Shown: positions 1 through 64,000 of the stretch, piece by piece
Layout of the letters: each line of letters opens with the position of its first letter
Position numbering within the stretch: position 1 is the stretch's first letter
DNA from: a virus
Lineage: Duplodnaviria; Caudoviricetes
IMG/VR virus record: IMGVR_UViG_3300026194_000310
Coordinates: 6,125 to 70,124 of that record
Reading direction: 5' to 3' (one strand)
DNA: 64,000 bases
The notes under the pieces: generated by a model
What the model was told of the DNA's origin: nothing
Databases searched by the model: none
Seen by the model: the letters and a program-made list of their open reading frames with translations, nothing else
Program-made: the position numbers and the translations under genes

Positions 1-1565
1 TTGCCAAAGAACGTGGATTTTCCAAGTCCAGTCGCCCCATTAATGACCAGCATGTAGTCAAACTTAATCCCAGGCTGATAAATGCGGGCGACCGCCGCCG
101 CAAAAGTCTTTCTAGTAACAGCCCTGGTGTACGGGGTATCTTCTGCACCGAAGTAATCAATCAGAAGCGTTTCGACTCTTTTAATGCCGTCCCAGGTAGG
201 AAGTGTGTTAAGATACTCACGTATCGGATGGAACTGCCGGGCAGCTGCTGCTGCCATAACGGCATTATTCGTCTTAGTCGGTGAGTAGATGCCATAATGA
301 TTTTGCAGATATTCATAAAGTTTCGCCGCGTCCGTTTCGCTCCAGCCAGGTTTGAACCTTTGCCAGGGTATTTCCCCACGAACATCCACACCGTCCCGCA
401 GTTGGTTAAAAACGATACCGCTCAAATTAGGGTCATTGTTTAATATCAGAAGATAGTTTCCGAAACTGTCTTTAACAGCACCGGTCTTTTCAAGTTCCAG
501 GGCCTTCTGCCAATCCGCATCCCTAAACTCGTTCTCCGCCTGGGCTTTACGTTCTTCAGCCAACTGCTCCTTGACCCGTTCATCCTTTATGGCTAGTTCC
601 GTCATGGCCCTAAAGGAGGGCAGCTTTCCCGGAGGGGTATCCAAAGCGGTCTTGTCGTCGAGGTCGCGGAAGCGGTGTATTCGCACCAGATCAAAGGCAT
701 TCAGCAGCCTGCCGCAGGCCGGATCGGTAGCGTGATGGCTGTAGGCGAATTTACCATCGTATATGACCAGTCCCGCTGAAGAATCAGCAGGGATATAGTC
801 GTAGCGGCCATTTATCGCGCTGGGTTCATAGACATCGGATAGAAAAGTGGCAATTGCGTCCTCAATGGAATAAGCCCGGCAGAACGCACCGACTGCACCT
901 TCCTTAGTGAGCGGATCAGCCTGCTGGGTAATCTGGCTGCGAACCACTTCTGACTGACGCGAGGATACAGGCCACATGGAAGTATCCCGCCAGTCAGCGT
1001 ATTTTCCGAGGTATACATCGGGGTTTAGCAACTCGCCTTCTTTTTCTTGAAACACAAACTCACCGTCAGATGGCGTAGACGGCCAATACATAAGCCGCGA
1101 GGGTTCATAAGTCGTGTCGTCAAACAATTCGATACCGATTTCCTTGGCTACCATGCGACCAAGAGCGGGGTACTCGTCCTCGCTAACCTCGCGGGCCAGA
1201 GGAATAACAAGCCGCAAGCGCGGTGCATCCGGGGTATGTTTGTGAGTAGAGTAAACACAGCACTTGAAATCGTGGAGCATATTAATTTCATCCCAAATTC
1301 CCGGCCTGGCGTAGTCCATATCCAAGGTGAGAAGGGAACGGCAGAGGACATAACCGTTCCTGCGTTTACCTTCACGTAGAGCGCCGCCCACGAAGCCGCC
1401 CACATCTTTAATGGAATCCTGCTGCGCGCGGCTCATCTTGCGGAATTCCGATACCGTTTCGGTGGTGCGGATCGTCGTGCTGACCCGGGCGAGGAAGTTT
1501 TCCCATGAGATGTCCCTGTTTTTCCATTTCTTATCCATGCGGCTGTTGCCGACCGCTATCTTCAC
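1..1565 (-). CDS. VapE-like phage primase/helicase, N-terminal part (runs off the window)
   Basis: Manual translation from GTG at 1565 (overlapping the upstream TGA): VKIAVGNSRMDKKWKNRDISW...LLTLDMDYA...VYSTHKHTPDAPRLRLVIPL...FDDTTYEPSRLMYWPS; not in the ORF track because it is incomplete. Confidence 0.8.
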   Translation of the reverse strand, partial: MKIAVGNSRMDKKWKNRDISWENFLARVSTTIRTTETVSEFRKMSRAQQDSIKDVGGFVGGALREGKRRNGYVLCRSLLTLDMDYARPGIWDEINMLHDFKCCVYSTHKHTPDAPRLRLVIPLAREVSEDEYPALGRMVAKEIGIELFDDTTYEPSRLMYWPSTPSDGEFVFQEKEGELLNPDVYLGKYADWRDTSMWPVSSRQSEVVRSQITQQADPLTKEGAVGAFCRAYSIEDAIATFLSDVYEPSAINGRYDYIPADSSAGLVIYDGKFAYSHHATDPACGRLLNAFDLVRIHRFRDLDDKTALDTPPGKLPSFRAMTELAIKDERVKEQLAEERKAQAENEFRDADWQKALELEKTGAVKDSFGNYLLILNNDPNLSGIVFNQLRDGVDVRGEIPWQRFKPGWSETDAAKLYEYLQNHYGIYSPTKTNNAVMAAAAARQFHPIREYLNTLPTWDGIKRVETLLIDYFGAEDTPYTRAVTRKTFAAAVARIYQPGIKFDYMLVINGATGLGKSTFFG

Positions 1566-1975
1566 GTTACCTGCACCTCCTCGCACTTCTCGGTAAAGTG
1601 CCGAATGGGTATGCCCTGCTTTTTCGCTTTGCTGATTTCCCGGGCCATACCATCTGACACCCGGTGTCCGAACACCCACAGCTCATCGCATTTGCTAAGT
1701 AGAACCAGGGCGAAATATAGTCCGAGTTCGCGCTCTTTTGGGTCGCTATCATCCATAAACTGTGGGTAGTGGAGATGCGGCGCGAGGGGGATATATCCCT
1801 TGCTGACGGCAAACCGGCAATAGCCCAGCGCACGGATGATGTTGTGTTTCGTGTCACCGGCAAAAGGAGAGCAGATATAAACCAGCTGGCGGTACCGTTT
1901 TTCCTTCTGCGCCGCACCGTCCGAAGAAGGAGCGGCTATATGTTCCGGGCAGCCCCCGCTGTTACACCCGTCCAT
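1562..1975 (-). CDS. DUF4406-like phage protein (nucleoside deoxyribosyltransferase-like fold)
   Basis: VYICSPFAGD...IPLAPHLHYPQF...LLSKCDELWVFG motif; homolog at 50844-51266; start re-chosen at ATG 1975. Confidence 0.7.
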   Translation of the reverse strand: MDGCNSGGCPEHIAAPSSDGAAQKEKRYRQLVYICSPFAGDTKHNIIRALGYCRFAVSKGYIPLAPHLHYPQFMDDSDPKERELGLYFALVLLSKCDELWVFGHRVSDGMAREISKAKKQGIPIRHFTEKCEEVQVT

Positions 1976-2747
1976 CCCTATCCGCCCCTCCCCCGAGAAA
2001 GTAGTTGACAAAATACTGCTGCCCTTTGCCAGTAACTTTGGTGGTCTTGCTGATGGTGACATGACCATCCGAATGGGTAATGGCGGTTTCTTTTACTTTG
2101 AAAAGACCGAGTTCCATAGCCTTTTGGGTCGGCGCGTTGTAGTCTGTGCCTTTGCGCTTGATAAGGAAGCCGTCCTGGCGGAGCCTTTCAAACAGGCGGT
2201 TCTGGCCGATTTCGATACCGTTGCCTTTGAGGATTTTCGCCAGTTCGCCGATTAAAATGGTGCCGTCCGATACGGATACAGCATCGGCAAATACCACCTC
2301 AGGCTTATCTTGGGCGACCTGTAGCTGAAGCCGCTCTTTTTCCTGGCGTTCCTCCTTGAGGGCGGTCAAGAGCCTAATCCAGGAGTCAGGGTCATTCATG
2401 ATTTCTTCCAGCTTAGAGGTTGTGATGTAAGCTCCGTGCCTGCGAATCTGAGGAAGAACCTCGTGGGTAACCCAGCGTTTAAACTTCTTGGCTTCGGGCT
2501 TGTCAGAGCGCAGGATAACATTGTAAAGCCCGCTCTCGTTAACGATGTTGGTTTGCTGTTGCCTGCCCATGCTGTCGGTGACGTAAGCCAGACTTACATC
2601 ATCCTCGTCAAGCCGGTCGGCAATCATGCGAGCATTGCTGAGTTCCAGCACTCCGCACACATCCTTTAGCACCCACCAAGTTTCGCCGTTCCTCTGGATG
2701 GTTCTGACCTCTTTTCCCTCGTAGGAGAATACCTGCAATTTGTTCAT
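1962..2747 (-). CDS. BRO-family phage antirepressor (Bro-N plus C-terminal ANT/KilAC domain)
   Basis: WWVLKDVCGVLEL...NESGLYNVILRSDKPEAKKFKRWVTHEVLPQIRRHGAY; C-terminal KVTGKGQQYF. Confidence 0.9.
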   Translation of the reverse strand: MNKLQVFSYEGKEVRTIQRNGETWWVLKDVCGVLELSNARMIADRLDEDDVSLAYVTDSMGRQQQTNIVNESGLYNVILRSDKPEAKKFKRWVTHEVLPQIRRHGAYITTSKLEEIMNDPDSWIRLLTALKEERQEKERLQLQVAQDKPEVVFADAVSVSDGTILIGELAKILKGNGIEIGQNRLFERLRQDGFLIKRKGTDYNAPTQKAMELGLFKVKETAITHSDGHVTISKTTKVTGKGQQYFVNYFLGGGADRDGRV

Positions 2748-2757
2748 TTGGATTCGT

Positions 2758-2829
2758 CCTTTCCGAAGGCTTGGATTTTGTGTTTTGGCCTTCGCTATAT
2801 CGCCACCACAAGGAGCGGAATCGGACGGT
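2758..2829 (-). promoter_or_regulatory. Prophage 1 repeated promoter-like element, copy B
   Basis: CCGTCCGATT...GGTGGC...GAAGGC...GCCTTCGGAA on the minus strand, shared with 7005-7070. Confidence 0.55.
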
Positions 2830-2842
2830 CCATTATTTTTTT

Positions 2843-4777
2843 CTAATCTTTTTTATAGAAAAGGCACTCAAAGCCATCGGCGCGAAGCAAAAGCCCCTTT
2901 GCCCAGGGCGGGGTTTTGCCCATTACGGCGCATATATCATCAACCGTTACCTCATCCGGGGCTTCAATAACAACCTCGTCATGGACATGCATTACGATAA
3001 TGCAGCCCATAGCGTCCAAACGGCGCATGGCATGGCAGAGAATGTCTCTTGAGGTCGCCTGGACGATGTTCTCCACGAACTTAGGCCCGTAGCTTTCGAT
3101 GCGCTCCCATTTCTTGTTTGTCCCAATACCCTCATATGTCACCGATTCGCCGCCGAAGCGGTTTAGCTCTATTCTGGGCTTTACATAGCAAAGGTTCCTG
3201 CCGGATGGCAAGGTAATGAACAGCATTCCGCTGCGGTACCCAATACGGATTCCGTGTGTTTCCGCAGTGGCGCGATCCTTGACCGCCTTTTTGGCAGCCC
3301 GGTCAACGTCCCACCAGAACCGGACGATGTTGGGGTTGGCCTTTCGCCAGGCGGTCACCAGCGGCTGGAGTTCCTCTTCGGAAAGCCCCATATCCAAAGC
3401 GCCCATAGCGGTTAAAGCACCAACCGATCCGCCGTAGCCAAGCGCCAATTCGGCTATTTTCCCTTTCTGGCGCAGGGGGCTGCCTTTGTTGACCTCTTCA
3501 ATGGGGACATGGAACATCTGCGCCGCCGATGCTTCATAAATCTTGCCGTGGGTGGCAAATACCTCATTACGCCATGTTTCACCCGCCAACCAGGCTATTA
3601 CCCTGGCTTCAATGGCGGAAAAGTCAGCAACGATAAATTTGAATCCAGATTCGGGAATGAATGCGGTACGGATAAGTTCGGATAAAACGGAGGGCACTGA
3701 ATCATAGAGCATCTCTGCTGCATCAAATTGCCCGGAGCGAATAAGATTGCGCGCTTCCTCCAAATCTGGTAGATGGTTTTGCGGAAGGTTTTGTACTTGA
3801 ATCAACCGCCCAGCAAAACGGCCGGTACGATTAGCTCCGTAGAACTGCAGCAACCCGCGCGCCCTGCCGTCGGAGCAGACTGCGTTTTCCATCGCTGTGT
3901 ATTTCTTTATACTTGACTTGGCCAGCTTCTGCCGTAATTCTAAAACACGTCCCAGATTTCCGGGTGCGGTCTTAAGCAGCTCCTTAACCGCTGCTTTGTC
4001 CAACGTGTCGGTTTCAAGACCATGATCGGCAAGCCAAGTCTTCATCTGCACGACTGAGTTGGGATTATCCAGTGCGGTCAGCTCTTGCATAACTCGCGTC
4101 AGTTCCGACCGGGATTGCTCATCGCAGCGGATCGCCTGCCTGACCAGGGTCATGTCCAGCAGGATACCTCGGTCATTGATTTCCTGGTCGAGGATATAGT
4201 TTTTCCATTCATCCTCCGGTACGGGGAAGTTAGCCAGCTTTGCCTGCAAAGCCATTTCCGTTTCCACGTCGCGGGCATTGTAGGCTTTGAAGCGTTCCCA
4301 CCTTTCAGGGTCGTGTTCGGGGAGATTACGTGTTCGCTGGCCGTTTGTTTTTGTGGGCTTGCAGGGCATGGAGAAGTAGCGGATTAGATCTTTCCCCTCA
4401 GTCAGCTTTTGCTTTTCCGCGCCGGTGACTAATGCAGCGCCCTCCAGCGACAAAGGCAGACCAAGATAGGCGGACCATACCATGGTACAGCGCCAGGAAT
4501 CCGGCTTCAGCCACTGGTTAAGATAGCGGGACAGGCATACCCGTTCAAACTGCGCATTATGTGCCCATTTGATAACGGACTCATCTAAAAGGGCGCTGTA
4601 AATCTCATCCGGCAGATGTTCACCTCTGGCCAGATCAATAACCTGAACACCTCCGCCGTCAACACTGTAACCGAACAACAGGATTTCAAAATCCGGGGAC
4701 TCAGCATAGCGATAGACCCCGCTTTTGGCGAGGTCTACCGTGCTGAAAGTCTCTAAATCAATACTAAGCGTTCTCAT
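2843..4777 (-). CDS. polA: Phage family A DNA polymerase
   Basis: SIDLETFS exonuclease motif, ADFSAIEARV motif A, LRQKGKIAELALGYGG motif B, MHVHDE motif C. Confidence 0.92.
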   Translation of the reverse strand: MRTLSIDLETFSTVDLAKSGVYRYAESPDFEILLFGYSVDGGGVQVIDLARGEHLPDEIYSALLDESVIKWAHNAQFERVCLSRYLNQWLKPDSWRCTMVWSAYLGLPLSLEGAALVTGAEKQKLTEGKDLIRYFSMPCKPTKTNGQRTRNLPEHDPERWERFKAYNARDVETEMALQAKLANFPVPEDEWKNYILDQEINDRGILLDMTLVRQAIRCDEQSRSELTRVMQELTALDNPNSVVQMKTWLADHGLETDTLDKAAVKELLKTAPGNLGRVLELRQKLAKSSIKKYTAMENAVCSDGRARGLLQFYGANRTGRFAGRLIQVQNLPQNHLPDLEEARNLIRSGQFDAAEMLYDSVPSVLSELIRTAFIPESGFKFIVADFSAIEARVIAWLAGETWRNEVFATHGKIYEASAAQMFHVPIEEVNKGSPLRQKGKIAELALGYGGSVGALTAMGALDMGLSEEELQPLVTAWRKANPNIVRFWWDVDRAAKKAVKDRATAETHGIRIGYRSGMLFITLPSGRNLCYVKPRIELNRFGGESVTYEGIGTNKKWERIESYGPKFVENIVQATSRDILCHAMRRLDAMGCIIVMHVHDEVVIEAPDEVTVDDICAVMGKTPPWAKGLLLRADGFECLFYKKD

Positions 4778-5352
4778 GACAGGAAATCATCGTCCACGTC
4801 AGTGGCAAAATCGTCAGCAGCATTTGATCTGCCACCCAGCGGTTCACCGTCACGGATTTTCTGGATGTTGCCCAGACCACAGGCGATTCCTTTATTGCCG
4901 TTGGAATTAAAAGCATAAAAATTAATGCTGACCCTCGCGTAAACGCCAGAATAAATCTCGGAACGTTCAAGGATAGGGTTGACTTGCCTGTCCACGATTT
5001 GCGGAGCGGTATTGCTATTGGCGTTAACGAAATAGCTGTTGGCGTAGGCTTCGTCATCAGGGCGGTCGATATCGCCATCACGGAGCGGAAGTTTTAACTG
5101 CGCTTTAGAGGGAATCTTGCCGCCAAATTTGCCTTTGCCTTCCTCGATCGCTGCATCCACAGCAGCATTAATGGCCGCGATGGTCTTAGTGTCTGACTTG
5201 GGGATAATCAGGCTGACACTGTATTTCTCCGCGCCGCCGTTGATGGACTTGGGTTCCCATACGTTCGCATAGGATAGACGTACAATGCCGGTGATAACTT
5301 TGGTGGGATTTTTCCCAGGACTACGATTAACTCTGTTTGCTGTATTTGACAT
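4774..5352 (-). CDS. DUF2815 family ssDNA-binding protein
   Basis: RLSYANVWEPKSINGG...LPLRDGD...GIACGLGNIQKIRDGEPLGG, acidic tail; start re-chosen at ATG 5352. Confidence 0.85.
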   Translation of the reverse strand: MSNTANRVNRSPGKNPTKVITGIVRLSYANVWEPKSINGGAEKYSVSLIIPKSDTKTIAAINAAVDAAIEEGKGKFGGKIPSKAQLKLPLRDGDIDRPDDEAYANSYFVNANSNTAPQIVDRQVNPILERSEIYSGVYARVSINFYAFNSNGNKGIACGLGNIQKIRDGEPLGGRSNAADDFATDVDDDFLS

Positions 5353-5356
5353 AGTA

Positions 5357-6484
5357 TTAAACCTCCATAAATTCATTTTTTGCGTTTGATATACTCATCG
5401 CTGGTCGCTTATCCGTAATCGGAACTAGGGTCGGTTTGCCGGGCGGCTTTATAACCAGTCCGCCGAGAATTTCATTAAACCTGGATTTGCCCATCAGCTT
5501 TTCCATCTCAGTAATGGTGATAAGGCTCTGCTTATAGATGTCACGGTATCCAGCAGCTTTTGCCGCTTCGGCTACGGCCTTCTCGTCGGTATATTTTCGG
5601 ATGGAGCGCCCCTCGACCACCTTGAAACCGGGCCACTCCTTGCCATGGTTCACAGCGGCGTCTGTGGCATAGGCAATAATCTCATTTGCCCAACTGGTCA
5701 GGTCGCCGATCAAATTGAGAACCTCGCCAATTTCCTCATCGGAAAGCAAGGGAGGAAGGGCAAACTCAAAGGCCGCCAGTTTAAGCTTGGCTTCGGCTCT
5801 GGCTCGACACTTTACCGCAGCCCGGCAGAACTGACAGTGTTCACCCGGGACGTACTCGCCCTCACCTTTAAAAGCCAACTCAGCGGTGGGTATCAGTGTT
5901 TCCTCCGCCCATTGATAAAGCGATTCTTTAAATACCGTGTAGGTGCTGACATTCTCCCGGCGCGGCTGGAAAATGGTCATGGCCACTGTGCTGATGTCAT
6001 ATATCCCGTCAAACAGTTCCAGGGCACCAAGTGCATATAGCTTCATCTGGGGATTGTCCTGGGCATTTACCAGAACGCCCTGCCCATACTTAAAATCGAT
6101 AACATGGAGTGTACCGTCGCCGATAATAACGCAATCGCCGGTACCGAAACCGTCCGGTACATACCTGGAAAAATCCAGCCTCTGCTCAATCAGTACCAAC
6201 GGGTCGTTGCAGGTCAACTTTATCTGGGCGATGGTTTCAAGAACAAAATCCACGTAAGCGTCGGTGTGGGCGTCCATTTCGTCGCAGTCGTACTTGGAGA
6301 TTGGCTTCTTCGAGCGCATTTTCAGTGCCCGGCGCAGCTTGTGTTCAGCGAGGGCATGAGCTGCGGTACCCTCAGCGGCGGCTTCGCTTTCACTCTCATC
6401 AAACTCCATCTCCAGCCTGGCTGATGGGGTACAGTTCATCCAGCGGTGCGCTCCGGAAGCGGAGAGAATAGCGTGTTTGCTCAT
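5357..6484 (-). CDS. DUF2800 family PD-(D/E)XK nuclease
   Basis: HAILSASGAHRW, GFGTGDCVII, DFKYG, NPQMKLYALGAL, GEHCQFC. Confidence 0.85.
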   Translation of the reverse strand: MSKHAILSASGAHRWMNCTPSARLEMEFDESESEAAAEGTAAHALAEHKLRRALKMRSKKPISKYDCDEMDAHTDAYVDFVLETIAQIKLTCNDPLVLIEQRLDFSRYVPDGFGTGDCVIIGDGTLHVIDFKYGQGVLVNAQDNPQMKLYALGALELFDGIYDISTVAMTIFQPRRENVSTYTVFKESLYQWAEETLIPTAELAFKGEGEYVPGEHCQFCRAAVKCRARAEAKLKLAAFEFALPPLLSDEEIGEVLNLIGDLTSWANEIIAYATDAAVNHGKEWPGFKVVEGRSIRKYTDEKAVAEAAKAAGYRDIYKQSLITITEMEKLMGKSRFNEILGGLVIKPPGKPTLVPITDKRPAMSISNAKNEFMEV

Positions 6485-6804
6485 TTCAGCCCCTCCGCAT
6501 CCGCGAGAAGTGCGGGATAATTCGCCGGGTCAATTTCACTGAGCCTTGATGCACCGTGCTTCTCCAACAGTGCTCGGACCTCAGCGGTAAAGCCGTCATG
6601 GCTTTTCGCAGCCAGCACAGCCCGGACTTGCTCAAGCGTGACCGCTTTGGTTTCAGACTTTTCTTCCTTATTGACAGTTGGTGTTTCCGGCTTCAAAGCC
6701 CCGCTAGGCTCACCATCCGCCACTGCCTCTGCAACTGCCAAAATGCTGTCTGCCAGATTTTTCAGGTTAGCCGCTACATCCAGCAACAGCTTGGTTTTGC
6801 TCAT
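6481..6804 (-). CDS. Conserved phage protein of the DUF2800/DUF2815 module
   Basis: C-terminal LEQVRAVLA...VRALLEKHGASRLSEIDPANY; homolog at 55323-55655. Confidence 0.7.
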   Translation of the reverse strand: MSKTKLLLDVAANLKNLADSILAVAEAVADGEPSGALKPETPTVNKEEKSETKAVTLEQVRAVLAAKSHDGFTAEVRALLEKHGASRLSEIDPANYPALLADAEGLK

Positions 6805-6991
6805 GGCCCTCACCTCCCTCCTCAATAATTGAAAGCGCTCTCACGCTGTCGCCAGGGACAATGACCGTCAGCCTTTGCTTGTCACCCAGCAGGAGACGCA
6901 GCAGTCTCTCGCGCATGGTGACATGGCGACAGCCAACTATTCCGCCGCCCTGTGGTTCCTTTGAAACACTGATTCTAAGCGTGTGCTTCAT
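6767..6991 (-). CDS. Small hypothetical phage protein
   Basis: MKHTLRISVSKEP..., preceded by an AAAGG-GGTGA RBS, in operon position. Confidence 0.6.
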   Translation of the reverse strand: MKHTLRISVSKEPQGGGIVGCRHVTMRERLLRLLLGDKQRLTVIVPGDSVRALSIIEEGGEGHEQNQAVAGCSG

Positions 6992-7004
6992 TCGGATCAC
7001 CTTG

Positions 7005-7070
7005 CCTTTCCGAAGGCTGATTTCTTGTGCCTTCTGCCTTATGCCACCTGCGGAAGATAAATCGGACGGT
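7005..7070 (-). promoter_or_regulatory. Prophage 1 repeated promoter-like element, copy A
   Basis: Directly after the sigma-like gene; near-identical blocks to 2758-2829. Confidence 0.55.
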
Positions 7071-7072
7071 TA

Positions 7073-7456
7073 CTATAACATTTTTTTGAGTTTGTTCTTT
7101 GCTCGGTTTACGGCGTGACGTATAGCGGACTCGTCCACGCCTTCCAGTGAGGCAAGTTCTGTGTATTTCCAACCTTCCAGACAGGTTTTGCGGATAAGGT
7201 ACTGCTGTCGCTCGGTGAGGTGGGACATAGTGCGGCTAACAGTTTCCGAAGCTATAAGATCGGCAAGCAAGTCCATTCCATCGTCGAAGAACCGCTTGTC
7301 CTCATAGGTGAAACTCTCGAGGGAAGTGTGGCGGCGGGTTTCCCGCCGTTCATTACGTTTTTCTTCTTCTACGGAACTGAGATAGAAGGTACCGACTTCG
7401 TCAGAAACCTCCAATTCGATGATTTTGCCATCGGCATCTTTGTAATTTATTAACAT
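7073..7456 (-). CDS. Sigma-70 region-4-like phage transcription factor
   Basis: C-terminal HTH: LTERQQYLIRKTCLEGWKYTELASLEGVDESAIRHAVNRA. Confidence 0.75.
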   Translation of the reverse strand: MLINYKDADGKIIELEVSDEVGTFYLSSVEEEKRNERRETRRHTSLESFTYEDKRFFDDGMDLLADLIASETVSRTMSHLTERQQYLIRKTCLEGWKYTELASLEGVDESAIRHAVNRAKNKLKKML

Positions 7457-7619
7457 CTTTTTCCTCCTGCGATTTTCAAAAGTTGGCTTGAAAATCCGCA
7501 GGGGGCCGATGTCTCAAATCCGTAGAAACAAAACGAGACGGGCGGCAACACCAGTGGTTGGTGTCGTCCTGCCCGTCTCGCGGTTCTGCGGATTCTCGTT
7601 ATTGACTTGTGTTTTGCGG

Positions 7620-7769
7620 TTATGCTGCTTCTGTATTTATGATTTCTGCTTTTCCATCTGGTTTAAAACAAATCAGCGTCTTACAACCTTTGTGGACGAT
7701 TTCTACGACGCCAGCTTTCTCATCCAGGCGGCAGACCAGCTTGCCGCGAGCGTTTCGGATGTCTCGCAT
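7620..7769 (-). CDS. Small phage protein (49 aa) missed by the ORF track
   Basis: Manual translation MRDIRNARGKLVCRLDEKAGVVEIVHKGCKTLICFKPDGKAEIINTEAA with a GAGGTG RBS. Confidence 0.6.
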   Translation of the reverse strand: MRDIRNARGKLVCRLDEKAGVVEIVHKGCKTLICFKPDGKAEIINTEAA

Positions 7770-7842
7770 CTCTTTCACCTCACTTTCTTAAAGCTTGTCT
7801 AGACTCACGGTTTAATCATATGGCCCCGAAACGCATTTGCCC

Positions 7843-7960
7843 CGGACATGAAATGTCCGTTTTTACAGCAAAAAAGGCCCCCTGTGGGCCGCGAAACGAT
7901 ATCGCCATCCACAGGGAGCCTTTATTTTAGGCAATAGAAAACCGGACAAAAAATGTCCGG
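7843..7960. promoter_or_regulatory. Two palindromic operators CGGACA-N5-TGTCCG
   Basis: Copies at 7843-7859 and 7943-7959, between the repressor gene and the early operon. Confidence 0.65.
7875..7923 (-). terminator. Probable intrinsic terminator after the ImmA/HTH gene
   Basis: Stem AGGC...CTGTGG / CCACAGG...GCCT followed by a T-run on the minus strand. Confidence 0.55.
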
Positions 7961-7974
7961 CGGGAATTTAATTT

Positions 7975-9876
7975 TTATTCTTCTTTGGTTAGCGGCCTGC
8001 AGTTATTAGCCTGCAAGATCTCGTTGCATTCATAAATGGAGTTTTGGTAGTGCGAATTCAGCAGCATTTGATATATTATGTGTTCTTCGGTAGCTCTGAA
8101 TATATTACCAGACTTCCTTATCATATCAGCGCTTAAAACGGGGCTTAACTGCAGGCCTATGCAGACCGCCACGATTGTTCCCAGCTTTGGCTGGTATCTT
8201 TCATCGTTTCTCATGCGCTGTATCGTCCTGGCATTCACCAGTGATTTTTCTTCCAATTTTTCCACGGTAATCTCTAAACGATCCATATGGGCGATGAGCG
8301 TGTCAGAAAAGGTCGCGGGGAGGCCGCGCATAATATTTGCCGTTCGCTTGGCCTCGTTGCTGATTTTCTTTAATTCAACAGCCCTGGCCTCGGTCCGCTG
8401 GTTTTGGGGGGAGCTGCTGTATTTCGCCTCAATTATCGTATCGGATAAAATGTTTCTAAAAAGCACGCATTCCGTATAGTACTTGGCGCCGTATCTGTCA
8501 TTCCGGCGAGCCTTAATATCGAAAATTAGGCAGCACTCATCAATGTGCTGCCTCGCGTAATCGGTCAGTTCCGCGTAACCGCTTTCGTTTTGGCGGATAT
8601 ACTTGGTGTCATTAACGCAAAAGTGGGCGTCAACATAGACATACTTACCCGAGTCAATCAATTGGCGAAAATCCGGGTTCAGAGCATATTCAACAAGGGC
8701 ATCCTGCATCCCAATGGTAAAAGTCTGGTTGTTTTTCAGCGCGGACCGCTCGAAAGTATAATTGGAGATATAATGGTCGTCAACATAAGTGAAAACTCCG
8801 ATGGCCTCTGTGTAACCCAGATCAATCATGCGGATTTTGGCGGCCTGCTTTGACACCTCGAAGAAATCGGATAATTCGAAAACCACGGATTCCATAATGT
8901 CCGCTATGTTATCGGTCTGTAACACACGCTTATTTTTCTCTATGAGTTCTTCTATCTTTTGCCGCGCCTGCTTTAGAGGCATCAGGATTCTTGGCGCTAA
9001 CGCGTTGGCCTGCCATTCCATCCAGTCCAGCGGTGTCCGGTTCTTTTCCGGCCTTATGCCTTCCTGAACCTGGCAGCTTATGGACCGCGCTTCTTTGTTA
9101 TACAGCTTTTCCAGTTCAAAAAACTTTTTGTGGAGGTCCCAGTGAACACACTCATGAATGATTGTATTGTTCATAGATCCCACATTACGCATAAAAAAAA
9201 CGTTCGGGTCAACCAGGATTGTCCCTCTTTTAACCGTTAAAGGCTTGTATTCCCTGGCGTCATCGTCAAAATACTGTATTTCGCAGTCGGAAAAGTACAC
9301 TTGCCCGAAAACAGAACAAGTTTTTGTAATATGTACTTCCTGAACGTCAAGCCCCATTCTTTTGGCGACTTCACGAGAGGGGACGGGCATTGGCTCTGTC
9401 AACGCTTCCGGGTAATATTTGGCCAGAAATTTCTCCGCGACATTATCCAGGTACTCCTTATAGATAATGGGGACTAAATATTCGGACAGGTTATTCTGTT
9501 TACTTCTCCTGCTTTTGCTATATACTTGTATGTCAGATATCCGAAAATCCTGAATTCCGTCTTCCAATTCGGCAGTGCAGGAAACCTGAAACCACTGCTC
9601 TATACCGTCGGTCTCGCGGGTTCTCCTGACCGTTTCCGCTATCTCGACCTCCGCGGATACCACCACGTCAAAGAAAACCCCATCTTCCTCGGATTCGGTA
9701 ATATCTACAAATTGGATTTTAAAATCAGATAACGCGGCTTCATCTGGGCTTTGGACACGGTATGAATTGCTTTCCAGTCGGCTGGGGTTATCTTCAATAA
9801 AGGCCGACAAAGCGTTGAAGATGTCGTTATAGAACATATCTTCGATGACATCCCTGAACGAACTGAGTTTTCCCAT
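7975..9876 (-). CDS. ImmA/IrrE-family metallopeptidase fused to a C-terminal XRE HTH (probable prophage repressor)
   Basis: IIHECVHW HExxH motif, EWQANALAPRILMP, C-terminal VEKLEEKSLVNARTIQRMRN HTH. Confidence 0.8.
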   Translation of the reverse strand: MGKLSSFRDVIEDMFYNDIFNALSAFIEDNPSRLESNSYRVQSPDEAALSDFKIQFVDITESEEDGVFFDVVVSAEVEIAETVRRTRETDGIEQWFQVSCTAELEDGIQDFRISDIQVYSKSRRSKQNNLSEYLVPIIYKEYLDNVAEKFLAKYYPEALTEPMPVPSREVAKRMGLDVQEVHITKTCSVFGQVYFSDCEIQYFDDDAREYKPLTVKRGTILVDPNVFFMRNVGSMNNTIIHECVHWDLHKKFFELEKLYNKEARSISCQVQEGIRPEKNRTPLDWMEWQANALAPRILMPLKQARQKIEELIEKNKRVLQTDNIADIMESVVFELSDFFEVSKQAAKIRMIDLGYTEAIGVFTYVDDHYISNYTFERSALKNNQTFTIGMQDALVEYALNPDFRQLIDSGKYVYVDAHFCVNDTKYIRQNESGYAELTDYARQHIDECCLIFDIKARRNDRYGAKYYTECVLFRNILSDTIIEAKYSSSPQNQRTEARAVELKKISNEAKRTANIMRGLPATFSDTLIAHMDRLEITVEKLEEKSLVNARTIQRMRNDERYQPKLGTIVAVCIGLQLSPVLSADMIRKSGNIFRATEEHIIYQMLLNSHYQNSIYECNEILQANNCRPLTKEE

Positions 9877-10158
9877 TGGCCTACCCCCAACAACAAAAAG
9901 TCAAAACTCCCTTTATTGATCCGGCATGGTTAATTGATTTTTGGTGAGACAGCATTCTGGTACGATTATATAGCATCGGGAATTTCTTCCTTCCTTTTTT
10001 CTAAAATTATACAGATATAATTATAATCCTGCAGGAATCTACATGTCCGCTACCGAAATTTGCTATGGATTATACCGCATTAATTTCAGCGAACGCTGTA
10101 TTTTGTATTGTATAACTGGTATCCCGGGCAGGACGCTGGAGAGGAGTGAAAGACAAAT

Positions 10159-12915
10159 ATGACACCGGAAGCAAAAGCAAGAGAAGTGATTGATAAAAAA
10201 CTTGAACAAGCCGGCTGGCTGCTTCAAGATATGCGGCAGTTTAATCCGCTGGCTGCTTTGGGTGTCGCCGTTAGGGAGTACCCGACCAGCACCGGCCCGG
10301 TTGACTATGCGCTTTTTGTTGGGAAATCCTTGGTTGGTATTGTCGAGGCAAAAGCAAGCGAAAAAGGGGAAACAATCACGACTGTTGAAGAACAGTCCGC
10401 ACGCTATGCCACCAGCAAATTTAAATGGATAAATAGTACCCAGCCAATTCGCTTTGCCTACGAGGCTACCGATATCATTACGCGTTTCACTGATTACGCA
10501 GACGAGAAAGCCCGTTCACGCCAGGTGTTTTCTTTCCACCGGCCCGAAACCCTGTATAAATGGTTAAAAGCACCGGATACCCTGCGCAATAATTTGAAAA
10601 AGCTGCCGCCTTTTGATGCTGCTGGATTTCGCGACTGCCAAACCCGCGCTATAATCAATCTGGAACAGTCTTTTTCCGAGAACAAACCCCGCGCTCTAAT
10701 TCAGATGGCGACTGGAGCTGGTAAGACTTTTACAGCTATCACTGCGGTTTACCGTTTGCTACGCTTTGCCAGGAACAAGCGGGTCCTGTTTCTGGTTGAC
10801 ACGAAAAACCTGGGTGAACAGGCGGAGGAAGAATTCCGGAAGTATAAACCAAATGATGATGTGCGCCTGTTTCCTGAAATCTACAATGTGCGCCGCCTCA
10901 ATTCTTCATATATACCGCAGGATAGCCATGTATGCATCAGCACTATCCAGCGCATGTATTCCATATTACGTGGTGAGGAACTGGATGAGAGTCTGGAGGA
11001 AACATCGCTCAATGAGGTTCAGTTGGTTGGTCGTCCTAAAGAAGTGGCGTATAATGAAAAGTATCCCATCGAATTCTTTGATTTTATCATTATTGATGAA
11101 TGCCATCGCTCCATTTATAATATCTGGCAGCAGGTGCTAGACTATTTCGATGCCTTTCTTATCGGCCTCACCGCCACGCCGGACAAGCGTACCTTTGCTT
11201 TTTTCAATGAAAATGTGGTCAGTGAGTATACCCATGAGCAGGCTGTAATCGACAACGTAAATGTCGGGGGCGACATCTATACCATAGAAACCGACATAAC
11301 GAAAAAAGGTTCCGTGATACTAAAACAAACTATTGAAAAACGCGATCGCTTGACGCGGAAAAAACGCTGGGAACAGCTTGACGAGGACCTGGAGTACAGC
11401 GGTAGCCAGCTTGACCGTGATGTGGTTAACCCCAGCCAGATCCGCACGATCATGAGCACAATCAAAGAAAAGATGCTGACCGATATATTCCCAGGCCGTA
11501 AAGAGATTCCTAAGACACTCATTTTTGCCAAGACAGACAGCCATGCCGATGACATTGTGCAGATTGTCCGTGAGGAATTTGGAGAAGGCAATGATTTCTG
11601 CCGAAAGATAACCTATCAGACCAAAGAAAACCCGAAGTCCCTGCTTTCAGCTTTCCGTAATGATTATTACCCCCGTATCGCGGTGACTGTTGACATGATT
11701 GCCACCGGAACAGACATCAAGCCGGTTGAATGCCTGATCTTTATGCGTGACGTACGGAGCAGGAACTACTTTGAACAGATGAAAGGCCGCGGCACGCGCA
11801 CCCTTTCCAAAGATGATCTGCAGAAAGTAACTCCTTCTGCAACCAGCAACAAAACCCATTATGTCATCATTGACGCGGTAGGTGTAACCAAATCTTTAAA
11901 GACCGATTCCCGCCCATTGGAGCGCAAACCTGCCGTATCCATGCGCGATCTCATGCTGAGCGTGGCGATGGGCAGTCGTGATGAAGATGTGATTACCTCG
12001 CTGGCCAACCGTTTGGCGCGCCTGAACAGCGCCATGACTCCCAGGGAGCGGGAAAATTTTTCTGAGATTTCAGGCGGGATCTCGGTCAGCGCTATTGTAC
12101 AAAATCTTTTGGATGCCTTTGACACCGATGTTATCGAGCAGAAAGCGCGTGAGCAATTCGGCGTTCCTGCAGAAGCAATATTGACATCTGAACAGATGAA
12201 TGAAGTACAGGGAAGATTAATTGATACTGCCGCTCTGCCTTTCAATGTCCCCGAGTTGCGGGATTATCTTGAAAACGTGCGCAAGAACCACGAGCAGGTG
12301 ATTGACAACGTTAACCTGGATACTGTGAATTTTGCCGGATGGGGCGCAGAGCAAGCGCAAAAGGCTGACCGGAGCATTGATACTTTCCGACAGTTTATCA
12401 AGGAAAACAAAGACGAGATTTTAGCCCTGCGCATCATCTACAATCAAAGCTATCAGAACCGTGCTTTGACCCTGGATATGATCAAGGAGCTCCATGAAAA
12501 ACTGATGGCATCCCCGTATGGATTGACGGCAGAACGGCTCTGGGAGAGCTATTATGTAAGGAACCCTGGAGCGGTCAAAGGCAGAAGCTCGGTACGGATG
12601 TTGACCGATATTGTATCGCTCATAAGGTTCGAACTGGGATATGCCAGTCAGCTGGCACCCTATGCCGATACGGTGAATTATAACTTCATGCGCTGGACCC
12701 TGGCAAAGAACGCAGGAAATATCCACTTTACCGAGGAGCAAATGAACTGGTTGCGCATGATTAAAGATCATATTGCAACCTCACTCTCCATTGAGCCGGA
12801 GGATTTGGAACTCTCCCCCTTTGATGAAAAGGGCGGTCTGGGTCGGTTTTATCAGCTGTTCGGCAACGGGTATCTGGATGTGCTCAAAGAAATTAATGAA
12901 GCATTGGTGGCGTAA
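10159..12915 (+). CDS. hsdR: Type I restriction enzyme R subunit
   Basis: PVDY...VEAK nuclease motif, MATGAGKT Walker A, IIIDECH Walker B, GLTATP, QMKGRGTR. Confidence 0.9.
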   Translation: MTPEAKAREVIDKKLEQAGWLLQDMRQFNPLAALGVAVREYPTSTGPVDYALFVGKSLVGIVEAKASEKGETITTVEEQSARYATSKFKWINSTQPIRFAYEATDIITRFTDYADEKARSRQVFSFHRPETLYKWLKAPDTLRNNLKKLPPFDAAGFRDCQTRAIINLEQSFSENKPRALIQMATGAGKTFTAITAVYRLLRFARNKRVLFLVDTKNLGEQAEEEFRKYKPNDDVRLFPEIYNVRRLNSSYIPQDSHVCISTIQRMYSILRGEELDESLEETSLNEVQLVGRPKEVAYNEKYPIEFFDFIIIDECHRSIYNIWQQVLDYFDAFLIGLTATPDKRTFAFFNENVVSEYTHEQAVIDNVNVGGDIYTIETDITKKGSVILKQTIEKRDRLTRKKRWEQLDEDLEYSGSQLDRDVVNPSQIRTIMSTIKEKMLTDIFPGRKEIPKTLIFAKTDSHADDIVQIVREEFGEGNDFCRKITYQTKENPKSLLSAFRNDYYPRIAVTVDMIATGTDIKPVECLIFMRDVRSRNYFEQMKGRGTRTLSKDDLQKVTPSATSNKTHYVIIDAVGVTKSLKTDSRPLERKPAVSMRDLMLSVAMGSRDEDVITSLANRLARLNSAMTPRERENFSEISGGISVSAIVQNLLDAFDTDVIEQKAREQFGVPAEAILTSEQMNEVQGRLIDTAALPFNVPELRDYLENVRKNHEQVIDNVNLDTVNFAGWGAEQAQKADRSIDTFRQFIKENKDEILALRIIYNQSYQNRALTLDMIKELHEKLMASPYGLTAERLWESYYVRNPGAVKGRSSVRMLTDIVSLIRFELGYASQLAPYADTVNYNFMRWTLAKNAGNIHFTEEQMNWLRMIKDHIATSLSIEPEDLELSPFDEKGGLGRFYQLFGNGYLDVLKEINEALVA

Positions 12916-12931
12916 GGAAGGATAAGATATA

Positions 12932-14137
12932 GTGTCAAATAACGGTGTATTAAACAAAAAAACATATGATTCTGTAAAGCTTGGAGAGGTATTAATCTCT
13001 GCCAAAGGTAAAAAGCCAAAATTTGTAGCTTCTGAACCATCAGATGGATGGTTGCCGTATATCAATATTAAAGCTTTTGAACAGCATGTCTTTGATGAAT
13101 ATACAGACGGGGAAAATTGTCTACCATGTGAAGATGGCGATCTACTTATGGTTTGGGATGGTTCTCGTTCAGGAATGGTAGGGAAAGCATATAAGGGTTA
13201 TGTTGGTTCAACTCTTGCAAAAATATCTGTGCCCGGGGTAACAAACGAGTTTTTGTATTATTTTTTGCAGGGCAAATATAGGATACTTAACTCAAAAGTT
13301 AAAGGCACAGGAACTCCACATGTTAACCCGGAAATCCTGGGGAACTTCGATTTTCCTATCATTCCAATGGAAGAACAGCTTCGCATTATTGCCAAAATTG
13401 AGGAGCTCTTTTCCGAATTGGATAAGGGAGTTGAAGCGCTGCAAAAAATGAAGATGCAACTTAAGCTTTACCGGCAGGCAGTGCTTAAGGATGCGTTTGA
13501 TAGATATAAATCTTTTTCAAATATAACTAATTACTTTGATGTATCTGGCGGATTAACTCTAAATTCAAGAAGAAATGTACTTCCAATTAAAATGCCCTAT
13601 TTGAGAGTTGCAAATGTATATTACAATTTTATTGATCTTACGGACATTAAAGAAATCGGTGTAAAAGAAAATGAAATCGATAGGACACTCTTAAAAGAAC
13701 AAGACCTTTTGATTGTTGAAGGCAACGGTAGTAAAGAACAGATTGGCAGGGTTTCTATTTGGAATGGCCAAATCAAACAGTGTTTGCATCAAAATCACAT
13801 TATAAAGGCACGCCCTAATGGCAGTATGCTTTCTAAATTTGCCTTATACTATTTAATGTCAAAAGATGGTCGGAATCAGATCCTTGAAGTTGCTTCTTCA
13901 ACCTCAGGTTTGTACACGCTTAGCATTGGTAAAGTTAAAAATTTACAAGTACCTACATGTTCACTGGAGGAACAAAGAGAGATTATTTCAATAATTGAGA
14001 ATCGGATTTCAGTATGTGAACATATTGAAAAGAGTATTGATGTTGCTGAAATACAGGCTGAAAGCCTGCGCCAAAGCATATTACAGATGGCTTTTGAAGG
14101 AAAACTGGTAACGCATGAGGAGGAAATAAATGTCTGA
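12932..14137 (+). CDS. hsdS: Type I R-M specificity subunit (two TRDs)
   Basis: Two TRD-conserved-region repeats (IPIIPMEEQLRIIAKIEELF; VPTCSLEEQREII...LRQSILQMAFEGKL). Confidence 0.9.
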   Translation: MSNNGVLNKKTYDSVKLGEVLISAKGKKPKFVASEPSDGWLPYINIKAFEQHVFDEYTDGENCLPCEDGDLLMVWDGSRSGMVGKAYKGYVGSTLAKISVPGVTNEFLYYFLQGKYRILNSKVKGTGTPHVNPEILGNFDFPIIPMEEQLRIIAKIEELFSELDKGVEALQKMKMQLKLYRQAVLKDAFDRYKSFSNITNYFDVSGGLTLNSRRNVLPIKMPYLRVANVYYNFIDLTDIKEIGVKENEIDRTLLKEQDLLIVEGNGSKEQIGRVSIWNGQIKQCLHQNHIIKARPNGSMLSKFALYYLMSKDGRNQILEVASSTSGLYTLSIGKVKNLQVPTCSLEEQREIISIIENRISVCEHIEKSIDVAEIQAESLRQSILQMAFEGKLVTHEEEINV

Positions 14138-14693
14138 AAACAATACATCAACAATCATATCCAAGGTTTGGTCCATGTGTGGCGTTCTCTATGATGACGG
14201 CGTTTCCTATGGCGATTATCTGGAGCAGCTTACCTATATGATCTTTCTCAAAATGGCTGATGAGTATTCCCGGCCCCCGTATAACCGCAATCTCGGCATC
14301 CCACAGGGCTATACGTGGGCGGATATGAACAGCCTTTCCGGAGTTGACCTGGAACAGCAATATAAAAGGACGCTGGAGAAGCTAGCGGAGAAACCCGGTA
14401 TCTTAGGCGAAATTTTTACCGGAGCACAGAATAAAATCAGCGAGGCGGCTAAGCTGGCCCGTATCGTCAAAATGATCGATGACGAGAACTGGGTTTCCAT
14501 GTCCACCGATGTCAAAGGGGATATCTATGAGGGCCTGCTTGAGAAAAATGCCGAAGATACAAAGAGTGGAGCCGGACAGTATTTCACCCCCCGTGCGTTG
14601 ATTCAGGCCATGGTAGAATGCCTGCGTCCCGAACCGATGAAAACCATCGCTGAAATTAAGACGCCGTATTTAATACAATTTAAGGTTGCCTGA
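14130..14693 (+). pseudogene. hsdM: Type I R-M methyltransferase, truncated by an insertion at ~14653
   Basis: HsdM N-terminal domain up to GQYFTPRALIQAMVECLRPEPMKTIA; the expected DPxCG motif I and NPPF motif are missing and a foreign 13-aa tail follows. Confidence 0.85.
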
Positions 14694-14698
14694 CCGTA

Positions 14699-14751
14699 AG
14701 GGTTTCGGTTTTGACTTAGGGGTTTCGTTTTAGGCCAGGGGTTTCGTTTTT
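14699..14751 (+). repeat. Three direct repeats AGGG(G)TTTCG(G)TTTT, period 19-20 bp
   Basis: GTTTCG cores at 14702, 14722 and 14741, about 45 bp inside the hsdM junction. Confidence 0.75.
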
Positions 14752-14813
14752 GAATGTATATGTGTCGGTCGAAGATGAGACCGGCGCGTTTTGTATAAAG
14801 AAGAGGTACAGGT

Positions 14814-15002
14814 ATGCCGACAATAACAAAGAAGCAGCTGGCAGATTATGAGCAGCTGTGTAAAGATAGAAATAACGGTCGGATTCTCACGCCGGATGGG
14901 CTTCGGTTTATCTGTGAGGCTTACGATTATGATGCCGAGAAAATAGGAAAACATTTTCTGGAGACTTTGCCGAGGATACTTCAGAAGGAAAATGGAAGGT
15001 GA
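14814..15002 (+). CDS. Hypothetical protein (62 aa), first gene of the cargo operon
   Basis: ORF with a GAGG RBS; its stop overlaps the next start (GTGA). Confidence 0.6.
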   Translation: MPTITKKQLADYEQLCKDRNNGRILTPDGLRFICEAYDYDAEKIGKHFLETLPRILQKENGR

Positions 15003-15586
15003 ACACCATGAGTGAAAGCAAAAAGGATATATCCAAGAAAAAGGATACCTATGTCAAAAAGAAAAAGGACATGAACTTTCAGAGTGTTGAATCTATGCAG
15101 TCTGTCGTTAATGTTGTGAATGAGGCTGCGGAGGCACTAAATGATAAGAATCGCACTATAAGAGAAAGTGCTATTCCAGAAGTGCTGGCCGGTGCGCTGG
15201 GTGCTGGTATTGGTGGAGTGGGTTCCTTTGCAGCGCTTTATGGGCTCGGAGTTGTTGGACTCTCAGCAGCAGGTATTACGTCCGGTTTGGCTACGGCAGG
15301 AGCCCTTGTCGGAGGTGGTATGGTTGCTGGCGTATTTGTGCTCGCTGCTCCGGTAGCCGGTCTCGCTGCTGCAGGCGTTGGTGTTGCCTCTCATCTGAAG
15401 AATAAACAGCTTAGACAGGAAAAAGAGCGTTTATACAAAGAGGCGCTGAAAAAACACGAGGCTATTATTAAGGCTATGAAATCAGAAGCTGATGCAGACA
15501 AGGAACGAATGGATTATCTGCAGAGTCTCAATATTCTGTTACAGCAGGCTATCAAGGATTTGCAACATGATTTAGGAGTTGCATAA
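14999..15586 (+). CDS. Glycine-zipper membrane protein with C-terminal coiled coil
   Basis: About 75-aa Gly/Ala-rich hydrophobic stretch (LAGALGAGIGGVG...AGVGVA) followed by a charged helical tail. Confidence 0.75.
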   Translation: MNTMSESKKDISKKKDTYVKKKKDMNFQSVESMQSVVNVVNEAAEALNDKNRTIRESAIPEVLAGALGAGIGGVGSFAALYGLGVVGLSAAGITSGLATAGALVGGGMVAGVFVLAAPVAGLAAAGVGVASHLKNKQLRQEKERLYKEALKKHEAIIKAMKSEADADKERMDYLQSLNILLQQAIKDLQHDLGVA

Positions 15587-15600
15587 AGTGAGGAGAAGCG

Positions 15601-15999
15601 GTGAGCAAATTCAATTTAAATAAGCTGGCACCCATGCTTGATAAGGCTGGTGACGGTTTGGTAAAGGCGGGGAAAGCAGTCGTTGATGTCGTGAAAGATC
15701 GGAACTTTCAGATAGGCGTTTTGACTGGATTGCCTGCGACAATAAGTGCATTCTTTTTAATCAGAAAATACCAAAAGCAGGCTGAGGAAAAGGAGGAGCT
15801 TTATAAAAAGGCTCTTGCAAAACACAATGCTGTTATAAAGGAACTGGATGCCAAGGCTGAGATGGACAAAGAAAGACAAGATCGGCTTCTTGCTTATGAT
15901 TCCAGATTAAAGAAAGAGATGAGCGGCTTGCAATCAGAGATTCAGGAACTGAAGAATCAGATCGCAGAGCTTGAAAAAAAGAAGGCTGACGATGAGTAA
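15601..15999 (+). CDS. Single-TM coiled-coil protein, partial paralog of the upstream gene
   Basis: IGVLTGLPATISAFFLI hydrophobic segment; shared EKExLYKxALxKHxAxIK...DKER motif. Confidence 0.75.
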   Translation: MSKFNLNKLAPMLDKAGDGLVKAGKAVVDVVKDRNFQIGVLTGLPATISAFFLIRKYQKQAEEKEELYKKALAKHNAVIKELDAKAEMDKERQDRLLAYDSRLKKEMSGLQSEIQELKNQIAELEKKKADDE

Positions 16000-17356
16000 A
16001 TACAAGTATTCTGAAACTGAACAACAGATAAATGATGTTCTAAAATACCAAGATGAGGAGCTTAAGAAGATTAAGGCTACTATGCCTTCAACGACCGAGC
16101 TTGATAAAAGGATTCAGGAAAGTGAAGACTTGCTCCGTATGTTGGGGTATACAGAAATGCCGACGGTACCAAAGCACGATGTAGTAAAAAAGGTAATGGT
16201 GGTACCTTCTTGGGAGCAACTATGCCTTGAAGCGGAAAACTCTGTAGGCACGGGGCATCCGCTTGAATCAATTTTTACAGAAGCAGAGCTGAAGCGCAAC
16301 AGCCAAGAAATCCGGATGCTAAATGCTGAGTATAATCAGTTGCACCATCTGGACAAATATGACATTGCAATCAGTGTTGCAGCTGGTCTGCTTGGAGCGG
16401 CTGTTGATGTTTTGTTGGTAGGCATTCCGCAGAAAACTCCAGATGGGTTAAAAGGTGGGACACTGGCCAACTATGTAAGAGACTGGTTCGATAAGAAATT
16501 TCCTGAAGAGGAAATGGAGAAGTTGGCAAACTCGAAGGTCAGCAAGGTTCCATACGACGCTCAGGATAACCGGAACACTACGCAGTATGTTGACGGGCTT
16601 TCTGCATATTACCATCGCCTGCTTTCTCTTGGTCACGATCCATTGCTTGGATTGATTTTTGGTGTGGCAGATATTCTTACTGGGAGAATGACCACCATTG
16701 ATAAAACCGGAAAGATTGTAGTTCAGGTTATGGAGAATTATGCTGACCGCAAGGAGACAGATGTTTTTGCAGCTATAGCCAAGCAGATCATACATTTCAA
16801 ATCGGATATCACGACATCAATGGGACTACCGGCTCCTATGATGGCACTGTTTAATCTTCTGCAATTTGGGAAAATCGGTGAGTACGAACAGACCATAGCG
16901 GAAATCGTGCAGGGCATGTATTACGAGGGGTATGACTTTATACATTTCTGCACGCTTTCGATTCCGGTAATGATTGTAGAAGTAGTAACCCGGATTGGAT
17001 ATGCCTTCAAGCGCATTAAGGAAGGACATTCTGTAAAAGAGTCAATTCCATTTTCCCTGAACCGCGAAAAGCATCCCAAGCTCGCAACAATGCTGTTTAT
17101 AGGCCACTCGGCTGCAACAGCTGTTAATGCCGGGAAGGTTTATTTTACGCAGAATCCGATGGCAATTAACTATCCGCAGTGGATTGCCTTCGCAAAATAT
17201 TCATATCAACAGTTGAAATGGGTGCTGCTTGACAAGCCAAATGCCAGAGATGCATATGTGCGCGGCATTTTGTATGAAGAACTAAATGAGGTAATTGCTT
17301 CGGTCGATACAACATTTGATGATATGACTGCGGATTACATAGTTGTCTTTGAATAG
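15992..17356 (+). CDS. Hypothetical, probably multi-pass membrane protein (454 aa)
   Basis: Long ORF overlapping the upstream gene; hydrophobic segments IAISVAAGLLGAAVDVLLVGI, LLGLIFGVADIL, FCTLSIPVMIVEVV; YHRLLSLGHDP and HFKSDITTSMGLPAP motifs. Confidence 0.75.
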   Translation: MSKYKYSETEQQINDVLKYQDEELKKIKATMPSTTELDKRIQESEDLLRMLGYTEMPTVPKHDVVKKVMVVPSWEQLCLEAENSVGTGHPLESIFTEAELKRNSQEIRMLNAEYNQLHHLDKYDIAISVAAGLLGAAVDVLLVGIPQKTPDGLKGGTLANYVRDWFDKKFPEEEMEKLANSKVSKVPYDAQDNRNTTQYVDGLSAYYHRLLSLGHDPLLGLIFGVADILTGRMTTIDKTGKIVVQVMENYADRKETDVFAAIAKQIIHFKSDITTSMGLPAPMMALFNLLQFGKIGEYEQTIAEIVQGMYYEGYDFIHFCTLSIPVMIVEVVTRIGYAFKRIKEGHSVKESIPFSLNREKHPKLATMLFIGHSAATAVNAGKVYFTQNPMAINYPQWIAFAKYSYQQLKWVLLDKPNARDAYVRGILYEELNEVIASVDTTFDDMTADYIVVFE

Positions 17357-17368
17357 CGAGTTGATTTT

Positions 17369-17878
17369 ATGGGAATGGGATATGGCTGGGAGTGCCCAGA
17401 TTGTAAATACAGTTTTGGCGCAAATGTTGGTGTTGGTTTTTTATATCCTAAAGTTTATGAGGAAACCATCGAAGCAGCAAAAAACGGAGAGTTTGGTAAT
17501 GAACTCAAGGAGTTATTAAGCGCTCATCCAGATGCCGCGATTGATCCAGAGGTCGTTATTTTGCAATGCTGCGATTGCGGTGAGTATGATTCCAGACCGA
17601 TTTTGAATGCGTATGTACCGAAAGAGGATAAGCAACGACCGCCAAAAGAAAAAGGAAGAAGGTGGTCAGTAGCTTTTCCGTTTGAGGACGCTTCATATGT
17701 AACCAGTTACGACATGCAGGAATATTATGATCTGTATGCGGAGTATGACCACAGATGTGAAAAATGTGGCGGCAAAATGACTGTTGTCCCGGAATCAAGC
17801 TATGAAAAGAAAAATGGCATGATTTGCCCTAAATGCAAAAAGCCACTTAAGTTGGTTGATCTTATTAATTGGGATTAG
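17369..17878 (+). CDS. Hypothetical zinc-binding protein with four CxxC motifs
   Basis: CPDC, CCDC, CEKC and CPKC. Confidence 0.7.
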   Translation: MGMGYGWECPDCKYSFGANVGVGFLYPKVYEETIEAAKNGEFGNELKELLSAHPDAAIDPEVVILQCCDCGEYDSRPILNAYVPKEDKQRPPKEKGRRWSVAFPFEDASYVTSYDMQEYYDLYAEYDHRCEKCGGKMTVVPESSYEKKNGMICPKCKKPLKLVDLINWD

Positions 17879-17887
17879 TTGAAAACG

Positions 17888-17934
17888 AAAAAAGGCTCCC
17901 CAGTCACCGGAGAAATCCAGTGGTGAGGAGCTTT
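17888..17934. terminator. Bidirectional terminator between convergent cargo and recombinase genes
   Basis: AAAAAAGGCTCC...GGAGCTTT hairpin with a GAAA loop. Confidence 0.65.
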
Positions 17935-17936
17935 CC

Positions 17937-19526
17937 TTATGCCTTGATGGTCTGGCCGTTGCGGAAGGTTACGCTGATGTCGCCCTCGCCATTGACCGTG
18001 AGGTAATCCGTCAGGGCGTTAAATGCGTCAAGGGAGAACGCGGTCAGGGTTTCCGGCAGTTTCTCAAAGGCGGCAAGGAAATCCTCGACGCTGCCTTTTT
18101 GCGACTGCGTCTGGTTGATCTGTTCGTTCAAATCCTCGATGCGGGTCTTGAGCGACTCGTACCGGGTGGTCAGGTCATCGTACTTTTTTTGGTATGCCTT
18201 CTGGTCGAGAGCAACGTGGGCGTTTTCGTAGATGTTCTGCTGGACGGCATCGGAAACAACCTGCGCTTCTTCCAGCAGTTTGTCGCGCTCGGCTTCCTGC
18301 TCTGTGGTGTCAAAGAGGAGCGCCATCATCTCGCGCCCGTTGGCGATGACCGCATCCTTTGTGGCCAGCAGCTGGTTTGCCGCCGACAGGAAGGCATCCT
18401 GAATCTGCTCGTCCGTCAGGTGCGGAGTGCAGCAGTGCTTGCCGCCATCATACTTGTGATTGCATTGCCAGATCGTCCGGCGGTATTTGTCGGTCGAGTG
18501 CCAGACCTTTGAGCCGTACCAGCTTCCACACTGGCCGCACCGGATTTTGCTGGAGAAGGGATGTACGCCGCTGTGGTACTTCTTGCCTTTGCCGCGCTTG
18601 GCCATTTCCCGCTGAACCATGTCGAATTTTTCAGGCGGGATGATTGCCTCGTGGTTTCCCTCCACATAGTATTGCGGGATTTCACCTTCGTTCTTCTTTT
18701 GCTTCTTGGTTAGGTAATCGACCGTGAAGCACTTCTGCAGCAGGGCATCGCCTTTGTACTTCTCATTGCTGAGGATGCTCTTGACTGTGGAAATGCTCCA
18801 TTTATCCTTGCCGCCCGGTGTCTTGATGCCGTCGTCGGTGAGCTTCTGTGCGATGCCGTGGTAGGTCGTGCCCTGCAGGAACATATCATAAATGCTCCGG
18901 ACGACCTTGGCCTGCTCCGGATTCACCACCAGCTCACCGTTTGCGCCTCTGTCGTAGCCGAGGAACCGGTTGAATGGGATCGTGACCTTTCCGTCTGCAA
19001 AGCGCTTTCTCTGTCCCCATGTGCAGTTCTCGGAAATGCTGCGGCTTTCCTCCTGCGCCAGCGAGCTCATGATGGTAATAAGCAGCTCGCCCTTGCCGTC
19101 GAAAGTCCAGATGTTTTCTTTTTCAAAATAGCACTCGACGCCTTTTTCCTTGAGCTTCCGGATGGTAGTCAGGCTATCCACGGTGTTGCGGGCAAAGCGG
19201 CTGACGCTCTTGGTGACGATCAGGTCAATGCGACCGGCCAGCGCATCCGCGACCATTCTCTTGAAGCCCTCACGGCGCTTGGTGCTGGTGCCGGTGATGC
19301 CTTCGTCGGTGTAGACGTCCACGAACTCCCAGTCGTCCCGGCTCCTGATGTAGTTGGTGTAATAATCGATCTGCGCCTCGTAGCTGGTGAACTGATCGTC
19401 GTGATCTGTTGAGACGCGGGCGTACCCAGCCACCCGCCGCTTTTTCTGCTCCGTGATGGGAGAAGCAGTGAAGCGCGTCAGCGTGGCCGGGATCGTCTTT
19501 ACCTTTTTGCCTTCGTTGATGCCCAA
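17937..19526 (-). CDS. Large serine recombinase
   Basis: RVAGYARVSTD, ITKSVSRFARN, FLGYD, zinc ribbon CGQCG...WQC. Confidence 0.92.
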   Translation of the reverse strand: MGINEGKKVKTIPATLTRFTASPITEQKKRRVAGYARVSTDHDDQFTSYEAQIDYYTNYIRSRDDWEFVDVYTDEGITGTSTKRREGFKRMVADALAGRIDLIVTKSVSRFARNTVDSLTTIRKLKEKGVECYFEKENIWTFDGKGELLITIMSSLAQEESRSISENCTWGQRKRFADGKVTIPFNRFLGYDRGANGELVVNPEQAKVVRSIYDMFLQGTTYHGIAQKLTDDGIKTPGGKDKWSISTVKSILSNEKYKGDALLQKCFTVDYLTKKQKKNEGEIPQYYVEGNHEAIIPPEKFDMVQREMAKRGKGKKYHSGVHPFSSKIRCGQCGSWYGSKVWHSTDKYRRTIWQCNHKYDGGKHCCTPHLTDEQIQDAFLSAANQLLATKDAVIANGREMMALLFDTTEQEAERDKLLEEAQVVSDAVQQNIYENAHVALDQKAYQKKYDDLTTRYESLKTRIEDLNEQINQTQSQKGSVEDFLAAFEKLPETLTAFSLDAFNALTDYLTVNGEGDISVTFRNGQTIKA

Positions 19527-21289
19527 TATTTCTCACTCCTTATCTTTTTCATGGTCTCGCTCATTTTCTGGCGACGCTCCTCGGTGAAGCTGGCCTTGAT
19601 GGCCTCGCCTTGTTTCTTTTTCCGTTCCTCTGTCCATGCAGGCATCCGGCGCTTGATGCTGTATTCCATGCTGACCTCATGCCCATCGTAGAAGCAGAAG
19701 GTGATGTGTCCGCCCGGCGCGATGGTGATGTGGTCGATTTCCTTTAGGAAAACAGCCTCGTCAAGCTCCTGCTGGCCAAGAGCCTGAGCGGTCAGTTCCC
19801 GGAGCGTGTCCTCATGGATGCAGTTATTGCTGCAGGTGTTCGTTGTAGCGCAGACGAAAAGGTGGTACTTTTCGCCGGAGGCTTTCGTTCTGGTCTGCCT
19901 GCGGTAGTTGTTGCCGCAATCGGCACACTTGATCTTGCTGGTAAAGCAGGTCACGTCGTCACGCTTCATGGCATGGTTCCGGCGGTAGGAGGATGCCTTC
20001 TTCCGGGCTTCCGGAGTCCATGCATCCTTCTTTGCCGTGCTCACCCATGTGAGGGTTTTCTCTGTGCCGTCCGCCATGTGAAAATTGAGGATGCCCTGCT
20101 CCGGAACCGTGATCACCTCGACCTGTTCCGCAAAGGCATCCTCGTCAAATTCCTCAAGGCCAAGTGCCTCGGCGCATTTCTGCCGGAGAATGTATTCCGG
20201 GATCTCCATCGCCTTGCACTTGCCGTTTTTCGTCTTGCTGGAACCGCAGACCCAACCGACCAGCTGATCGCCGAGCTGTGAGACCTTTGCCCGGTTCTTA
20301 CGGGTGTTGCGAACGTAGCTCTTGCCGCATTTCTCACACTTGATTTTGCTGGTGAAGCAGGTGATGTTCAGGCTCTTGTTGGCAAGAGCACCGAGCTCCT
20401 TCCGTCTGGCCATCTCGCTTTGCACATACTGGAAGGTCTCCATATCGATGATGGGCTCGTGGGTGTCCTCGACATAGTATTGTTTCAGCTCGCCGTGGTT
20501 CTTTTTACGCTTCTTGCTGATCGGGTCTGCGATGTATTCCTTCTGCAGGAGCATGTTACCGGTGTAGGTGATGTTGGAAAGCACCACCTTGATATTGGAA
20601 TCCACCCAGCGGCAGCCTTCGCGAGTCGTGATGCCCTCGGCGGCAAATTCCCGCTCTGTCTCAAGGCGGGACTTCCCATCAAGGAAGTTCTGGTAGATGC
20701 GCTTTACGATGGCGGCTTCCTCCGGAACGATGACCAGCTGGTCGCCTTCCCAGCGGTATCCGAATATCCTGAAGTGCCCGTTCGGGATTCCACGCTCCAT
20801 GCGCTTGCGAACTCCCCATTTTACATTGTTGCTGATGCTTTCTGATTCTGATTGCGCGAAAGAGGCCAGAAGTGTCAGCATGACTTCGCCGTCGCCGGAG
20901 AGGCTGTCGATGTTTTCCTTCTCAAACCGGACGCTGATACCCAGCTCCTTTAGGTGCCGGACGGTCTCTAAGAGGTCTACGGTGTTGCGGGCAAAACGGG
21001 AGATGCTCTTACAGAGAACAATGTCGATCTTGCCAGCGTCGCAGTCGGCAATCAGCCGCTTGAACTCATCACGCTTCTTGGCGATGGTGCCTGTGATGGC
21101 TTCATCAGCATAGACGCCGACATATTCCCACTCCGGGTTCTTCTGAATAAGCTCCGAGTAGTAGCTCACCTGAGAGGAGAGGGAATGGTGGAGCCGCTCG
21201 GTTTCCATTGACACGCGGGCGTAGGCTGCGACCTTTTTTCTGGTCGGCAGTGCTGGTATCTGCGGCTCTATCTTCGTGATTTTCGCCAT
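19499..21289 (-). CDS. Large serine recombinase with two zinc-ribbon repeats
   Basis: VAAYARVS, KSISRFARN; two FTSKIKC..CG repeats. Confidence 0.92.
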   Translation of the reverse strand: MAKITKIEPQIPALPTRKKVAAYARVSMETERLHHSLSSQVSYYSELIQKNPEWEYVGVYADEAITGTIAKKRDEFKRLIADCDAGKIDIVLCKSISRFARNTVDLLETVRHLKELGISVRFEKENIDSLSGDGEVMLTLLASFAQSESESISNNVKWGVRKRMERGIPNGHFRIFGYRWEGDQLVIVPEEAAIVKRIYQNFLDGKSRLETEREFAAEGITTREGCRWVDSNIKVVLSNITYTGNMLLQKEYIADPISKKRKKNHGELKQYYVEDTHEPIIDMETFQYVQSEMARRKELGALANKSLNITCFTSKIKCEKCGKSYVRNTRKNRAKVSQLGDQLVGWVCGSSKTKNGKCKAMEIPEYILRQKCAEALGLEEFDEDAFAEQVEVITVPEQGILNFHMADGTEKTLTWVSTAKKDAWTPEARKKASSYRRNHAMKRDDVTCFTSKIKCADCGNNYRRQTRTKASGEKYHLFVCATTNTCSNNCIHEDTLRELTAQALGQQELDEAVFLKEIDHITIAPGGHITFCFYDGHEVSMEYSIKRRMPAWTEERKKKQGEAIKASFTEERRQKMSETMKKIRSEKYWASTKAKR

Positions 21290-21311
21290 TTGAATCACTC
21301 CTTTCCGGTAC

Positions 21312-21344
21312 TATACATCACTCTAAAAGCCCTAATTATCAAGC
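21312..21344 (-). promoter_or_regulatory. Repeated promoter-like motif (AGAGTGAT core), copy 1, upstream of the recombinase pair
   Basis: tatacatcactctaaaagccctaattatcaagc, matching 41073-41104 and 42306-42338. Confidence 0.6.
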
Positions 21345-21515
21345 GTTTTCAGGATATAATGTGCCGATTATCGGCTGGTATTTCTCCCGCATTTTTGTAT
21401 CAATTATGGTGTATTGCTCCTCGGTGATAATGCCGTCTTTGAGCATGGCCTGAAACATATTCATGCTGGCCTGATAGAGCTTCTCGCGCTCGAACTGATC
21501 CTCATTCACGGCCAT
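21339..21515 (-). CDS. Small SHOCT-like protein of the recombinase module
   Basis: MAVNEDQFEREKLYQASM...MLKDGIITEEQY. Confidence 0.65.
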   Translation of the reverse strand: MAVNEDQFEREKLYQASMNMFQAMLKDGIITEEQYTIIDTKMREKYQPIIGTLYPENA

Positions 21516-21927
21516 CACCTCCGAAGCGCCCAGCGATGTAGCAGGCGTGGGAGCAATACTTCCTGCTCCGGTTCCCGTATGCCGTGAAGGACTTTCCGCA
21601 ACAGGCGCAGGTAAAGGAGTAGACCGCATCAGCGTGTCTCGTGACAGCTTCCGGGTGAGCATTCCACCAGCTCTGGCAGCACTCGTCAGAGCAGAACTTG
21701 ATCTGCTTTCTGCCGGGCACTTGGACGATGGGCTTTCCGCAGTTCTTGCAGCAGCCAACATCCGGCTTGTCCTTAGTGGCCTGTGTCGATTTTTCACCGG
21801 CCAGACCGTTCCTGTGGCAGAACGATACGACCTGATTCTTGGTAAGACCGAGGGTGTTTGCTATATTGGCATAACCGAATCCGGCAGTGCGGAGCTCGGT
21901 GATTTTGGCTTTCTGTTCACTGGTCAT
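21502..21927 (-). CDS. HTH plus Cys-rich zinc-finger protein of the recombinase module
   Basis: N-terminal HTH (GFGYANIANTLGLTKNQV), CKNCG...FCSDECC, CACCG...YCSHAC. Confidence 0.7.
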   Translation of the reverse strand: MTSEQKAKITELRTAGFGYANIANTLGLTKNQVVSFCHRNGLAGEKSTQATKDKPDVGCCKNCGKPIVQVPGRKQIKFCSDECCQSWWNAHPEAVTRHADAVYSFTCACCGKSFTAYGNRSRKYCSHACYIAGRFGGDGRE

Positions 21928-21946
21928 GATACTTTCACCTCCAGTT

Positions 21947-21986
21947 TCCACTGGAGATGAGGAGACGATTTGAGCGGAGGATTTTT
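21947..21986 (-). promoter_or_regulatory. Prophage 2 repeated promoter-like element, copy 1
   Basis: TCCACTGGAGATGA-N6-GATTTGAGCGGAsGATTTT on the plus strand; also at 51314 and 55846. Confidence 0.65.
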
Positions 21987-21996
21987 CACATAAACG

Positions 21997-22036
21997 AAAA
22001 AAAGCCTGCGGGCATTCCGAAGAACACTCGCAGGCA
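21997..22036 (-). terminator. Intrinsic terminator after the endolysin
   Basis: GCCTGCGAGTG...TGCCCGCAGGC hairpin followed by T7 on the minus strand. Confidence 0.7.
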
Positions 22037-22051
22037 TAGCGGATTGGATAT

Positions 22052-23524
22052 TTACTTCACGCGGATTTTCCAGCCGGTGATGATAAGGTTGACATTCTTG
22101 ATGAGCGTCGGATTGAGCTTCTGGATCGCTGCCACGCTTGTTCCGTACTTTCGAGCAATGGCAGAGAGCGTGTCGCCGGATTTCACGGTGTACCAGACAG
22201 CAGCAGAGGCAGGCTTCTTCAATAGCTCATTGACCTTGGCTTGAACGGCTGAGTAGTCATATCCAGCAGCGGTCAGGCGGTTCTTGCGGTCGGTGCCGTT
22301 TCCCCACTTGCCGTCGATGACTTCCTTGGCAAGCTCGTCCACGTTTTTCTTAGGCGCAGCTTCCGGTGTAGGCTTGCTATCTTCAGGGCTCTCCGCATAC
22401 TTCAGCACGCCATAGCCACGGATATACTTGCCGCCGACCTTAAGCGTTCGTCTGCTGACAGAGTCGCTCTTGTTGCCCTCAATGACGGTGATGGTGCTGC
22501 CGGAGACAGTCTCAACGATACCGACATGATCCGGCCAGCCGGTATTGTCACCGGAACCGGAGTCCTGCCAGTCATAGAAAATGACATCTCCGGGCTTCGG
22601 AACATAGGAGTCGTTTTCATTCCATGCGCCGAGCTTCTGGAAAAGCTCAATCATCTGGCCGCAGCCGCACTCGGTAGGGATGATCCTTGTCAGGCCGCAC
22701 TTGATGGAAACCGCCGAGACGAAGGTCGCGCACCATGCGTCCGTGTATTTTACCTTATATCCTCTGGCGAGAGGCTTGTGGCTGTTGTAGACATCGATAA
22801 TCTCTCTGTGGCTGCCGTCCGCCTCGTTCTTTCCAAGCCATGCTCTGGCCTGAGCGATGATCTGATCTCTCTCGGAACTTACGACAGGCGCAGGCTTGTT
22901 TTCCTTCGTATAGCCGTTGAAGCCTCCGGTCTTGATGATGGACGGATAATCGATGTAGCCATAGTCCAGATCCACGTTACCGGAGATGCCATCGACCTTG
23001 CCCTTGGAAGAATACTGCCAGATGCCGTATTCGCCCTTATAGGAGCACTTGCTGGCGTACTGCGCTACCCAGTGCGCGTAGTCCGTGAGCTTGCTATCGT
23101 CCATCCGCTCCTTGAAACCAGAAACAACGGAGCCGTAGATGCCGACGAAGTATCCAGCAGCTTCCATTGTCTCGCAGAAAGCGATGGTGGCCTCTGTGAT
23201 CCCGGCTTTGGCAGAGGCAGGCTGTGCCTCGTTATCCATGTAGACCGGGTACTCCAGCTGCTTGCCTTTGAGGAGCTGAATGAAACGCTCAGCATCTGCT
23301 TTTCCTGCAGCAGCCGTCACGCAGTCTTTCCCGACGAAGTAATATGCGCCGATAGGGATACCGGCAGCCTTGGCTCCCTTGTAGTTTGCTTCCCACTTGC
23401 TATCGGTATAGGTTCCTGCATCCGAGCCGCCAGCCTTGATGATGGCAAATTCGATGCCAGCGGCTTTGACCTTGTTCCAGTCTATCGTTCCCTGCCAGTG
23501 GGATACGTCAATTCCTTTAATCAT
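22052..23524 (-). CDS. Endolysin: GH25 muramidase, CHAP, Cpl-7-like and LysM domains
   Basis: GIDVSHWQG, YMDNE, AWCATFVS/HVGIVE/IEGN, DELAKEVIDGKWGNG, YTVKSGDTLSAIA. Confidence 0.9.
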   Translation of the reverse strand: MIKGIDVSHWQGTIDWNKVKAAGIEFAIIKAGGSDAGTYTDSKWEANYKGAKAAGIPIGAYYFVGKDCVTAAAGKADAERFIQLLKGKQLEYPVYMDNEAQPASAKAGITEATIAFCETMEAAGYFVGIYGSVVSGFKERMDDSKLTDYAHWVAQYASKCSYKGEYGIWQYSSKGKVDGISGNVDLDYGYIDYPSIIKTGGFNGYTKENKPAPVVSSERDQIIAQARAWLGKNEADGSHREIIDVYNSHKPLARGYKVKYTDAWCATFVSAVSIKCGLTRIIPTECGCGQMIELFQKLGAWNENDSYVPKPGDVIFYDWQDSGSGDNTGWPDHVGIVETVSGSTITVIEGNKSDSVSRRTLKVGGKYIRGYGVLKYAESPEDSKPTPEAAPKKNVDELAKEVIDGKWGNGTDRKNRLTAAGYDYSAVQAKVNELLKKPASAAVWYTVKSGDTLSAIARKYGTSVAAIQKLNPTLIKNVNLIITGWKIRVK

Positions 23525-23525
23525 G

Positions 23526-23948
23526 TCACTTGTCCTCCTTCGTATCTGTGCTCTCGCGGTCGTGGAGCTGCTCCAAGACCTCCTTCAGCTTGTCTGGAAC
23601 CGGCAGGCCGAGGTGGACGCTGTTTTCCACGAGGGACAGTCCTTCATTCGAGATGTAGAAAAAGATGATCGCTGTCCGAAGCACTCCGGCATGGTTAAGC
23701 ACATAGATGTCGAGAGCGTTGGCGATGCCGACCATAATGAAGATCAGCACCTTGCGGCAGATTCCCTTGAAGCCGACCGCCGAAGATAGCTTCTTGTCAG
23801 CCACAGCGCACATGAAGCCGGTGATGTAGTCCGTCACGGCAAAGAGGATGAGCGCAATCAGCAGGCCGTCGCAGCCGCCAAGGAACCAGCCGAGCCAGCC
23901 TCCGATGGCAGCAAAAGCAAATTGAATGGTGTTCCAGAATTCTTTCAT
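23526..23948 (-). CDS. Phage holin (toxin secretion/phage lysis family)
   Basis: Three TM segments, DYITG, NEGLSLVEN, GLPVPDKL. Confidence 0.88.
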   Translation of the reverse strand: MKEFWNTIQFAFAAIGGWLGWFLGGCDGLLIALILFAVTDYITGFMCAVADKKLSSAVGFKGICRKVLIFIMVGIANALDIYVLNHAGVLRTAIIFFYISNEGLSLVENSVHLGLPVPDKLKEVLEQLHDRESTDTKEDK

Positions 23949-23978
23949 GTCGTGATTCCTCCTTTGAATTTGTGCATG

Positions 23979-24006
23979 AAAAAAGCAGCTGCCACTGTGG
24001 CGCTGC
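23979..24006 (-). terminator. Probable terminator between the tail operon and holin
   Basis: GCAGCGCCACAGTGGCAGCTGC followed by TTTTTT on the minus strand. Confidence 0.55.
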
Positions 24007-24023
24007 CTCCATAAAAAAACGGG

Positions 24024-24830
24024 TTACAGGTTGTAGTATTCTCTTGGCTTTCCTCCGCTTCCTGTGCGGGTCGCGTAGGAGTAGAGGTTATTGAAGATCA
24101 CGTCCGTATCGTCGTATCGGTCGACCAGCTTATAGCAAGAAACATACGGGTCGAAATAACCGAGGTCTTCTGGCTCGATGTATGCGGACTGCTGTTTTCC
24201 CTTGGCAAGAAGCGCTGTGCAGCTCGCGCAGATACTTTCGGATTCCTTGCTGTAGGCTTCCGGGTTATCCGGATGCAAAAACCAGTGCGCGTCATGCCAT
24301 TTGCAGTCATGGTAGCAGGCGCTGTTTGCGATCATGGTGTATTGGTAGCCTGCCGGAAGCTGAGAAAGAACATCCCAGTGTCTCGCAAACCAGTGGAAAA
24401 GCACGATGCGGTCATACATCGAAAAGTCGCCGGTCTGGAGTTCTTCAAGTGTAAGCGCCCGCGTGATGGAAAGGGTCAGCCGCACCTCCGGATATTCCTG
24501 CTTGATCCTTGCGGCCAGCTTGTCATCGTTTAGGATGAACTGGTGTATGCCAAGGGAGCGGTATTTCCGGATCATAGTGATGTTCGCCTTCTTCTGGGCG
24601 AGGATACAGACCGGAATACCGAGCGCCAGCAGGCCTTTGATGCGCGAGACATATTCTTCATAGGACTTCGGGTAGCTGTCCCGGTAGGTAATGTCAAAGC
24701 GGGTGTTTTCGCAGTCATCCTTCCAAGCGGCAGCATAGATGCAGTCGATATAGGGAATCAGGGCAGGCCGCTGCAGGAGCTTTTCCGGGTATTCCGGGTC
24801 AAGGTTATATGGCACTTCAAACTGTTTCAT
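24024..24830 (-). CDS. U32-peptidase-like TIM-barrel protein with Cys/His cluster motif
   Basis: FILNDDKLA...EYPEVRLTLSIT, IANSACYHDCKWHDAH, CASC, YKLVDR; resemblance judged by eye. Confidence 0.55.
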   Translation of the reverse strand: MKQFEVPYNLDPEYPEKLLQRPALIPYIDCIYAAAWKDDCENTRFDITYRDSYPKSYEEYVSRIKGLLALGIPVCILAQKKANITMIRKYRSLGIHQFILNDDKLAARIKQEYPEVRLTLSITRALTLEELQTGDFSMYDRIVLFHWFARHWDVLSQLPAGYQYTMIANSACYHDCKWHDAHWFLHPDNPEAYSKESESICASCTALLAKGKQQSAYIEPEDLGYFDPYVSCYKLVDRYDDTDVIFNNLYSYATRTGSGGKPREYYNL

Positions 24831-26248
24831 GTTTCCTCCGTTTCCGTCAGCGTATAGGTGATCTTCATCGTTTTATCCGCTGTCTTGATAACCGGCGATG
24901 ACAGGTTGTTGATGGTGGCGAGGTATGGCGTGTACAAATAAAGCTCCTTGCGGAAGTGGTATCCGTAGTAGCTGTAGAAGTATTCCTGATAGGCGTAGGT
25001 CTTGTACCGGGAGATCATGCGCTGTCCCCATACCTCACCGTCCGTGTTGGTGGCTTTGTTTCGGACATAGAGCTTTGGCTCTCCATTGTGGAAATACCAG
25101 CCGTTTATAACCACATCGTCATCCACGCAGAAGGTGAACTGCTGCGCATTGTTGTAGGCGACATTCGGCACGACCTCGACATTGGCCACGTTCGTGGTAT
25201 CGAGGCGGTAGACCGTATTCCCGATGGCAAACATCAGCCACTTGCCGCTCATGCCGATGTTGTAGATATCCGTGGTGTTGCTCGGAAGCACGATCTTCTG
25301 CGTCGTACACCTGCCGTCGCTGATCTTATCCATGAACCACTCAAAGCCGGTACGGTCATAACGCTCTGAACCATAGCTCATGCCAACATAAGTGCGGATT
25401 TCCTTTCTGGCGATGCCGTACCAGTTGCCGTCAACAGCATGGAAAAGATAATCCATCCGGGTTTCGTCGTTCCAGTAGGGCTCGTCCGTATCATCCTTGC
25501 TGCCGCCGACGAAATGCACCCAGTAAGGATAGTGGTTCAATTCGACGGTGGTTTCCTCGGTGGCCTCAAACGCCATCTGTGTGAAAGTCCGGATCATAAG
25601 CCGGGCGTGGATATAATCCTCCGGGACTTTCCGAAGCGTCACGGACGTCTGGTTATGAACAGCTACAAGCTCCAGCCGGTAGCCTTCGCCGATGAAGGTT
25701 CTGTGGTTATGGCGGTAGTTGTTGTTATTGATGTCGCCATCGTTTATATTGTTGGACTTCAGCAGCACAAAGTAGTTGTTGGTGTACTTGCAGCCGCGTC
25801 CGGCGAGGATATTCGTGAGACCGATGCAGGAGATAGTGCCGTTGGCCTGCGAGGTAGCAAAGTCCCAGACATACTTAAAGCCGCCATCGACCGCCTTGCT
25901 CTCGGTCAGGTTCCGGCTGCCACGCTGCACGTCCTCTGTGGTATTTACATCGTTGGAGGCGTAACCGACCAGAGGGTTATCGAGCGGAGCATAAATCAGA
26001 GTCGGGTCTTCCTCAATCTCATTCTGGTAGAGAAGGACGCCGCCCGTGAGCCTTGAATAGATCGGAAGGAGCCAAGCCTCTCCGCTTTGACTGTCGAAGC
26101 TGGGACTGTCGTACATCAAGCCCTGCAGGTTGGTATTTAAGACATCAAAAACGGCCTCCGTTACAAGGTTCTCATCCTCATAAATTTCTTTCTCACCGGT
26201 ATGGATGTTGGTGAGCTCTATAACGCTTTTTCCTTTGAGCATACTCAT
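24827..26248 (-). CDS. Minor tail / receptor-binding-type protein
   Basis: Distal tail position; N-terminal YVWDFATSQANGTISCIGLT and C-terminal VIKTADKTMKITYTL; start re-chosen at ATG 26248. Confidence 0.65.
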   Translation of the reverse strand: MSMLKGKSVIELTNIHTGEKEIYEDENLVTEAVFDVLNTNLQGLMYDSPSFDSQSGEAWLLPIYSRLTGGVLLYQNEIEEDPTLIYAPLDNPLVGYASNDVNTTEDVQRGSRNLTESKAVDGGFKYVWDFATSQANGTISCIGLTNILAGRGCKYTNNYFVLLKSNNINDGDINNNNYRHNHRTFIGEGYRLELVAVHNQTSVTLRKVPEDYIHARLMIRTFTQMAFEATEETTVELNHYPYWVHFVGGSKDDTDEPYWNDETRMDYLFHAVDGNWYGIARKEIRTYVGMSYGSERYDRTGFEWFMDKISDGRCTTQKIVLPSNTTDIYNIGMSGKWLMFAIGNTVYRLDTTNVANVEVVPNVAYNNAQQFTFCVDDDVVINGWYFHNGEPKLYVRNKATNTDGEVWGQRMISRYKTYAYQEYFYSYYGYHFRKELYLYTPYLATINNLSSPVIKTADKTMKITYTLTETEET

Positions 26249-27354
26249 TCCTCCGTGTTCAGATAGTCTGTGGTGATGGATCGCACGAATCCATACTCGC
26301 CGCTGATGATGATGCGGTACATCAGCTGGCCGGTGATGGCTTTCTGTGACCATGCGTCCGTGCTGATTGCTTCAAGCGCCGTCTTGGTCATGCCGGACTG
26401 TTCTTCGGAAAGAGCCGCCCATGTGTTATTGGCATACGTCCACCATGTTTCTCCGGCATCAAAGGAAACGGCAAAGAGCGCGGCATCGTCCGCATCGACG
26501 GTGACCTTTTCAATGCCGATGATCGAAGCGTCGGACATATCGATGTTTTCCGAGTAGATCGTCTGCGGTTTCGGGATGCCGGAAAAGGTCGCTCGAAACG
26601 GCGGGAACCGGTTCTGGGAATCGTGCCAGTACAGGATCGTCGGGTTGGTCAGTGTCAGAAGCAAGGCTCCGTCCGGGATATCCTGCACGCCGTAGGTTTC
26701 AAAAACCTCTGCGGAAAGCTCTGTCTCCGCAAGCCTTAAGAGGGCTCCGTCCTCAACGGTATATAGGTCGCCGTTGGCATCCGTGATAAGGTACCGGCGG
26801 TTGTACGGGTCAAGCAGCACCGGAAGCGTATCCGAACTAAGGAAAGACGTCCCGGTATCATCCTGATGCAGGAAGGCGATGGTCGTTCCGGCTGCTGGTG
26901 TGAAAGCGATATTCCCGGAGCCGGTCACGAGAACGCATTCTCCGAAGTAGGAAGTGTTCGTCGGTACGGTCTCAAAATTCAGGATGATGTCGCCGGTATC
27001 GAGAAGCAACAGATCCCAGACGAGCCTTACATCCGCGCTGGTGACGCTGTAATTTGTATAGCCCTCCCAGCGGATACGAAGGAAGTGGTAGTAGCTGTAG
27101 ATCGTGCCTTCCTCGCGTCGGATCGTCCAGACCTTGGCATCCCGGCGATGGACTTTTACCTGTTCAGCGTTTGTGCCGATGCCCATCCACGAGTTTCCGT
27201 TAACATAGATGTTCGCGGCAGTCACGCCGTTATAGGTAAACCAGCTGACGCCGGTCAGGGTATCGGTGCCGTCATCGTTACCGGAGTTGTTCCGGGTGAT
27301 GGTCATATTATCAGTGCCTGAAAGCACTTCTTGGATAGAGAGATAATCAGCCAT
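26245..27354 (-). CDS. Minor tail protein
   Basis: Operon position; beta-rich composition; start re-chosen at ATG 27354. Confidence 0.6.
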   Translation of the reverse strand: MADYLSIQEVLSGTDNMTITRNNSGNDDGTDTLTGVSWFTYNGVTAANIYVNGNSWMGIGTNAEQVKVHRRDAKVWTIRREEGTIYSYYHFLRIRWEGYTNYSVTSADVRLVWDLLLLDTGDIILNFETVPTNTSYFGECVLVTGSGNIAFTPAAGTTIAFLHQDDTGTSFLSSDTLPVLLDPYNRRYLITDANGDLYTVEDGALLRLAETELSAEVFETYGVQDIPDGALLLTLTNPTILYWHDSQNRFPPFRATFSGIPKPQTIYSENIDMSDASIIGIEKVTVDADDAALFAVSFDAGETWWTYANNTWAALSEEQSGMTKTALEAISTDAWSQKAITGQLMYRIIISGEYGFVRSITTDYLNTEE

Positions 27355-29617
27355 TTTGCACCTCCAGTTCTGATATGCTTTCAAAGGCTCCAAGGCCGAG
27401 ATGGTATGCCGCAAGGCTTCCACGCTCGATCTCCTGAAGATCGCCTTCGATGATTTCGTTGTATTCTGTCTTTGGCTTTACGCAGTCGTCATCCAGTTCT
27501 GTATAAGCGGTCTTTATGAGCTTCTTTGCCGGAAGATTGAAACCTCCGATAAAAGGCTCCGTCTCAAACGGCAGGATCACAAGCCCGGTCAGCGTTACGA
27601 AGTCCGAAGTGGAGATCGTAAGTGAATCCATCCGGCCACGGTCAAGGCTTCGCTCGGTGCCGCCGGAAATCTCAAAGGACTGCCTAAGCCGGAAATCTGT
27701 ATCGTCCATGACATAGATCCGGCTGTAGGACATTTTCCGCTTGTCGCTTATATCCACCACGTCATGGACGACCGGAGCAAAGATGCGAAGTTCATCCGAA
27801 AGCGTGTAAAGCGGCATGCCGGAAAGCAGCACCTTTGAAATGGCATCGGAGCTTCCTGCCGGTGTTGGCGTAATCAGCCTTGTTTCCACGGAACCTTCCA
27901 AGGCCAGATGTTGCATACCGGATAGCAGGATCATGGTCATATCGTCGCTTGCCGTAATACGTCCGTCCCATCTGTCCTGTGCGCCCAAGCCCTGACCGGA
28001 GATGACTGCGAGGATGTTCTGTGTGGCAATCGCAGCAGAGCCGGAGCCCACGGAAATCCAGACCTCGAAGGTGTGCAGCATCTTTTCTGCCATATCAAGG
28101 AGCGGGTAATAGAGGTTTAGGACATGCATCCCGGAGTGCCATGTTTCCTGCGGGTGGAATTCTGCAATCTCCACACCGTCCTTGACATAGGTAACCGTGA
28201 TAAGTGCCTGCTCGTCCTCCTCCCAAGAGGCAGGAACGGATACGGTGGCCGCAAGCTCCTGCTCCGGGACGATCACATCGCCGGACTCTGCATCGTCGAT
28301 TTCAGGAAGATGCGCAGTTCCGGTTCCCTCCGAGGTGACCTCTCTTGTTTGAGGGTCTGACGTGACATTTAAGAGGATGGCAGCCTTGAACTCGCAGTCG
28401 GTCTCTTCCTGTGTGGCAAATTCTATATTGACGATCTGCACCTTTTCCTCGCCAATGCTGTAGGGCATGGAGTTTATGTAGGAGTAGGTCGTCATCTTGG
28501 TGGCCTCCACGGAATTCATAAGGCCACTGATGTTTTTATCATTTTTGCTTTTGGCTTCCGCAAGGCGAGGGTTCTTTCCCACGCACTTAAGGGAGCACTT
28601 CCCGTTGATTTTTATGGTGATGGAGGTAATGGCCGCCATCTGGTTTTCGTCTGCCTGACCTCCGGTAAAGGTCAAGATATCGCCGGGATCAAGTGCCGGA
28701 TCACCGATAGTCTCGGAATCAAACGGCACATAACTTATGACGGCGATGGTGTTTAGGAGTGTTGTGAGGATTCGCCGCCTCGTTTCCTCCAGACCGAACT
28801 GTAGCAGGTAGTTGACCTCCAGATTCATGGTCAGACCGTCATCCGGGTCAAGGGAATAGTATTCTGCCGTCTCTGTTCGCTTGTTCGTGGAGTTTATCGC
28901 CGTATAGCGGGTCACGAAGTCCGAGAAGCTGGAGGAGTAACGGTGGGTGTTATTTACCGTTACCATCGGCTCTGCCGTATACTGCACAAGCTGCAGCTTT
29001 CCTTCGCGATTGATCTGGGCAAAGCAGCCGAGAGCCTGTGCCAGATAGTGCAAAAAATCCCGCCAAGTCTCGATGTCGTTTTCCGGGTAGACGCCAAGAA
29101 GCTCCGTGCCGTTTGGCAGGGCTTCGATTTCTGCCTGCGTGTGTGCAAGCTCTACGCCGCAGGTGGTACACATGACAGAAAGGAAGTCGTAAGGATAGCC
29201 GCTGGTCTGCGCCTCGTTGTATTCCTTGTCGAAGTTCAGCATGGCGTCGTAAGCCTTTAGCTCCAGCGTCTTTACCTGCCGGTTTGCCTCGGCCACAAAG
29301 AAGATGCCCATCGGGACATCCTCGACGGTGCTATCCGGGAGGTTTAAGTGAAAGTACAGCTCGACCTTGGCGTTTTCCAGCGAGTAGCGGTCAACACTCG
29401 AAAAAAGAGAAATGCCCAGCTCTGCCGCATAGACAGAGCCGAGCTCGATTTCAGAGGAACCGGAGCACTGCCGGGATACATACCCGGAGCCTTTTACGAT
29501 GTCCTCGTTTGTGAAAGGATATTCTCGTCCGGCGGTCGTGGTGATCTTCCCAGACCATGTGAAGGAGCGGGTGTTTTCCTGTATCGCTGTTTTATATGCG
29601 TCTGATACGCTGTACAT
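27347..29617 (-). CDS. Tail hub/Tal-like structural protein
   Basis: Follows the Dit-like gene; VPMGIFFV...ELKAYDAM, GDPALDPGDIL. Confidence 0.65.
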   Translation of the reverse strand: MYSVSDAYKTAIQENTRSFTWSGKITTTAGREYPFTNEDIVKGSGYVSRQCSGSSEIELGSVYAAELGISLFSSVDRYSLENAKVELYFHLNLPDSTVEDVPMGIFFVAEANRQVKTLELKAYDAMLNFDKEYNEAQTSGYPYDFLSVMCTTCGVELAHTQAEIEALPNGTELLGVYPENDIETWRDFLHYLAQALGCFAQINREGKLQLVQYTAEPMVTVNNTHRYSSSFSDFVTRYTAINSTNKRTETAEYYSLDPDDGLTMNLEVNYLLQFGLEETRRRILTTLLNTIAVISYVPFDSETIGDPALDPGDILTFTGGQADENQMAAITSITIKINGKCSLKCVGKNPRLAEAKSKNDKNISGLMNSVEATKMTTYSYINSMPYSIGEEKVQIVNIEFATQEETDCEFKAAILLNVTSDPQTREVTSEGTGTAHLPEIDDAESGDVIVPEQELAATVSVPASWEEDEQALITVTYVKDGVEIAEFHPQETWHSGMHVLNLYYPLLDMAEKMLHTFEVWISVGSGSAAIATQNILAVISGQGLGAQDRWDGRITASDDMTMILLSGMQHLALEGSVETRLITPTPAGSSDAISKVLLSGMPLYTLSDELRIFAPVVHDVVDISDKRKMSYSRIYVMDDTDFRLRQSFEISGGTERSLDRGRMDSLTISTSDFVTLTGLVILPFETEPFIGGFNLPAKKLIKTAYTELDDDCVKPKTEYNEIIEGDLQEIERGSLAAYHLGLGAFESISELEVQNG

Positions 29618-29636
29618 GAGAATCGCTCCTTCCCGT

Positions 29637-30002
29637 TTAATATTCCTTCAGCGTGAAGCTGACCTTCCATAAGCCTTTCTTGCTGGTGTCGTGGGCGAGG
29701 GAAACCTTGAATCCGTCCATGTACATCTCTCGGTTTTCCCTGACCATCGTCTCGGTATTAAAAAAGTCCACGGAGAGCCGTGGGAGGCTTCGCATCGCGG
29801 ACAGGGTTTTAAGCCACGCAGGAGATACCTGAAAGGCCACGGATATTTCTGCCACGCCGGAGCGGACAATATCTCTCTGGGTGGTTCCTGCCTCAGTCTC
29901 ACCGGAGGAGTCAGCCTCCACGTCAGAAAGAGACAGGTCATAAGATGTCGGAAGCGGCATTTCCGTGCCGTCAATCCGTAGGTAATTTGTAAATGCCATC
30001 AT
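29637..30002 (-). CDS. Distal tail (Dit-like) protein
   Basis: Immediately after the tape measure gene; SGETEAGTTQRDIVR. Confidence 0.6.
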   Translation of the reverse strand: MMAFTNYLRIDGTEMPLPTSYDLSLSDVEADSSGETEAGTTQRDIVRSGVAEISVAFQVSPAWLKTLSAMRSLPRLSVDFFNTETMVRENREMYMDGFKVSLAHDTSKKGLWKVSFTLKEY

Positions 30003-32722
30003 CTGCCTCCTGACCGGAGTGCCATCCGCTGCTGGGCTGTGACGATGGTCTCATCAAGCAGCGTGCCTCCAAGATAAACCGGGATGGTGATATCGCCTCC
30101 GCCGCCGACTCCTGCAAGAGCAGTAACGATAGCCGAGGTCTGTCCGGCCACGGCATCCTGAATCATGCCGCGCAGGGAGTCGACACCGACAATGGCCTCT
30201 GCACCGGCTTCTCCAGCGCCAAGGAGTGTATTCCCACTCATGCCGAAAATGGTCGGTGAGTCGAGAATCATGCCATTGCCCATCGCCTTCTTGTACCATT
30301 CCACAGAAAAATGCGGGATGGACGGCGGGTTTAGAGAGAAGCTCCCGGAAATGGAGAAGTGCGGCAGCTTGATCTTTGGCAGCTCCCAGTGGAAGTTGAA
30401 TACGTTCTTCAGCTTGTTCACGATGCCGGAGATAAAATTCCAGATCCCGTTGAATACATTAGAAACCGTATTCTTGATGCCGTTTAGGACATTCGATATC
30501 GTATTTTTTATGGCGTTGAAGGCTGTGGTGATACCATTTTTCACGGTATTTACCACAGTCGTGATGGTGGTCTTTATCCCGTTCCAGACCGTAGATACCA
30601 CAGTTTTTATGGCATTCATCACGGTGGTGACCGCCGTCTTCATGGCATTCCATGCCGTGGTGATGAAGGTCTGGATTGCCGTGACGACTGTTGTGACCAC
30701 GGTCTTTATTGCGTTCCATACCGTCGTAACCACAGTCTTTATCACATTCAGGACGGTCTCGATGATCGTCTTGTAGATATTGAAGTAAGTGGTGACGATG
30801 GTTTTTATCACATTGAACACGGTCTCAAAAACAGTCTTTATGGCGTTCCAGATCGTTTCAAAGAAAGTCTTTATGGCATTAAAGACCGTCTGCACCGTGG
30901 TCGTGATCGCTGTCCAAGCACCCGTGAGGAAGGTGCTGATGCCGTTCACCGCTGCCTCGAAGATTCCCTTGATGGTCTCCCAGACAATGGAGAAGAAGCT
31001 CTTGATCGCCTCCCAAGCCGTAACGACTGCCTGCTTGATGTTTTCCCACAGGTCAATCCAGAATTGCCTAAAGCCCTCGTTCGTATTCCAAAGATAGATG
31101 AAGGCTGCCACCAGCGCCGCAATCGCAGCGATGATAAGGACTATCGGGTTTGCCAGCATGGTCGCGTTCAGTGCAGCCATCGCGCCTTTTACCACACCGA
31201 TTGCAGCAGAAACCTGCGGTATGATCGTCATAATCGTGCCGACCGCCGAGATGATCTTTCCGACCACCACCAGAATCGGGCCGATAGCAGCAGCCACAAG
31301 GGCGATCTTTACAATCGTCTGCTGAACCGGAGCCGGAATCTTGCTCCACATTTCAGCAAAGGCCTTCAGGGCTGCGGAGATGTCCTTTAAGACCGGAGCC
31401 AGAACGGTGGCAAGGGTGTTTCCGATTTCCGCGCCGGTCTCCTTCAGGGAGTTCATCGTCATCTTGAACTGGTCAATCGGGTCGAGGGTCTCGTTGAAGG
31501 TGTTCTCGACACTTCCCTCAAAGTCACCGAGGGAACCGGCAAGGTCGTCAAGACTCAGCTTTCCGGTCTGGACGGCATTGTATATCGACGCTCCGGCCTT
31601 GCTTCCGAAAAGGTCATAGGCCGCCTGCAGCTTTTCTGTTTCAGAGCCGTTGCCCTTCATGGTCTGGGAGAAATCAGAAAGCGCCTGATCCAGCGTTTTG
31701 CCGTCTTTCGTCGCGTTTTTCATGGCGGTCTTAAGACCCATCATGGCAGAGGAGGTATCCAGACCGGACATCTCCACCATGCCCATGAAACCGGCAGCCT
31801 GCTGGGCGGTCAGTCCCATTTCCTTCAGCTGAATGGCATTGGAGGAAAGAGCGCCCGCGAGGGTATCCATATCAATGCCGGTAGCCTGACCGGTTGCGTT
31901 TAACGCATCAAGAAGGGAGTCTGCCTCAGATGCATCCATGCCGAAGGCGTTCATAACCGAGGATACATTGTCGATGGATGTCGAAACATCGGTGTCGTTG
32001 AGCTGGGCAAACTTTATGAATTTTGCAGAGAGATCATCAAGCGCCTGCCCGGTTAAGCCAAAGCGGGTGTTGACCTCGCCGACAGCGGCACCGGCAGTTT
32101 CGAAGTCCGTCGGTATCTCTGTGGCGAGGTCTTTGACGATCTGGTTCATGTCTTCCAGAGCTTTTCCCGTAGCGCCGGTTTTCTGCGCCACGATATCAAG
32201 CCCTGCATCCACTTCATTAAAGGCAGCAAGGGAAGCTGCGCCGATGGCCATAATAGGAGCCGTGACATGCGTGGTCAGTCCTGTACCCACACTGGATATC
32301 TTGCCGCCGACTTCCTGCAGCTTGCTTCCGGTCTGTTTTAGGGTAGCCGAGATATGGGAGTCTGTTTCTCTACACTGCTGTTCGAGGTTTTTGAGCTCGT
32401 TTTCTGTCTCTATGATCTCACGCTGCCATGCATCATATTGCTGCTGGGTGACGGTACCGTTTTTGAGTCCAGCATCCATCTGGTCTTGCACGGACTTCAG
32501 CTGTGTGAGCTTATCTTTCGTTTCGGAGACAGCCTGTTTAAGGAGCTTCTGTTTCTGCTCAAGCAGCGTGGTATTCGTCGGGTCGAGCTTCAAGAGCTTA
32601 TTGACGTCTTTAAGCTGACTCTGCGTGTTTTTGATTTCCTTGTTTACGCCGGAGAGCGCTTTGGAAAGGCCGGTCGTATCGCCGCCGATTTCCACGGTTA
32701 TGCCTTTTATCCTGTCAGCCAT
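29999..32722 (-). CDS. Tail tape measure protein
   Basis: RIKGITVEIGGDTTGL N-terminus, 11-residue W/F-periodic repeats, LPKIKLPHFSISG C-terminal block. Confidence 0.9.
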   Translation of the reverse strand: MADRIKGITVEIGGDTTGLSKALSGVNKEIKNTQSQLKDVNKLLKLDPTNTTLLEQKQKLLKQAVSETKDKLTQLKSVQDQMDAGLKNGTVTQQQYDAWQREIIETENELKNLEQQCRETDSHISATLKQTGSKLQEVGGKISSVGTGLTTHVTAPIMAIGAASLAAFNEVDAGLDIVAQKTGATGKALEDMNQIVKDLATEIPTDFETAGAAVGEVNTRFGLTGQALDDLSAKFIKFAQLNDTDVSTSIDNVSSVMNAFGMDASEADSLLDALNATGQATGIDMDTLAGALSSNAIQLKEMGLTAQQAAGFMGMVEMSGLDTSSAMMGLKTAMKNATKDGKTLDQALSDFSQTMKGNGSETEKLQAAYDLFGSKAGASIYNAVQTGKLSLDDLAGSLGDFEGSVENTFNETLDPIDQFKMTMNSLKETGAEIGNTLATVLAPVLKDISAALKAFAEMWSKIPAPVQQTIVKIALVAAAIGPILVVVGKIISAVGTIMTIIPQVSAAIGVVKGAMAALNATMLANPIVLIIAAIAALVAAFIYLWNTNEGFRQFWIDLWENIKQAVVTAWEAIKSFFSIVWETIKGIFEAAVNGISTFLTGAWTAITTTVQTVFNAIKTFFETIWNAIKTVFETVFNVIKTIVTTYFNIYKTIIETVLNVIKTVVTTVWNAIKTVVTTVVTAIQTFITTAWNAMKTAVTTVMNAIKTVVSTVWNGIKTTITTVVNTVKNGITTAFNAIKNTISNVLNGIKNTVSNVFNGIWNFISGIVNKLKNVFNFHWELPKIKLPHFSISGSFSLNPPSIPHFSVEWYKKAMGNGMILDSPTIFGMSGNTLLGAGEAGAEAIVGVDSLRGMIQDAVAGQTSAIVTALAGVGGGGDITIPVYLGGTLLDETIVTAQQRMALRSGGR

Positions 32723-32740
32723 GCGATGACCTCCTTCCTG

Positions 32741-32905
32741 TTAAAAACGATCCATCTGTGCCTGCGTAGCGACCTCGGCGAACGGATAATCGTCCATGTC
32801 CATTTCTGAATACATGTCGTTGACAGTCCCGATGGTGAGCAAATCGAGCTCCGAGATTTGAAGCCCGATCTGCACACACCGGAGTAAAAAGAGCGGGGTT
32901 GTCAT
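32741..32905 (-). CDS. Tail assembly chaperone GT extension (-1 frame)
   Basis: MTTPLFLLRCVQIGLQISELDLLTIGTVNDM...QAQMDRF, in the -1 frame after an A8C slippery run. Confidence 0.7.
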   Translation of the reverse strand: MTTPLFLLRCVQIGLQISELDLLTIGTVNDMYSEMDMDDYPFAEVATQAQMDRF

Positions 32906-33279
32906 TTCCCGCTCAGTGTTGCGATGTTTTTTTTAGAGGTAACCTGCTGTTCCACGTTCAGTCCCCACAGCTGAATGATCTGCGGGAGAATCTCGTAAAT
33001 CGAGAAGGTATTAAACTGGTCGAGCCAGTCCTCCGGAGTATCCGGGACGTCCGGGTTCTGATGCTTTGCCATGAGCCACGCGATGTTCTCGAAAAGCTCA
33101 AGGGAGAAGGTATCCAGATTAGAGTTTTCCGGATCGTTCTCGTCGATGCCTTTCTGCAGCTCATTCAAGTCCTTGTAGATATCCCGGTGAAACTTGTTTC
33201 TGTAAAGACGAGGGATGGCGGCAGAGGCACGGAAGGTGACCTCCTTGCCGTCAATCTCGACGGATTTTGTTACTGCCAT
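32902..33279 (-). CDS. Tail assembly chaperone (gpG-like)
   Basis: Between the major tail and tape measure genes; ends TSKKN over the slippery site. Confidence 0.8.
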   Translation of the reverse strand: MAVTKSVEIDGKEVTFRASAAIPRLYRNKFHRDIYKDLNELQKGIDENDPENSNLDTFSLELFENIAWLMAKHQNPDVPDTPEDWLDQFNTFSIYEILPQIIQLWGLNVEQQVTSKKNIATLSGK

Positions 33280-33290
33280 AGTGCGCCTCC

Positions 33291-33899
33291 TTACTCAGTC
33301 ACATCTTCCGCAGGCGTCTCAGGGACATTCACAGCGGCCTGCGGCTGATAGACTGCGTTGTACCAGTTGTTGTAGGTCTCCTCACTGGTATTGGTGCCGG
33401 TCTTGACCTTCACGAGACCGGAAGGCAGAGGCGTTGCCGTAATGGAGAGCGTTTCCGTCTGCACCTCGGTGGAGTCCTCCTTTGTGCTGCCGGAGACAGA
33501 GGGACGGGTCGCGCTGCAGTAGTACATGCAGTGACGGATCTTCCTCTGGTCGCCGGAGAACTCAAAGAGCAGCGCAAAATGCTCAGGCTCCACGTCCTTG
33601 TTCTCAGCGATGACGCCGTTGGCATCCTCAACCTCGTGCATGACATCCGTAAGAAAGCTCTCCGGAATCAGCGCCAGCTCGAAGTCGCCGGAATAGCCGT
33701 TGTTGTTAGAGACCATGTAATATACGGAGTCGTCCGCATAGAACGGGTCGTTTTCACCCTCTGCATCAAGCGAAAGGGATACTGCGCCGGGCATCGCAAC
33801 AGGTGTACCGAAGGTGACGGTGCCGTCCTCGGCCAGCGTTGCGATAGCGTAGTGGCAGTTTTTCAGGCCAAACTTGACCTTGTTTTTCTTATTAGCCAT
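33291..33899 (-). CDS. Major tail protein (phi13 family)
   Basis: NKVKFGLKNCHYA, FYADD, FALLFEFSGD. Confidence 0.85.
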   Translation of the reverse strand: MANKKNKVKFGLKNCHYAIATLAEDGTVTFGTPVAMPGAVSLSLDAEGENDPFYADDSVYYMVSNNNGYSGDFELALIPESFLTDVMHEVEDANGVIAENKDVEPEHFALLFEFSGDQRKIRHCMYYCSATRPSVSGSTKEDSTEVQTETLSITATPLPSGLVKVKTGTNTSEETYNNWYNAVYQPQAAVNVPETPAEDVTE

Positions 33900-33905
33900 A
33901 GTGGT

Positions 33906-34232
33906 TTATCCTCCTATCATCTGTGTTTGATAAAGAACCTCGTACATCTTTTCCGATTCGATCCAGACCTCCGACTTCTCATAGGGAAGCTCATGGGAGA
34001 GGAGGATGTCCTCGATGGTGGTTTCTATCTCCGGGTCTTTCTTGTCCGTGTAAAGCTCGATGTTTAACTGGTCGATTTTCTTATAGACCGTGTCATCAGC
34101 GAACACGTTATCCGTTCCCGGAAACAGAAAAACGAGGAAGGGCGGGTCTGGCGACTCACCTTCGGCAAAATGGTCGTAGGCAAGTGGGAGCCCGGCTTCC
34201 TCCAGCATTTCGATTACATTGTCGTATGTCAT
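33906..34232 (-). CDS. Tail completion/terminator protein
   Basis: Position; AYDHF...DPPFLVF...ELYTDKKD. Confidence 0.65.
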   Translation of the reverse strand: MTYDNVIEMLEEAGLPLAYDHFAEGESPDPPFLVFLFPGTDNVFADDTVYKKIDQLNIELYTDKKDPEIETTIEDILLSHELPYEKSEVWIESEKMYEVLYQTQMIGG

Positions 34233-34233
34233 A

Positions 34234-34617
34234 TCAGCCGCCTTTCAGTTTCTGCTCGATGGTCTGCATCAGCTTTTCATTTCCGCGCTGCTCGGCAGAG
34301 GCGATATGAGGCTTTGCAGCAACTCGGCCTCCTCCGCGCTTGGCGTGGCCATGTTCCAAGAGGTGCGCGATCTGGTAGCGGTTCCTCGAATGCACCACAA
34401 GCTCGATGCTCTCGGAATCCTCCCGGACGTTTTTGACCGACCAGCTTTTCTTGTACTTGCCGGTATCCACGGGAGCGCCTGACTGTATGTCCTTGCGGAC
34501 GGAAGCTGCCGTTTCCTTGACCGCAGCTTTCAGCTCATCAGCGGCAAGGTCGGCATACTTTTCAAGCTCCTCCATGATCGCGTTATCCATTTCGTCGATT
34601 GATACGGTTCTGCTCAT
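34234..34617 (-). CDS. HK97 gp10-like protein
   Basis: APVDTGKYKKSW, AHLLEHGH, AKPHI. Confidence 0.8.
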   Translation of the reverse strand: MSRTVSIDEMDNAIMEELEKYADLAADELKAAVKETAASVRKDIQSGAPVDTGKYKKSWSVKNVREDSESIELVVHSRNRYQIAHLLEHGHAKRGGGRVAAKPHIASAEQRGNEKLMQTIEQKLKGG

Positions 34618-34946
34618 TTCGGTTTCTCCAGCTTGCAGTTGAATTTGATGCTGTTTCGCTTGTAGCCCATCGGATTTACATAGGTGATGTTGTAGGTCTT
34701 GCCCTCAGCTATGATCCGGTACTTCGTGGATTCCACGACAGACAGCTCGGAGCAGTAGCGGCAGGTAAAATCCAGCGATTCCTCTGGGTTTATCACGACG
34801 CCGGTGGACTCGGAACCGGTGCTTGTGCCTACGGTCGCCCAGCAGGAGAAGTAATCCGTCCAGCCGTTTTTGTGGTTTCCGTACTTATCAACCGTGACCG
34901 CATTCTTCTGAAAGGTGACGCGCACCCGCATTGCTGCAATATTCAT
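34614..34946 (-). CDS. Head closure / head-tail adaptor
   Basis: MRVRVTFQ...WATV; position in the neck module. Confidence 0.75.
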   Translation of the reverse strand: MNIAAMRVRVTFQKNAVTVDKYGNHKNGWTDYFSCWATVGTSTGSESTGVVINPEESLDFTCRYCSELSVVESTKYRIIAEGKTYNITYVNPMGYKRNSIKFNCKLEKPK

Positions 34947-35233
34947 CAGAAGCCCTCCTTCCGGGTGCCAAAGAGAAGAGACCGAAGCGTCATATTGAGC
35001 GCATGGTGATCTGCTTCCTCCCGGTGCTCGTACAGGTAGCCTACGGTATAGAGCACGGCCACACGGATGCGGATCAGGGCTTTTTCTTCATTTGCCATAA
35101 ACTCCTCGTCGGACTGTCTTGTGATGTCCTGCACCTGCTTTGTCGCAGCAGAGATCAGGCTTTCAATCAGGCTGTCCTCGTCACCTGTAGAGACGCGGAG
35201 ATAGGTCTTTGCTTCTTCCAGTGTTACTTCCAT
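34946..35233 (-). CDS. Head-tail connector (gp6-like)
   Basis: VTLEEAKTYLRV...AVLYTVGYLYEHRE. Confidence 0.8.
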   Translation of the reverse strand: MEVTLEEAKTYLRVSTGDEDSLIESLISAATKQVQDITRQSDEEFMANEEKALIRIRVAVLYTVGYLYEHREEADHHALNMTLRSLLFGTRKEGF

Positions 35234-35303
35234 GTCCGCCTCCTTTAAATGAAACCGCCCGCAGAGAGGGTGATCCCTGCGGACGGCTGGTTACAGTAGT
35301 TTC

Positions 35304-36521
35304 TTATCCTCTCGAAGAAGAGGCTGCCTTGACGGACAGACCCTTTACAGCCTCCGGAAGGATGAGCTTGCCGTCTACGCGCTCGGAAGCAAGGAAGCCG
35401 ATCTGGCCGTTTGCCGCATAGAGCTCGGAGAGGCGCTTGAAGGAGCGTCCCTGACGGTCAGCGATCCAGTAGAAGCTGAAGTCGCCAAAGAGGATCGCGG
35501 TATTGCCCGCAGCAAGCTCCGGTGCGTAGATGCTGGTCTTGTAAGGACGGTTCAGGATGGTGTCGGGCTGGCCAGCCACAACAGAGGGCTGCCAGATATA
35601 GTTCCCGTTGTTGTCCTTGATCTTCCTGAGCGCCTTGATGGTGGTATCGTTCAAGATCCAGATGGCCTTGTTCCTGTAGACGCTGCGAAGCGAATGGAAC
35701 ACGTCCATGATGTCGTCGAAGGACACCGTGGCATTGTTGATCTCTGTGGTCGCGCCGGTAGTGGCTGCCACCTTGGTGAACACGCCTTCGGGCTTTTTGT
35801 TGCCGTCGCCGATCAGGAAAGCCTCCTCCTCGGCAGCACCGATCCTGCGTGCAAACTCGGTGGAGATGTACTTTTCGAGGTCGAAAACGGAGTCGTTCAT
35901 CAGCTCCTCGGAAACCTTGATCGCCGTGCCCAGCTTGTAAGCGGAAAGGCTGATCTGGTCGAAGGTATCGTCGGATTCAGGGTACAGGCCGTTCTCATCC
36001 ATCCAAGCGGCAGTGCCGTGAGAGGCGACGACCGGAATGGTGTGGGTGCCGGACTGGGTCTGAATGACCGTAGCGAGGGAACGGAAGAAGTTCTCCTCCT
36101 GAAGCGCGTCGATCAGCTGCTTTTCGTACTCGTCCGGGACGAGATATCCGCCGTTGGCATCGGTGCCGACCTCCAGCACGTTCTGGACATCGTAGTAGTT
36201 GCGCTTGCGGATGTTGTTCCAGAAGGCGGAGCGGTATGCCTTGGAAGCGATGCCGGGCTTATCCTCCGGCTCATCCTTGGCACCGGGCTTTCCGGTAAGG
36301 GGAGCAGAGGTCGGTGCGCTCATCATCTTGTCGATCTGCTCCTGACGCTGCAGGCGCTCGATATCGTGGGTGAGGTCGGTGACTTCCTTCTCCATCTTGT
36401 CATAGGTTGCGGCATCCTCCGCAGAAACCATGCCGCCGTTCTGAGAGTGGGTGTTAAGAAAAGCCTTTGCAGCCTCCCATGCCTTCGCTCTCTTTTCCAT
36501 GAGTTCCATAATCTGAGTCAT
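35304..36521 (-). CDS. Major capsid protein (HK97 fold)
   Basis: GGYLVPDEY, DGKLILPEA, N-terminal coiled-coil delta domain. Confidence 0.9.
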   Translation of the reverse strand: MTQIMELMEKRAKAWEAAKAFLNTHSQNGGMVSAEDAATYDKMEKEVTDLTHDIERLQRQEQIDKMMSAPTSAPLTGKPGAKDEPEDKPGIASKAYRSAFWNNIRKRNYYDVQNVLEVGTDANGGYLVPDEYEKQLIDALQEENFFRSLATVIQTQSGTHTIPVVASHGTAAWMDENGLYPESDDTFDQISLSAYKLGTAIKVSEELMNDSVFDLEKYISTEFARRIGAAEEEAFLIGDGNKKPEGVFTKVAATTGATTEINNATVSFDDIMDVFHSLRSVYRNKAIWILNDTTIKALRKIKDNNGNYIWQPSVVAGQPDTILNRPYKTSIYAPELAAGNTAILFGDFSFYWIADRQGRSFKRLSELYAANGQIGFLASERVDGKLILPEAVKGLSVKAASSSRG

Positions 36522-36536
36522 AATAAAAATCCTCCT

Positions 36537-37265
36537 TTAATGTGTGAGAAGCGAAAGGCGCTTCTCAAGATCGGTTACTGGTACCATGTGTTTATTTGCC
36601 TCCGGCTTTTTCTTAGGGATAAGCCGCGATAGCAGTGAGTCAGTGACGGCCTTGCGGGAGAAAAGCATCTCCGTATCGGCCTCATCGTCCGAGGCAGGTT
36701 CCTCGCCCGCCTTGAACAGAATCTCGTCAGCGAAGCCGAGCTTAACGGCCTCCTTGGCGTTCATCCATGTCTCGGCATCCATCAGCTGTGAAATCTTGTG
36801 GCGGGAAAGCCCGGACTTGATTTCGTAGGCGTTCATGATGGATTCCTTGACTTCGTTTAACATGTCGATGGCCTTCTGCATCTCCTCGGTATCACCGATG
36901 GCGATGGTCGCAGGATTGTGGATCATCATCATGGCCACAGGGCTCATGCAGACCTTGGTACCGGCCATAGCGATGACGGATGCCGCCGAGGCAGCAAGGG
37001 CGTCGATCTTGACCGTTACGTCATGCGGGTAATCCATCAGCATGTTGTAAATCTGTGCAGCAGCAAAAACATCACCGCCCGGACTGTTGATCCAGAGGGT
37101 GATGTTTCCGTCTCCGCTGCTTAATTCATCTTTGAATAACTGTGGTGTGACCTCGTCGCCGAACCATGTCTCATCGGAGATTTCCCCGTCGAGGTAGAGC
37201 GTTCGGTCTGAGCCAAAGCTGTCCGGTTCCTCGTTTCGCACCCAGTTCCAAAACTTTCTGGTCAT
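36537..37265 (-). CDS. ClpP-like head maturation protease
   Basis: INSPGGDVF, AASAASVIAMAG, MMIHNP, ETWMNAKEAVKLGFAD. Confidence 0.9.
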   Translation of the reverse strand: MTRKFWNWVRNEEPDSFGSDRTLYLDGEISDETWFGDEVTPQLFKDELSSGDGNITLWINSPGGDVFAAAQIYNMLMDYPHDVTVKIDALAASAASVIAMAGTKVCMSPVAMMMIHNPATIAIGDTEEMQKAIDMLNEVKESIMNAYEIKSGLSRHKISQLMDAETWMNAKEAVKLGFADEILFKAGEEPASDDEADTEMLFSRKAVTDSLLSRLIPKKKPEANKHMVPVTDLEKRLSLLTH

Positions 37266-38602
37266 AGTGCCTCCTTCTTTCGTGGCCGGGTGCGCTCACT
37301 TTGCTGTGGCTGTTCCGGCTCTTGTTTTGATTCTTCTGTTTCATCTGGCTCCTCCTGTCCCTGAGACGAGGCTGCAAAAATGCCTGCGTCCTTGAGCTTG
37401 GTCATGTTGCCGTTTATAAGATACAGGTCGCCGCCTTCCTCCTCCGGGATACGGTCGAGATTTTCCAGCTCCCTGATATCGTTAGCGCTCATCCAGCCGT
37501 TCTGGCGTCCGGTCGCATAGCCGTTCATGCGGCTCTGGTAATCTCCGCGAAGCAGGCCGTCCACATTGAACTTGAAGAAGTATTCCTTCTTCTCGTCCAT
37601 AGACAAAAGCGCCCGCTGCATGGACTGTTCCCAGCGGCAGACCCACGGGTCGAGCGTGTATTTCACGAACTCCAGCGACTGCTGCTCGATGTTGGAAAAG
37701 CTCGATTTCTCAAGGTCGCCGATCATATGAGGCGGGATGCGGAAGATACGAGCGATCTCATTGATCTGGAACTTCCGCGTCTCCAAGAACTGCGCCTGCT
37801 CCGGTGAAATGGAGATGGGCGTGTATTTCATGCCCTCCTCAAGAACCGCCACCTTGTTTGCATTGGCGCTGCCGCCGAAGGCTGAGTTCCAGCTTTCCCT
37901 GACACGCTCCGGGTCTTTTATCACACCGGGATGCTCCAAGATGCCGCCGGGCGTCGCGCCGTTAGCGAAGAACTTAGCTCCGTATTCCTCACAGGCAATC
38001 GCCATGCCGATAGCGTTCTTTGCCATCGCAATCGGGCTGTAGCCCATCAGGCCGTCAAAGCCAAGGCCGGGAATATGGAGCACATCGCTTGGAGAGAGCC
38101 TGACGCGGCTGCCATCCATCGTGTGCGCCTCATCCTGCGAGGTCTGATATTCGTAGTAGAGGTGACCGTCTGCGTCGCGGTCAACCGTCATGCGGTTTGG
38201 CATAAGCGGATAGAGAGCCACGACCTCGCCCTTGCCATTTCGGATGATCTGCGCGTAGGCGTTTCCCCACAGCAAAAGGTGCGTCATCAGCGTTTCCCGA
38301 AAGACAAAGGATGTCATTTCCGGGTTTGGCTCATCATGCAATAGGAAGTAGAGCGGATGAGTGGTCGCTTTTTCCTTGCCGCCGCTGCCGTCGTACCGGT
38401 ACAGGTGAACGGGCAGGCCAGCAATCGCCTCGGATAGAATCCGAACGCAGGAGTAGACCGCCGTCATCTGCATGGCGGAGCGTTCCGTTACAGCTTTGCC
38501 GGAGGTCGTGCCGCCGAAGAAGAAGCGGTAGGAGCTTCCGGAGGTGGAATCCGTAGGCTTATCCCTTGAACGGAATAGTCCTGAAAATATACTCATAGCC
38601 AC
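37262..38602 (-). CDS. Portal protein (HK97 family)
   Basis: AVYSCVRILSEAIA, LLWGNAYA, IARIFRIPP. Confidence 0.9.
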   Translation of the reverse strand: MAMSIFSGLFRSRDKPTDSTSGSSYRFFFGGTTSGKAVTERSAMQMTAVYSCVRILSEAIAGLPVHLYRYDGSGGKEKATTHPLYFLLHDEPNPEMTSFVFRETLMTHLLLWGNAYAQIIRNGKGEVVALYPLMPNRMTVDRDADGHLYYEYQTSQDEAHTMDGSRVRLSPSDVLHIPGLGFDGLMGYSPIAMAKNAIGMAIACEEYGAKFFANGATPGGILEHPGVIKDPERVRESWNSAFGGSANANKVAVLEEGMKYTPISISPEQAQFLETRKFQINEIARIFRIPPHMIGDLEKSSFSNIEQQSLEFVKYTLDPWVCRWEQSMQRALLSMDEKKEYFFKFNVDGLLRGDYQSRMNGYATGRQNGWMSANDIRELENLDRIPEEEGGDLYLINGNMTKLKDAGIFAASSQGQEEPDETEESKQEPEQPQQSERTRPRKKEAL

Positions 38603-38674
38603 ACCTCCATTTCGTTAAAGGCCTCCTGAATAAGCAGGAAGCCGATCAGTGAAAGTATCAACATTGTCTTGTCC

Positions 38675-40282
38675 TCATATAAAAAGGATGCCTCTGTCGT
38701 CGTACACAGAAGCACCATTGTCGTTGCCGCATCTGATTGCCCGGTCAAGCGCCATGATGGTGGCAATCGCGCCGTCGATCTTCTCCGTGGACTTTTCCTT
38801 GTCGGCCTTGATGTTTCCGGCAGGGTCGGTGCGGATGAAGATGTTATCCATGTTCCAGCGGAGCACCGGATGGCCGCCGTGGGCGAGCTTCTTTTCCAGC
38901 GTCAGCTTCATGAGCTCCTTCGTAGGAGGACTCATATCCTTAAAGCCCTGTCCGAAGGGCACGACCGTAAAGCCCATGCCCTCCAAGTTCTGTACCATCT
39001 GGACAGCTCCCCACCGGTCGAAGGCGATCTCGCGGATGTTGAAGCGCTCGCCAAGCCGCTCGATGAACTTCTCGATATAGCCATAATGGATGACGTTGCC
39101 CTCGGTGGTCTCCAGATATCCTTCTTTCTCCCAAGTGTCGTAAGGCACATGGTCACGCCGGACGCGGAGGTCGAGCGTATCCTCCGGTACCCAGAAGTAC
39201 GGGAGGATCACATACTTGTCGTCCTCGTCCCTTGGCGGGAATACCAGCACAAAGGACGTGATGTCCGTGGTGGAGGACAGGTCAAGGCCGCCGTAGCAGA
39301 CACGGCCTTCAAGATCGTCCTCATTGACCGGAAAGGCGCAGGCGTCCCATTTATCCATTGGCATCCAGCGGATGGCCTGCTTTACCCATTGATTAAGGCG
39401 CAGCTGCCTGAAGGAATTCTCCTCGCCGGGATTCTGCTTTGCAGACTCGCAGGCGGCCTCGACTTTATCGATGCCGACCGTGATACCGAGGGAGGGATTT
39501 GCCTTTTTCCAGACCTCCGGGTCTGTCCAATCCTCGTCAGGCTCTGCGCCGTATATGACCGGATAGAAGGTAGGATCAATCTTTCTGCCGTCCAGAATGT
39601 CCTGCGCTTTCTGGTGGACTTCATAGCAGATGGTGTTCGTATCATTTCCGGCAGTGGTGATGAGAAAATACAGCGGCTGCATTCTGGCATCGCCGGAGCC
39701 CTTGGTCATAACATCAAAGAGCTTTCGGTTCGGCTGGGTGTGCAGCTCATCAAATACCACGCCGTGGATGTTAAAGCCGTGCTTTGAGTAGGCTTCAGCA
39801 GAGAGTACCTGATAGAAGCTGTTGGTCGGCTCATAGATGATCCGCTTCTGGGAGGCCAGTATCTTCACGCGCCGGTTTAGCGCCGGACACATTCTGACCA
39901 TGTCAGCAGCAACATCAAAAACGATGGTGGCCTGTTGTCGGTCAGCAGCGCAGCCATAGACCTCGGCACGTTCCTCGCCGTCACCGCAGCAGAGCAGAAG
40001 TGCAACTGCAGCGGCAAGCTCGGACTTTCCCATCTTTTTCGGGATTTCGATGTAGGCCGTATTGAACTGTCGGTAGCCGTTTTCCTTAATCACGCCGAAC
40101 AGGTCTCGGATGATTTTTTCCTGCCAGTCGATGAGCTCGAATGGCTTTCCTGCCCACGTTCCCTTGGTATGGCAGAGCTGCTCGATGAAGAGAACAGCGT
40201 AGTCTGCCATCTGCTTGCTATAGTGGGAAGTCTCTGCCATGAAGCGGGTCGGCTTATAGTTTTTCGGTTTTCGCATTGGCAT
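38675..40282 (-). CDS. terL: Terminase large subunit
   Basis: IPKKMGKS Walker A, VVFDELH Walker B, GLDLSST, KIDG. Confidence 0.92.
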   Translation of the reverse strand: MPMRKPKNYKPTRFMAETSHYSKQMADYAVLFIEQLCHTKGTWAGKPFELIDWQEKIIRDLFGVIKENGYRQFNTAYIEIPKKMGKSELAAAVALLLCCGDGEERAEVYGCAADRQQATIVFDVAADMVRMCPALNRRVKILASQKRIIYEPTNSFYQVLSAEAYSKHGFNIHGVVFDELHTQPNRKLFDVMTKGSGDARMQPLYFLITTAGNDTNTICYEVHQKAQDILDGRKIDPTFYPVIYGAEPDEDWTDPEVWKKANPSLGITVGIDKVEAACESAKQNPGEENSFRQLRLNQWVKQAIRWMPMDKWDACAFPVNEDDLEGRVCYGGLDLSSTTDITSFVLVFPPRDEDDKYVILPYFWVPEDTLDLRVRRDHVPYDTWEKEGYLETTEGNVIHYGYIEKFIERLGERFNIREIAFDRWGAVQMVQNLEGMGFTVVPFGQGFKDMSPPTKELMKLTLEKKLAHGGHPVLRWNMDNIFIRTDPAGNIKADKEKSTEKIDGAIATIMALDRAIRCGNDNGASVYDDRGILFI

Positions 40283-40414
40283 GGGTGCCGCCTCCTTTCA
40301 GGGCAAAATAAAAGACCGCCAGCCGACGTGTTCGGCATGCGATCCGGTATCAGTACGAGAGAAAGAGCCACGCGGCTCTTGCCTCCCGGAATATTCATTC
40401 TCAGGGTTTGGTGC

Positions 40415-40663
40415 TTAGTTGTAATCTACCAGCAGGATGCTGTAGGCAATCTCTGCTTCCTTGCAGGCGGGCTCCATGTCCCAGCCTCTGTCGTAGTTGC
40501 ATACGGTCTTGTCGTTGATCTTAAGTGTCAGCTTACTGGTCCTGCCGCCGTTAATGCCATATTCCTCGCTGGGCTCCTCGTAGTGCTTTACCCAGTAGTG
40601 GCAGATGGTGTACTTTGTCTTGTCGTTTGCATCCGGGATGCTGATGGTTCCTTCGCTCCACAT
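40415..40663 (-). CDS. Small conserved moron protein (DUF7678-like, from recall)
   Basis: MWSEGTI...YWVKHYEEPS...NYDRGWD. Confidence 0.6.
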   Translation of the reverse strand: MWSEGTISIPDANDKTKYTICHYWVKHYEEPSEEYGINGGRTSKLTLKINDKTVCNYDRGWDMEPACKEAEIAYSILLVDYN

Positions 40664-40667
40664 GGTC

Positions 40668-41033
40668 TTACGCCTCCTTTACCGTCATCTTGAAAGCCGG
40701 GATGAGGGCGTGCTCATCGCTTCCGAAGTGGGTGTAGCGTTCCTTGATCTTTACGATTCCGTCAAGCGTGCAGCCGAGCTCCTCGAACTTTGCGATGGTC
40801 TCGATCAGGCTTGAAAAGGTGGAGCTTATGGTGAATTCCTTGACTCCCAGCTTCCTGCAGTCCGCGAGGATCGTCTCGATGTCGTCGTCCCAGATGACCT
40901 CGGCGAAGTTCGGCAGGTCGTTTCCGGCTTCCTTGCTGTAAAGGTAGGCCTGTCCGAGCGGCCAGTGGCATCCGATCTCGTCCCATTTCATTCCGGGCTT
41001 TGCGTTCTCAATGGCTTCAATTGTGTACTTCAT
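40668..41033 (-). CDS. Conserved moron protein (DUF7698-like, from recall)
   Basis: GVKEFTISSTFSSLIE; own upstream promoter motif. Confidence 0.6.
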   Translation of the reverse strand: MKYTIEAIENAKPGMKWDEIGCHWPLGQAYLYSKEAGNDLPNFAEVIWDDDIETILADCRKLGVKEFTISSTFSSLIETIAKFEELGCTLDGIVKIKERYTHFGSDEHALIPAFKMTVKEA

Positions 41034-41072
41034 GGTGGTTTCCTCCTTGTTCTGTGTTCCTTTTGGTATGTA

Positions 41073-41104
41073 CATATATCACTCTGAACGCCTTATATAG
41101 CAAC
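41073..41104 (-). promoter_or_regulatory. Repeated promoter-like motif (AGAGTGAT core), copy 2
   Basis: catatatcactctgaacgccttatatagcaac. Confidence 0.6.
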
Positions 41105-41164
41105 TCAATTCTCGAAATATATGTGACAATCCTGCGGGAATATCCGGCGGGCAAATTGTGTAGT

Positions 41165-41341
41165 TTACTCGTCGCCGTGGAGGATGAAGTTCACGTATTC
41201 TTTCCGGTGATCCGCAAGGTATAAAACCAGCTCGTAGAAGTCTCTCTCATAGGCCAGTCGCTGCACGGAGTTTACATCAAACATATTTGTAAGGCCGGTA
41301 TCCCGGATGGCGAGGATCTGTTCCTTTACCTTTTCATCCAT
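41165..41341 (-). CDS. DUF5049-like small protein missed by the ORF track
   Basis: Manual translation MDEKVKEQILAIRDTGLTNMFDVNSVQRLAYERDFYELV. Confidence 0.7.
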   Translation of the reverse strand: MDEKVKEQILAIRDTGLTNMFDVNSVQRLAYERDFYELVLYLADHRKEYVNFILHGDE

Positions 41342-41342
41342 T

Positions 41343-41567
41343 TTAGTTCTCCACCTTTTTTACACGGTCGACGCCGTAGATGACATTCAGGCCGGAGCCG
41401 TTATCCCAGTCAACCATAAGGCTGCCGGTATCGTCGACTCCCGTAACGGTTCCCTTGGTGCCGGTAGGCAGAGCCTGCACATCGTCCATCTGCAGGAGCT
41501 CCACGCGGGTGCCCGAAGGATACCGGGAACGGAGCGCTGTGAGCTCGTCTTTTGTGATCATTCGCAT
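41343..41567 (-). CDS. DUF4314-like protein
   Basis: YPSGTRVEL...GTVTGVDDTGSLMVDWDNGSGL. Confidence 0.8.
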   Translation of the reverse strand: MRMITKDELTALRSRYPSGTRVELLQMDDVQALPTGTKGTVTGVDDTGSLMVDWDNGSGLNVIYGVDRVKKVEN

Positions 41568-42253
41568 GTTGCCACCTCCTTCTCCGGAACGCCGTTCTTC
41601 CAGCTGGAGTTGCCGGAGAGGTTTTGAAGGAGAATCTTGCGCTCGGCCTTGTACTCGTTTCCGATGAAGCCCAGCCGCAGGAGGAAGCAGCGGAATGCGT
41701 ATTTCTCATTCTCGACCGGCTTTTCGGTGGAGCTTATCCGTTTTAGATCCTTGCTCATCTTGCAGAGGGCTGCGATGAAGTGGGTGTAGGCCTTGATCGC
41801 TTCCGGCTCAGGCGTCTCAGTAAACCAAGGGAAGCTGACCTTGTCCTCCGTGACCTCTATGCCAAGGTCGCGGGTGCCGAGCGCCTTCTTAATCAGGCTG
41901 TCCTTGGCGGTGAGGAGGTTTGTGAGGTTTCCGACCGCCACCTTGTCAAGCGGCAGGCTTACCGTAAGGCCGGTGGCCTCGTCCGTATCCTCTGTGGTGG
42001 GTTCCTCGTCAGTGCTTTCGACATTCTCGGCCGTTTCAGCGGTGAAGCCGTCCGCGATCAGGCTGTGCATAATCCGCTCCAGTTTATCTGCGTCCTCGCA
42101 GGTGACGCCGCCTTCTTTGTCGACCGTGATGTCGCCGATCTCGTATGCACAGGTCGGCATGAACTTGTAGACCGCCTTGTCGCCAGTAAGGTTTGAGATT
42201 GCCTTTACCAGCGCTTTTCTGTCGTTTCCGGTTACGTTGTAGTTTGCTTTCAT
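41558..42253 (-). CDS. Conserved phage protein (often labelled virulence-related)
   Basis: ENEKYAFRCFLLRLGFIG...RKILLQNLSGNSSW. Confidence 0.7.
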   Translation of the reverse strand: MKANYNVTGNDRKALVKAISNLTGDKAVYKFMPTCAYEIGDITVDKEGGVTCEDADKLERIMHSLIADGFTAETAENVESTDEEPTTEDTDEATGLTVSLPLDKVAVGNLTNLLTAKDSLIKKALGTRDLGIEVTEDKVSFPWFTETPEPEAIKAYTHFIAALCKMSKDLKRISSTEKPVENEKYAFRCFLLRLGFIGNEYKAERKILLQNLSGNSSWKNGVPEKEVATCE

Positions 42254-42305
42254 GAGTGTGTCCTCCTTTGAAAATGTGGTTGTTTGCTGTGCCTTTCGGC
42301 ATGTA

Positions 42306-42338
42306 TATACATCACTCTGAAAGCCTTATTTATCAAGC
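42306..42338 (-). promoter_or_regulatory. Repeated promoter-like motif (AGAGTGAT core), copy 3
   Basis: tatacatcactctgaaagccttatttatcaagc. Confidence 0.6.
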
Positions 42339-42396
42339 GATTTCCCTTAATTTTGCGGGGAGAAAATCGCCAAAGAATCCGGGTGGAAATTGTGTA

Positions 42397-43662
42397 CTAT
42401 ACACCCGCTGTAGGACTGGTTTCGACTTCCTTTGCCAGAGCGGTATAGAGGAGCTTTTCGCCGTTCCTTATTACATACACATTCTCTTCATCTCCGGTAT
42501 CCTCCACATAGCGCCGGAGGATGACAGAGGCGTATTTTGGATCAAGTTCCATCATGTAGCAGATACGGTTCAGCTGCTCGCAGGCCATAAGGGTGGAACC
42601 GGAACCGCCGAAGGTATCAATGACCAGAGAGTTCTCCTGCGTGGAGTTCTGGATAGGATAACCCAGAAGATCCAGAGGCTTGCTGGTCGGGTGATCCTTG
42701 TTGCGTTTTGGCTTATCGTAGTTCCAGATGGTTGTCTGCTTGCGGTCGGAATACCACGGGTGCTTGCCGTTCTGCAAAAATCCGTAGAGCACCGGCTCAT
42801 GCTGCCACTGATAATCAGAACGACCGAGTACGAGAGAGTTCTTTACCCAAATGCACACACCGGCGAGGTGGAAGCCCGCGTCAATGAATGCTTTTCTAAA
42901 GGTGAGACCTTCGGTATCCGCGTGAAAGCAGTAGGCGGCTCCGCCTTTTTCGAGGTGGTCGGCCATGTTCTTAAAAGCCGCCAGCAGGAATTTATAAAAC
43001 TCCTCGCCCTTTAAGCTGTCATTCTGGATTGTGAGACCATCCGAGGCTTTGAAGGATACGCCATAGGGCGGATCGGTCAGGACGAGGTTTGCCTTTTTGC
43101 CGTCCATGAGCTTTTTCACATCCTCCGGAGAGGTGGCGTCGCCGCACATGACGCGGTGCTTGCCGACTGTCCAGATGTCGCCGGGCTCCACAAAGGAAGC
43201 CTTCTCCAAAGCAGCAGTCAGGTCGAAGTCATCATCTGCGATATCCTTTTCATTTCCGGTGCCGAGCAGCTTATCCAGCTCACCGGCATCAAAGCCGAGG
43301 AGCGAGAGGTCAAAGGACTGATCCTGCAGGTCGGATAATTCGACCGACAGCATTTCCTCATCCCATCCGGCATTGAGCGCCAGCTGGTTGTCCGCGAGGA
43401 TATATGCACGCTTCTGAGCTTCTGTCAGGTTTTCTGCAAAGACACAGGGCACGGTTTCATAGCCTTCCTCGCGGGCAGCGGTAATGCGTCCGTGTCCGAC
43501 GAGGATGTTATAGTCTGCGTCAATGACGGCAGGACTCACAAAGCCGAACTCCCTAAGAGAAGCTCTGAGCTGCGCAATCTGTTCCTTGCTATGCGTTCTT
43601 GCATTTCTGGCGTAGGGTACCAGCTTTTCGATAGGTACCTGTTCCAATTTCTGTGTGTTCAT
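42397..43662 (-). CDS. ParB-like domain fused to an N6/N4 DNA methyltransferase
   Basis: LVPYARNARTHS...GHGR ParB domain; TDPPY, HPTSKP, DTFGGSGST. Confidence 0.88.
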   Translation of the reverse strand: MNTQKLEQVPIEKLVPYARNARTHSKEQIAQLRASLREFGFVSPAVIDADYNILVGHGRITAAREEGYETVPCVFAENLTEAQKRAYILADNQLALNAGWDEEMLSVELSDLQDQSFDLSLLGFDAGELDKLLGTGNEKDIADDDFDLTAALEKASFVEPGDIWTVGKHRVMCGDATSPEDVKKLMDGKKANLVLTDPPYGVSFKASDGLTIQNDSLKGEEFYKFLLAAFKNMADHLEKGGAAYCFHADTEGLTFRKAFIDAGFHLAGVCIWVKNSLVLGRSDYQWQHEPVLYGFLQNGKHPWYSDRKQTTIWNYDKPKRNKDHPTSKPLDLLGYPIQNSTQENSLVIDTFGGSGSTLMACEQLNRICYMMELDPKYASVILRRYVEDTGDEENVYVIRNGEKLLYTALAKEVETSPTAGV

Positions 43663-44217
43663 TTATCGCATCTCCCTTCTGGCACGGAGCAGGCGCTCCA
43701 TTACATCATCCTGTGGTGTGTTGCCGTTGTAATCGGTCAGGCAGTTTTCCTTGACGATCTGGTAAATCTGATACCAGAGCTGATTGGTTTGCTTCATATA
43801 GTTCTGGGACATGGTCACGAACGGGGAAGCTATCGGATTTCCGCTGGTTGGGTGCTTTGAAAGCATCGAGTAGCGGGAAATCGCGTGTTCACACTGAATC
43901 CATCTGGCCACGCTCATAGCGTATTGGTCTATCAGCTGTCGGTTGACGAGCTTCTCGCATTTGAGCGAGGCGAGCCATTCCCATGTCTCCTTGAAAACGT
44001 CGGCGGCACAAAGCTCTATGCCGTTCTGTTGCTTTTCGAGCATATAATCACGAGGGTCAGGAGCATCCTCACCTTCGATGTCAGGCGGCTCCGGCAGATC
44101 CATTATCTTGAGGGCTCTGCCGCCGGGATTACCTGCGTCGAGCTTTTCCTTTATTCCTTTTGCTGGTCGGCCTTGACCGAACCGTTGACCGCCTCTGGCG
44201 GTACCATCCTTAGCCAT
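43663..44217 (-). CDS. terS: Terminase small subunit (P27-like)
   Basis: MAKDGTARGG...GRP, YAMSVARWIQCE, DDVMERLL. Confidence 0.8.
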   Translation of the reverse strand: MAKDGTARGGQRFGQGRPAKGIKEKLDAGNPGGRALKIMDLPEPPDIEGEDAPDPRDYMLEKQQNGIELCAADVFKETWEWLASLKCEKLVNRQLIDQYAMSVARWIQCEHAISRYSMLSKHPTSGNPIASPFVTMSQNYMKQTNQLWYQIYQIVKENCLTDYNGNTPQDDVMERLLRARREMR

Positions 44218-44331
44218 AAAAATCACTTCCTTATCGTTGAGAGGGTTTATTCCCTCTTTGTTTTCGCTTTTTTTGCGTAAAAGAGGCCGCACCGTTTTCC
44301 GGGCAAAAGGTTCGTAGAGATTCTGACCGCC

Positions 44332-44679
44332 CTACCGGTCGCCGCGCTCGCGGTGTATCTTCTCGTGACACGAACGACAAAGGCTCATGAGATTCGACTC
44401 ATCATTGCTGCCGCCTTCTGCAAGAGGAATGATGTGGTGGACTTCCTCCACGGCGACGTAGCGTCCTTCCTTTAAGCACTGCTCGCAGAGGGGATGCTTG
44501 TGGACGTAACGGTCACGGATTCGTTTCCAAGCTCTGCCGTAGCGTTTGCCGGGAGAGTAGCCGCGCTGGAACTTCTCGTAGTGCTGTTCCATCTGCTTGG
44601 CGTGCTCCTCGCAGTAAACACCGTCGGTCAGGTTCGGGCAGCCGGGAAAGCGGCACGGTCTTTTTGGTTTTCTTGGCAT
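44332..44679 (-). CDS. Packaging-associated HNH endonuclease
   Basis: PLCEQC...EEVHHIIPL...NLMSLCRSCH. Confidence 0.88.
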   Translation of the reverse strand: MPRKPKRPCRFPGCPNLTDGVYCEEHAKQMEQHYEKFQRGYSPGKRYGRAWKRIRDRYVHKHPLCEQCLKEGRYVAVEEVHHIIPLAEGGSNDESNLMSLCRSCHEKIHRERGDR

Positions 44680-44785
44680 AAGCCGCGCCTCCTTTCAGGG
44701 CATAAAGAAAGCCCTGCAGGATAATCCCGCAAGGCTTGTGTGCTGCGCGTGCAGCGGTATCTTTATTCTTTTCGCTGATTATATA

Positions 44786-44828
44786 CTATCATAATGGGCG
44801 GGTGGACATCTTAGGACAAAGTAGGACA
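44786..44828 (-). promoter_or_regulatory. Probable late promoter with three TGTCC activator repeats
   Basis: GGACA at 44804, 44814 and 44824 (10-bp period), then TAGTATATAAT on the minus strand, just downstream of the activator gene. Confidence 0.55.
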
Positions 44829-44841
44829 TTTCGGGCGCTTT

Positions 44842-45270
44842 TCAAATTACAATCGGATCGTCCGGGAGTGCGGCATGGATCAGTGCTTTGCCGTGCCAGC
44901 GCCGGATCGTCCTCGCGTCAGCACAAAGCTCCACGCCGATCTGCTCCCACGTAAGCCCGTGGATGTAGCGATACTTCAATACCATGCGTTCGTCCGTGTC
45001 CGGGACTGCCTCGATGACTTCCCGGATCTGCTTTTTGAGGTCTGAAAGCATCTCAAGCTCACGGGCGATTTTCTGCTCCAGCTCCCAGAGCTTCTCAAGC
45101 GTCCGGACAAATGGCGCGTCCGTATTCCTCGATGTTTGCACGCGGTCTTTATCATATTGGATTGCCGACACGCTGCCTGCCATTTCACGTAGGTTTTGTG
45201 CTTCCATCGTGTCGGACTTGATTCTCTGATCAAGGCGGTAGGCCTGATGGAGATATTCCTTTACTGTCAT
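44842..45270 (-). CDS. DUF1492/RinA-like late transcription activator
   Basis: MTVKEYLHQAYRLDQRI...VLKYRYIHGLTWEQIG...RRWHGKAL. Confidence 0.75.
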   Translation of the reverse strand: MTVKEYLHQAYRLDQRIKSDTMEAQNLREMAGSVSAIQYDKDRVQTSRNTDAPFVRTLEKLWELEQKIARELEMLSDLKKQIREVIEAVPDTDERMVLKYRYIHGLTWEQIGVELCADARTIRRWHGKALIHAALPDDPIVI

Positions 45271-45494
45271 AGGCGTTTTGCCTCCTCTCGTAGTTTGTTT
45301 ATCAGGTACTCGCCATCCACGCTCGTCAAGGTCTTGTACCAGCCGGATCGGAAGAACCGTTCACACTCCATCGCATCCGACATGGCGGCTTTGTTGCTGG
45401 GCTTCTTTTTCAGGCGCTTCAGGGCATCCCGGTAGTCCTTTACGGCCTGCAGCACGATTGCGTTGGCGAGATTTTCATAAGGATCAAGCATCAC
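45267..45494 (-). CDS. Conserved hypothetical phage protein
   Basis: DPYENLANAIVLQAVKDYR...ERFFRSGW. Confidence 0.7.
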   Translation of the reverse strand: MMLDPYENLANAIVLQAVKDYRDALKRLKKKPSNKAAMSDAMECERFFRSGWYKTLTSVDGEYLINKLREEAKRL

Positions 45495-46844
45495 ACCACC
45501 TCTGCTTTGACGGCATCGATCAGTGCGGCCTGCGTCATTTCCTTTTTGACCAGTGCTTTCATGATCCTCTCGTCGATGGTGCCCTTAGTGATGATGTGCT
45601 GGATCACCACAGTCCGGGATTCTTGGCCTTGCCTCCAGAGGCGGGCGTTCGTCTGCTGATATAGCTCCAGCGACCATGTGAGGCCGAACCACACAAGGGT
45701 GGAGCCTCCGGACTGAAGGTTGAGGCCATGACCGGCAGAGGCCGGATGGATGACTGCTACAGGAATCTTTCCCGCATTCCAGTCAGCGATATCTTGGCTT
45801 GTCTTGATCTCCCGGACATTGAAACGGTTCTTAATACGGGAGAGGTCATGCCGGAACCAGTAGGCCACCAGCAGCGGCTTTTCGTTAGCGGCCTCGATAA
45901 TATCCTCCAGAGCGTCCAGCTTCCGGTCGTGGAAGGAGATGATCTCGCCGGTATCGGCATAAATGGCACCGTTTGCCAGCTGGCAGAGCTTACCGGTCAG
46001 GGATGCTGCATTGGCTGCGGTTACTTCACCGTCAGGGAGCTGCAGGATGAATTCCTGCTTCAGATCCTCATACCGGTCACGCTCGGACTCGGATAATTGC
46101 ACCTCATAGGCCGTAGAAACCAACTCCGGCATCTTCAGGTGGTCGGTGGATTTCATGGAAATCGTGATATCCGAAATTTTCCGGTAAATGGCATCCTCTG
46201 CATAAGGCATTGGTTTGTAGGAGTAGATGATTTCGCCGTTACGCTTGTCCGGCATGAAGTAATTTGTCCGGTACTGCGTGATAAAGCGTCCAAGGCGCTC
46301 ACCCATATCCAGAACCTTGAACTCTGCCCACAGATCCATGAGACCGTTGGAAGAAGGGGTGCCGGTGAGCCCGATAATTCGATGGAGCTTCGGTCTTACC
46401 TTCATCAGGGACTTGAAGCGCTTGGATTTGTGATTTTTGAAGGATGACAGCTCGTCGATGATCACCATATCGAAGTCGAAGGGAATGCCGGAGCTGTCAA
46501 TGAGCCACTGCAGGTTTTCGCGGTTGATGATCGTGATATCTGCTCTCTGCATAAGTGCAGCTTTTCGCTCCTTCGGTGTCCCGACTGCGACCGCATAGGT
46601 CAGACCGCTAAGGTGCTGCCATTTCTGAATCTCCGCAGGCCAAGTATCTCGTGCGACTCTTAAGGGAGCCACTACAAGCACGCGCCGTACTTCGAAGCTG
46701 TCAAACAGCAGGTCATATACGGCAGAAAGAGTAATCACTGTTTTGCCCTCAACCTAAGCCCATATCAAGCAGGACAGCAGCTACGGGATTCTTCTCGATG
46801 TAAGAAATCGCGTATTTCTGATAATCATGCGGTATGAACTTCAT
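45491..46844 (-). CDS. SNF2-family helicase split by a 7-nt insertion at Walker A (pseudogene or recoded gene)
   Basis: 46749-46844 encodes MKFIPHDYQ...LLDMGLG*; after TGAGGGC the frame resumes with KTVITL...VIIDELSSF...LTGTP...AGHGLNLQ...ARLWRQGQ. Confidence 0.8.
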
Positions 46845-47134
46845 TCGGCATCACCTCCCTTCGTTATGTTTGCTAACATTTCGGTTATCTGCTCCGGGTC
46901 GTCGATAACGTAGACCGCAAATCCCAACTTCCGAAGGAGCCGGTGTCTTGCCACCTGCAGCGGTCGTGGTTTCTTGCCCGGAGCCTTTAATTCTGCAAAA
47001 GCCATGACTCCACCCGGAAGAAGGATCAACCTGTCTGGCATACCGTCGAATCCGGGAGAGACCAGCTTCGGCGCGATGCCGCCGGTGGCCTTCACAGCCT
47101 TTACAAGTTTCTGTTCAGTCTCTTTTTCTCGCAT
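46841..47134 (-). CDS. VRR-NUC domain protein
   Basis: GFDGMPDRLILLPGG...FAELKAPG. Confidence 0.85.
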   Translation of the reverse strand: MREKETEQKLVKAVKATGGIAPKLVSPGFDGMPDRLILLPGGVMAFAELKAPGKKPRPLQVARHRLLRKLGFAVYVIDDPEQITEMLANITKGGDAE

Positions 47135-47144
47135 AGGCTTCACC

Positions 47145-47387
47145 TCACTCGGTCGGCATGGAGTAGCCGTCGTCAGCGATGTGCTTGAATATTTCCTCCA
47201 GTACTTCCTGTGCACGTTCCTTAGACGCATACTTCCCAAGGTCGACCTGAACTCTTGTATTACCTCTGCTGGTTCCGGTTTCCCGCACAGCGACAAGAGT
47301 GATGCCATCGGTATCCTTTTTCATCGCAATGCGATCAAATGTGTTGATATTGGTAATCTGATAGTGGTTTTGATTCATAATCCACAT
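47145..47387 (-). CDS. Hypothetical protein
   Basis: ORF with a GGAGG RBS in operon position. Confidence 0.6.
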   Translation of the reverse strand: MWIMNQNHYQITNINTFDRIAMKKDTDGITLVAVRETGTSRGNTRVQVDLGKYASKERAQEVLEEIFKHIADDGYSMPTE

Positions 47388-47605
47388 AGTGTTTTCCTCC
47401 TATTAGTGACCAGTGGATACCACTCGAAAATCAAAGTGGTCACCCGCTGAACCGTTGATTTTATTGGGTTTTCTTTATATAGGTGACCAGTGACCAGTAT
47501 TCCAATATTTCGTATAGGGGCTTTTTTCTTACCAATTCCAGAAATAATTCCCTATATATTTTTTGGTGTGTGTGAAAATCAGTGGTCACGTGGTCACCCT
47601 CGCTT

Positions 47606-50509
47606 CTAATTGAGAAAATCTTCATCGTCGTCTTCATTCCTGAAGTCATCTGTATCCGGCTCCACTGAGAGCTTGGCGCATATAACGCGGACTCCCACGC
47701 CGAGAATCTTCTTCCGGCATTGGCTCCGGAGCACGCCGCGCTCCTCAAAAACATAGATGTGGTCGTTGTCACGAAAGCCTCTGATGCATTTGGTATAGGA
47801 AAATCCTGCCTTCTCCAAGGCTTCCCGCAGCACAGACGCAATGATGTACACGCGGTCAGGCTCGATCTTTCCGTAGCAGGGTTTTGAGGTTGCATCGAAA
47901 CAGGCTCTGTTCTCCGCCACCCAGCCTTCCACGAAATGCCATGCCCGCTCGATGCTGTCCTCCTTCTCCATCGTTTTGCAGTTGGAAAGCAGCTCAAGAC
48001 CAAGGGATATGGCTTCGGCATGTGCTTCATCCTCATCAAGGCCGAACACGGCAAGGGAGGAATACTCATCTGCCAGCGCAAGGGCGGCAATGTTGTCCAG
48101 ATGCACACCGGGCTCTCCGGCAAATTTCGCTTTGAGCTCGTCCCGCAGCGTTGTGAAATCCTTTTCTGCCTTGTCAGGGTCGGGCAGGACGTTATCGATC
48201 AGCCAACCGATATACTGTTTCCCGGCAAAGCCATAGTTGCTCTCACTGATCTGATGCACCTTCTTGCCAAACTCCGAGCCATCAACCGGCTGACCGTAGA
48301 TTTCCAGAACACGGGTATTCACGCCGTCCATAGAGGTTTCATTGGAGATCGGCTGTTCGCCGGTGCTGATGATGGAGTTCTGCCATGTGGGCACATCCTG
48401 CAGACCGCCGTTCTTGGCACCGCGGGTCCTGCCATAGCCGTTTCCGAGGGAGTAGACCACATAGGAAGATGAGAGCCTGCGTTCGTTTAAGACCTGCAGC
48501 TCATCAAGGCCGAGTGGCAGATGCTTTAAGGTTCCTGCACGACGCTCCATGCCGACAGCCGTGGAGTTGAAATTGCCCATCAGCTTCATCGGGTCTCCGT
48601 ATACGGACAGGGCAAACTTCAGTGCCGCCGTTTTGCCGCTTCCGGAGGAGTACCAGACGTGCAGGATAATGATGCGGTGCTTCATAATTTTCAGAAGCGG
48701 TGATACAAACGATGCCGCAAGAATGGCTCTGGCGACCGGCGACTTCCTGATTTCCTCTGCGGTTTCAAGCCACAGGTCATAATCGCCGGATTCCCTGAGT
48801 GCTGCGATAATGCCATCCGCGTCGTCGCCCTCGTAGACGATCTTGCTTTTTGTCACATACGGATAGAATTCCTTCTCCACCCAGCCGATGCGGTCGATGC
48901 TGCGTACAAACGGAATCGTTTTCTGGTTTGCGGTCTCATAGGCAGTGAAGTATTTCACCATCTCGTCTGAGTTGTCGGAGGAGACCAGAAGGCCGCTGTC
49001 TGCATAGCGCAGCAGGGTGTTCTTGTTAAAGATCCCGGATCTGGGCGCACGCAGGGTCTTCCAGCGCTTGTTGCGGAAGAAGGCAAGCTCCGTCATTTCC
49101 TGACCGGTGTCGATGTTTTCCAGTCTTGATGTAATGACGACCGGCTCTCCGCATAAGGTGACCGTCACCGGCTCTCCGTTATAGGTCATGGTGGTCGTGA
49201 TGCCGTCCTCCAAGGACAGCTTGTATCCCGGAGGCTCCACAGCGCCACGCAGGCTGATGCCGGAGAGGTTGATGACCGTGGGTTCGACGCCGAACTCCGG
49301 CTGCGCGCGCATTTCTGACTCGTGCTTGACTGCTTTTTCAAAGTCCCTCGTGCCGACGCCGGTTTTCTTGATCATGAGCTTCAGGCGGCCATAAGCAGCA
49401 GGATCATTGTCTGCCGCCCACGACGCGAGCTTCAGCGTATACTGGTCAAAGACATCCTCGGCCTTCATGGAATCGGAAGAGAGCAGGTTTTCCATCTGTT
49501 CCTTCAGGCTGTAAAGCGAATGAACGACCGGAGCCTTTACGCCGCAGCCTTCCTCCGGGCAGGCAAAGCCCAGACGCTCACGGATGTATTTGCAGGTGCA
49601 GGGCTTGTTGGCCTTGACGGACTGAGCGATCTTTCTGTCGGTCTCCTCCGGAGAGTAGCCGGTATAAAGAGAGCTCCACTCGTGGAACTTATCCGCGCCA
49701 TCAGGCGTGAGTGCGATATTGGAGCAGGCCGCTTTCCATTCCGGTTCGGTAACACTGTCCGGATTATCACGGAGCTTCTGGATAAACGGGCAGCGTTCCA
49801 TAATGCGGTCAGCGCTTCCGACAGCTCTTGGATCAGCCTTGAACGGCTCCGTCCTGACAGGTTCCGGTGCTTTGTAGTAGGCGCTGAAGTCGTCAAGGGA
49901 ATAGAACGTATCCGTAAAGTCGATCACATGGCACGGCACAGGCGCATCCAGCTTATGGTTCAGGCTGCCCGGTGCGCGGAACATATGCGAGATGGAGAAA
50001 ACGTTGTCGAGCCTCCAGCCTTTTTCGGAAAACTGCGAGGCAAGGTATCTGCCAAAGCCCTCCGTGGTTCCCTTGGCCATCTGCATAGCGGCTTCATCGG
50101 TGATCTGGTAGGGCGTTTCAAAAATGTAATAGGCATAGATGCCGTAGCCGGAGTCATCGAGACGGGTCGGCTTTATCGGCAGGCTGTTTAAAATCTCGAT
50201 GACGCTGTCCTTATCCGGAGGGAGCTCCTTTTCCTTATGCGCCTCGCCGAACACGTCGCAGTCAGCGACTATGGCAAAGAGCTGGTTGACATCGTCGTCT
50301 CCGCCACGGGCTCCGTCCGGAAGGTCATCGCCGCGAGGGTTGACACTGATATATACATTTGTGCTTTTACCGAGCTCGACGACCTTGCGGTACATCCCCT
50401 CCGCATCGGTCGTGCGGAACCGGTAGTTTTTCTTTTCAGGCAGAGCGGTGAGGACAACGGTGCCATCGCCGCATCTGCTGAAAAGATCGTAGGATTCTCT
50501 GTCATTCAT
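47606..50509 (-). CDS. Primase-helicase fusion with DUF927-like domain
   Basis: N-terminal primase-like DCD and SGYG motifs, Cys-rich CTC...CP..C region, SGSGKTAALK Walker A, LDEL Walker B. Confidence 0.75.
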   Translation of the reverse strand: MNDRESYDLFSRCGDGTVVLTALPEKKNYRFRTTDAEGMYRKVVELGKSTNVYISVNPRGDDLPDGARGGDDDVNQLFAIVADCDVFGEAHKEKELPPDKDSVIEILNSLPIKPTRLDDSGYGIYAYYIFETPYQITDEAAMQMAKGTTEGFGRYLASQFSEKGWRLDNVFSISHMFRAPGSLNHKLDAPVPCHVIDFTDTFYSLDDFSAYYKAPEPVRTEPFKADPRAVGSADRIMERCPFIQKLRDNPDSVTEPEWKAACSNIALTPDGADKFHEWSSLYTGYSPEETDRKIAQSVKANKPCTCKYIRERLGFACPEEGCGVKAPVVHSLYSLKEQMENLLSSDSMKAEDVFDQYTLKLASWAADNDPAAYGRLKLMIKKTGVGTRDFEKAVKHESEMRAQPEFGVEPTVINLSGISLRGAVEPPGYKLSLEDGITTTMTYNGEPVTVTLCGEPVVITSRLENIDTGQEMTELAFFRNKRWKTLRAPRSGIFNKNTLLRYADSGLLVSSDNSDEMVKYFTAYETANQKTIPFVRSIDRIGWVEKEFYPYVTKSKIVYEGDDADGIIAALRESGDYDLWLETAEEIRKSPVARAILAASFVSPLLKIMKHRIIILHVWYSSGSGKTAALKFALSVYGDPMKLMGNFNSTAVGMERRAGTLKHLPLGLDELQVLNERRLSSSYVVYSLGNGYGRTRGAKNGGLQDVPTWQNSIISTGEQPISNETSMDGVNTRVLEIYGQPVDGSEFGKKVHQISESNYGFAGKQYIGWLIDNVLPDPDKAEKDFTTLRDELKAKFAGEPGVHLDNIAALALADEYSSLAVFGLDEDEAHAEAISLGLELLSNCKTMEKEDSIERAWHFVEGWVAENRACFDATSKPCYGKIEPDRVYIIASVLREALEKAGFSYTKCIRGFRDNDHIYVFEERGVLRSQCRKKILGVGVRVICAKLSVEPDTDDFRNEDDDEDFLN

Positions 50510-50839
50510 TCAGTCGTACACCTCCTGCGATTCCTCTTCGAGCACCTTCACGATGAACTTCAGTGCACGGATCATGGTTTCCAGCTCGCAGTCGCCGCCG
50601 AGGGTGACCTCAAAGCCGTCACAGCCATAACGGGAAGGGATAGGCTTGATCTCCATATCCGTGCTGGCCTCGTCCTGAATGCGAAAATAGGTGCGGCTGC
50701 CATGACCGGAGTCGCCTCCCTGATAGCCGTTGGTACCGGCCTCGACCTGCAGGATATTGCAGCTCACCACGTCGCGGGTATAGGTTGTAATTTCGGTGCC
50801 GTCTTCCAGCTTTCTGCGTTTTTCTGTTACTTCATACAT
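50510..50839 (-). CDS. Conserved hypothetical phage protein
   Basis: EAGTNGYQGGDSGHGSRTYFRI; operon position. Confidence 0.65.
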   Translation of the reverse strand: MYEVTEKRRKLEDGTEITTYTRDVVSCNILQVEAGTNGYQGGDSGHGSRTYFRIQDEASTDMEIKPIPSRYGCDGFEVTLGGDCELETMIRALKFIVKVLEEESQEVYD

Positions 50840-50843
50840 GGTG

Positions 50844-51266
50844 TTAGACCTCCTGACATTCTTCTGTGAAATAGCGCAAGCGGTAGTCCTTCCACTTGGC
50901 GCGGTTGATTTCTGCTTCCATACCGGATGAGATGCGGCTGCCGAATACCCAGACCTCTGCGCACTTGCTCATGAGGGCGTTCCCGAAGAATAGTCCCAGC
51001 TCACGTTCTGCCGGGTTGTCATCGTCAAGGAACTGCGGAAACAGCAGGTGCGGTGCGATGGGGATATATCCCTTGTCCACGGCAAAGCGGCTGTAGCGTC
51101 TGGCATTAGCCACATTTGTTTCCACATCTCCGGAAAACGGAGAGCAGATGTAGACGATAGGCCGGAAAGCGCGAAGAGACTGTCTCTCATTAGCAAGAAT
51201 CCGGGAGAGAGCTTCTCCTGCCGTAGGATCGGCATAACCTTCACTGTTTCGATAATCGTTACTCAA
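50844..51266 (-). CDS. DUF4406-like phage protein
   Basis: YICSPFSGD...APHLLFPQF...KCAEVWVFG; probable TTG start after AGGAGG. Confidence 0.7.
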   Translation of the reverse strand: MSNDYRNSEGYADPTAGEALSRILANERQSLRAFRPIVYICSPFSGDVETNVANARRYSRFAVDKGYIPIAPHLLFPQFLDDDNPAERELGLFFGNALMSKCAEVWVFGSRISSGMEAEINRAKWKDYRLRYFTEECQEV

Positions 51267-51313
51267 ACCAGAGTCCTCCTTTCCGGGCAGACTTAAGGCG
51301 TCCGCCTCCAATT

Positions 51314-51353
51314 TCCACTGGAGATGAACGCCTGATTTGAGCGGACGATTTTT
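51314..51353 (-). promoter_or_regulatory. Prophage 2 repeated promoter-like element, copy 2
   Basis: tccactggagatgaacgcctgatttgagcggacgattttt. Confidence 0.65.
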
Positions 51354-53355
51354 AATCTTTTTTGTAGAAGGGTGTGACGTAGCCGTCGGCGCGGAGCTTC
51401 AGGCCTTTTGCCCACGGCGGAGTCCTGCCCATCTGTTCACAAAGAGCATCAAGGGAGACGCGAGGATCAGCCTCAATGACCAGCTCGTCGTGGATGTGCA
51501 TGACAATATCGGAGCAGCGGAGCGTCTTCATGGCGTAGCAGAGAATATCGCGGGAGGTCGCCTGCACGATGTTTTCCACAAATTTCGGGCCGTATGAGTC
51601 GAGCCGTTCCCATTTCTTTGTGGCTCCGACACCTTCATAAGTAATACACTCGCCGCCGAATTTGTTAGTGCCGACCTTCGGCTTCACATAAGCGAGGTTC
51701 CTGCCGGAGGGAAGCGTGATAAAGAGCATCCCGGAGCGGCAGGAGAAGGTAAGCCCGTAGCAGGAACTTGTCTGCTTGTATTTCACGGCCTGCATGACTG
51801 CACGGTCGATGTCCCACCAGAATTTCACGATATGGGGATTCGTCTGCCGCCAAGCCTGCACCAGCGGAGGAAGCTCATCTTCGGTCAAGCCCATCTCGAT
51901 AGCTCCCATAGCTTTAAGGGCACCGACCGAGCCGCCGTAGCCGAGTGCGAGTTCCGCGATCTTACCTTTCTGGCGGAGGTGGCCGTTTACGCCATGCTTC
52001 TCGACCGGGACATGGAACATTTGTGAGGCCGAGGCGCAGTAGATGTCGCCGCCGTCCGCGAATACCTTCTGCCGCCATGTTTCACCGGCATACCAAGCGA
52101 TGACGCGGGCTTCTATTGCGGAGAAGTCGGAAACATAGAACTGCGTGCCGTCCTTCGGGATGAATGCCGTGCGGATAAGCTGTGACAGAGTGTCTGGCAC
52201 ATCCTCATACAGGAGCTTTACGGCATCGAAGTCACCGGATTTCACAAGGGCGCGGGCATCGGCCAGATCCGGCAGGTGGTTTTGCGGGAGGTTTTGTAAT
52301 TGGATTAGCCTCCCTGCCCAGCGACCAGTGCGGCTCGCTCCGTAGAACATGAACATGCCGCGAGCCCTGCCGTCGTCACAGACCGCACGTTCCATCGTCT
52401 GATATTTCTTGACGGATGATTTGGCAAGCTGCTGACGGAGCTCCAGTACGTTCTGCAATTCCGGAGGAGCGGTTTTGATAAGCTCTGCCACGACCTTTTT
52501 ACCAAGGCTGTCGGTTTCGAGGCCGTTGCCGGAGAGCCACTGTTTCATTTGCTGGACGCTGTTCGGGTTATCAAGGTCGGTGATTTCCTTCATGGCGGCA
52601 GTCAGCTCTTTGCGGGAGCGGGTATCCATCTCGATGGCTTCCTTCACCAGATCCATATCAAGCTTCACGCCACGGTCATTGATTTCCTGATCGATGTGAT
52701 ACTCGTCCCAGACCGAATCCGGTACTGGGTAATTGGTAAGCCGCTGCTGGATCGCCATTTCGACCTCCACGTCACGTTTGTTATATGCCTTAAAGACAGA
52801 CCACTTTTCCGGATCGTCAGAGGGCAGGTTACGGGTGCGGCCACCATTGGACTTTGTGGGAGCGCAGGGCACGGAGAAGTATTTGATGAGCGCCTTGCCC
52901 TCGTCCATCTTCTGATCGTCGAGTTTTAATACTGCGCCGACACCTTTTAAGGACAGAGGAAGTCCCAGCGTAGCCGCCCAGACCATAGAGCAGCGCCAGC
53001 TTTCTGGATTCAGGAACCGGGCGCACTCCTGCGAAAGCGGGTGGTTATCGTGGAAGGGGTCAAGGCTGATGCCACGGTCTGAAAGATAGCGAGACAGGCA
53101 TACACGTTCAAACGCGACATTAAATCCCCACTTTATAACCGAATCGTCCGTCAAGGCAGACAGGACATCTTCCGGTATCTGTTCTCCTTGAGTCAGATCC
53201 ACAACATGGACTTCGCCGCCATCAACTGCATAACCGAACAGCAGAATCTCGAAATTTGGAGACTCCGCGTACTTATATAAGCCACACTTGGCAAGGTCGA
53301 CATCACTGAACGTTTCAAGATCGATTGAGAGCTTCTGTATTTTCTCTTGATTCAT
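51352..53355 (-). CDS. polA: Phage family A DNA polymerase
   Basis: SIDLETFS, SDFSAIEARV, LRQKGKIAELALGYGG, MHIHDE. Confidence 0.92.
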   Translation of the reverse strand: MNQEKIQKLSIDLETFSDVDLAKCGLYKYAESPNFEILLFGYAVDGGEVHVVDLTQGEQIPEDVLSALTDDSVIKWGFNVAFERVCLSRYLSDRGISLDPFHDNHPLSQECARFLNPESWRCSMVWAATLGLPLSLKGVGAVLKLDDQKMDEGKALIKYFSVPCAPTKSNGGRTRNLPSDDPEKWSVFKAYNKRDVEVEMAIQQRLTNYPVPDSVWDEYHIDQEINDRGVKLDMDLVKEAIEMDTRSRKELTAAMKEITDLDNPNSVQQMKQWLSGNGLETDSLGKKVVAELIKTAPPELQNVLELRQQLAKSSVKKYQTMERAVCDDGRARGMFMFYGASRTGRWAGRLIQLQNLPQNHLPDLADARALVKSGDFDAVKLLYEDVPDTLSQLIRTAFIPKDGTQFYVSDFSAIEARVIAWYAGETWRQKVFADGGDIYCASASQMFHVPVEKHGVNGHLRQKGKIAELALGYGGSVGALKAMGAIEMGLTEDELPPLVQAWRQTNPHIVKFWWDIDRAVMQAVKYKQTSSCYGLTFSCRSGMLFITLPSGRNLAYVKPKVGTNKFGGECITYEGVGATKKWERLDSYGPKFVENIVQATSRDILCYAMKTLRCSDIVMHIHDELVIEADPRVSLDALCEQMGRTPPWAKGLKLRADGYVTPFYKKD

Positions 53356-53419
53356 AGTATTTTCACCTCAATTCAAACAAGCGGCAGAGAATGTATCCCT
53401 GCCGCCTGCCGTTTCTGAT

Positions 53420-53611
53420 TTACTCTAAGGACTTCATGCGCTTCTCATGGTACTCATCGTCCTGTGCGGCCTTTTTCTCCTCGCGTTTCTCACGCTTGAA
53501 GTCATTGATCACCGTCTGGATGGCGACCACTGCCCATGCGATCACTACGACGCAGAAGCAGGCGATCAGGATGTTGCAGAGAAGGGATGAAATCATAACT
53601 GTGCTTTCCAT
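53420..53611 (-). CDS. Small single-TM membrane protein
   Basis: Hydrophobic N-terminal half and charged tail. Confidence 0.6.
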   Translation of the reverse strand: MESTVMISSLLCNILIACFCVVVIAWAVVAIQTVINDFKREKREEKKAAQDDEYHEKRMKSLE

Positions 53612-53629
53612 TGGTTGTCACTCCTTTCT

Positions 53630-54202
53630 TTAATCCAGAAAATCATCTTCGTCATCGGTAGCGAAGTCGGACTCAGCACTGGCCTTGCCGCCGAGAGGCT
53701 CACCGTCACGGATTTTCTGCAGGTTGTTGAGCCCGCAGGCGATTCCCTTGTTGCCAGAGCTGTTGAATGCGTAGAACGTGATGCTGGCGCGGCCATACAC
53801 ACCGGAGTACACCTCGGAACGGGTGAGGATCGGGTTCAGGTCTGCATCCACGATGCCGGGAGCAGAGGTAGCGTTGGCATTGATGAAATAGGCGTTCTTG
53901 TAGGCCTCGTCGTCCGGGCGCTCTGCATCGCCGTCACGGAGAGGTGTCTTCAGAACGGAAAGAGCCGGTACGGACTTGCCGTTGCCCTTGAGCTTGGCCT
54001 CGCCCTCCTTATAGGCAGCTTCGATGGCGGCCTTGATCTTGGCGAGGGTCTTGGTGTCGGACTTCGGGATGATGAGGCTCACGCTGTACTTAGGTGTGCC
54101 TCCGTTGATGGACTTCGGCTCCCACACGTTGCAGTAGCTCCAACGAGTGTCAACACCGGTGATAACCTTCATAGGATTGTTGATTCTTACATTCTTGTTC
54201 AT
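53630..54202 (-). CDS. DUF2815 family ssDNA-binding protein
   Basis: RWSYCNVWEPKSINGG...PLRDGD...GIACGLNNLQKIRDGEPLGG. Confidence 0.85.
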   Translation of the reverse strand: MNKNVRINNPMKVITGVDTRWSYCNVWEPKSINGGTPKYSVSLIIPKSDTKTLAKIKAAIEAAYKEGEAKLKGNGKSVPALSVLKTPLRDGDAERPDDEAYKNAYFINANATSAPGIVDADLNPILTRSEVYSGVYGRASITFYAFNSSGNKGIACGLNNLQKIRDGEPLGGKASAESDFATDDEDDFLD

Positions 54203-55333
54203 TTAGTTTTCCTCCATAAAATCATTTTTGGCTGTGTTCATGGCCGGACGCTTATCGGACTCCGGCACAAGAGTGGGTTTGCCCTGCGGCTTTTCGATAT
54301 AGGCCGTCAGGAGTTCATCAAAACGGGACTTGCCGAGCAGCTTCTGCATGGCGGTGATGCCCAGCAGCTTCTTCTCATACGGGTCAAAGCCCGCTTTCTC
54401 GACCGTATCGATAACTGCGGCCTCGTTGTTGTATCTACGATTGCTGCGTCCTTCGACGAGCTTGAAGCCAGACCATTCCTTACCGGAGAGAGCCTGCTGC
54501 AGGGCATATTCCTTGATGTCGGAAGCCCAGCTGACCAGCTCGTCTACCTTGCCGAGGATGACCTCGATCTCAGTGTCCGTAAGCAGTGGCGGGAGCTTGA
54601 AATCATGCTGCGCGAGCTTCAGGTTGGCCTCAGCTCTGGCGCGACATTCATTCTTGGCTTTGCAGAAGCCGCACCACTCGCCACACAGGAAGTTCCCGTC
54701 ACCGGCAAAGGCCAGCTCTGCGGTGGGCTTCAAGACCACATCTGCCCAGCGGTACAGGTCGTCCTTGCTGATCTCGTAGGTACTGACGTTCTGGCGTCTC
54801 GGCTGGTAGATCGTCATGGAAACCTGATCGATGTCGTAAATATCATCGAAAAGCTCCAAGCTGCCCAGCGCGTAGCATTTCATTTGCGGATTCTCCTCTG
54901 CGGAGACTAAGACGCCAAGGCCGTGCTTGTAGTCAATTACCCGGAGCGTGCCGTCCGCGATGATGATGCAGTCGGCGGTGCCGAAGCCCTGTTCTACCCA
55001 GCGGGAGAAGTCCACACGCTGTTCGATAAGGACTACCGGATCAGTACAGTTTTCCTTGGCGGCCTCGACCTGCTCCAGCACATACTCTGCATAGCCGCTG
55101 GTGCAGTCCTCCATCTCCTCGGAATACCATGTGAGGTTTTCGGTCGGGTCTTCTGCAGGAATTCCCAGTGCTGTCTTGAGCTTGTACTCGCCAAGAGCAT
55201 GAGCATCGGTACCTTCTGCAGCGTAGTCACTTCCTTTATCTTCATAGGTTTCACAGAGCCTTGCTGAAGGCGGGCAGTGGAGCCAGCGGTCGGAACTTGA
55301 TGCGGAGAGGATCGCGTGCTGTTTAGCTGCCAT
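54203..55333 (-). CDS. DUF2800 family PD-(D/E)XK nuclease
   Basis: HAILSASS, GFGTADC, DYKHG, NPQMKCYALG, GEWCGFC. Confidence 0.85.
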   Translation of the reverse strand: MAAKQHAILSASSSDRWLHCPPSARLCETYEDKGSDYAAEGTDAHALGEYKLKTALGIPAEDPTENLTWYSEEMEDCTSGYAEYVLEQVEAAKENCTDPVVLIEQRVDFSRWVEQGFGTADCIIIADGTLRVIDYKHGLGVLVSAEENPQMKCYALGSLELFDDIYDIDQVSMTIYQPRRQNVSTYEISKDDLYRWADVVLKPTAELAFAGDGNFLCGEWCGFCKAKNECRARAEANLKLAQHDFKLPPLLTDTEIEVILGKVDELVSWASDIKEYALQQALSGKEWSGFKLVEGRSNRRYNNEAAVIDTVEKAGFDPYEKKLLGITAMQKLLGKSRFDELLTAYIEKPQGKPTLVPESDKRPAMNTAKNDFMEEN

Positions 55334-55655
55334 TTCCGATTACCTCCGCGTCCTTGAGCAGGGCTTCGTAGTTTGCCGGATCTACGGCAGAGAGCTTTGC
55401 GGCTCCGTATTTCTGGAGCAGTTCTCTGACTTCTGCGGTGTGGCCTGCGCGGGAGAGGTTAGCAAGAACAGGTCTCACATCCTCAAGCTTCAGTTCCGGT
55501 TTTTCTTCCTTCTTAGCAGCACTTTTTGAAATCTGCTGCTTAGGTTCATCCTGACCGGAAAACTGCTGGTAGAGCCAGTCGGCTGCGGCATTAATAGAAG
55601 CAGCAGCGGTGCGGAGCTCTTCGATGGTCTGTGCCATTTCTGCCATCTTTGACAT
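55323..55655 (-). CDS. Conserved phage protein of the DUF2800 module
   Basis: LEDVRPVLA...VRELLQKYGAAKLSAVDPANY; homolog of 6481-6804. Confidence 0.7.
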   Translation of the reverse strand: MSKMAEMAQTIEELRTAAASINAAADWLYQQFSGQDEPKQQISKSAAKKEEKPELKLEDVRPVLANLSRAGHTAEVRELLQKYGAAKLSAVDPANYEALLKDAEVIGNGS

Positions 55656-55797
55656 TCTCTTCTCCTCCTTCCTCGGATTTGCTTGCGGCAAGGATAGAGA
55701 GGTTCCTTGCCAGTCTGGCGGATACGTGACTGATGGAATTCAGGAGCTTGATCTCCTCGTTCACGTTACCGCCGGTGTCTGCGTAACTGCGGTACAT
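55591..55797 (-). CDS. Hypothetical small protein
   Basis: ORF with a GAGGTG RBS, first gene after the promoter element. Confidence 0.45.
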   Translation of the reverse strand: MYRSYADTGGNVNEEIKLLNSISHVSARLARNLSILAASKSEEGGEENVKDGRNGTDHRRAPHRCCFY

Positions 55798-55845
55798 CTG
55801 TGTTCACCTCACTTTCTGAAGGCCTGTGTTCTCTTGCCTTCACCT

Positions 55846-55884
55846 TCCACTGGAGATGAACTGCCGATTTGAGCGGAGGATTTT
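55846..55884 (-). promoter_or_regulatory. Prophage 2 repeated promoter-like element, copy 3
   Basis: tccactggagatgaactgccgatttgagcggaggatttt. Confidence 0.65.
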
Positions 55885-55943
55885 ATAAAAAAGTTTTCCG
55901 GCCACCATCCGAGAGTGGACAGTGACCGGAAAGGGTGTGGTGT

Positions 55944-56456
55944 TTACTTGTTCTCGATCCTATGAAGCTCTGTGCAAACACGCTTCATCTGGTCGGCAAA
56001 GGTACGCTGCTTACGACCGAGCGCCTCTGCGATCTTGCGGTCTGAAATCTTCGGATTGTCGAGGCGCATCTGGATGATATGGTCGGCATCGAGATCAAGC
56101 TCGCGGAAACGGGCGATGAGGCGCTTCAGCAGATCGCGGTCAGCATAGATGTCTTCTATAGAAGGTTTGCTGTCCGGAACATAATCGCCAAGAGTGCCCT
56201 CGCCGTCAGGGAGCGGATCGTCAAGGGATATGGTGTCGGGAGCATGGTACTCGCACAGATCACACTGCACATCGCATTTCCAAAGGTAATGCTTCGGGCA
56301 CATGCACCTGCCGTGATTCTGTTCACGGTTGCGGATGCGCCAGATCTCCGGGTAGAGAGAGCGGTACTGCTCCTCGGTGATAGGGGTGAGCGTGACCTTG
56401 AAGGGGTTCTCCGGGTCACGAAGTGGAAAGTAACGCTGGTTGTCTTTGTTTTGCAT
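55944..56456 (-). CDS. Sigma-like phage transcription factor
   Basis: Cys cluster CMC...C...C..C, ISLDDP, C-terminal HTH SDRKIAEALGRKQRTF; same position as the 7073-7456 gene. Confidence 0.7.
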   Translation of the reverse strand: MQNKDNQRYFPLRDPENPFKVTLTPITEEQYRSLYPEIWRIRNREQNHGRCMCPKHYLWKCDVQCDLCEYHAPDTISLDDPLPDGEGTLGDYVPDSKPSIEDIYADRDLLKRLIARFRELDLDADHIIQMRLDNPKISDRKIAEALGRKQRTFADQMKRVCTELHRIENK

Positions 56457-56904
56457 GAGATTTCCTCCATTCGATTTGCATGGAATGGAGAAAACCTCGT
56501 AGGCAGCCGCCAGATGGCAATAGAAACCTAACCGCAGTCCTTATGGAGTCCTCTCCATTCCGGTCTGCAGCTTCCCGCTCAATAGGCAGCTGTCTGTGTT
56601 CAGTTGTACCGTCATTTACTGTTGAGCCATCGGTGATCAGTCGATGCAGTATTTGACGGGCTTATATCACGCCGCTTTCGCAAAGATATCAACGCCACAG
56701 AAAATTTACTTTTGCGAACGCCAAATAATATTGATTATTGCGAAACATCGTGATACAATATGTAGTGTCCGCCTATGGCTACATTTTTCAGTGCCTTCTC
56801 GGCCTCGCTACATCTAAAAGTCTAAGGGAAACGAGGCGAGAAGTATTTGATGTGGAATTCGAGTCAAATTCGAGTGGATTTCGAATTAGAAAGGAGAGAT
56901 CGCA

Positions 56905-58116
56905 GTGACAGAGCTTTGTTTCGCTGAATTTGCCAAATGCTTACAAAACGCTATGCAGCCGCCCAATGATGACAAGGATGTTGTTGAGCTTTTATTAGGC
57001 TGGATTACGGATATGCCAAGCGTGGTGGACAAAAAAGGCAATCCGATTCATCTGGCACCGTCACTGATCAGCGATCTTCTTAACCGGAAAGTAGATGTCC
57101 CGAAGGCGATAAAGAATGCCTGCACGACTCGAAAAATGATTACTGAGGCAAAGAAGCATTGCGCAGACATGGTGATCCCTTATCTAAATCCTGTGGTAAG
57201 TGACGACATGTTTGAGGCTATGGGTAGGGCGGTTGAGGACGATGAAATAATTGCAGCTAAAAAGAAAAAGGAACTGGCCACGTTTCTCGAAAATGAGAAA
57301 GAGGCCGAGTTCCTTGGTCAGTTGCTGACATACGTTATAAACAGAGAGAACAGGATATCGAATACGCCAGTGGTGAGCGAAGATATACCATTGCTGGCTG
57401 AGGCTGATTATGAGTGCCCAATATGCCATGCTCCGCTTGTAGAATATGTTAAGAACACACCGGTGAAAAAGTATGAGGTTGTGAACATATTCCCCAGCGA
57501 TATTTCTGGATGCGCATCCGAGTTTGCGCTGATACCGAGACCGAAGCGTATAGATGCTCCAGCAAATAGAATCGCTTTGTGCCGTGACCATGCTGAGGAA
57601 TATGAGATCGAGCCCACGTCGGAGGATTATGCCCAGCTCCGAGAAATGAAGGATCGGTTGTCGGCAGCATATTCTTTGCGAGTAGATATTAACGACGCTG
57701 CTCTCGAAGACGAAATTCAAAGTGTGCTGTATGGCTTGGCGGGTATAACCGACGATACAGAGCTGGAGGAGCTCCCATTGGATGCATTGCGGTTAGACCA
57801 GAAAATTCTTCCGGAGAACCACCTATTGAAGAATGATGAGATGACTCGTGTCCTTCGCTATTACAATTATATCGATGAGCTGTTCTCAGCTATGGACAGA
57901 GATGGAACGGGTGATTTTGATTTAATTGCTTCTGAAGTTGAAACGACATATAAGAAACTGGATAACGGTCAGCTTTCTCAAGACGAAATCGTAAATGCGC
58001 TGGCGGAGTGGATCAAAAACAAATCAGGCGTAGGTAGTAAAAATATGCGAGCATGCCACATTGTAGTCGCGTATTTTATACAGAACTGTGAGGTGTTCCG
58101 TGAAATTTCCAAGTAA
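56905..58116 (+). CDS. ABC-three-component/Lamassu-like effector (LmuA-like) with degenerate HNH domain
   Basis: CPIC...VVNIFP...NRIALCRDH HNH-like core; C-terminal VAYFIQNCEVF. Confidence 0.65.
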   Translation: MTELCFAEFAKCLQNAMQPPNDDKDVVELLLGWITDMPSVVDKKGNPIHLAPSLISDLLNRKVDVPKAIKNACTTRKMITEAKKHCADMVIPYLNPVVSDDMFEAMGRAVEDDEIIAAKKKKELATFLENEKEAEFLGQLLTYVINRENRISNTPVVSEDIPLLAEADYECPICHAPLVEYVKNTPVKKYEVVNIFPSDISGCASEFALIPRPKRIDAPANRIALCRDHAEEYEIEPTSEDYAQLREMKDRLSAAYSLRVDINDAALEDEIQSVLYGLAGITDDTELEELPLDALRLDQKILPENHLLKNDEMTRVLRYYNYIDELFSAMDRDGTGDFDLIASEVETTYKKLDNGQLSQDEIVNALAEWIKNKSGVGSKNMRACHIVVAYFIQNCEVFREISK

Positions 58117-58327
58117 GGTGACGCCTTATCAGGCGAGCATATTAGCAAAGTTTCCAATGGTGTTAAGCTACTTGGAGAATGAGGACTTAAGACCGGATGA
58201 GTTGTATAAAAAAGTGAAATCCAAGGTCTCAGATGTCGGTGAGTTCTTAGAGATTCTGGACTGCCTTTACGCTTTGGGAAAGATAGAACTATTTGAGGAA
58301 GGAGGTATGCTGCACTATGTTGGTTGA
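58100..58327 (+). CDS. ABC-three-component middle component (LmuC-like)
   Basis: Small ORF overlapping both neighbours: KFPSKVTPYQASILAKF...LDCLYALGKI. Confidence 0.65.
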   Translation: MKFPSKVTPYQASILAKFPMVLSYLENEDLRPDELYKKVKSKVSDVGEFLEILDCLYALGKIELFEEGGMLHYVG

Positions 58328-59969
58328 AGTAATGTGTGATGAGTTCAAAGATCATGGAAAGCCACGTGGACGCATATCTCTCAAGCCGGGATTGAATACC
58401 GTAATGGGAAGCGCCTCCGGCTCGAACTCTATTGGCAAGTCTACATTCCTTATGGTTATCGACTTCATATTTGGTGGAGATGACTATGTGGAGAAATTGA
58501 CCGATGTACAGACTGAGGTCGGAGAACATAGAATCTGTTTCGCATTCGAATTTCCTGATGGAAAACATTATTTTTACCGCTCCAATGTGGACTATAAAAA
58601 TGTCCAGAAGTGCGATAAGGATTATCAGCCGGTAGAAGGTGGTCTGATTTCTTTAAATCAATACCTGTTGTTTTTACAGACTCACTACGATATGGATCTG
58701 GCTGGTCTTACTTTCAGGAATGCTATTGGCAGATCCATGCGAGTATATAAAAGAGAAACGCTTGACGAGGAACATCCGCTGCATCAGGCAAAACAGGAGA
58801 CGGCAAAGTCTGCGATAGAGGGCTTGTTGAAACTGACTGATTTATACTCTGGCATTGAAGCGCAGTCCAAAATCACGACTGAAGCCAAGGATAAATACAC
58901 GACATTTAAGAAGGCACAAAAATACCAGTATATTCCGTTTGTTACGAAACAATCTGATTACGATAAGAATGAGACTCGTATCGCGGAACTTACCGAGCAG
59001 GCGGAGGAGCTGGCAAGGAAGAGCTCAGGCGGATTATTAGACTTGAATTCGATGCAGGCAGAGCAGCTTTCAATCCTGCAAGGAAAACTATCGAATTTTA
59101 AGAGGCAAAGATCCCGCCTGCTTTCTCAGCTAAGAGCAATTCGTGTTGACAGAGATCTGGGTAAGAAGGGATTTAAGCGCAATTACGATGACCTTCTTCG
59201 CTTTTTCCCGGAGGTCGATCTTCAGCGGATAGAAGCCATCGAAGGATTCCACAAGCAGCTGGCCGGGATCTTAAAGAAGGAGTTTTCCGAGACAGAAGAA
59301 AATATGCAGGCCGCGCTTGATTTGATCGAAGCGGAAATGAAGCAGATTGAGGCTGACATTTCTCAAATGGCCAAGACGACTGATTTGTCGAAGGTGGTAC
59401 TTGAGCAGTATGCCGCGATAGACAAGGAGCTGAAAACACTCCGGGCGGCTAATGAGAATTATATGAAGACAACACAGCTTTCTGAAGTCGCTAAGGCATA
59501 TGAAGCCGAGTTGAATCGGCTCGTCGTTGAGCAGATAGCAATCATGCAGCAGGAAATAAATTCTGAGATGTTTGATATCAACAATACGATATATTCCGGT
59601 AAAAAGACCGCTCCTACTCTTACGATTACGGATGCATCTCACTATATATTCTTCACACCGAAAGACGGAGGAACCGGAGCGCAGTACAAGGGCTTGGTCG
59701 TGTTCGACTTGGCTATGCTGACACTTACAAGGTTACCGGCCATTGCTCATGACTCTGTAATGTTGAAGCATATCGAGGACGATGCGATTGAGAAAATTTT
59801 GGAATTATATGCGGGTACATCGAAGCAGGTTTTTATTGCTATGGATAAAGAAGGATCGTACACAAAGAAATCGCAGGAAATTATGGAAGCAAGCAAAGTC
59901 CTGCAGCTGAGTCCCGGCGAGGGAGCACTGTTTGGACGCACTTGGAATGATGTGGAGGTAGATCAATAA
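58317..59969 (+). CDS. SMC-like ABC ATPase, DUF2326-like (LmuB-like)
   Basis: NSIGKSTFL Walker A, long coiled coil, GGTGAQYK signature, IAHDS Walker B. Confidence 0.8.
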   Translation: MLVEVMCDEFKDHGKPRGRISLKPGLNTVMGSASGSNSIGKSTFLMVIDFIFGGDDYVEKLTDVQTEVGEHRICFAFEFPDGKHYFYRSNVDYKNVQKCDKDYQPVEGGLISLNQYLLFLQTHYDMDLAGLTFRNAIGRSMRVYKRETLDEEHPLHQAKQETAKSAIEGLLKLTDLYSGIEAQSKITTEAKDKYTTFKKAQKYQYIPFVTKQSDYDKNETRIAELTEQAEELARKSSGGLLDLNSMQAEQLSILQGKLSNFKRQRSRLLSQLRAIRVDRDLGKKGFKRNYDDLLRFFPEVDLQRIEAIEGFHKQLAGILKKEFSETEENMQAALDLIEAEMKQIEADISQMAKTTDLSKVVLEQYAAIDKELKTLRAANENYMKTTQLSEVAKAYEAELNRLVVEQIAIMQQEINSEMFDINNTIYSGKKTAPTLTITDASHYIFFTPKDGGTGAQYKGLVVFDLAMLTLTRLPAIAHDSVMLKHIEDDAIEKILELYAGTSKQVFIAMDKEGSYTKKSQEIMEASKVLQLSPGEGALFGRTWNDVEVDQ

Positions 59970-59996
59970 CTGATGAAGACAACACAGGAGGCAGTT

Positions 59997-60227
59997 ATGC
60001 GTTTTAGTTACAATAAACTTTTTAAGTTGCTGATCGATAAGGGTATAAAGAAAAAGGAGCTCTGCGAGATGGCTGAGATAAGCGCTACATCGATAGCGAA
60101 ACTTGGTCACGGAGGCAATGTCAATTCTGAGGTCTTGCTGAAGATCTGTAACGCACTGAATTGTGATGTCGGCGACATCATGGAATTTGTGCGTGACGAC
60201 CCCGAAGAAGAAACTGACAAAGATTGA
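59997..60227 (+). CDS. XRE/Cro-C1 HTH regulator upstream of hsdM
   Basis: SYNKLFKLLIDKGI...SIAKLG...ICNALNCDVGDIME. Confidence 0.85.
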   Translation: MRFSYNKLFKLLIDKGIKKKELCEMAEISATSIAKLGHGGNVNSEVLLKICNALNCDVGDIMEFVRDDPEEETDKD

Positions 60228-60244
60228 AAAGCGAGGTAAAAGCA

Positions 60245-61816
60245 ATGGCTAAAGCAGATAACAAAAAGCCCGTCAGCATGGAGGAATCCCTCTGGCGCTC
60301 GGCGGATAAACTGCGCGGTTCAGTAGAACCGTCAGAATATAAGCATGTGGTACTCAGCCTGATATTCCTGAAATACGCAAGCGACCGGTTTGAGGAGCAG
60401 CGCAGGAAGATTATCGCTGATGGACATGAGAAGTTCGTGGACATGAAGGCGTTCTATACGCAGGATAATGTCTTCTATCTCCCGGAGGAAACACGCTGGT
60501 CGTATATCATGGAACATGCCAAGCAGAATGATATTGCTCTGCTGATTGATACTGCGCTTTATACGATTGAGAAGAACAACGAGCAGCTGAAGGGAGCACT
60601 TCCGGACAACTACTATTCCAGACTGAATCTGGACACCTCGAAGCTTGCTTCTTTGCTGGATGTTATTGACGGTATCGAGCTGACCGCCGACAAGGAGCAG
60701 GATGTCATCGGAAGGGTCTATGAGTATTTTCTCAGCAAATTTGCCTTGAAGGAAGGTAAAGGCAAGGGAGAATTCTATACGCCGAAGTCCATCGTCAACC
60801 TAATCGCGGAGCTGCTTGAGCCTTATTCGGGCATCCTCTATGATCCCTGTTGCGGTTCTGGGGGCATGTTCGTACAGTCTATACGATTTGTCGAGGCGCA
60901 CGCCGGAAACAAGAAGAACGTGTCCATCTACGGACAGGAACTGACTAATACGACATATAAGCTGGCAAAGATGAATCTTGCCATCCGTGGCATTGCCGCG
61001 AATCTTGGCGAGCAGGCTGCTGATACATTTATGAACGATCAACACAAAGATCTGAAGGCAGACTTCATCATGGCCAATCCGCCCTTCAATCAGAAGGCAT
61101 GGCGTGCAGAAAGCGAGCTGACCGATGATCCACGCTGGGAAGGCTACGATGTTCCACCGACGAGTAATGCGAACTACGGCTGGATTCTGAATATCGTATC
61201 GAAGCTGTCGCAGAACGGCATAGCCGGATTTCTCTTGGCAAACGGGGCGCTTTCAGATAGTGGTACTGAGCTTTCTATCCGGCAGCGGCTCATTGAAAAT
61301 AATCTGGTTGAGGCCATTATCATCTTGCCGAGGAACCTGTTTTATACAACAGATATCAGTGTGACGCTATGGGTTCTGAACAAGAATAAGAAGGCACGCA
61401 CCGTAGAGCAAAACGGCAAATTGAAGAAATACAGAAACCGTGAAAGAGAGATTCTCTTCATGGATCTTCGTCAGATGGGCAGTCCGTATGAAAAGAAGTA
61501 TATCGAGCTGACTGAGGAAGATAGGAAAAAGGTCGCCGCTGTATTCCATGCATGGCAGCAGGAGGGATACGAAGAAAACTATCAGAATATCCCAGAGTTC
61601 TGCTACAGCGCATCCTATGATGAGGTGAAAGAAAAAGGATTCACGCTTGTTCCGAGCCGGTACATTGAGTTTGTGAATCGCGACGAGAATATAGACTTTG
61701 ATTCAAAAATGTCCCAGCTACAGATGGAGCTCACCGATCTCCTGAAGCAGGAGGAAGAATCAAAGAAGGATTTGCTGGGCGTGTTTAAGGAGCTGGGCTA
61801 TGAGATCAAATTATAA
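60245..61816 (+). CDS. hsdM: Type I R-M methyltransferase (intact)
   Basis: GEFYTP, YDPCCGSGG motif I, MANPPF motif IV. Confidence 0.93.
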   Translation: MAKADNKKPVSMEESLWRSADKLRGSVEPSEYKHVVLSLIFLKYASDRFEEQRRKIIADGHEKFVDMKAFYTQDNVFYLPEETRWSYIMEHAKQNDIALLIDTALYTIEKNNEQLKGALPDNYYSRLNLDTSKLASLLDVIDGIELTADKEQDVIGRVYEYFLSKFALKEGKGKGEFYTPKSIVNLIAELLEPYSGILYDPCCGSGGMFVQSIRFVEAHAGNKKNVSIYGQELTNTTYKLAKMNLAIRGIAANLGEQAADTFMNDQHKDLKADFIMANPPFNQKAWRAESELTDDPRWEGYDVPPTSNANYGWILNIVSKLSQNGIAGFLLANGALSDSGTELSIRQRLIENNLVEAIIILPRNLFYTTDISVTLWVLNKNKKARTVEQNGKLKKYRNREREILFMDLRQMGSPYEKKYIELTEEDRKKVAAVFHAWQQEGYEENYQNIPEFCYSASYDEVKEKGFTLVPSRYIEFVNRDENIDFDSKMSQLQMELTDLLKQEEESKKDLLGVFKELGYEIKL

Positions 61817-62324
61817 GCAGCTTGGAGAGTTCATCCGGCAGGTTGATGTGAGAAACACAGAAGGGAAAGAAGAAAATCTTCTGGGTGTATCGGTTCAGAA
61901 ACTGTTTATTCCTTCTATCGCTAATACTGTCGGGACTGACTTCAGCAAATATAAGGTTGTTAAGCGCGGGCAGTTTACCTACATCCCGGATACCTCGCGC
62001 CGAGGTGACAAGATTGGTATCGCTTTGCTGGAAGACTATGATGAAGGCCTTGTCAGTAATGTATATACGGTTTTTGAAGTTGTCGATACGCACAAGCTGA
62101 TCCCGGAGTATCTCATGCTATGGTTCAGCCGACCGGAATTTGACCGGTATGCAAGATATAAATCCCACGGCAGTGTCAGGGAGGTTCTTGACTGGGATGA
62201 GATGTGCAAGGTGGAACTTCCGGTTCCGTCTTATGAAGAACAATTAGAGATTGTAAAGAACTACCGGACAATCTCGGAAAGGATCGTATTAAAACAGAAG
62301 ATAAATGATAATTTAGCGGCTTGA
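61800..62324 (+). CDS. hsdS: HsdS N-terminal half (single TRD), ends at the inversion repeat
   Basis: One TRD plus PSYEEQLEIV...KQKINDNL, then a stop. Confidence 0.85.
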   Translation: MRSNYKQLGEFIRQVDVRNTEGKEENLLGVSVQKLFIPSIANTVGTDFSKYKVVKRGQFTYIPDTSRRGDKIGIALLEDYDEGLVSNVYTVFEVVDTHKLIPEYLMLWFSRPEFDRYARYKSHGSVREVLDWDEMCKVELPVPSYEEQLEIVKNYRTISERIVLKQKINDNLAA

Positions 62325-62935
62325 TAGAATTGCGGTAATTGTCTCTTGCAATTGTTTAAGCAACTCAATCTCCTCAGTATGTGTTTTCATCTGTTCAAGA
62401 GCCAATGAACCGACCTGTTCAAACGCTTCGAGTGATTCTTTTGTCGGCTTTTGCATTGGGAATGAAGCCAGTTCTTCGCCAGACACACGTTGTCTGCCGC
62501 TTGAACCATTCATAAATTGCAACGCAAAAGTCACGAACTTAGAATTTCGTATGAGGAAGTAATAAAAGCACGACGGCATATCATCCTTTGACGCAAAGAC
62601 TATGTACTCAGTAGAGCCAAAAGCAACTTCTCCGTCATTAAGAATGTTTATGTATGCAGCTTTTCCGTTTTCCAGACAAGGTGTAATTCGTGCAATAAGG
62701 GTGTCGCCATTTTTGAAGCGAACACCACCGTTATATGGTTTTATTGTATCTCCTGTCGGGATACAGCCGTTAGTCGGCAAGGTTGCCATATCAAAGCAAC
62801 GAGCCATTTGACCTTTGGAAAGTTGGCGAACAGGATTAACTGTGGCAATATCAGCTAAAGTGCAATCGTTCTCAGTACCGCAGAAGAAAAGATTGTCAAA
62901 ATACGCTTGTGCCGTCGCTTCTAAATTATCATTTA
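62302..62935. repeat. 15-bp inverted repeats TAAATGATAATTTAG flanking an invertible hsdS segment
   Basis: Plus-strand copy at 62302-62316; exact reverse complement at 62921-62935. Confidence 0.85.
62313..62935 (-). CDS. hsdS: Inverted HsdS C-terminal half (TRD2)
   Basis: Open frame from the repeat: NDNLEATAQAYFDNLFF...ARITPCLENGK...GSSGRQRV...ILSSR*. Confidence 0.8.
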
Positions 62936-63019
62936 GCTGAAACCCTCTGCAGTGGCGAGGGTGAACAATAGAACCGCCGCTGGGTGTCGTTCTCTTGAAT
63001 ACAAAAAAGGAGAAACGAC

Positions 63020-64000
63020 ATGAAAGAAGAACTGATTACAGAAATCAAGCAACAAATGCTCAGAACGCTGGACAACAGCCAGATGACGCAGCTTCACAAA
63101 GTGCTGAAGACATGCTTTCAGGGATACGATGTGGTGGCGTCAACCGAAACACAGGAGGAGAAGGTCGATTATATCGAACTGTTTCTGTCAGCAAAGCGTA
63201 TAGAAGGACGGTCTGATAAGACACTTGCCTACTATCGCAGCACTGTAGAGAAAATGGTGGAGAAGATCGGAAAAGCTGTAAACCATATTACGACCGATGA
63301 CCTCCGGACATACCTTGCTGAGTATCAGGAGGAAAATGGATCAAGTAAGGTTACAATTGATAATATACGAAGAATCCTCTCTACGTTTTTCGGGTGGCTG
63401 GAAGACGAGGATTACATAGTAAAGAGTCCCGTCAGACGTATTCATAAAGTTAAAACGGGCAAGACGATAAAGGAGACTTATACGGATGAGGAGCTTGAGC
63501 TGATGCGCGATAGCTGCACCGAGGACAGAGACTTGGCCATTATCGATATGCTGGCGTCAACCGGTATGCGTATCGGCGAGATGGTATTGCTGAACCGCGA
63601 GGATGTGAACTTTTCCGAGCGGGAATGCACGGTGCTGGGTAAAGGTGATAAGGAGCGGATCGTTTACTTCGATGCTCGCACTAAGATGCATTTACAGAAC
63701 TACTTGAATGGTCGAGAGGATAAAGATCCGGCGCTCTTCGTCTCGCTGAATGCTCCGCACAGCAGGATGAGTATCGGCGGCATTGAAGTTCGACTCCGGG
63801 AGATCGGAAACAGGCTGGGCATCCAGAAGGTACATCCGCATAAGTTTCGTAGGACACTTGCCACGATGGCAATAGACAAAGGAATGCCCATTGAGCAGCT
63901 GCAGCATCTGCTTGGGCATCAGAGGATAGACACGACGCTCCAGTACGCAATGGTTAAGGAAAGTAATGTGAAGCTGGCGCATAAGAAATATATAGGATGA
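63020..64000 (+). CDS. Tyrosine recombinase (probable hsdS invertase)
   Basis: TGMRIGE, HKFRRT, LLGH...TTLQY catalytic residues. Confidence 0.9.
   Translation: MKEELITEIKQQMLRTLDNSQMTQLHKVLKTCFQGYDVVASTETQEEKVDYIELFLSAKRIEGRSDKTLAYYRSTVEKMVEKIGKAVNHITTDDLRTYLAEYQEENGSSKVTIDNIRRILSTFFGWLEDEDYIVKSPVRRIHKVKTGKTIKETYTDEELELMRDSCTEDRDLAIIDMLASTGMRIGEMVLLNREDVNFSERECTVLGKGDKERIVYFDARTKMHLQNYLNGREDKDPALFVSLNAPHSRMSIGGIEVRLREIGNRLGIQKVHPHKFRRTLATMAIDKGMPIEQLQHLLGHQRIDTTLQYAMVKESNVKLAHKKYIG

Follow-up and report, generated by a model that had tools for sequence, protein, structure and literature searches.

Bunzi has been validated experimentally as a defence system; in its A component, BnzA, a TerB domain is combined with transmembrane helices and a domain that binds lipid (Millman et al., bioRxiv 10.1101/2022.05.11.491447). 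Two further TerB-containing proteins, SngA of Shango and DinB of Dionysus, have been proposed to act in membrane surveillance and are linked to Bunzi through TerB (bioRxiv 10.1101/2025.09.30.679545). A search of the accessible literature found no mechanistic paper on BnzA or BnzB, and the sole proposal, TerB ‘membrane surveillance’, needs a domain that is missing from a widespread short form of the system.

The five-gene operon described here is probably a TerB-less, elaborated variant of Bunzi, carried as lysogenic-conversion cargo by a temperate phage-like element. The features of the locus are given below by their positions in the window, i.e. the whole stretch of 64,000 nucleotides of viral DNA that was analysed.

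14130–14693, + strand: truncated host hsdM, reading on into the element and ending in the tail EIKTPYLIQFKVA and a stop
14651–14813, + strand: left end of the element and operon leader; the same end sequence occurs at differing host flanks
14814–15002, + strand: ORF1, 62 aa, behind a GAGG Shine–Dalgarno sequence; soluble, without family
14999–15586, + strand: ORF2, 195 aa from GTG; short BnzA-like glycine-zipper membrane protein, core component 1
15601–15999, + strand: ORF3, 132 aa, GTG start behind GAGGAG; optional ‘middle-slot’ component
15992–17356, + strand: ORF4, 454 aa from ATG; BnzB-family protein, core component 2
17369–17878, + strand: ORF5, 169 aa, four CxxC motifs (double zinc ribbon); rare accessory gene
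17896–17914: GC-rich hairpin between the convergent operon and recombinase genes
17937–21298, − strand: pair of large serine recombinases, 529 and 599 aa long, convergent with the operon

All five ORFs exist as originally described, co-oriented on the + strand and joined by short gaps or overlaps: a 4-nt overlap or 5-nt gap between ORF1 and ORF2, a 14-nt gap between ORF2 and ORF3, an 8-nt overlap between ORF3 and ORF4 and a 12-nt gap between ORF4 and ORF5. The more likely start of ORF2 is the ATG at 15008, downstream of GGAAGGTG and giving 192 aa, rather than the GTG. For ORF4, an alternative TTG start at 15971 would yield 461 aa; its homologs are 454 aa long. Between 17.9 and 56.5 kb almost every phage ORF is on the minus strand, and the claim that the operon is transcribed against the phage genes therefore holds. 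The claim that it ends at one terminator needs correcting: the terminator score of the hairpin at 17896–17914 applies to the minus strand, i.e. to the convergent recombinase gene, and on the + strand an A-tract precedes it and no T-tract follows. The GC content of the operon, 0.44 versus 0.55 in the phage body, is compatible with acquired cargo and is uninformative on function.

The large protein, ORF4, had been left without a family assignment. By homology it is a clear member of the BnzB family, matching the PADLOC profile PDLC03834 over positions 28–499 of 504 (E=3.4e-68) and canonical BnzB in pairwise BLASTP (E=2e-25). The idea of an uncharacterised anti-phage system is thus half retained: anti-phage defence is the best reading of the operon, but the BnzB homology makes it a variant of a published system. 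Hydropathy marks a strongly hydrophobic helix at residues 123–147 of ORF4 and a moderately hydrophobic one at 314–335. The protein is predicted to be mostly helical, with an AF2 model of pLDDT 93.5 and pTM 0.85 based on a 55-sequence alignment, which replaced a discarded single-sequence run of pLDDT 36.8. The two ‘enzyme-like motifs’ picked out in the original prediction are where conservation peaks in the family as a whole: across the 55 sequences H208, H215, H268 and D272 never vary, and conservation is 90% or higher at R209, G214, D216, P217, S271, G278 and P280. Twelve polar positions in all (D124, D139, D189, H208, H215, D227, H268, S271, D272, D315, E330 and R334) are identical between the ORF4 family and four canonical BnzB proteins. 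Foldseek against the PDB found no solved relative of the model at E≤0.001, and a sequence-profile search of the PDB gave nothing below E=0.07. The best of 48,161 chains compared by VIA-align was a designed helical protein (Z 8.2, 100 residues), which is inside the noise for helical bundles. Since neither Foldseek nor VIA-align revealed a recognisable enzyme fold, the putative ‘active site’ of ORF4 is defined solely by conservation.

The relationship of ORF2 to BnzA is more restricted in extent. Residues 60–133 of ORF2 hold a 70-residue Gly/Ala-rich hydrophobic stretch with 19 Gly, 18 Ala and several GxxxG motifs, and the protein also carries a juxtamembrane EKERLYKEALKKHEAII helix and a coiled-coil tail. 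Hydrophobic stretches rich in (G/A/S)xxxG are typical of tightly packed, oligomerising helices. ORF2 matches the BnzA profile PDLC03833 at positions 249–405 of 544 only (PADLOC, 20 bits, E=5e-5) and a canonical 557-aa BnzA at residues 271–371 (BLASTP, E=1e-5). By these alignments ORF2 is a probable homolog of the membrane (glycine-zipper) part of BnzA only; profile positions 1–248 have no counterpart in it. The match is weak and lies in a low-complexity, compositionally biased Gly/Ala-rich region, and for this reason the operon would probably be missed by PADLOC or DefenseFinder. Pfam gave no TerB match in any of the five ORFs, but as it misses TerB even in canonical BnzA, the absence of the domain is deduced from length and profile coverage. 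No Pfam family, Gly-zipper families included, was above its cut-off for ORF2.

The conserved core of the module is ORF2 and ORF4 only. Of 80 species loci in a genome-wide locus search, with a 12-sequence alignment as the query, 75 had ORF2-like and BnzB-like genes side by side; of the remaining five, three are truncated at a contig edge. In the 75 loci, the ORF2 homologs are 69–96% identical and always directly upstream of the BnzB-like gene. The adjacent pair is also present in 21 viral loci, and adjacency persists even at 33% identity of the BnzB-like protein. The two genes are nearly always adjacent and translationally coupled, and in one natural fusion (P0157) an ORF2-like N-terminal part (E=1e-12) runs on into a BnzB domain. 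The co-occurrence of three core genes, as first envisaged, is reduced to that of two: the middle slot occupied here by ORF3 is filled in about 37% of loci and its gene is often decayed, and ORF5 is present in 0 of 80. The core pair is widely mobile among Bacillota on phages and islands, often adjoining R–M or BREX genes, as at L003 and L006, where it adjoins BrxC/PglX. In 68 of the 80 species loci no serine recombinase occurs within the 5-kb flanks; such pair loci include those of the Streptococcus mitis group and L129/L130, the latter beside a type I R–M system. An identical ORF4 protein occurs in 224 blocks of a public assembly collection, a wastewater metagenome among them, and relatives are found in gut and rumen MAGs, so the module is probably relevant to phage–host dynamics in gut Bacillota.

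The suspected paralogy of the 195-aa and 132-aa proteins is real. ORF3 and ORF2 are 43% identical over 53 aa (BLASTP, E=3e-11), an alignment that identifies ORF3 as a partial paralog. ORF3 has a single hydrophobic segment at residues 36–54 by hydropathy, plus a coiled coil, and falls in Pfam DUF6779 (PF20570; 34.6 bits versus a gathering threshold of 28.1, residues 37–130), which is also the precomputed family on identical ORF3 copies; no function is known for DUF6779, and most of the match is coiled coil. The middle genes, ORF3 included, form a divergent family of 96–148 aa with the common motif E(K)xxLYxxAxxKHxAxIxxL, and the state of the middle slot has changed, by gain or loss, at least nine times on the BnzB tree. 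The description of the operon as one of membrane and coiled-coil proteins is supported.

The outer two genes are confined to close relatives. ORF1 is a lineage-specific accessory gene with no match in Pfam, PADLOC, PHROGs, NCBIfam or ESM Atlas; its homologs are limited to L003 and L004 (100%) and L005 (58%), plus one partial match among the 80 species loci. ORF5, the CxxC motifs of which are CPDC, CCDC, CEKC and CPKC, has weak zinc-ribbon matches in Pfam and NCBIfam, nothing useful from ESM Atlas and only nine relatives among 5.8 billion proteins. A 67%-identical copy stands behind the two-gene Bunzi-like pair at L129/L130, and copies of 41–46% identity are located in metal-transport operons. 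PHROGs and NCBIfam returned only coiled-coil or zinc-ribbon noise for ORF1, ORF2, ORF3 and ORF5.

As had been proposed, the operon is cargo at a prophage end. The element end, with its GA crossover core at 14652–14653, is joined to different host flanks at L003, L004 and about ten further junctions; because the same sequence meets so many flanks, the operon belongs to the mobile element itself, with the left end (14651) on one side and the two serine recombinases on the other. The recombinases have Resolvase, Recombinase and Zn_ribbon_recom domains, and in at least 12 viral loci the Bunzi-like pair has a homologous pair of recombinases at its flank. The leader contains three direct repeats of about 20 nt at 14697–14755 (consensus about TAGGGGTTTCGTTTT) and a hairpin at 14760–14789. 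The host hsdM is interrupted after residue 174, directly before motif I: the truncated product retains HsdM_N and the first 50 positions of N6_Mtase, and in an alignment to the intact HsdM encoded at 60224–61816 the break falls just before YDP. A tblastn search of the window for the 3' part of hsdM, with HsdM as the query, turned up no C-terminal fragment, and the search for the right end of the element found neither an inverted copy of the left arm nor a copy of the right arm of G003. A type I R–M system directly adjoins on the left, and ABC-3C and a second type I R–M system lie on the right.

The choice of insertion site is an observation in its own right. Members of this element family integrate in N6-adenine methyltransferase genes (hsdM, pglX), exactly in front of motif I; relatives of the element hit pglX and other genes of this kind, and the hit is always at the motif's first residue. 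A precedent exists in streptococcal ICEs that carry triplets of serine recombinases and sit in hsdM (Ambroset et al. 2016, PMC4701971), and Tn1806 is a streptococcal precedent for such hsdM-inserted elements (PMC3055811). Those ICEs likewise disrupt hsdM by means of several large serine recombinases, but they have triplets, whereas the present element is phage-like, has two recombinases and has relatives with the wider range of methyltransferase targets. Integration of this kind is a way for a temperate element to disable host R–M or BREX.

The module most likely provides membrane-acting anti-phage defence or superinfection exclusion, the mechanism being inferred. ORF2 would oligomerise in the membrane via its glycine zipper and coiled coil, and ORF4 would sense infection, or act on the membrane or a small substrate, via its His/Asp/Ser site and hydrophobic helices. 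On infection the pair would compromise the membrane, leading to abortive infection or superinfection exclusion and shielding the lysogen population. ORF3, a mini-paralog with the juxtamembrane helix of ORF2, may be a tuning subunit that co-assembles with ORF2 or competes against it for ORF4. ORF1 and ORF5 would be dispensable local add-ons.

A role in the life cycle of the phage itself, through holin/antiholin-like lysis timing, a spanin-like function or an injection block against its own kin only, is unlikely. In its favour are the location of the operon in a prophage, the small size of ORF2 and ORF3, both of them membrane proteins with coiled coils, and weak matches of ORF3 to Rz-like spanin and LysB families (PHROG, NCBIfam; E about 5e-4), but these matches are at the level of coiled coils, scoring 20.1 bits on TIGR03495 versus a cut-off of 92.75 and E 5e-4 or weaker in PHROG. 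Furthermore, a lysis region of the phage's own lies about 4 kb off on the other strand (GH25/CHAP/LysM endolysin, 22052–23524), the operon is convergent to all phage genes, and most pair loci, as given above, have no serine recombinase nearby. A toxin–immunity, addiction or competition module is decidedly improbable. ORF2 would then act as a toxin on membranes, either stabilising the element or killing competitors, with ORF4 or ORF3 as the antidote. Oligomers that damage membranes are common among glycine-zipper peptides, the coupling of the genes is tight, the module is carried on mobile elements, and the partial paralog ORF3 could serve as a dominant-negative antidote; against this, searches of Pfam, PADLOC, PHROGs and NCBIfam gave no secretion or bacteriocin-processing family for any of the five ORFs, ORF4 exceeds typical antitoxins by far in size and in conservation and has an enzyme-like invariant site, and the homologous Bunzi is validated as anti-phage. 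There is also mechanistic overlap with abortive infection. A Ter-like membrane or metal stress response, with phages not the primary target, is very improbable indeed: canonical BnzA has a TerB-type domain, distant ORF5 relatives occur in Mn/Zn ABC-transporter and Cu P-type ATPase/CsoR operons and the invariant His and Asp of BnzB could bind metal, but precisely the TerB part is lost here, ORF5 is missing from nearly all loci and the neighbours are defence and mobile-element genes, not metal homeostasis genes.

The reading as a TerB-less Bunzi variant defines a minimal conserved unit, a glycine-zipper protein of about 190 aa and a protein of about 454 aa. H208, H215, H268, S271, D272 and several Asp of ORF4 are direct targets for mutagenesis, and the optional paralog and the natural fusion are handles on subunit interactions. 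A broader synthesis is speculative and rather doubtful as a whole. The BnzB-like protein would be a membrane-associated, metal-dependent enzyme or sensor of new fold, working with a glycine-zipper pore partner and with TerB dispensable, and clades would tune the trigger by ORF3-type decoy or gating mini-paralogs. The carrier phage would knock out host R–M or BREX by insertion at motif I of a methyltransferase gene while importing its own defence, lysogeny thus amounting to a defence swap.

Among known systems, the multi-component alpha pore-formers with which the operon had been compared (Hbl, Nhe, ClyA, and also XaxAB) resemble it only in the theme of a hydrophobic hairpin plus coiled coil; ORF2 scores 19.1 bits on NF033928 (alpha-xenorhabdolysin A) versus an NCBIfam cut-off of 125, and the ORF4 model matches HblL1 only at a Foldseek E of 1.3. 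The comparison with these toxins is thus unsupported, and the operon is not placed among them. Glycine-zipper pore and toxin proteins share with ORF2 the long (G/A/S)xxxG-rich hydrophobic stretch, but ORF2 has no Gly-zipper Pfam match above cut-off and its pore role is putative. Shango and Dionysus have TerB, which occurs in none of the five proteins here, and ‘TerB membrane surveillance’ therefore cannot explain the present variant. The differences from Bunzi are that BnzA has about 550–630 aa and ORF2 195 aa, lacking the N-terminal half with the TerB-type part and the last 140 or so profile positions; that identity between ORF4 and canonical BnzB is only about 25%; and that there are extra genes, the 62-aa one before, the optional 132-aa paralog between and the rare double zinc-ribbon one after. 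The likenesses to Bunzi are that the A-like gene is directly upstream of, and coupled to, the B-like gene; that ORF2 is the putative counterpart of the BnzA glycine-zipper membrane segment; that ORF4 is homologous to BnzB over its full length and keeps its invariant polar residues; and that both systems are set in defence islands and mobile elements.

The five plus-strand ORFs of the operon (14814-17878; ORF1 to ORF5, encoding 62, 195, 132, 454 and 169 aa) are present as originally predicted. All are closely spaced or overlapping, four of the five have a credible Shine-Dalgarno sequence, and the probable starts of ORF2 and ORF4 are ATG 15008 and ATG 15992. Hydropathy analysis agrees with the description of ORF2 as a glycine-zipper protein, with a 70-residue hydrophobic block rich in Gly and Ala (19 Gly, 18 Ala and several GxxxG motifs), and of ORF3 as a single-TM protein with one hydrophobic helix; ORF4 has one strong and one moderate helix of this kind. 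The signature said to be common to ORF2 and ORF3 is borne out at 43% identity over 53 residues (E=3e-11), immediately past the hydrophobic segments of both, as are the four CxxC pairs of the zinc protein, ORF5. The proposed terminator needs correcting: the hairpin 3' of ORF5 scores formally as a terminator of the convergent recombinase gene.

ORF4, which had been considered unassignable to any family, is identified by PADLOC as BnzB, a component of the published anti-phage system Bunzi (E=3.4e-68 across almost the full profile), and it aligns end to end with canonical BnzB at 25% identity (E=2e-25). A full search of 1.84 billion representatives returned 1014 relatives at E<=0.001. Across 55 diverse full-length members of the family D189, H208, H215, G224, H268, D272, P282 and M309 are invariant, and the two ‘enzyme-like motifs’ noticed at first coincide exactly with these invariant-residue blocks. 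Identical in the family and in four canonical BnzB proteins are D124, D139, D189, H208, H215, D227, H268, S271, D272, D315, E330 and R334. The alignment-based AF2 model is confident and mostly helical (pLDDT 93.5, pTM 0.85). Foldseek, VIA-align and PDB profile searches gave no convincing solved relative of ORF4, so its candidate site is read from residue conservation only. At locus L010 (6001-7362), a BnzB-like gene adjoined by HsdR- and HsdM-like genes is broken into ORFs of 163 and 280 aa and is probably a pseudogene.

Conservation of gene order was surveyed in 80 loci, each from a different species, with ORF4 identities of 63-88% (Lachnospiraceae, Erysipelotrichaceae, the Streptococcus mitis group, Enterococcus, Veillonella and others). 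An ORF2 homolog lies directly upstream of the ORF4 homolog in 75 of the 80, and three of the five exceptions end at a contig edge. ORF2 is better conserved than ORF4 (mean column identity 75%), and the pairing is kept even where the BnzB-like protein has fallen to 33% identity. The two are also found fused in nature, in a single protein of 619 aa (P0157) that joins an ORF2-like part to a BnzB-like domain. The stretch of P0157 that corresponds to the glycine zipper in the alignment carries charges and is far less hydrophobic, so one may ask whether the zipper has to span the membrane.

The three core genes of the original prediction thus reduce to two, ORF2 and ORF4, ORF3 being optional and its slot between them varying from locus to locus. 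The pair abuts in 45 loci; in ~30 others a gap of 250-500 nt is occupied by a small gene. These middle-slot genes form one divergent family, whose proteins are amphipathic at the N terminus and have a single hydrophobic helix, a stretch of basic residues, the motif E(K)xxLYxxAxxKHxAxIxxL, which ORF2 has too, and an acidic tail. Truncations or frameshifts affect several copies, some of them even in the closest relatives (L032, L033, L037, L038), and in a 92-row BnzB tree the state of the slot switches at least nine times, with at least five of the switches forced by well-supported branches. ORF3 is therefore an optional paralogous subunit that has been gained or lost repeatedly, and does not belong to the core. 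ORF1 is confined to the closest relatives of the operon. ORF5 has only nine relatives among 5.8 billion proteins. One, at 67% identity, lies 3' of a two-gene pair and adjoins a type I R-M system, and those at 41-46% identity belong to Mn/Zn ABC-transporter and Cu-ATPase/CsoR operons, neighbours that suggest a recruited metal-binding protein. At L126-L128 and L131 the relatives are directly 3' of a Mn/Zn ABC-3 permease, or of a heavy-metal P-type ATPase and CsoR-type repressor. In L004 (7482-10683), L146, L148 and L150 the operon is identical, with ORF5 interrupted after ~28 codons by a ~3.2 kb insertion encoding a MarR-like HTH protein and a MatE efflux pump.

The source record is an IMG/VR provirus, and the window is laid out as follows.

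Features of the window
Up to 18 kb: low-GC block (~0.45 GC) with HsdR, HsdS, truncated HsdM and the operon
14630-14660: integration site, also seen in L003, L134, L136-L145, L146-L150 and L007/L031
18-56.5 kb, nearly all minus strand: high-GC block (~0.55 GC) with two large serine recombinases, endolysin and phage genes
56500-64000: second low-GC block (~0.45 GC), containing the four features below
56905-58116: ABC-3C (CTD11) protein
58293-59969: DUF2326
60224-62324: second HsdM/HsdS
From 63020: tyrosine recombinase

Identity to two other viral contigs starts exactly at 14651, and the left flanks differ in all three, so the operon lies inside the mobile element, between its end and the recombinases. 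This is a typical site for phage cargo genes. At least 12 viral loci have a related Bunzi-like pair next to a homologous recombinase pair. Just inside the element end are three tandem direct repeats of ~20 nt (14697-14755; TAAGGGTTTCGGTTTTGACT and variants) with a hairpin 3' of them (14760-14789); the repeats may serve the recombinase or an RDF as binding sites, or act as operators of the cargo operon. Similar GGGGTGTCG repeats occur in the related element of L007.

Exact-match scans with the element end and look-ups of identical ORF4 yielded ~15 distinct left junctions with GA as the common core. At 11 or more of them the flanking host sequence encodes the N-terminal portion of an N6-adenine methyltransferase and stops immediately ahead of the D/E in motif I, (D/E)PxCGxG. 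Among the genes hit are several distinct hsdM genes, a pglX that follows brxC and one for a YTSP-type methylase, and every truncated methyltransferase continues into the same element-encoded tail, EIKTPYLIQFKVA*. A related element on another contig (G003) splits pglX, whose C-terminal part restarts at DPCMGSAHF ~61 kb away. As insertion truncates the methyltransferase, lysogeny would inactivate the R-M or BREX system of the host. Neither the hsdM 3' part nor the right arm of the element was found in the window, nor was an inverted copy of the left att arm; the element may run beyond 64000 or have been rearranged, and the block at 56500-64000 may be further cargo or a host island. Serine-recombinase ICEs were already known to insert into hsdM (PMC4701971, PMC3055811); neither paper reports a phage-like element that targets motif I in different methyltransferase families.

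The operon is homologous to a defence system that has been validated, its two core genes are strictly linked and occur fused in nature, and its neighbours are defence and mobile-element genes; it is best pictured as a membrane-acting abortive-infection or exclusion module. ORF2 would be a membrane-embedded oligomer, ORF4 a sensor or enzyme controlling it or acting alongside, and ORF3 an accessory subunit carrying ORF2's juxtamembrane helix; binding, toxicity, pore formation and protection would be putative activities of these proteins.

BnzA of Bunzi has been described as a TerB protein that has transmembrane helices as well as a domain for lipid binding, and membrane surveillance was proposed for the system (Millman et al.); our literature search found no mechanistic follow-up. 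Canonical loci recovered from Lactobacillales genomes encode a BnzA of 557-628 aa and then a BnzB of ~500 aa. ORF2 matches the PADLOC BnzA profile weakly and only at positions 249-405 of 544, aligning with BnzA residues 271-371 (the pre-membrane helix and glycine zipper); ORF3 does not align with canonical BnzA, and the source record holds no second BnzA. In the viral contig L016 (4625-6004), a glycine-zipper protein of 459 aa carries an N-terminal ADP-ribosylglycohydrolase domain (Pfam E=1.5e-34) in place of the TerB-type part, so BnzA-like proteins seem able to exchange their N-terminal sensor or enzyme module. The operon thus resembles Bunzi in having a full-length counterpart of BnzB and, in ORF2, a probable counterpart of the BnzA membrane segment, but it differs in lacking the TerB part and is thus a TerB-less form of the system.

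Follow-up and report, generated by a model that had tools for sequence, protein, structure and literature searches.

A phage gene for an SNF2 helicase is broken by a stop codon and four further nucleotides in the middle of its Walker A codons, and the reading frames on both sides of the break are open. The question raised by this locus is whether a complete helicase could still be produced from it, and by which route. An earlier note on the window (the whole stretch of 64,000 nt that was analysed) had suggested programmed bypassing from a GGT codon to a matched Gly codon, which could throttle helicase output, with a +1 shift, an inactivating indel, the scar of a homing element or an assembly error as alternatives. 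From the comparisons below, it is likely that the window helicase is expressed via a 'stop-hop', in which ribosomes bypass a few nucleotides in a programmed manner. The gap in the window is one example of a conserved 4-9-nt gap in more than 170 phage helicase genes, over which ribosomes most likely hop.

The interrupted helicase gene in the window

The features of the locus, all on the minus strand, are as follows.

46752..46844, minus: N-part of the SNF2 helicase, 31 codons by ORF reading, MKFIPHDYQKYAISYIEKNPVAAVLLDMGLG; its last codon is GGT at 46754..46752
46751..46749, minus: TGA, the stop that closes the 31-codon ORF, read from the sequence
46745..46751, minus: the 7-nt filler TGAGGGC, which contains the candidate landing codon GGC at 46747..46745
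46752..46766, minus: the frozen 15-nt block GAT ATG GGC TTA GGT, directly 5' of the filler
45491..46744, minus: C-part of the SNF2 helicase, 417 codons plus stop, matching Pfam SNF2-rel_dom
46744..46742, minus: candidate resume codon AAA, the Lys of the Walker A GKT, read from the sequence
45493..45491, minus: stop of the 417-codon frame (coding frame 46744..45494)
46841..47308, minus: upstream ORF, its C-terminal part VRR-NUC-like by a weak match of a homologue
46859..46898, minus: 40 nt, the empty site of a nuclease gene, by blastn against L052

The junction reads GAT ATG GGC TTA GGT TGA GGGC AAA ACA GTG ATT. The 31-codon ORF encodes MKF...LLDMGLG, and K-T-V-I-T... opens in the +1 frame after the filler. 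The helicase ATG and the stop of the ORF before it share nucleotides in ATGA (46844..46841). Re-reading of the sequence agreed with the earlier note on three points, namely the 31 codons ending in GGT and followed by TGAGGGC and a Lys-Thr frame, the coupling of the helicase start to the upstream gene via ATGA, and the DMGLGKT obtained by deleting TGAGGGC, a motif which is also present in intact relatives.

The C-part matched SNF2-rel_dom (PF00176, E=1.3e-15, 57.8 bits against a cut-off of 24.9), and in a second Pfam search it scored 63.2 bits, again above the cut-off. DMGLGKT, its Walker A motif, is whole only when the filler is skipped, and removal of the 7 nt gives an exact match to the intact relatives. 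The gene therefore has the PF00176 domain of an SNF2-family (SF2) helicase and, if the filler is skipped, also its Walker A GxGK[ST]. The protein sequence of the C-part was 92-94% identical to intact relatives, while the N-part was 87-94% identical to other interrupted genes and 62-78% identical to intact ones. The same filler, TGAGGGC, was found in 7 distinct genes, including one in a Streptococcus pluranimalium prophage (L269). Cultured strains that carry a filler in this helicase include Geosporobacter ferrireducens IRF9 (L318, TAGGA, with the HNH_3 gene described below), Faecalibacterium intestinale CLA-AA-H281 (L307, TAAGGA), Acetobacterium fimetarium DSM 8238 (L299, TGAC) and Mobilitalea sibirica DSM 26468 (L314).

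The break is not an error of sequencing or of assembly, the latter considered in the earlier note, because independently assembled contigs from other bioreactor-metagenome samples carry the identical junction; one contig spans 46599-46851 and another 46317-46858, and neither differs from the window at the junction.

Conservation of the interruption across the family

A census set of 235 distinct junctions was compiled from viral contigs and Bacillota prophages. A filler of 4-9 nt was present at the same codon in 173 of the 235, a fraction which is no prevalence, as two of the three census samples were chosen with the motif. From a set of pattern matches in genome contigs, 54 of 120 were chance matches with no helicase context and were dropped. 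With a scan anchored ~70 nt upstream, which left the junction itself unconstrained, 84 of 110 genes were interrupted there, 80 of them by a stop at codon 32 and 4 by a filler starting with a sense codon. The recurrence in 173 of 235 junctions rules out chance, and it also excludes an inactivating indel private to the window, since the same codon is interrupted across the family with both ORFs open; the recent indel offered in the earlier note is thereby set aside. A hypermutable or phase-variable site was likewise rejected, because fillers are stable among close relatives (>90% of them are unchanged between relatives with at least 85% flank identity) and a repeat tract is absent.

The 173 fillers fall into 31 types and use all three frames, with lengths of 4 nt (28 genes), 5 nt (86), 6 nt (39), 7 nt (16), 8 nt (1) and 9 nt (3). 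The first filler codon is a stop in 167 genes (TAG 83, TGA 61, TAA 23) and otherwise AGG, CGG, CCA or TGG. In fillers of at least 6 nt, the last triplet is GGN for 57 of 59 genes and for 16 of 18 filler types, against a chance expectation of 1/16. Over all lengths, the landing triplet is GGN in 127 of the 173 interrupted genes, and imperfect in the remaining quarter or so (AGC 31, GAC 9, AGT 4, AGA 1, GAT 1). All but two of these 46 triplets sit in 4-5-nt fillers, where they overlap the first filler codon (a stop in 42, CCA in 2). A 4-nt filler has no room for both a stop and a GGN triplet; TAGC and TGAC retain the stop, and TGGC, AGGA and CGGC retain GGN, so that their first codon is AGG or CGG (Arg) or TGG (Trp). 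The idea that mismatched landing triplets are compensated by a third base C held by gene counts but failed by filler types. The relatives thus align as GGT, a stop, a short variable gap and GGN in many carriers, which is the pattern that the earlier note had expected of programmed bypassing; uninterrupted GGN-AAA in all relatives, which it had named as evidence against, was not what the family showed.

Both parts of the gene are under selection. All 100 complete downstream ORFs are open (291-435 aa). Among 105 interrupted genes, which are mutually near-saturated at synonymous sites (pS 0.66-0.82), pN/pS was 0.31 in the 31 N-terminal codons and 0.31 in the first 40 codons after the filler. The comparison of the two sides proposed in the earlier note therefore gave equal purifying selection. 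The 31-aa nascent chain is the conserved helicase N-terminus, with the same peptide pattern in intact genes. Across all filler classes GLGK[TS] arises only by skipping the filler and, as this holds in every class, a short translational hop is the best reading. From the conservation of GLG and of K[TS] on either side of the gap, we infer a single polypeptide without filler residues. In 247 loci, no large insert such as an intron, an intein or a nuclease gene was found to separate the two parts of the helicase. At one locus (L133) a 31-codon stub lies beside unrelated DNA; this is a truncated prophage end with no insert.

A linear 5' block and a linked nuclease gene

The synonymous sites directly upstream of the filler are fixed only in interrupted genes (GAT in 92/95, GGC in 95/95, TTR in 88/95 and GGT in 90/95). 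Third-position entropy in this block is 0-0.3 bits (1.2 at the Leu codon) in interrupted genes and 1.7-1.9 bits in intact ones, and the codons flanking the frozen block are near saturation. The same block accompanies all filler lengths. No conserved hairpin was found at the site, as RNAalifold gave 0 pairs on 41 diverse junctions and the fold of the window had z=0.12. A Shine-Dalgarno (SD)-like stimulator inside the block was not supported either, because the duplex with the 16S tail (its sequence taken from general knowledge) was no better in interrupted (-5.3 kcal/mol) than in intact genes (-5.4). There are no tRNA genes in the window and so no phage-encoded suppressor or unusual tRNA there. 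The linear 15-nt block GAUAUGGGCUURGGU is probably part of the hop signal.

The proposed hop would proceed as follows. A ribosome decodes the 31 codons until peptidyl-tRNA-Gly would be held on GGU in the P site with UGA in the A site. Part of the ribosomes would then skip termination, with the tRNA detaching from GGU, the mRNA sliding by 7 nt and the tRNA re-pairing on GGC. Decoding would restart at AAA and give ...LLDMGLG-KTVITL..., a normal Walker A with zero filler residues. GGU and GGC are decoded by one tRNA-Gly(GCC) under standard wobble rules, which makes it the candidate for the hop. Two elements expected of a bypass site are present in the window, a stop or slow codon right after the take-off codon (GGT TGA) and a cognate landing codon directly 5' of the resume codon (GGC AAA); the third, a take-off stem-loop, is absent from the 41 junctions and from the window fold. 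The hop may need no hairpin, with the linear 5' block as a likely part of its signal. Across the family the commonest landing triplet is GGA, whose third position is neither a Watson-Crick nor a wobble match to the GCC anticodon.

A possible origin of the gap is suggested by the neighbouring genes. Among 152 interrupted loci, 32 have a full HNH_3 gene adjoining the start of the helicase, and among 53 intact loci none does (Fisher p=4e-5, kinship ignored); the homologue of this nuclease at L173 matched HNH_3 (PF13392) with E=7e-13. In blastn blocks, the window has 40 nt at a place where L052, whose cassette is near-identical, carries 516 nt with an HNH_3 endonuclease gene. No HNH_3 domain was found anywhere in the window's record by Pfam search, so the filler is an orphan. 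The window and L052 differ by 3 mismatches in 90 nt upstream of the filler and by 40 in 240 nt downstream, which by this comparison places the edge of the cassette at the filler. The intact or interrupted state switches at least 17 times on the tree of the C-part. We propose a mobile cassette whose right end consists of the first 31 codons together with the filler, and the gap seems to spread together with the selfish nuclease gene. By analogy with T4 MobA and gene 60, the filler would disrupt the nuclease target, which would lie in the conserved Walker A codons, and its carrier would thereby be protected; the window has the filler and lacks the nuclease gene. The scar of a lost homing element, as put forward in the earlier note, was partly right, in that the HNH_3 gene lies immediately before the helicase in relatives and has been lost from the window or was never there; this is compatible with bypassing, and the two ideas are not in conflict.

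A VRR-NUC-like ORF is the commonest upstream neighbour in intact and interrupted loci alike. The 99-aa neighbour at L258, which is homologous to the window's, had a weak VRR_NUC match under the cut-off (E=1.4e-3), and the window's own upstream ORF had no Pfam match. Apparent 'HNH_3 fragment' matches in the window and in intact loci were rejected, as they cover only the first ~67 residues of the 232-aa query ORF; these residues are taken as VRR-NUC-like rather than as remnants of the nuclease.

Taken jointly, two proposals are held with moderate confidence. The first is that these genes are a natural, selected stop-hop family in which ribosomes of many Bacillota would routinely skip 4-9 nt after GGU-stop on a 15-nt linear signal, and the second is that an HNH_3 homing cassette is aimed at the Walker A codons, with the gap as its immunity half.

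Competing explanations and known bypass systems

The filler could instead be translated by ordinary recoding according to its length (+1 for 4 or 7 nt, -1 or +2 for 5 or 8 nt, readthrough for 6 or 9 nt), leaving 1-3 extra residues in the P-loop, GLGEGKT in the window. Stops in the A site are known to promote +1 frameshifting, as in prfB (PMC5009743). Translated 5-, 6- and 7-nt fillers would still keep GxGKT (GLG-LG-KT, GLG-xG-KT and GLG-EG-KT), and GGN before the Lys would then be a decoded Gly codon and no landing site. However, this reading requires three mechanisms at one site, yet a single 5' block serves all lengths. GGU is also unable to re-pair in the +1 frame (GUU), and a -1 slip onto GGG requires a Leu codon ending in G, whereas TTA is used in 73 of 173 genes. 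Compared with prfB, the site lacks GGU to GUU re-pairing and any better anti-SD pairing, and its shifts would be +1, -1/+2 and 0. In the 4-nt and TGAGN classes (~45 genes), a translated filler would turn the motif into GLGSKT, GLGDKT or GLGLSKT, without the Gly that is invariant in GK[ST]. Among in-frame fillers, the commonest begins with TAA, generally regarded as the stop codon least prone to readthrough, and the absence of tRNA genes leaves no suppressor tRNA in the window. Reassignment of the stop codon by itself was rejected, as most filler classes change the frame. Ordinary recoding is thus unlikely for the family; the +1 shift of the earlier note may apply to the window gene alone, as readthrough or a different shift would be required for fillers of 5, 6, 8 and 9 nt.

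It is also rather improbable that the helicase is inactive in its carriers, with the filler as a scar or immunity mark and the ORFs intact because the events are recent or the C-part acts independently of its ATPase. The linkage of the HNH_3 gene to the filler, the mosaic cassette and the stub of L133, which borders unrelated DNA where its prophage is truncated, would be expected in this case. An intact SNF2 homologue in a tandem prophage of the same record could also supply the function, and the interrupted copy need not be essential here. Five other records, two of them complete phage genomes, have the interrupted gene as their sole SNF2 match, and the equal pN/pS on both sides at near-saturated synonymous divergence, which covers the stub and the K-T codons, stands against inactivity, as do the 100 open downstream ORFs. 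Fillers that are unchanged among relatives, still diverse across the family, are not what inactivity would predict either. A very small probability is given to removal of the filler before translation, whether from mRNA by editing or micro-splicing or from replicating phage DNA. Excising exactly the filler would restore the gene every time, but the site has no conserved structure and no homopolymer on which a polymerase could slip. In four samples the DNA contigs carry the filler, and no contig lacks all 7 nt, a weak point against loss from DNA because contigs may conceal rare variants. To our knowledge, neither bacteria nor phages have a mechanism that cuts 4-9 nt out of an mRNA. Hardly credible is a split helicase, in which a C-terminal protein with its own start would assemble with the 31-aa peptide and no recoding would occur. 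The window does have a GTG two codons past the filler with an RBS-like GAGGG 7 nt upstream, but starting there drops the Walker A lysine and, as the codon after K-T varies (GTG in the window; GTC, GTT, ATC, GCT or ACT in most relatives; and others), no start is conserved past the filler. We know of no precedent for a P-loop split between G and K over two chains. Bypassing from GGT to a matched Gly, as first suggested in the earlier note, is the only reading that fits all lengths, stops and frames.

The closest known system is T4 gene 60, whose bypass lies in the MobA (HNH) homing element and some of whose gene 60/MobA lineages kept the bypass and lost the nuclease (Huang et al. 1988, Bonocora et al. 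2011, as summarised in bioRxiv 10.1101/2022.08.31.505936 and PMC5009743). It shares with the helicase site a Gly take-off codon with a stop directly behind it and a second Gly codon, for landing, adjacent to the resume codon. It also resembles the helicase family in having a gap in an essential DNA-metabolism gene with an HNH-type endonuclease gene just upstream, a cassette which brings its own copy of the 5' codons and has its edge at the landing site, and lineages which retained the gap after loss of the nuclease. The differences are that gene 60 encodes a topoisomerase with a gap of 50 nt (20 nt in the shortest clade), whereas the helicase gap is 4-9 nt in an SNF2 Walker A and has no take-off stem-loop. 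The helicase nuclease is HNH_3 (PF13392), of another family than MobA, and is located before the natural start with the ORF unsplit. There is no sequence homology between the two systems, and the helicase bypass is a predicted one.

Synthetic stop-hops in E. coli, engineered and of low efficiency (Weiss, Dunn, Atkins and Gesteland 1987, as summarised in PMC5009743), resemble the helicase site in having no elaborate structure and a slow A-site codon as trigger. Unlike them, the helicase arrangement is natural, occurs in well over 100 genes, is kept by selection and has a conserved 15-nt 5' context. According to PMC5009743, a natural in-frame stop-hop is unknown, and shorter counterparts of gene 60 have 'long been presumed'; we found no published report of a stop-hop gap in a helicase. 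In the terminase of Streptomyces phage phiHau3, a 10-nt bypass is triggered by UUA, and mass spectrometry detected the junction peptide without gap residues (PMC10732093). It is likewise a short gap in an essential phage gene with a slow A-site codon, with a proposed regulatory role, but its trigger is a rare sense codon read by the host bldA tRNA, RNA structures and an SD-like element were proposed for it, and it is found in few genomes with no linked homing endonuclease (PMC10732093). The mitochondrial 'byps' of Magnusiomyces capitatus are also many short inserts with take-off and landing codons that are sometimes mismatched, but they are 27-55 nt long, are scattered over many genes and belong to a system with relaxed decoding (PMC5009743), while the helicase gap is at one conserved site in one gene family and concerns bacterial translation.

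As efficient programmed bypassing in bacteria rests essentially on the well-studied T4 gene 60 and the partly tested phiHau3, the helicase family, if the hop is real, would add more than 170 natural variants of one site that differ in gap length, frame, stop and landing triplet. This could serve as a natural mutational series for the minimal bypass signal, including a linear 5' element which is unpredicted by current models. It would also be a second case, independent of the first, in which a homing endonuclease is paired with a bypass gap; this would point to an evolutionary route of general importance, and short-range bypassing could offer selfish nucleases, beyond T4 too, a general and portable way of marking essential genes and protecting them. 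Such helicases are split or discarded by gene callers, so annotation pipelines and calls of prophage 'intactness' are affected; in two complete GenBank phage genomes the helicase pieces are annotated as separate hypothetical proteins, one of them as a wrong-frame ORF.

The interrupted helicase of the window and its intact homolog

On the minus strand of the window, the Walker A codons of the SNF2 helicase read GAT ATG GGC TTA GGT TGA GGGC AAA ACA GTG, with a filler (TGAGGGC) standing between the proposed take-off codon GGT and the Lys codon. The parts of the gene are:

46844..46752, minus strand: 31-codon ORF (MKFIPHDYQKYAISYIEKNPVAAVLLDMGLG), with an ATGA overlap with the upstream ORF at its start
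46751..46749, minus strand: stop codon TGA ending the 31-codon ORF
46744..45494, minus strand: 417-codon frame (K-T-V-I-T-L...), in the +1 frame, 7 nt past GGT

The downstream part was identified as SNF2-rel_dom (Pfam, E=1.3e-15), and in silico deletion of TGAGGGC gave DMGLGKT, matching intact relatives. The 7-nt break described in the earlier note was borne out by the sequence and by contigs from other bioreactor-metagenome samples: X3 (46599-46851) and X4 (46317-46858) span the junction with zero differences to the window, and an artefact was therefore rejected. In runs X1 and X5, a co-occurring relative has this junction shortened by 2 nt, indicating that several filler variants coexist in one community. 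This relative is diverged, its alignment covering only ~39 nt around the junction (window 46746).

The 70,124-bp provirus record, of which the window is 6125-70124, holds a second, intact SNF2 homolog (...LLEMGLGKSVITL...) with the same neighbours as the interrupted copy:

L375 970-2325, minus strand: intact 451-aa SNF2 helicase (locus L375 is record 2409-6155, G000:C1, at the record's left end)

It is part of a second replication module (window 1-6500 and the left flank of the record) that also has a VRR-NUC-like, a primase-like and an HNH gene, and window 1-6.5 kb shows 56-69% protein identity to 50.8-55.3 kb (ORFs at 1562-6484 versus 50844-55333). The arrangement suggests a tandem pair of related prophages, the left member being truncated where the record ends. 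Given the intact homolog in the tandem prophage, the window's host may be able to do without the interrupted copy. In five other records, including two complete phage genomes and two proviruses rated 100% complete, the interrupted gene is the sole SNF2 match.

Fillers among relatives and selection on the two halves

GenBank relatives of the window belong to the proposed order Heliusvirales; they are phages from guts and bioreactors. PV036457 (GGT TAG GT AAG) and PV036419 (GGT TGA GC AAG) have only 67-68% DNA identity to the window, yet break at the same codon. The helicase is mis-handled in the GenBank annotation of both complete genomes (PV036457.1 34855-36225 and PV036419.1 15466-16820), once as a wrong-frame ORF across the junction and once as two hypothetical proteins, 31 and 420 aa in length.

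Of the IMG/VR relatives closest in the C-terminal part, 80 were sampled; ~70 were intact and 9 interrupted, one type being a 6-nt in-frame filler (GGT TAA GGC AAG). A motif scan of viral contigs found at least 111 contigs, nearly all with helicase context. When the scan was anchored on the MKFIPHDYQ codons ~70 nt upstream, leaving the junction unconstrained, 110 genes were obtained, 80 with a stop at codon 32, 26 intact and 4 with a filler opening on AGG, CGG or CCA. Scanning prokaryotes for the motif, with each species represented by a single genome, returned 120 matches, where ~140 would be expected by chance in a collection of that size; the ORF filter was passed by 66, and after a Halobacillus locus (L294) without the helicase N-terminus was dropped, 65 interrupted helicases were left, essentially all in Bacillota and including cultured isolates. 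Pooled and dereplicated, the samples comprise 235 distinct junction regions. Interruptions, of 31 filler types, occur in 173 of them, a proportion that describes diversity and gives no prevalence estimate, as two of the samples were chosen with the motif.

Fillers of the 173 interrupted genes
Length: 4 nt, 28; 5 nt, 86; 6 nt, 39; 7 nt, 16; 8 nt, 1; 9 nt, 3
First codon: TAG, 83; TGA, 61; TAA, 23; other, 6

Both halves of the helicase are kept by selection. Complete downstream ORFs were all 291-435 aa long (100/100, median 422), and K[TS] codons lie 4-9 nt from the Gly codon in every interrupted gene. In 105 interrupted genes, pN/pS was 0.31 on each side of the filler, both in the 31 codons of the N-terminus and in the first 40 that follow the filler, with synonymous divergence near saturation (pS 0.66 and 0.82). 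No conserved start codon was found 3' of the filler in interrupted genes, the next codon being GTG, GTC, GTT, ATC, GCT and others. Fillers are identical in >90% of relatives at a flank identity of at least 85% and change over long distances only; this stability among close relatives led us to reject a hypermutable site. On these comparisons, the window's break is very probably a selected, functional interruption that needs recoding.

Probable recoding at the junction

The earlier note had read the break as a possible translational bypass, and comparison supports this reading, as the layout of GGT, stop, short variable gap and GGN recurs among relatives. All three frames and all three stops are represented among the fillers, therefore no single frameshift or readthrough works, and skipping of the filler alone gives GLGK[TS] in every filler class. 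GGN makes up the putative landing triplet, directly 5' of the Lys codon, in 127 of the 173 interrupted genes; fillers of at least 6 nt, in which the triplet does not overlap the stop, have it in 57/59 genes and 16/18 types (chance expectation 1/16). Fillers of 4 nt have no room for both a stop and GGN, and both compromises were found: TAGC, TGAC and TGAT retain the stop, while TGGC, AGGA and CGGC retain GGN, their first codon being Trp (TGG) or Arg (AGG, CGG). This pattern is what would be predicted for a P-site tRNA-Gly hop set off by a slow A site.

In the window, the tRNA would hop 7 nt from GGU to GGC, two codons that tRNA-Gly(GCC) decodes by the standard wobble rules. Landing on the overlapping GGG at +6 would give a dead frame. 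GGG is the landing triplet in 0/173 interrupted genes, compared to 9/62 at that Gly codon in intact genes, and GGT is the take-off codon in 168/173 compared to 5/62. Stop-less fillers were seen in L205 and L210 (GGT CCAGC AAG), L207 (GGT AGGA AAA), L234 (GGC CGGC AAG) and two loci with GGT TGGC AAA, and there the zero frame continues for 7-15 codons. These may be hops set off by slow sense codons, or decaying copies.

For fillers of 5-7 nt, a mix of frameshifting and readthrough is a possible alternative to the hop, as its products would retain GxGKT. However, it fails in ~45 genes with TAGC, TGAC or TGAGN, where GLGSKT, GLGDKT or GLGLSKT would result; +1 re-pairing is impossible for GGU, and the 73 genes using TTA offer no GGG for a -1 slip. 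The mechanism is, in our judgement, likely to be a tRNA-Gly hop in which no filler residue is inserted. No tRNA genes are present in the window.

Synonymous sites were surveyed in a junction-unbiased sample of 95 interrupted and 22 intact genes. Third-position entropy was 1.5-2.0 bits almost everywhere, but interrupted genes keep the five codons just ahead of the filler nearly invariant (GAT 92/95, ATG, GGC 95/95, TTR 88/95, GGT 90/95). These codons are free to vary in intact genes (1.7-1.9 bits), and codons 3' of the filler are unconstrained.

46752-46766, minus strand: 15-nt block GATATGGGCTTRGGT, with synonymous sites frozen only in filler-carrying genes

RNAalifold found no conserved base pair in 41 diverse junctions, the window junction folds no better than shuffles (z=0.12), and pairing to the 16S 3' tail is no stronger in interrupted than in intact genes. 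With neither RNA structure nor anti-SD pairing accounting for it, the block would serve either recoding, as a linear signal, or some need at the DNA level such as nuclease immunity.

A putative HNH_3 cassette in relatives, and other features of the window

Clustering the neighbours of all junctions revealed a gene of ~164 aa, nearly confined to interrupted loci. It lies after the VRR-NUC-like gene and immediately precedes the helicase, whose start it overlaps through ATGA. It encodes a homing-type HNH_3 endonuclease (PF13392, E=7e-13) and co-occurs with a dozen filler types. A full copy was present in 32/152 interrupted loci with enough upstream sequence versus 0/53 intact loci (Fisher p=4e-5, uncorrected for phylogeny). 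L052, the window's nearest interrupted relative, has the identical filler and 93% identity from 13 nt 5' of the ATG through the filler, but in L052 a stretch of 516 nt that includes the HNH_3 gene takes the place of 40 nt of the window (46859-46898); no HNH_3 was found in the whole record. Mismatches between the two number 3 in the 90 nt upstream and 40 in the 240 nt downstream of the filler, and 3' of it the window is equally close to intact and interrupted genes, which places the cassette's right edge at the filler as judged from the alignments. The intact or interrupted state changes at least 17 times on the tree of the C-terminal part. By analogy, we infer that the filler could protect its carrier against the nuclease.

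The T4 gene 60 bypass spans 50 nt and depends on a hairpin and the nascent peptide. The helicase feature would work as a stop-hop and appears to be organised as a MobA/gene 60 cassette, although it is non-homologous, without a hairpin, and has another nuclease family and another gene. The T4 MobA element carries its own copy of flanking codons and ends at or just past the landing codon, and some lineages without the nuclease retain the bypass (bioRxiv 10.1101/2022.08.31.505936). Likewise, the putative helicase cassette would carry flanking codons and end at the filler, and in the window the nuclease gene is absent but the filler present. Synthetic stop-hops with matched codons flanking the stop are known, natural in-frame ones being said to be unknown (PMC5009743), and a 10-nt bypass in the phiHau3 terminase has been confirmed by mass spectrometry (PMC10732093). 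Our literature search found no paper describing a helicase or Walker A bypass.

At L133 3883-4460, there is a VRR-NUC gene and a 31-codon helicase stub ending in its stop, beyond which the DNA is unrelated and has a coiled-coil ORF, an Xre-like regulator and membrane proteins. The locus seems to be what is left of a truncated prophage, its end lying at the filler or close by.

Further features of the window, the 421-aa ORF and the HNH being read from sequence only, are:

42397-43662, minus strand: 421-aa ORF, ParB-like at its N-terminus, with the DPPY motif (LVLTDPPYG) typical of N6/N4 DNA methyltransferases
43663-44292: small ORF adjoining the 421-aa ORF
44332-44679: packaging-type HNH near the 421-aa ORF, homologous to the PF01844 match of locus L108
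17937-19526 and 19499-21298, minus strand: two adjacent large ORFs with 45% identity over 329 aa

By their similarity, the last two are identified as tandem paralogs within the structural region.
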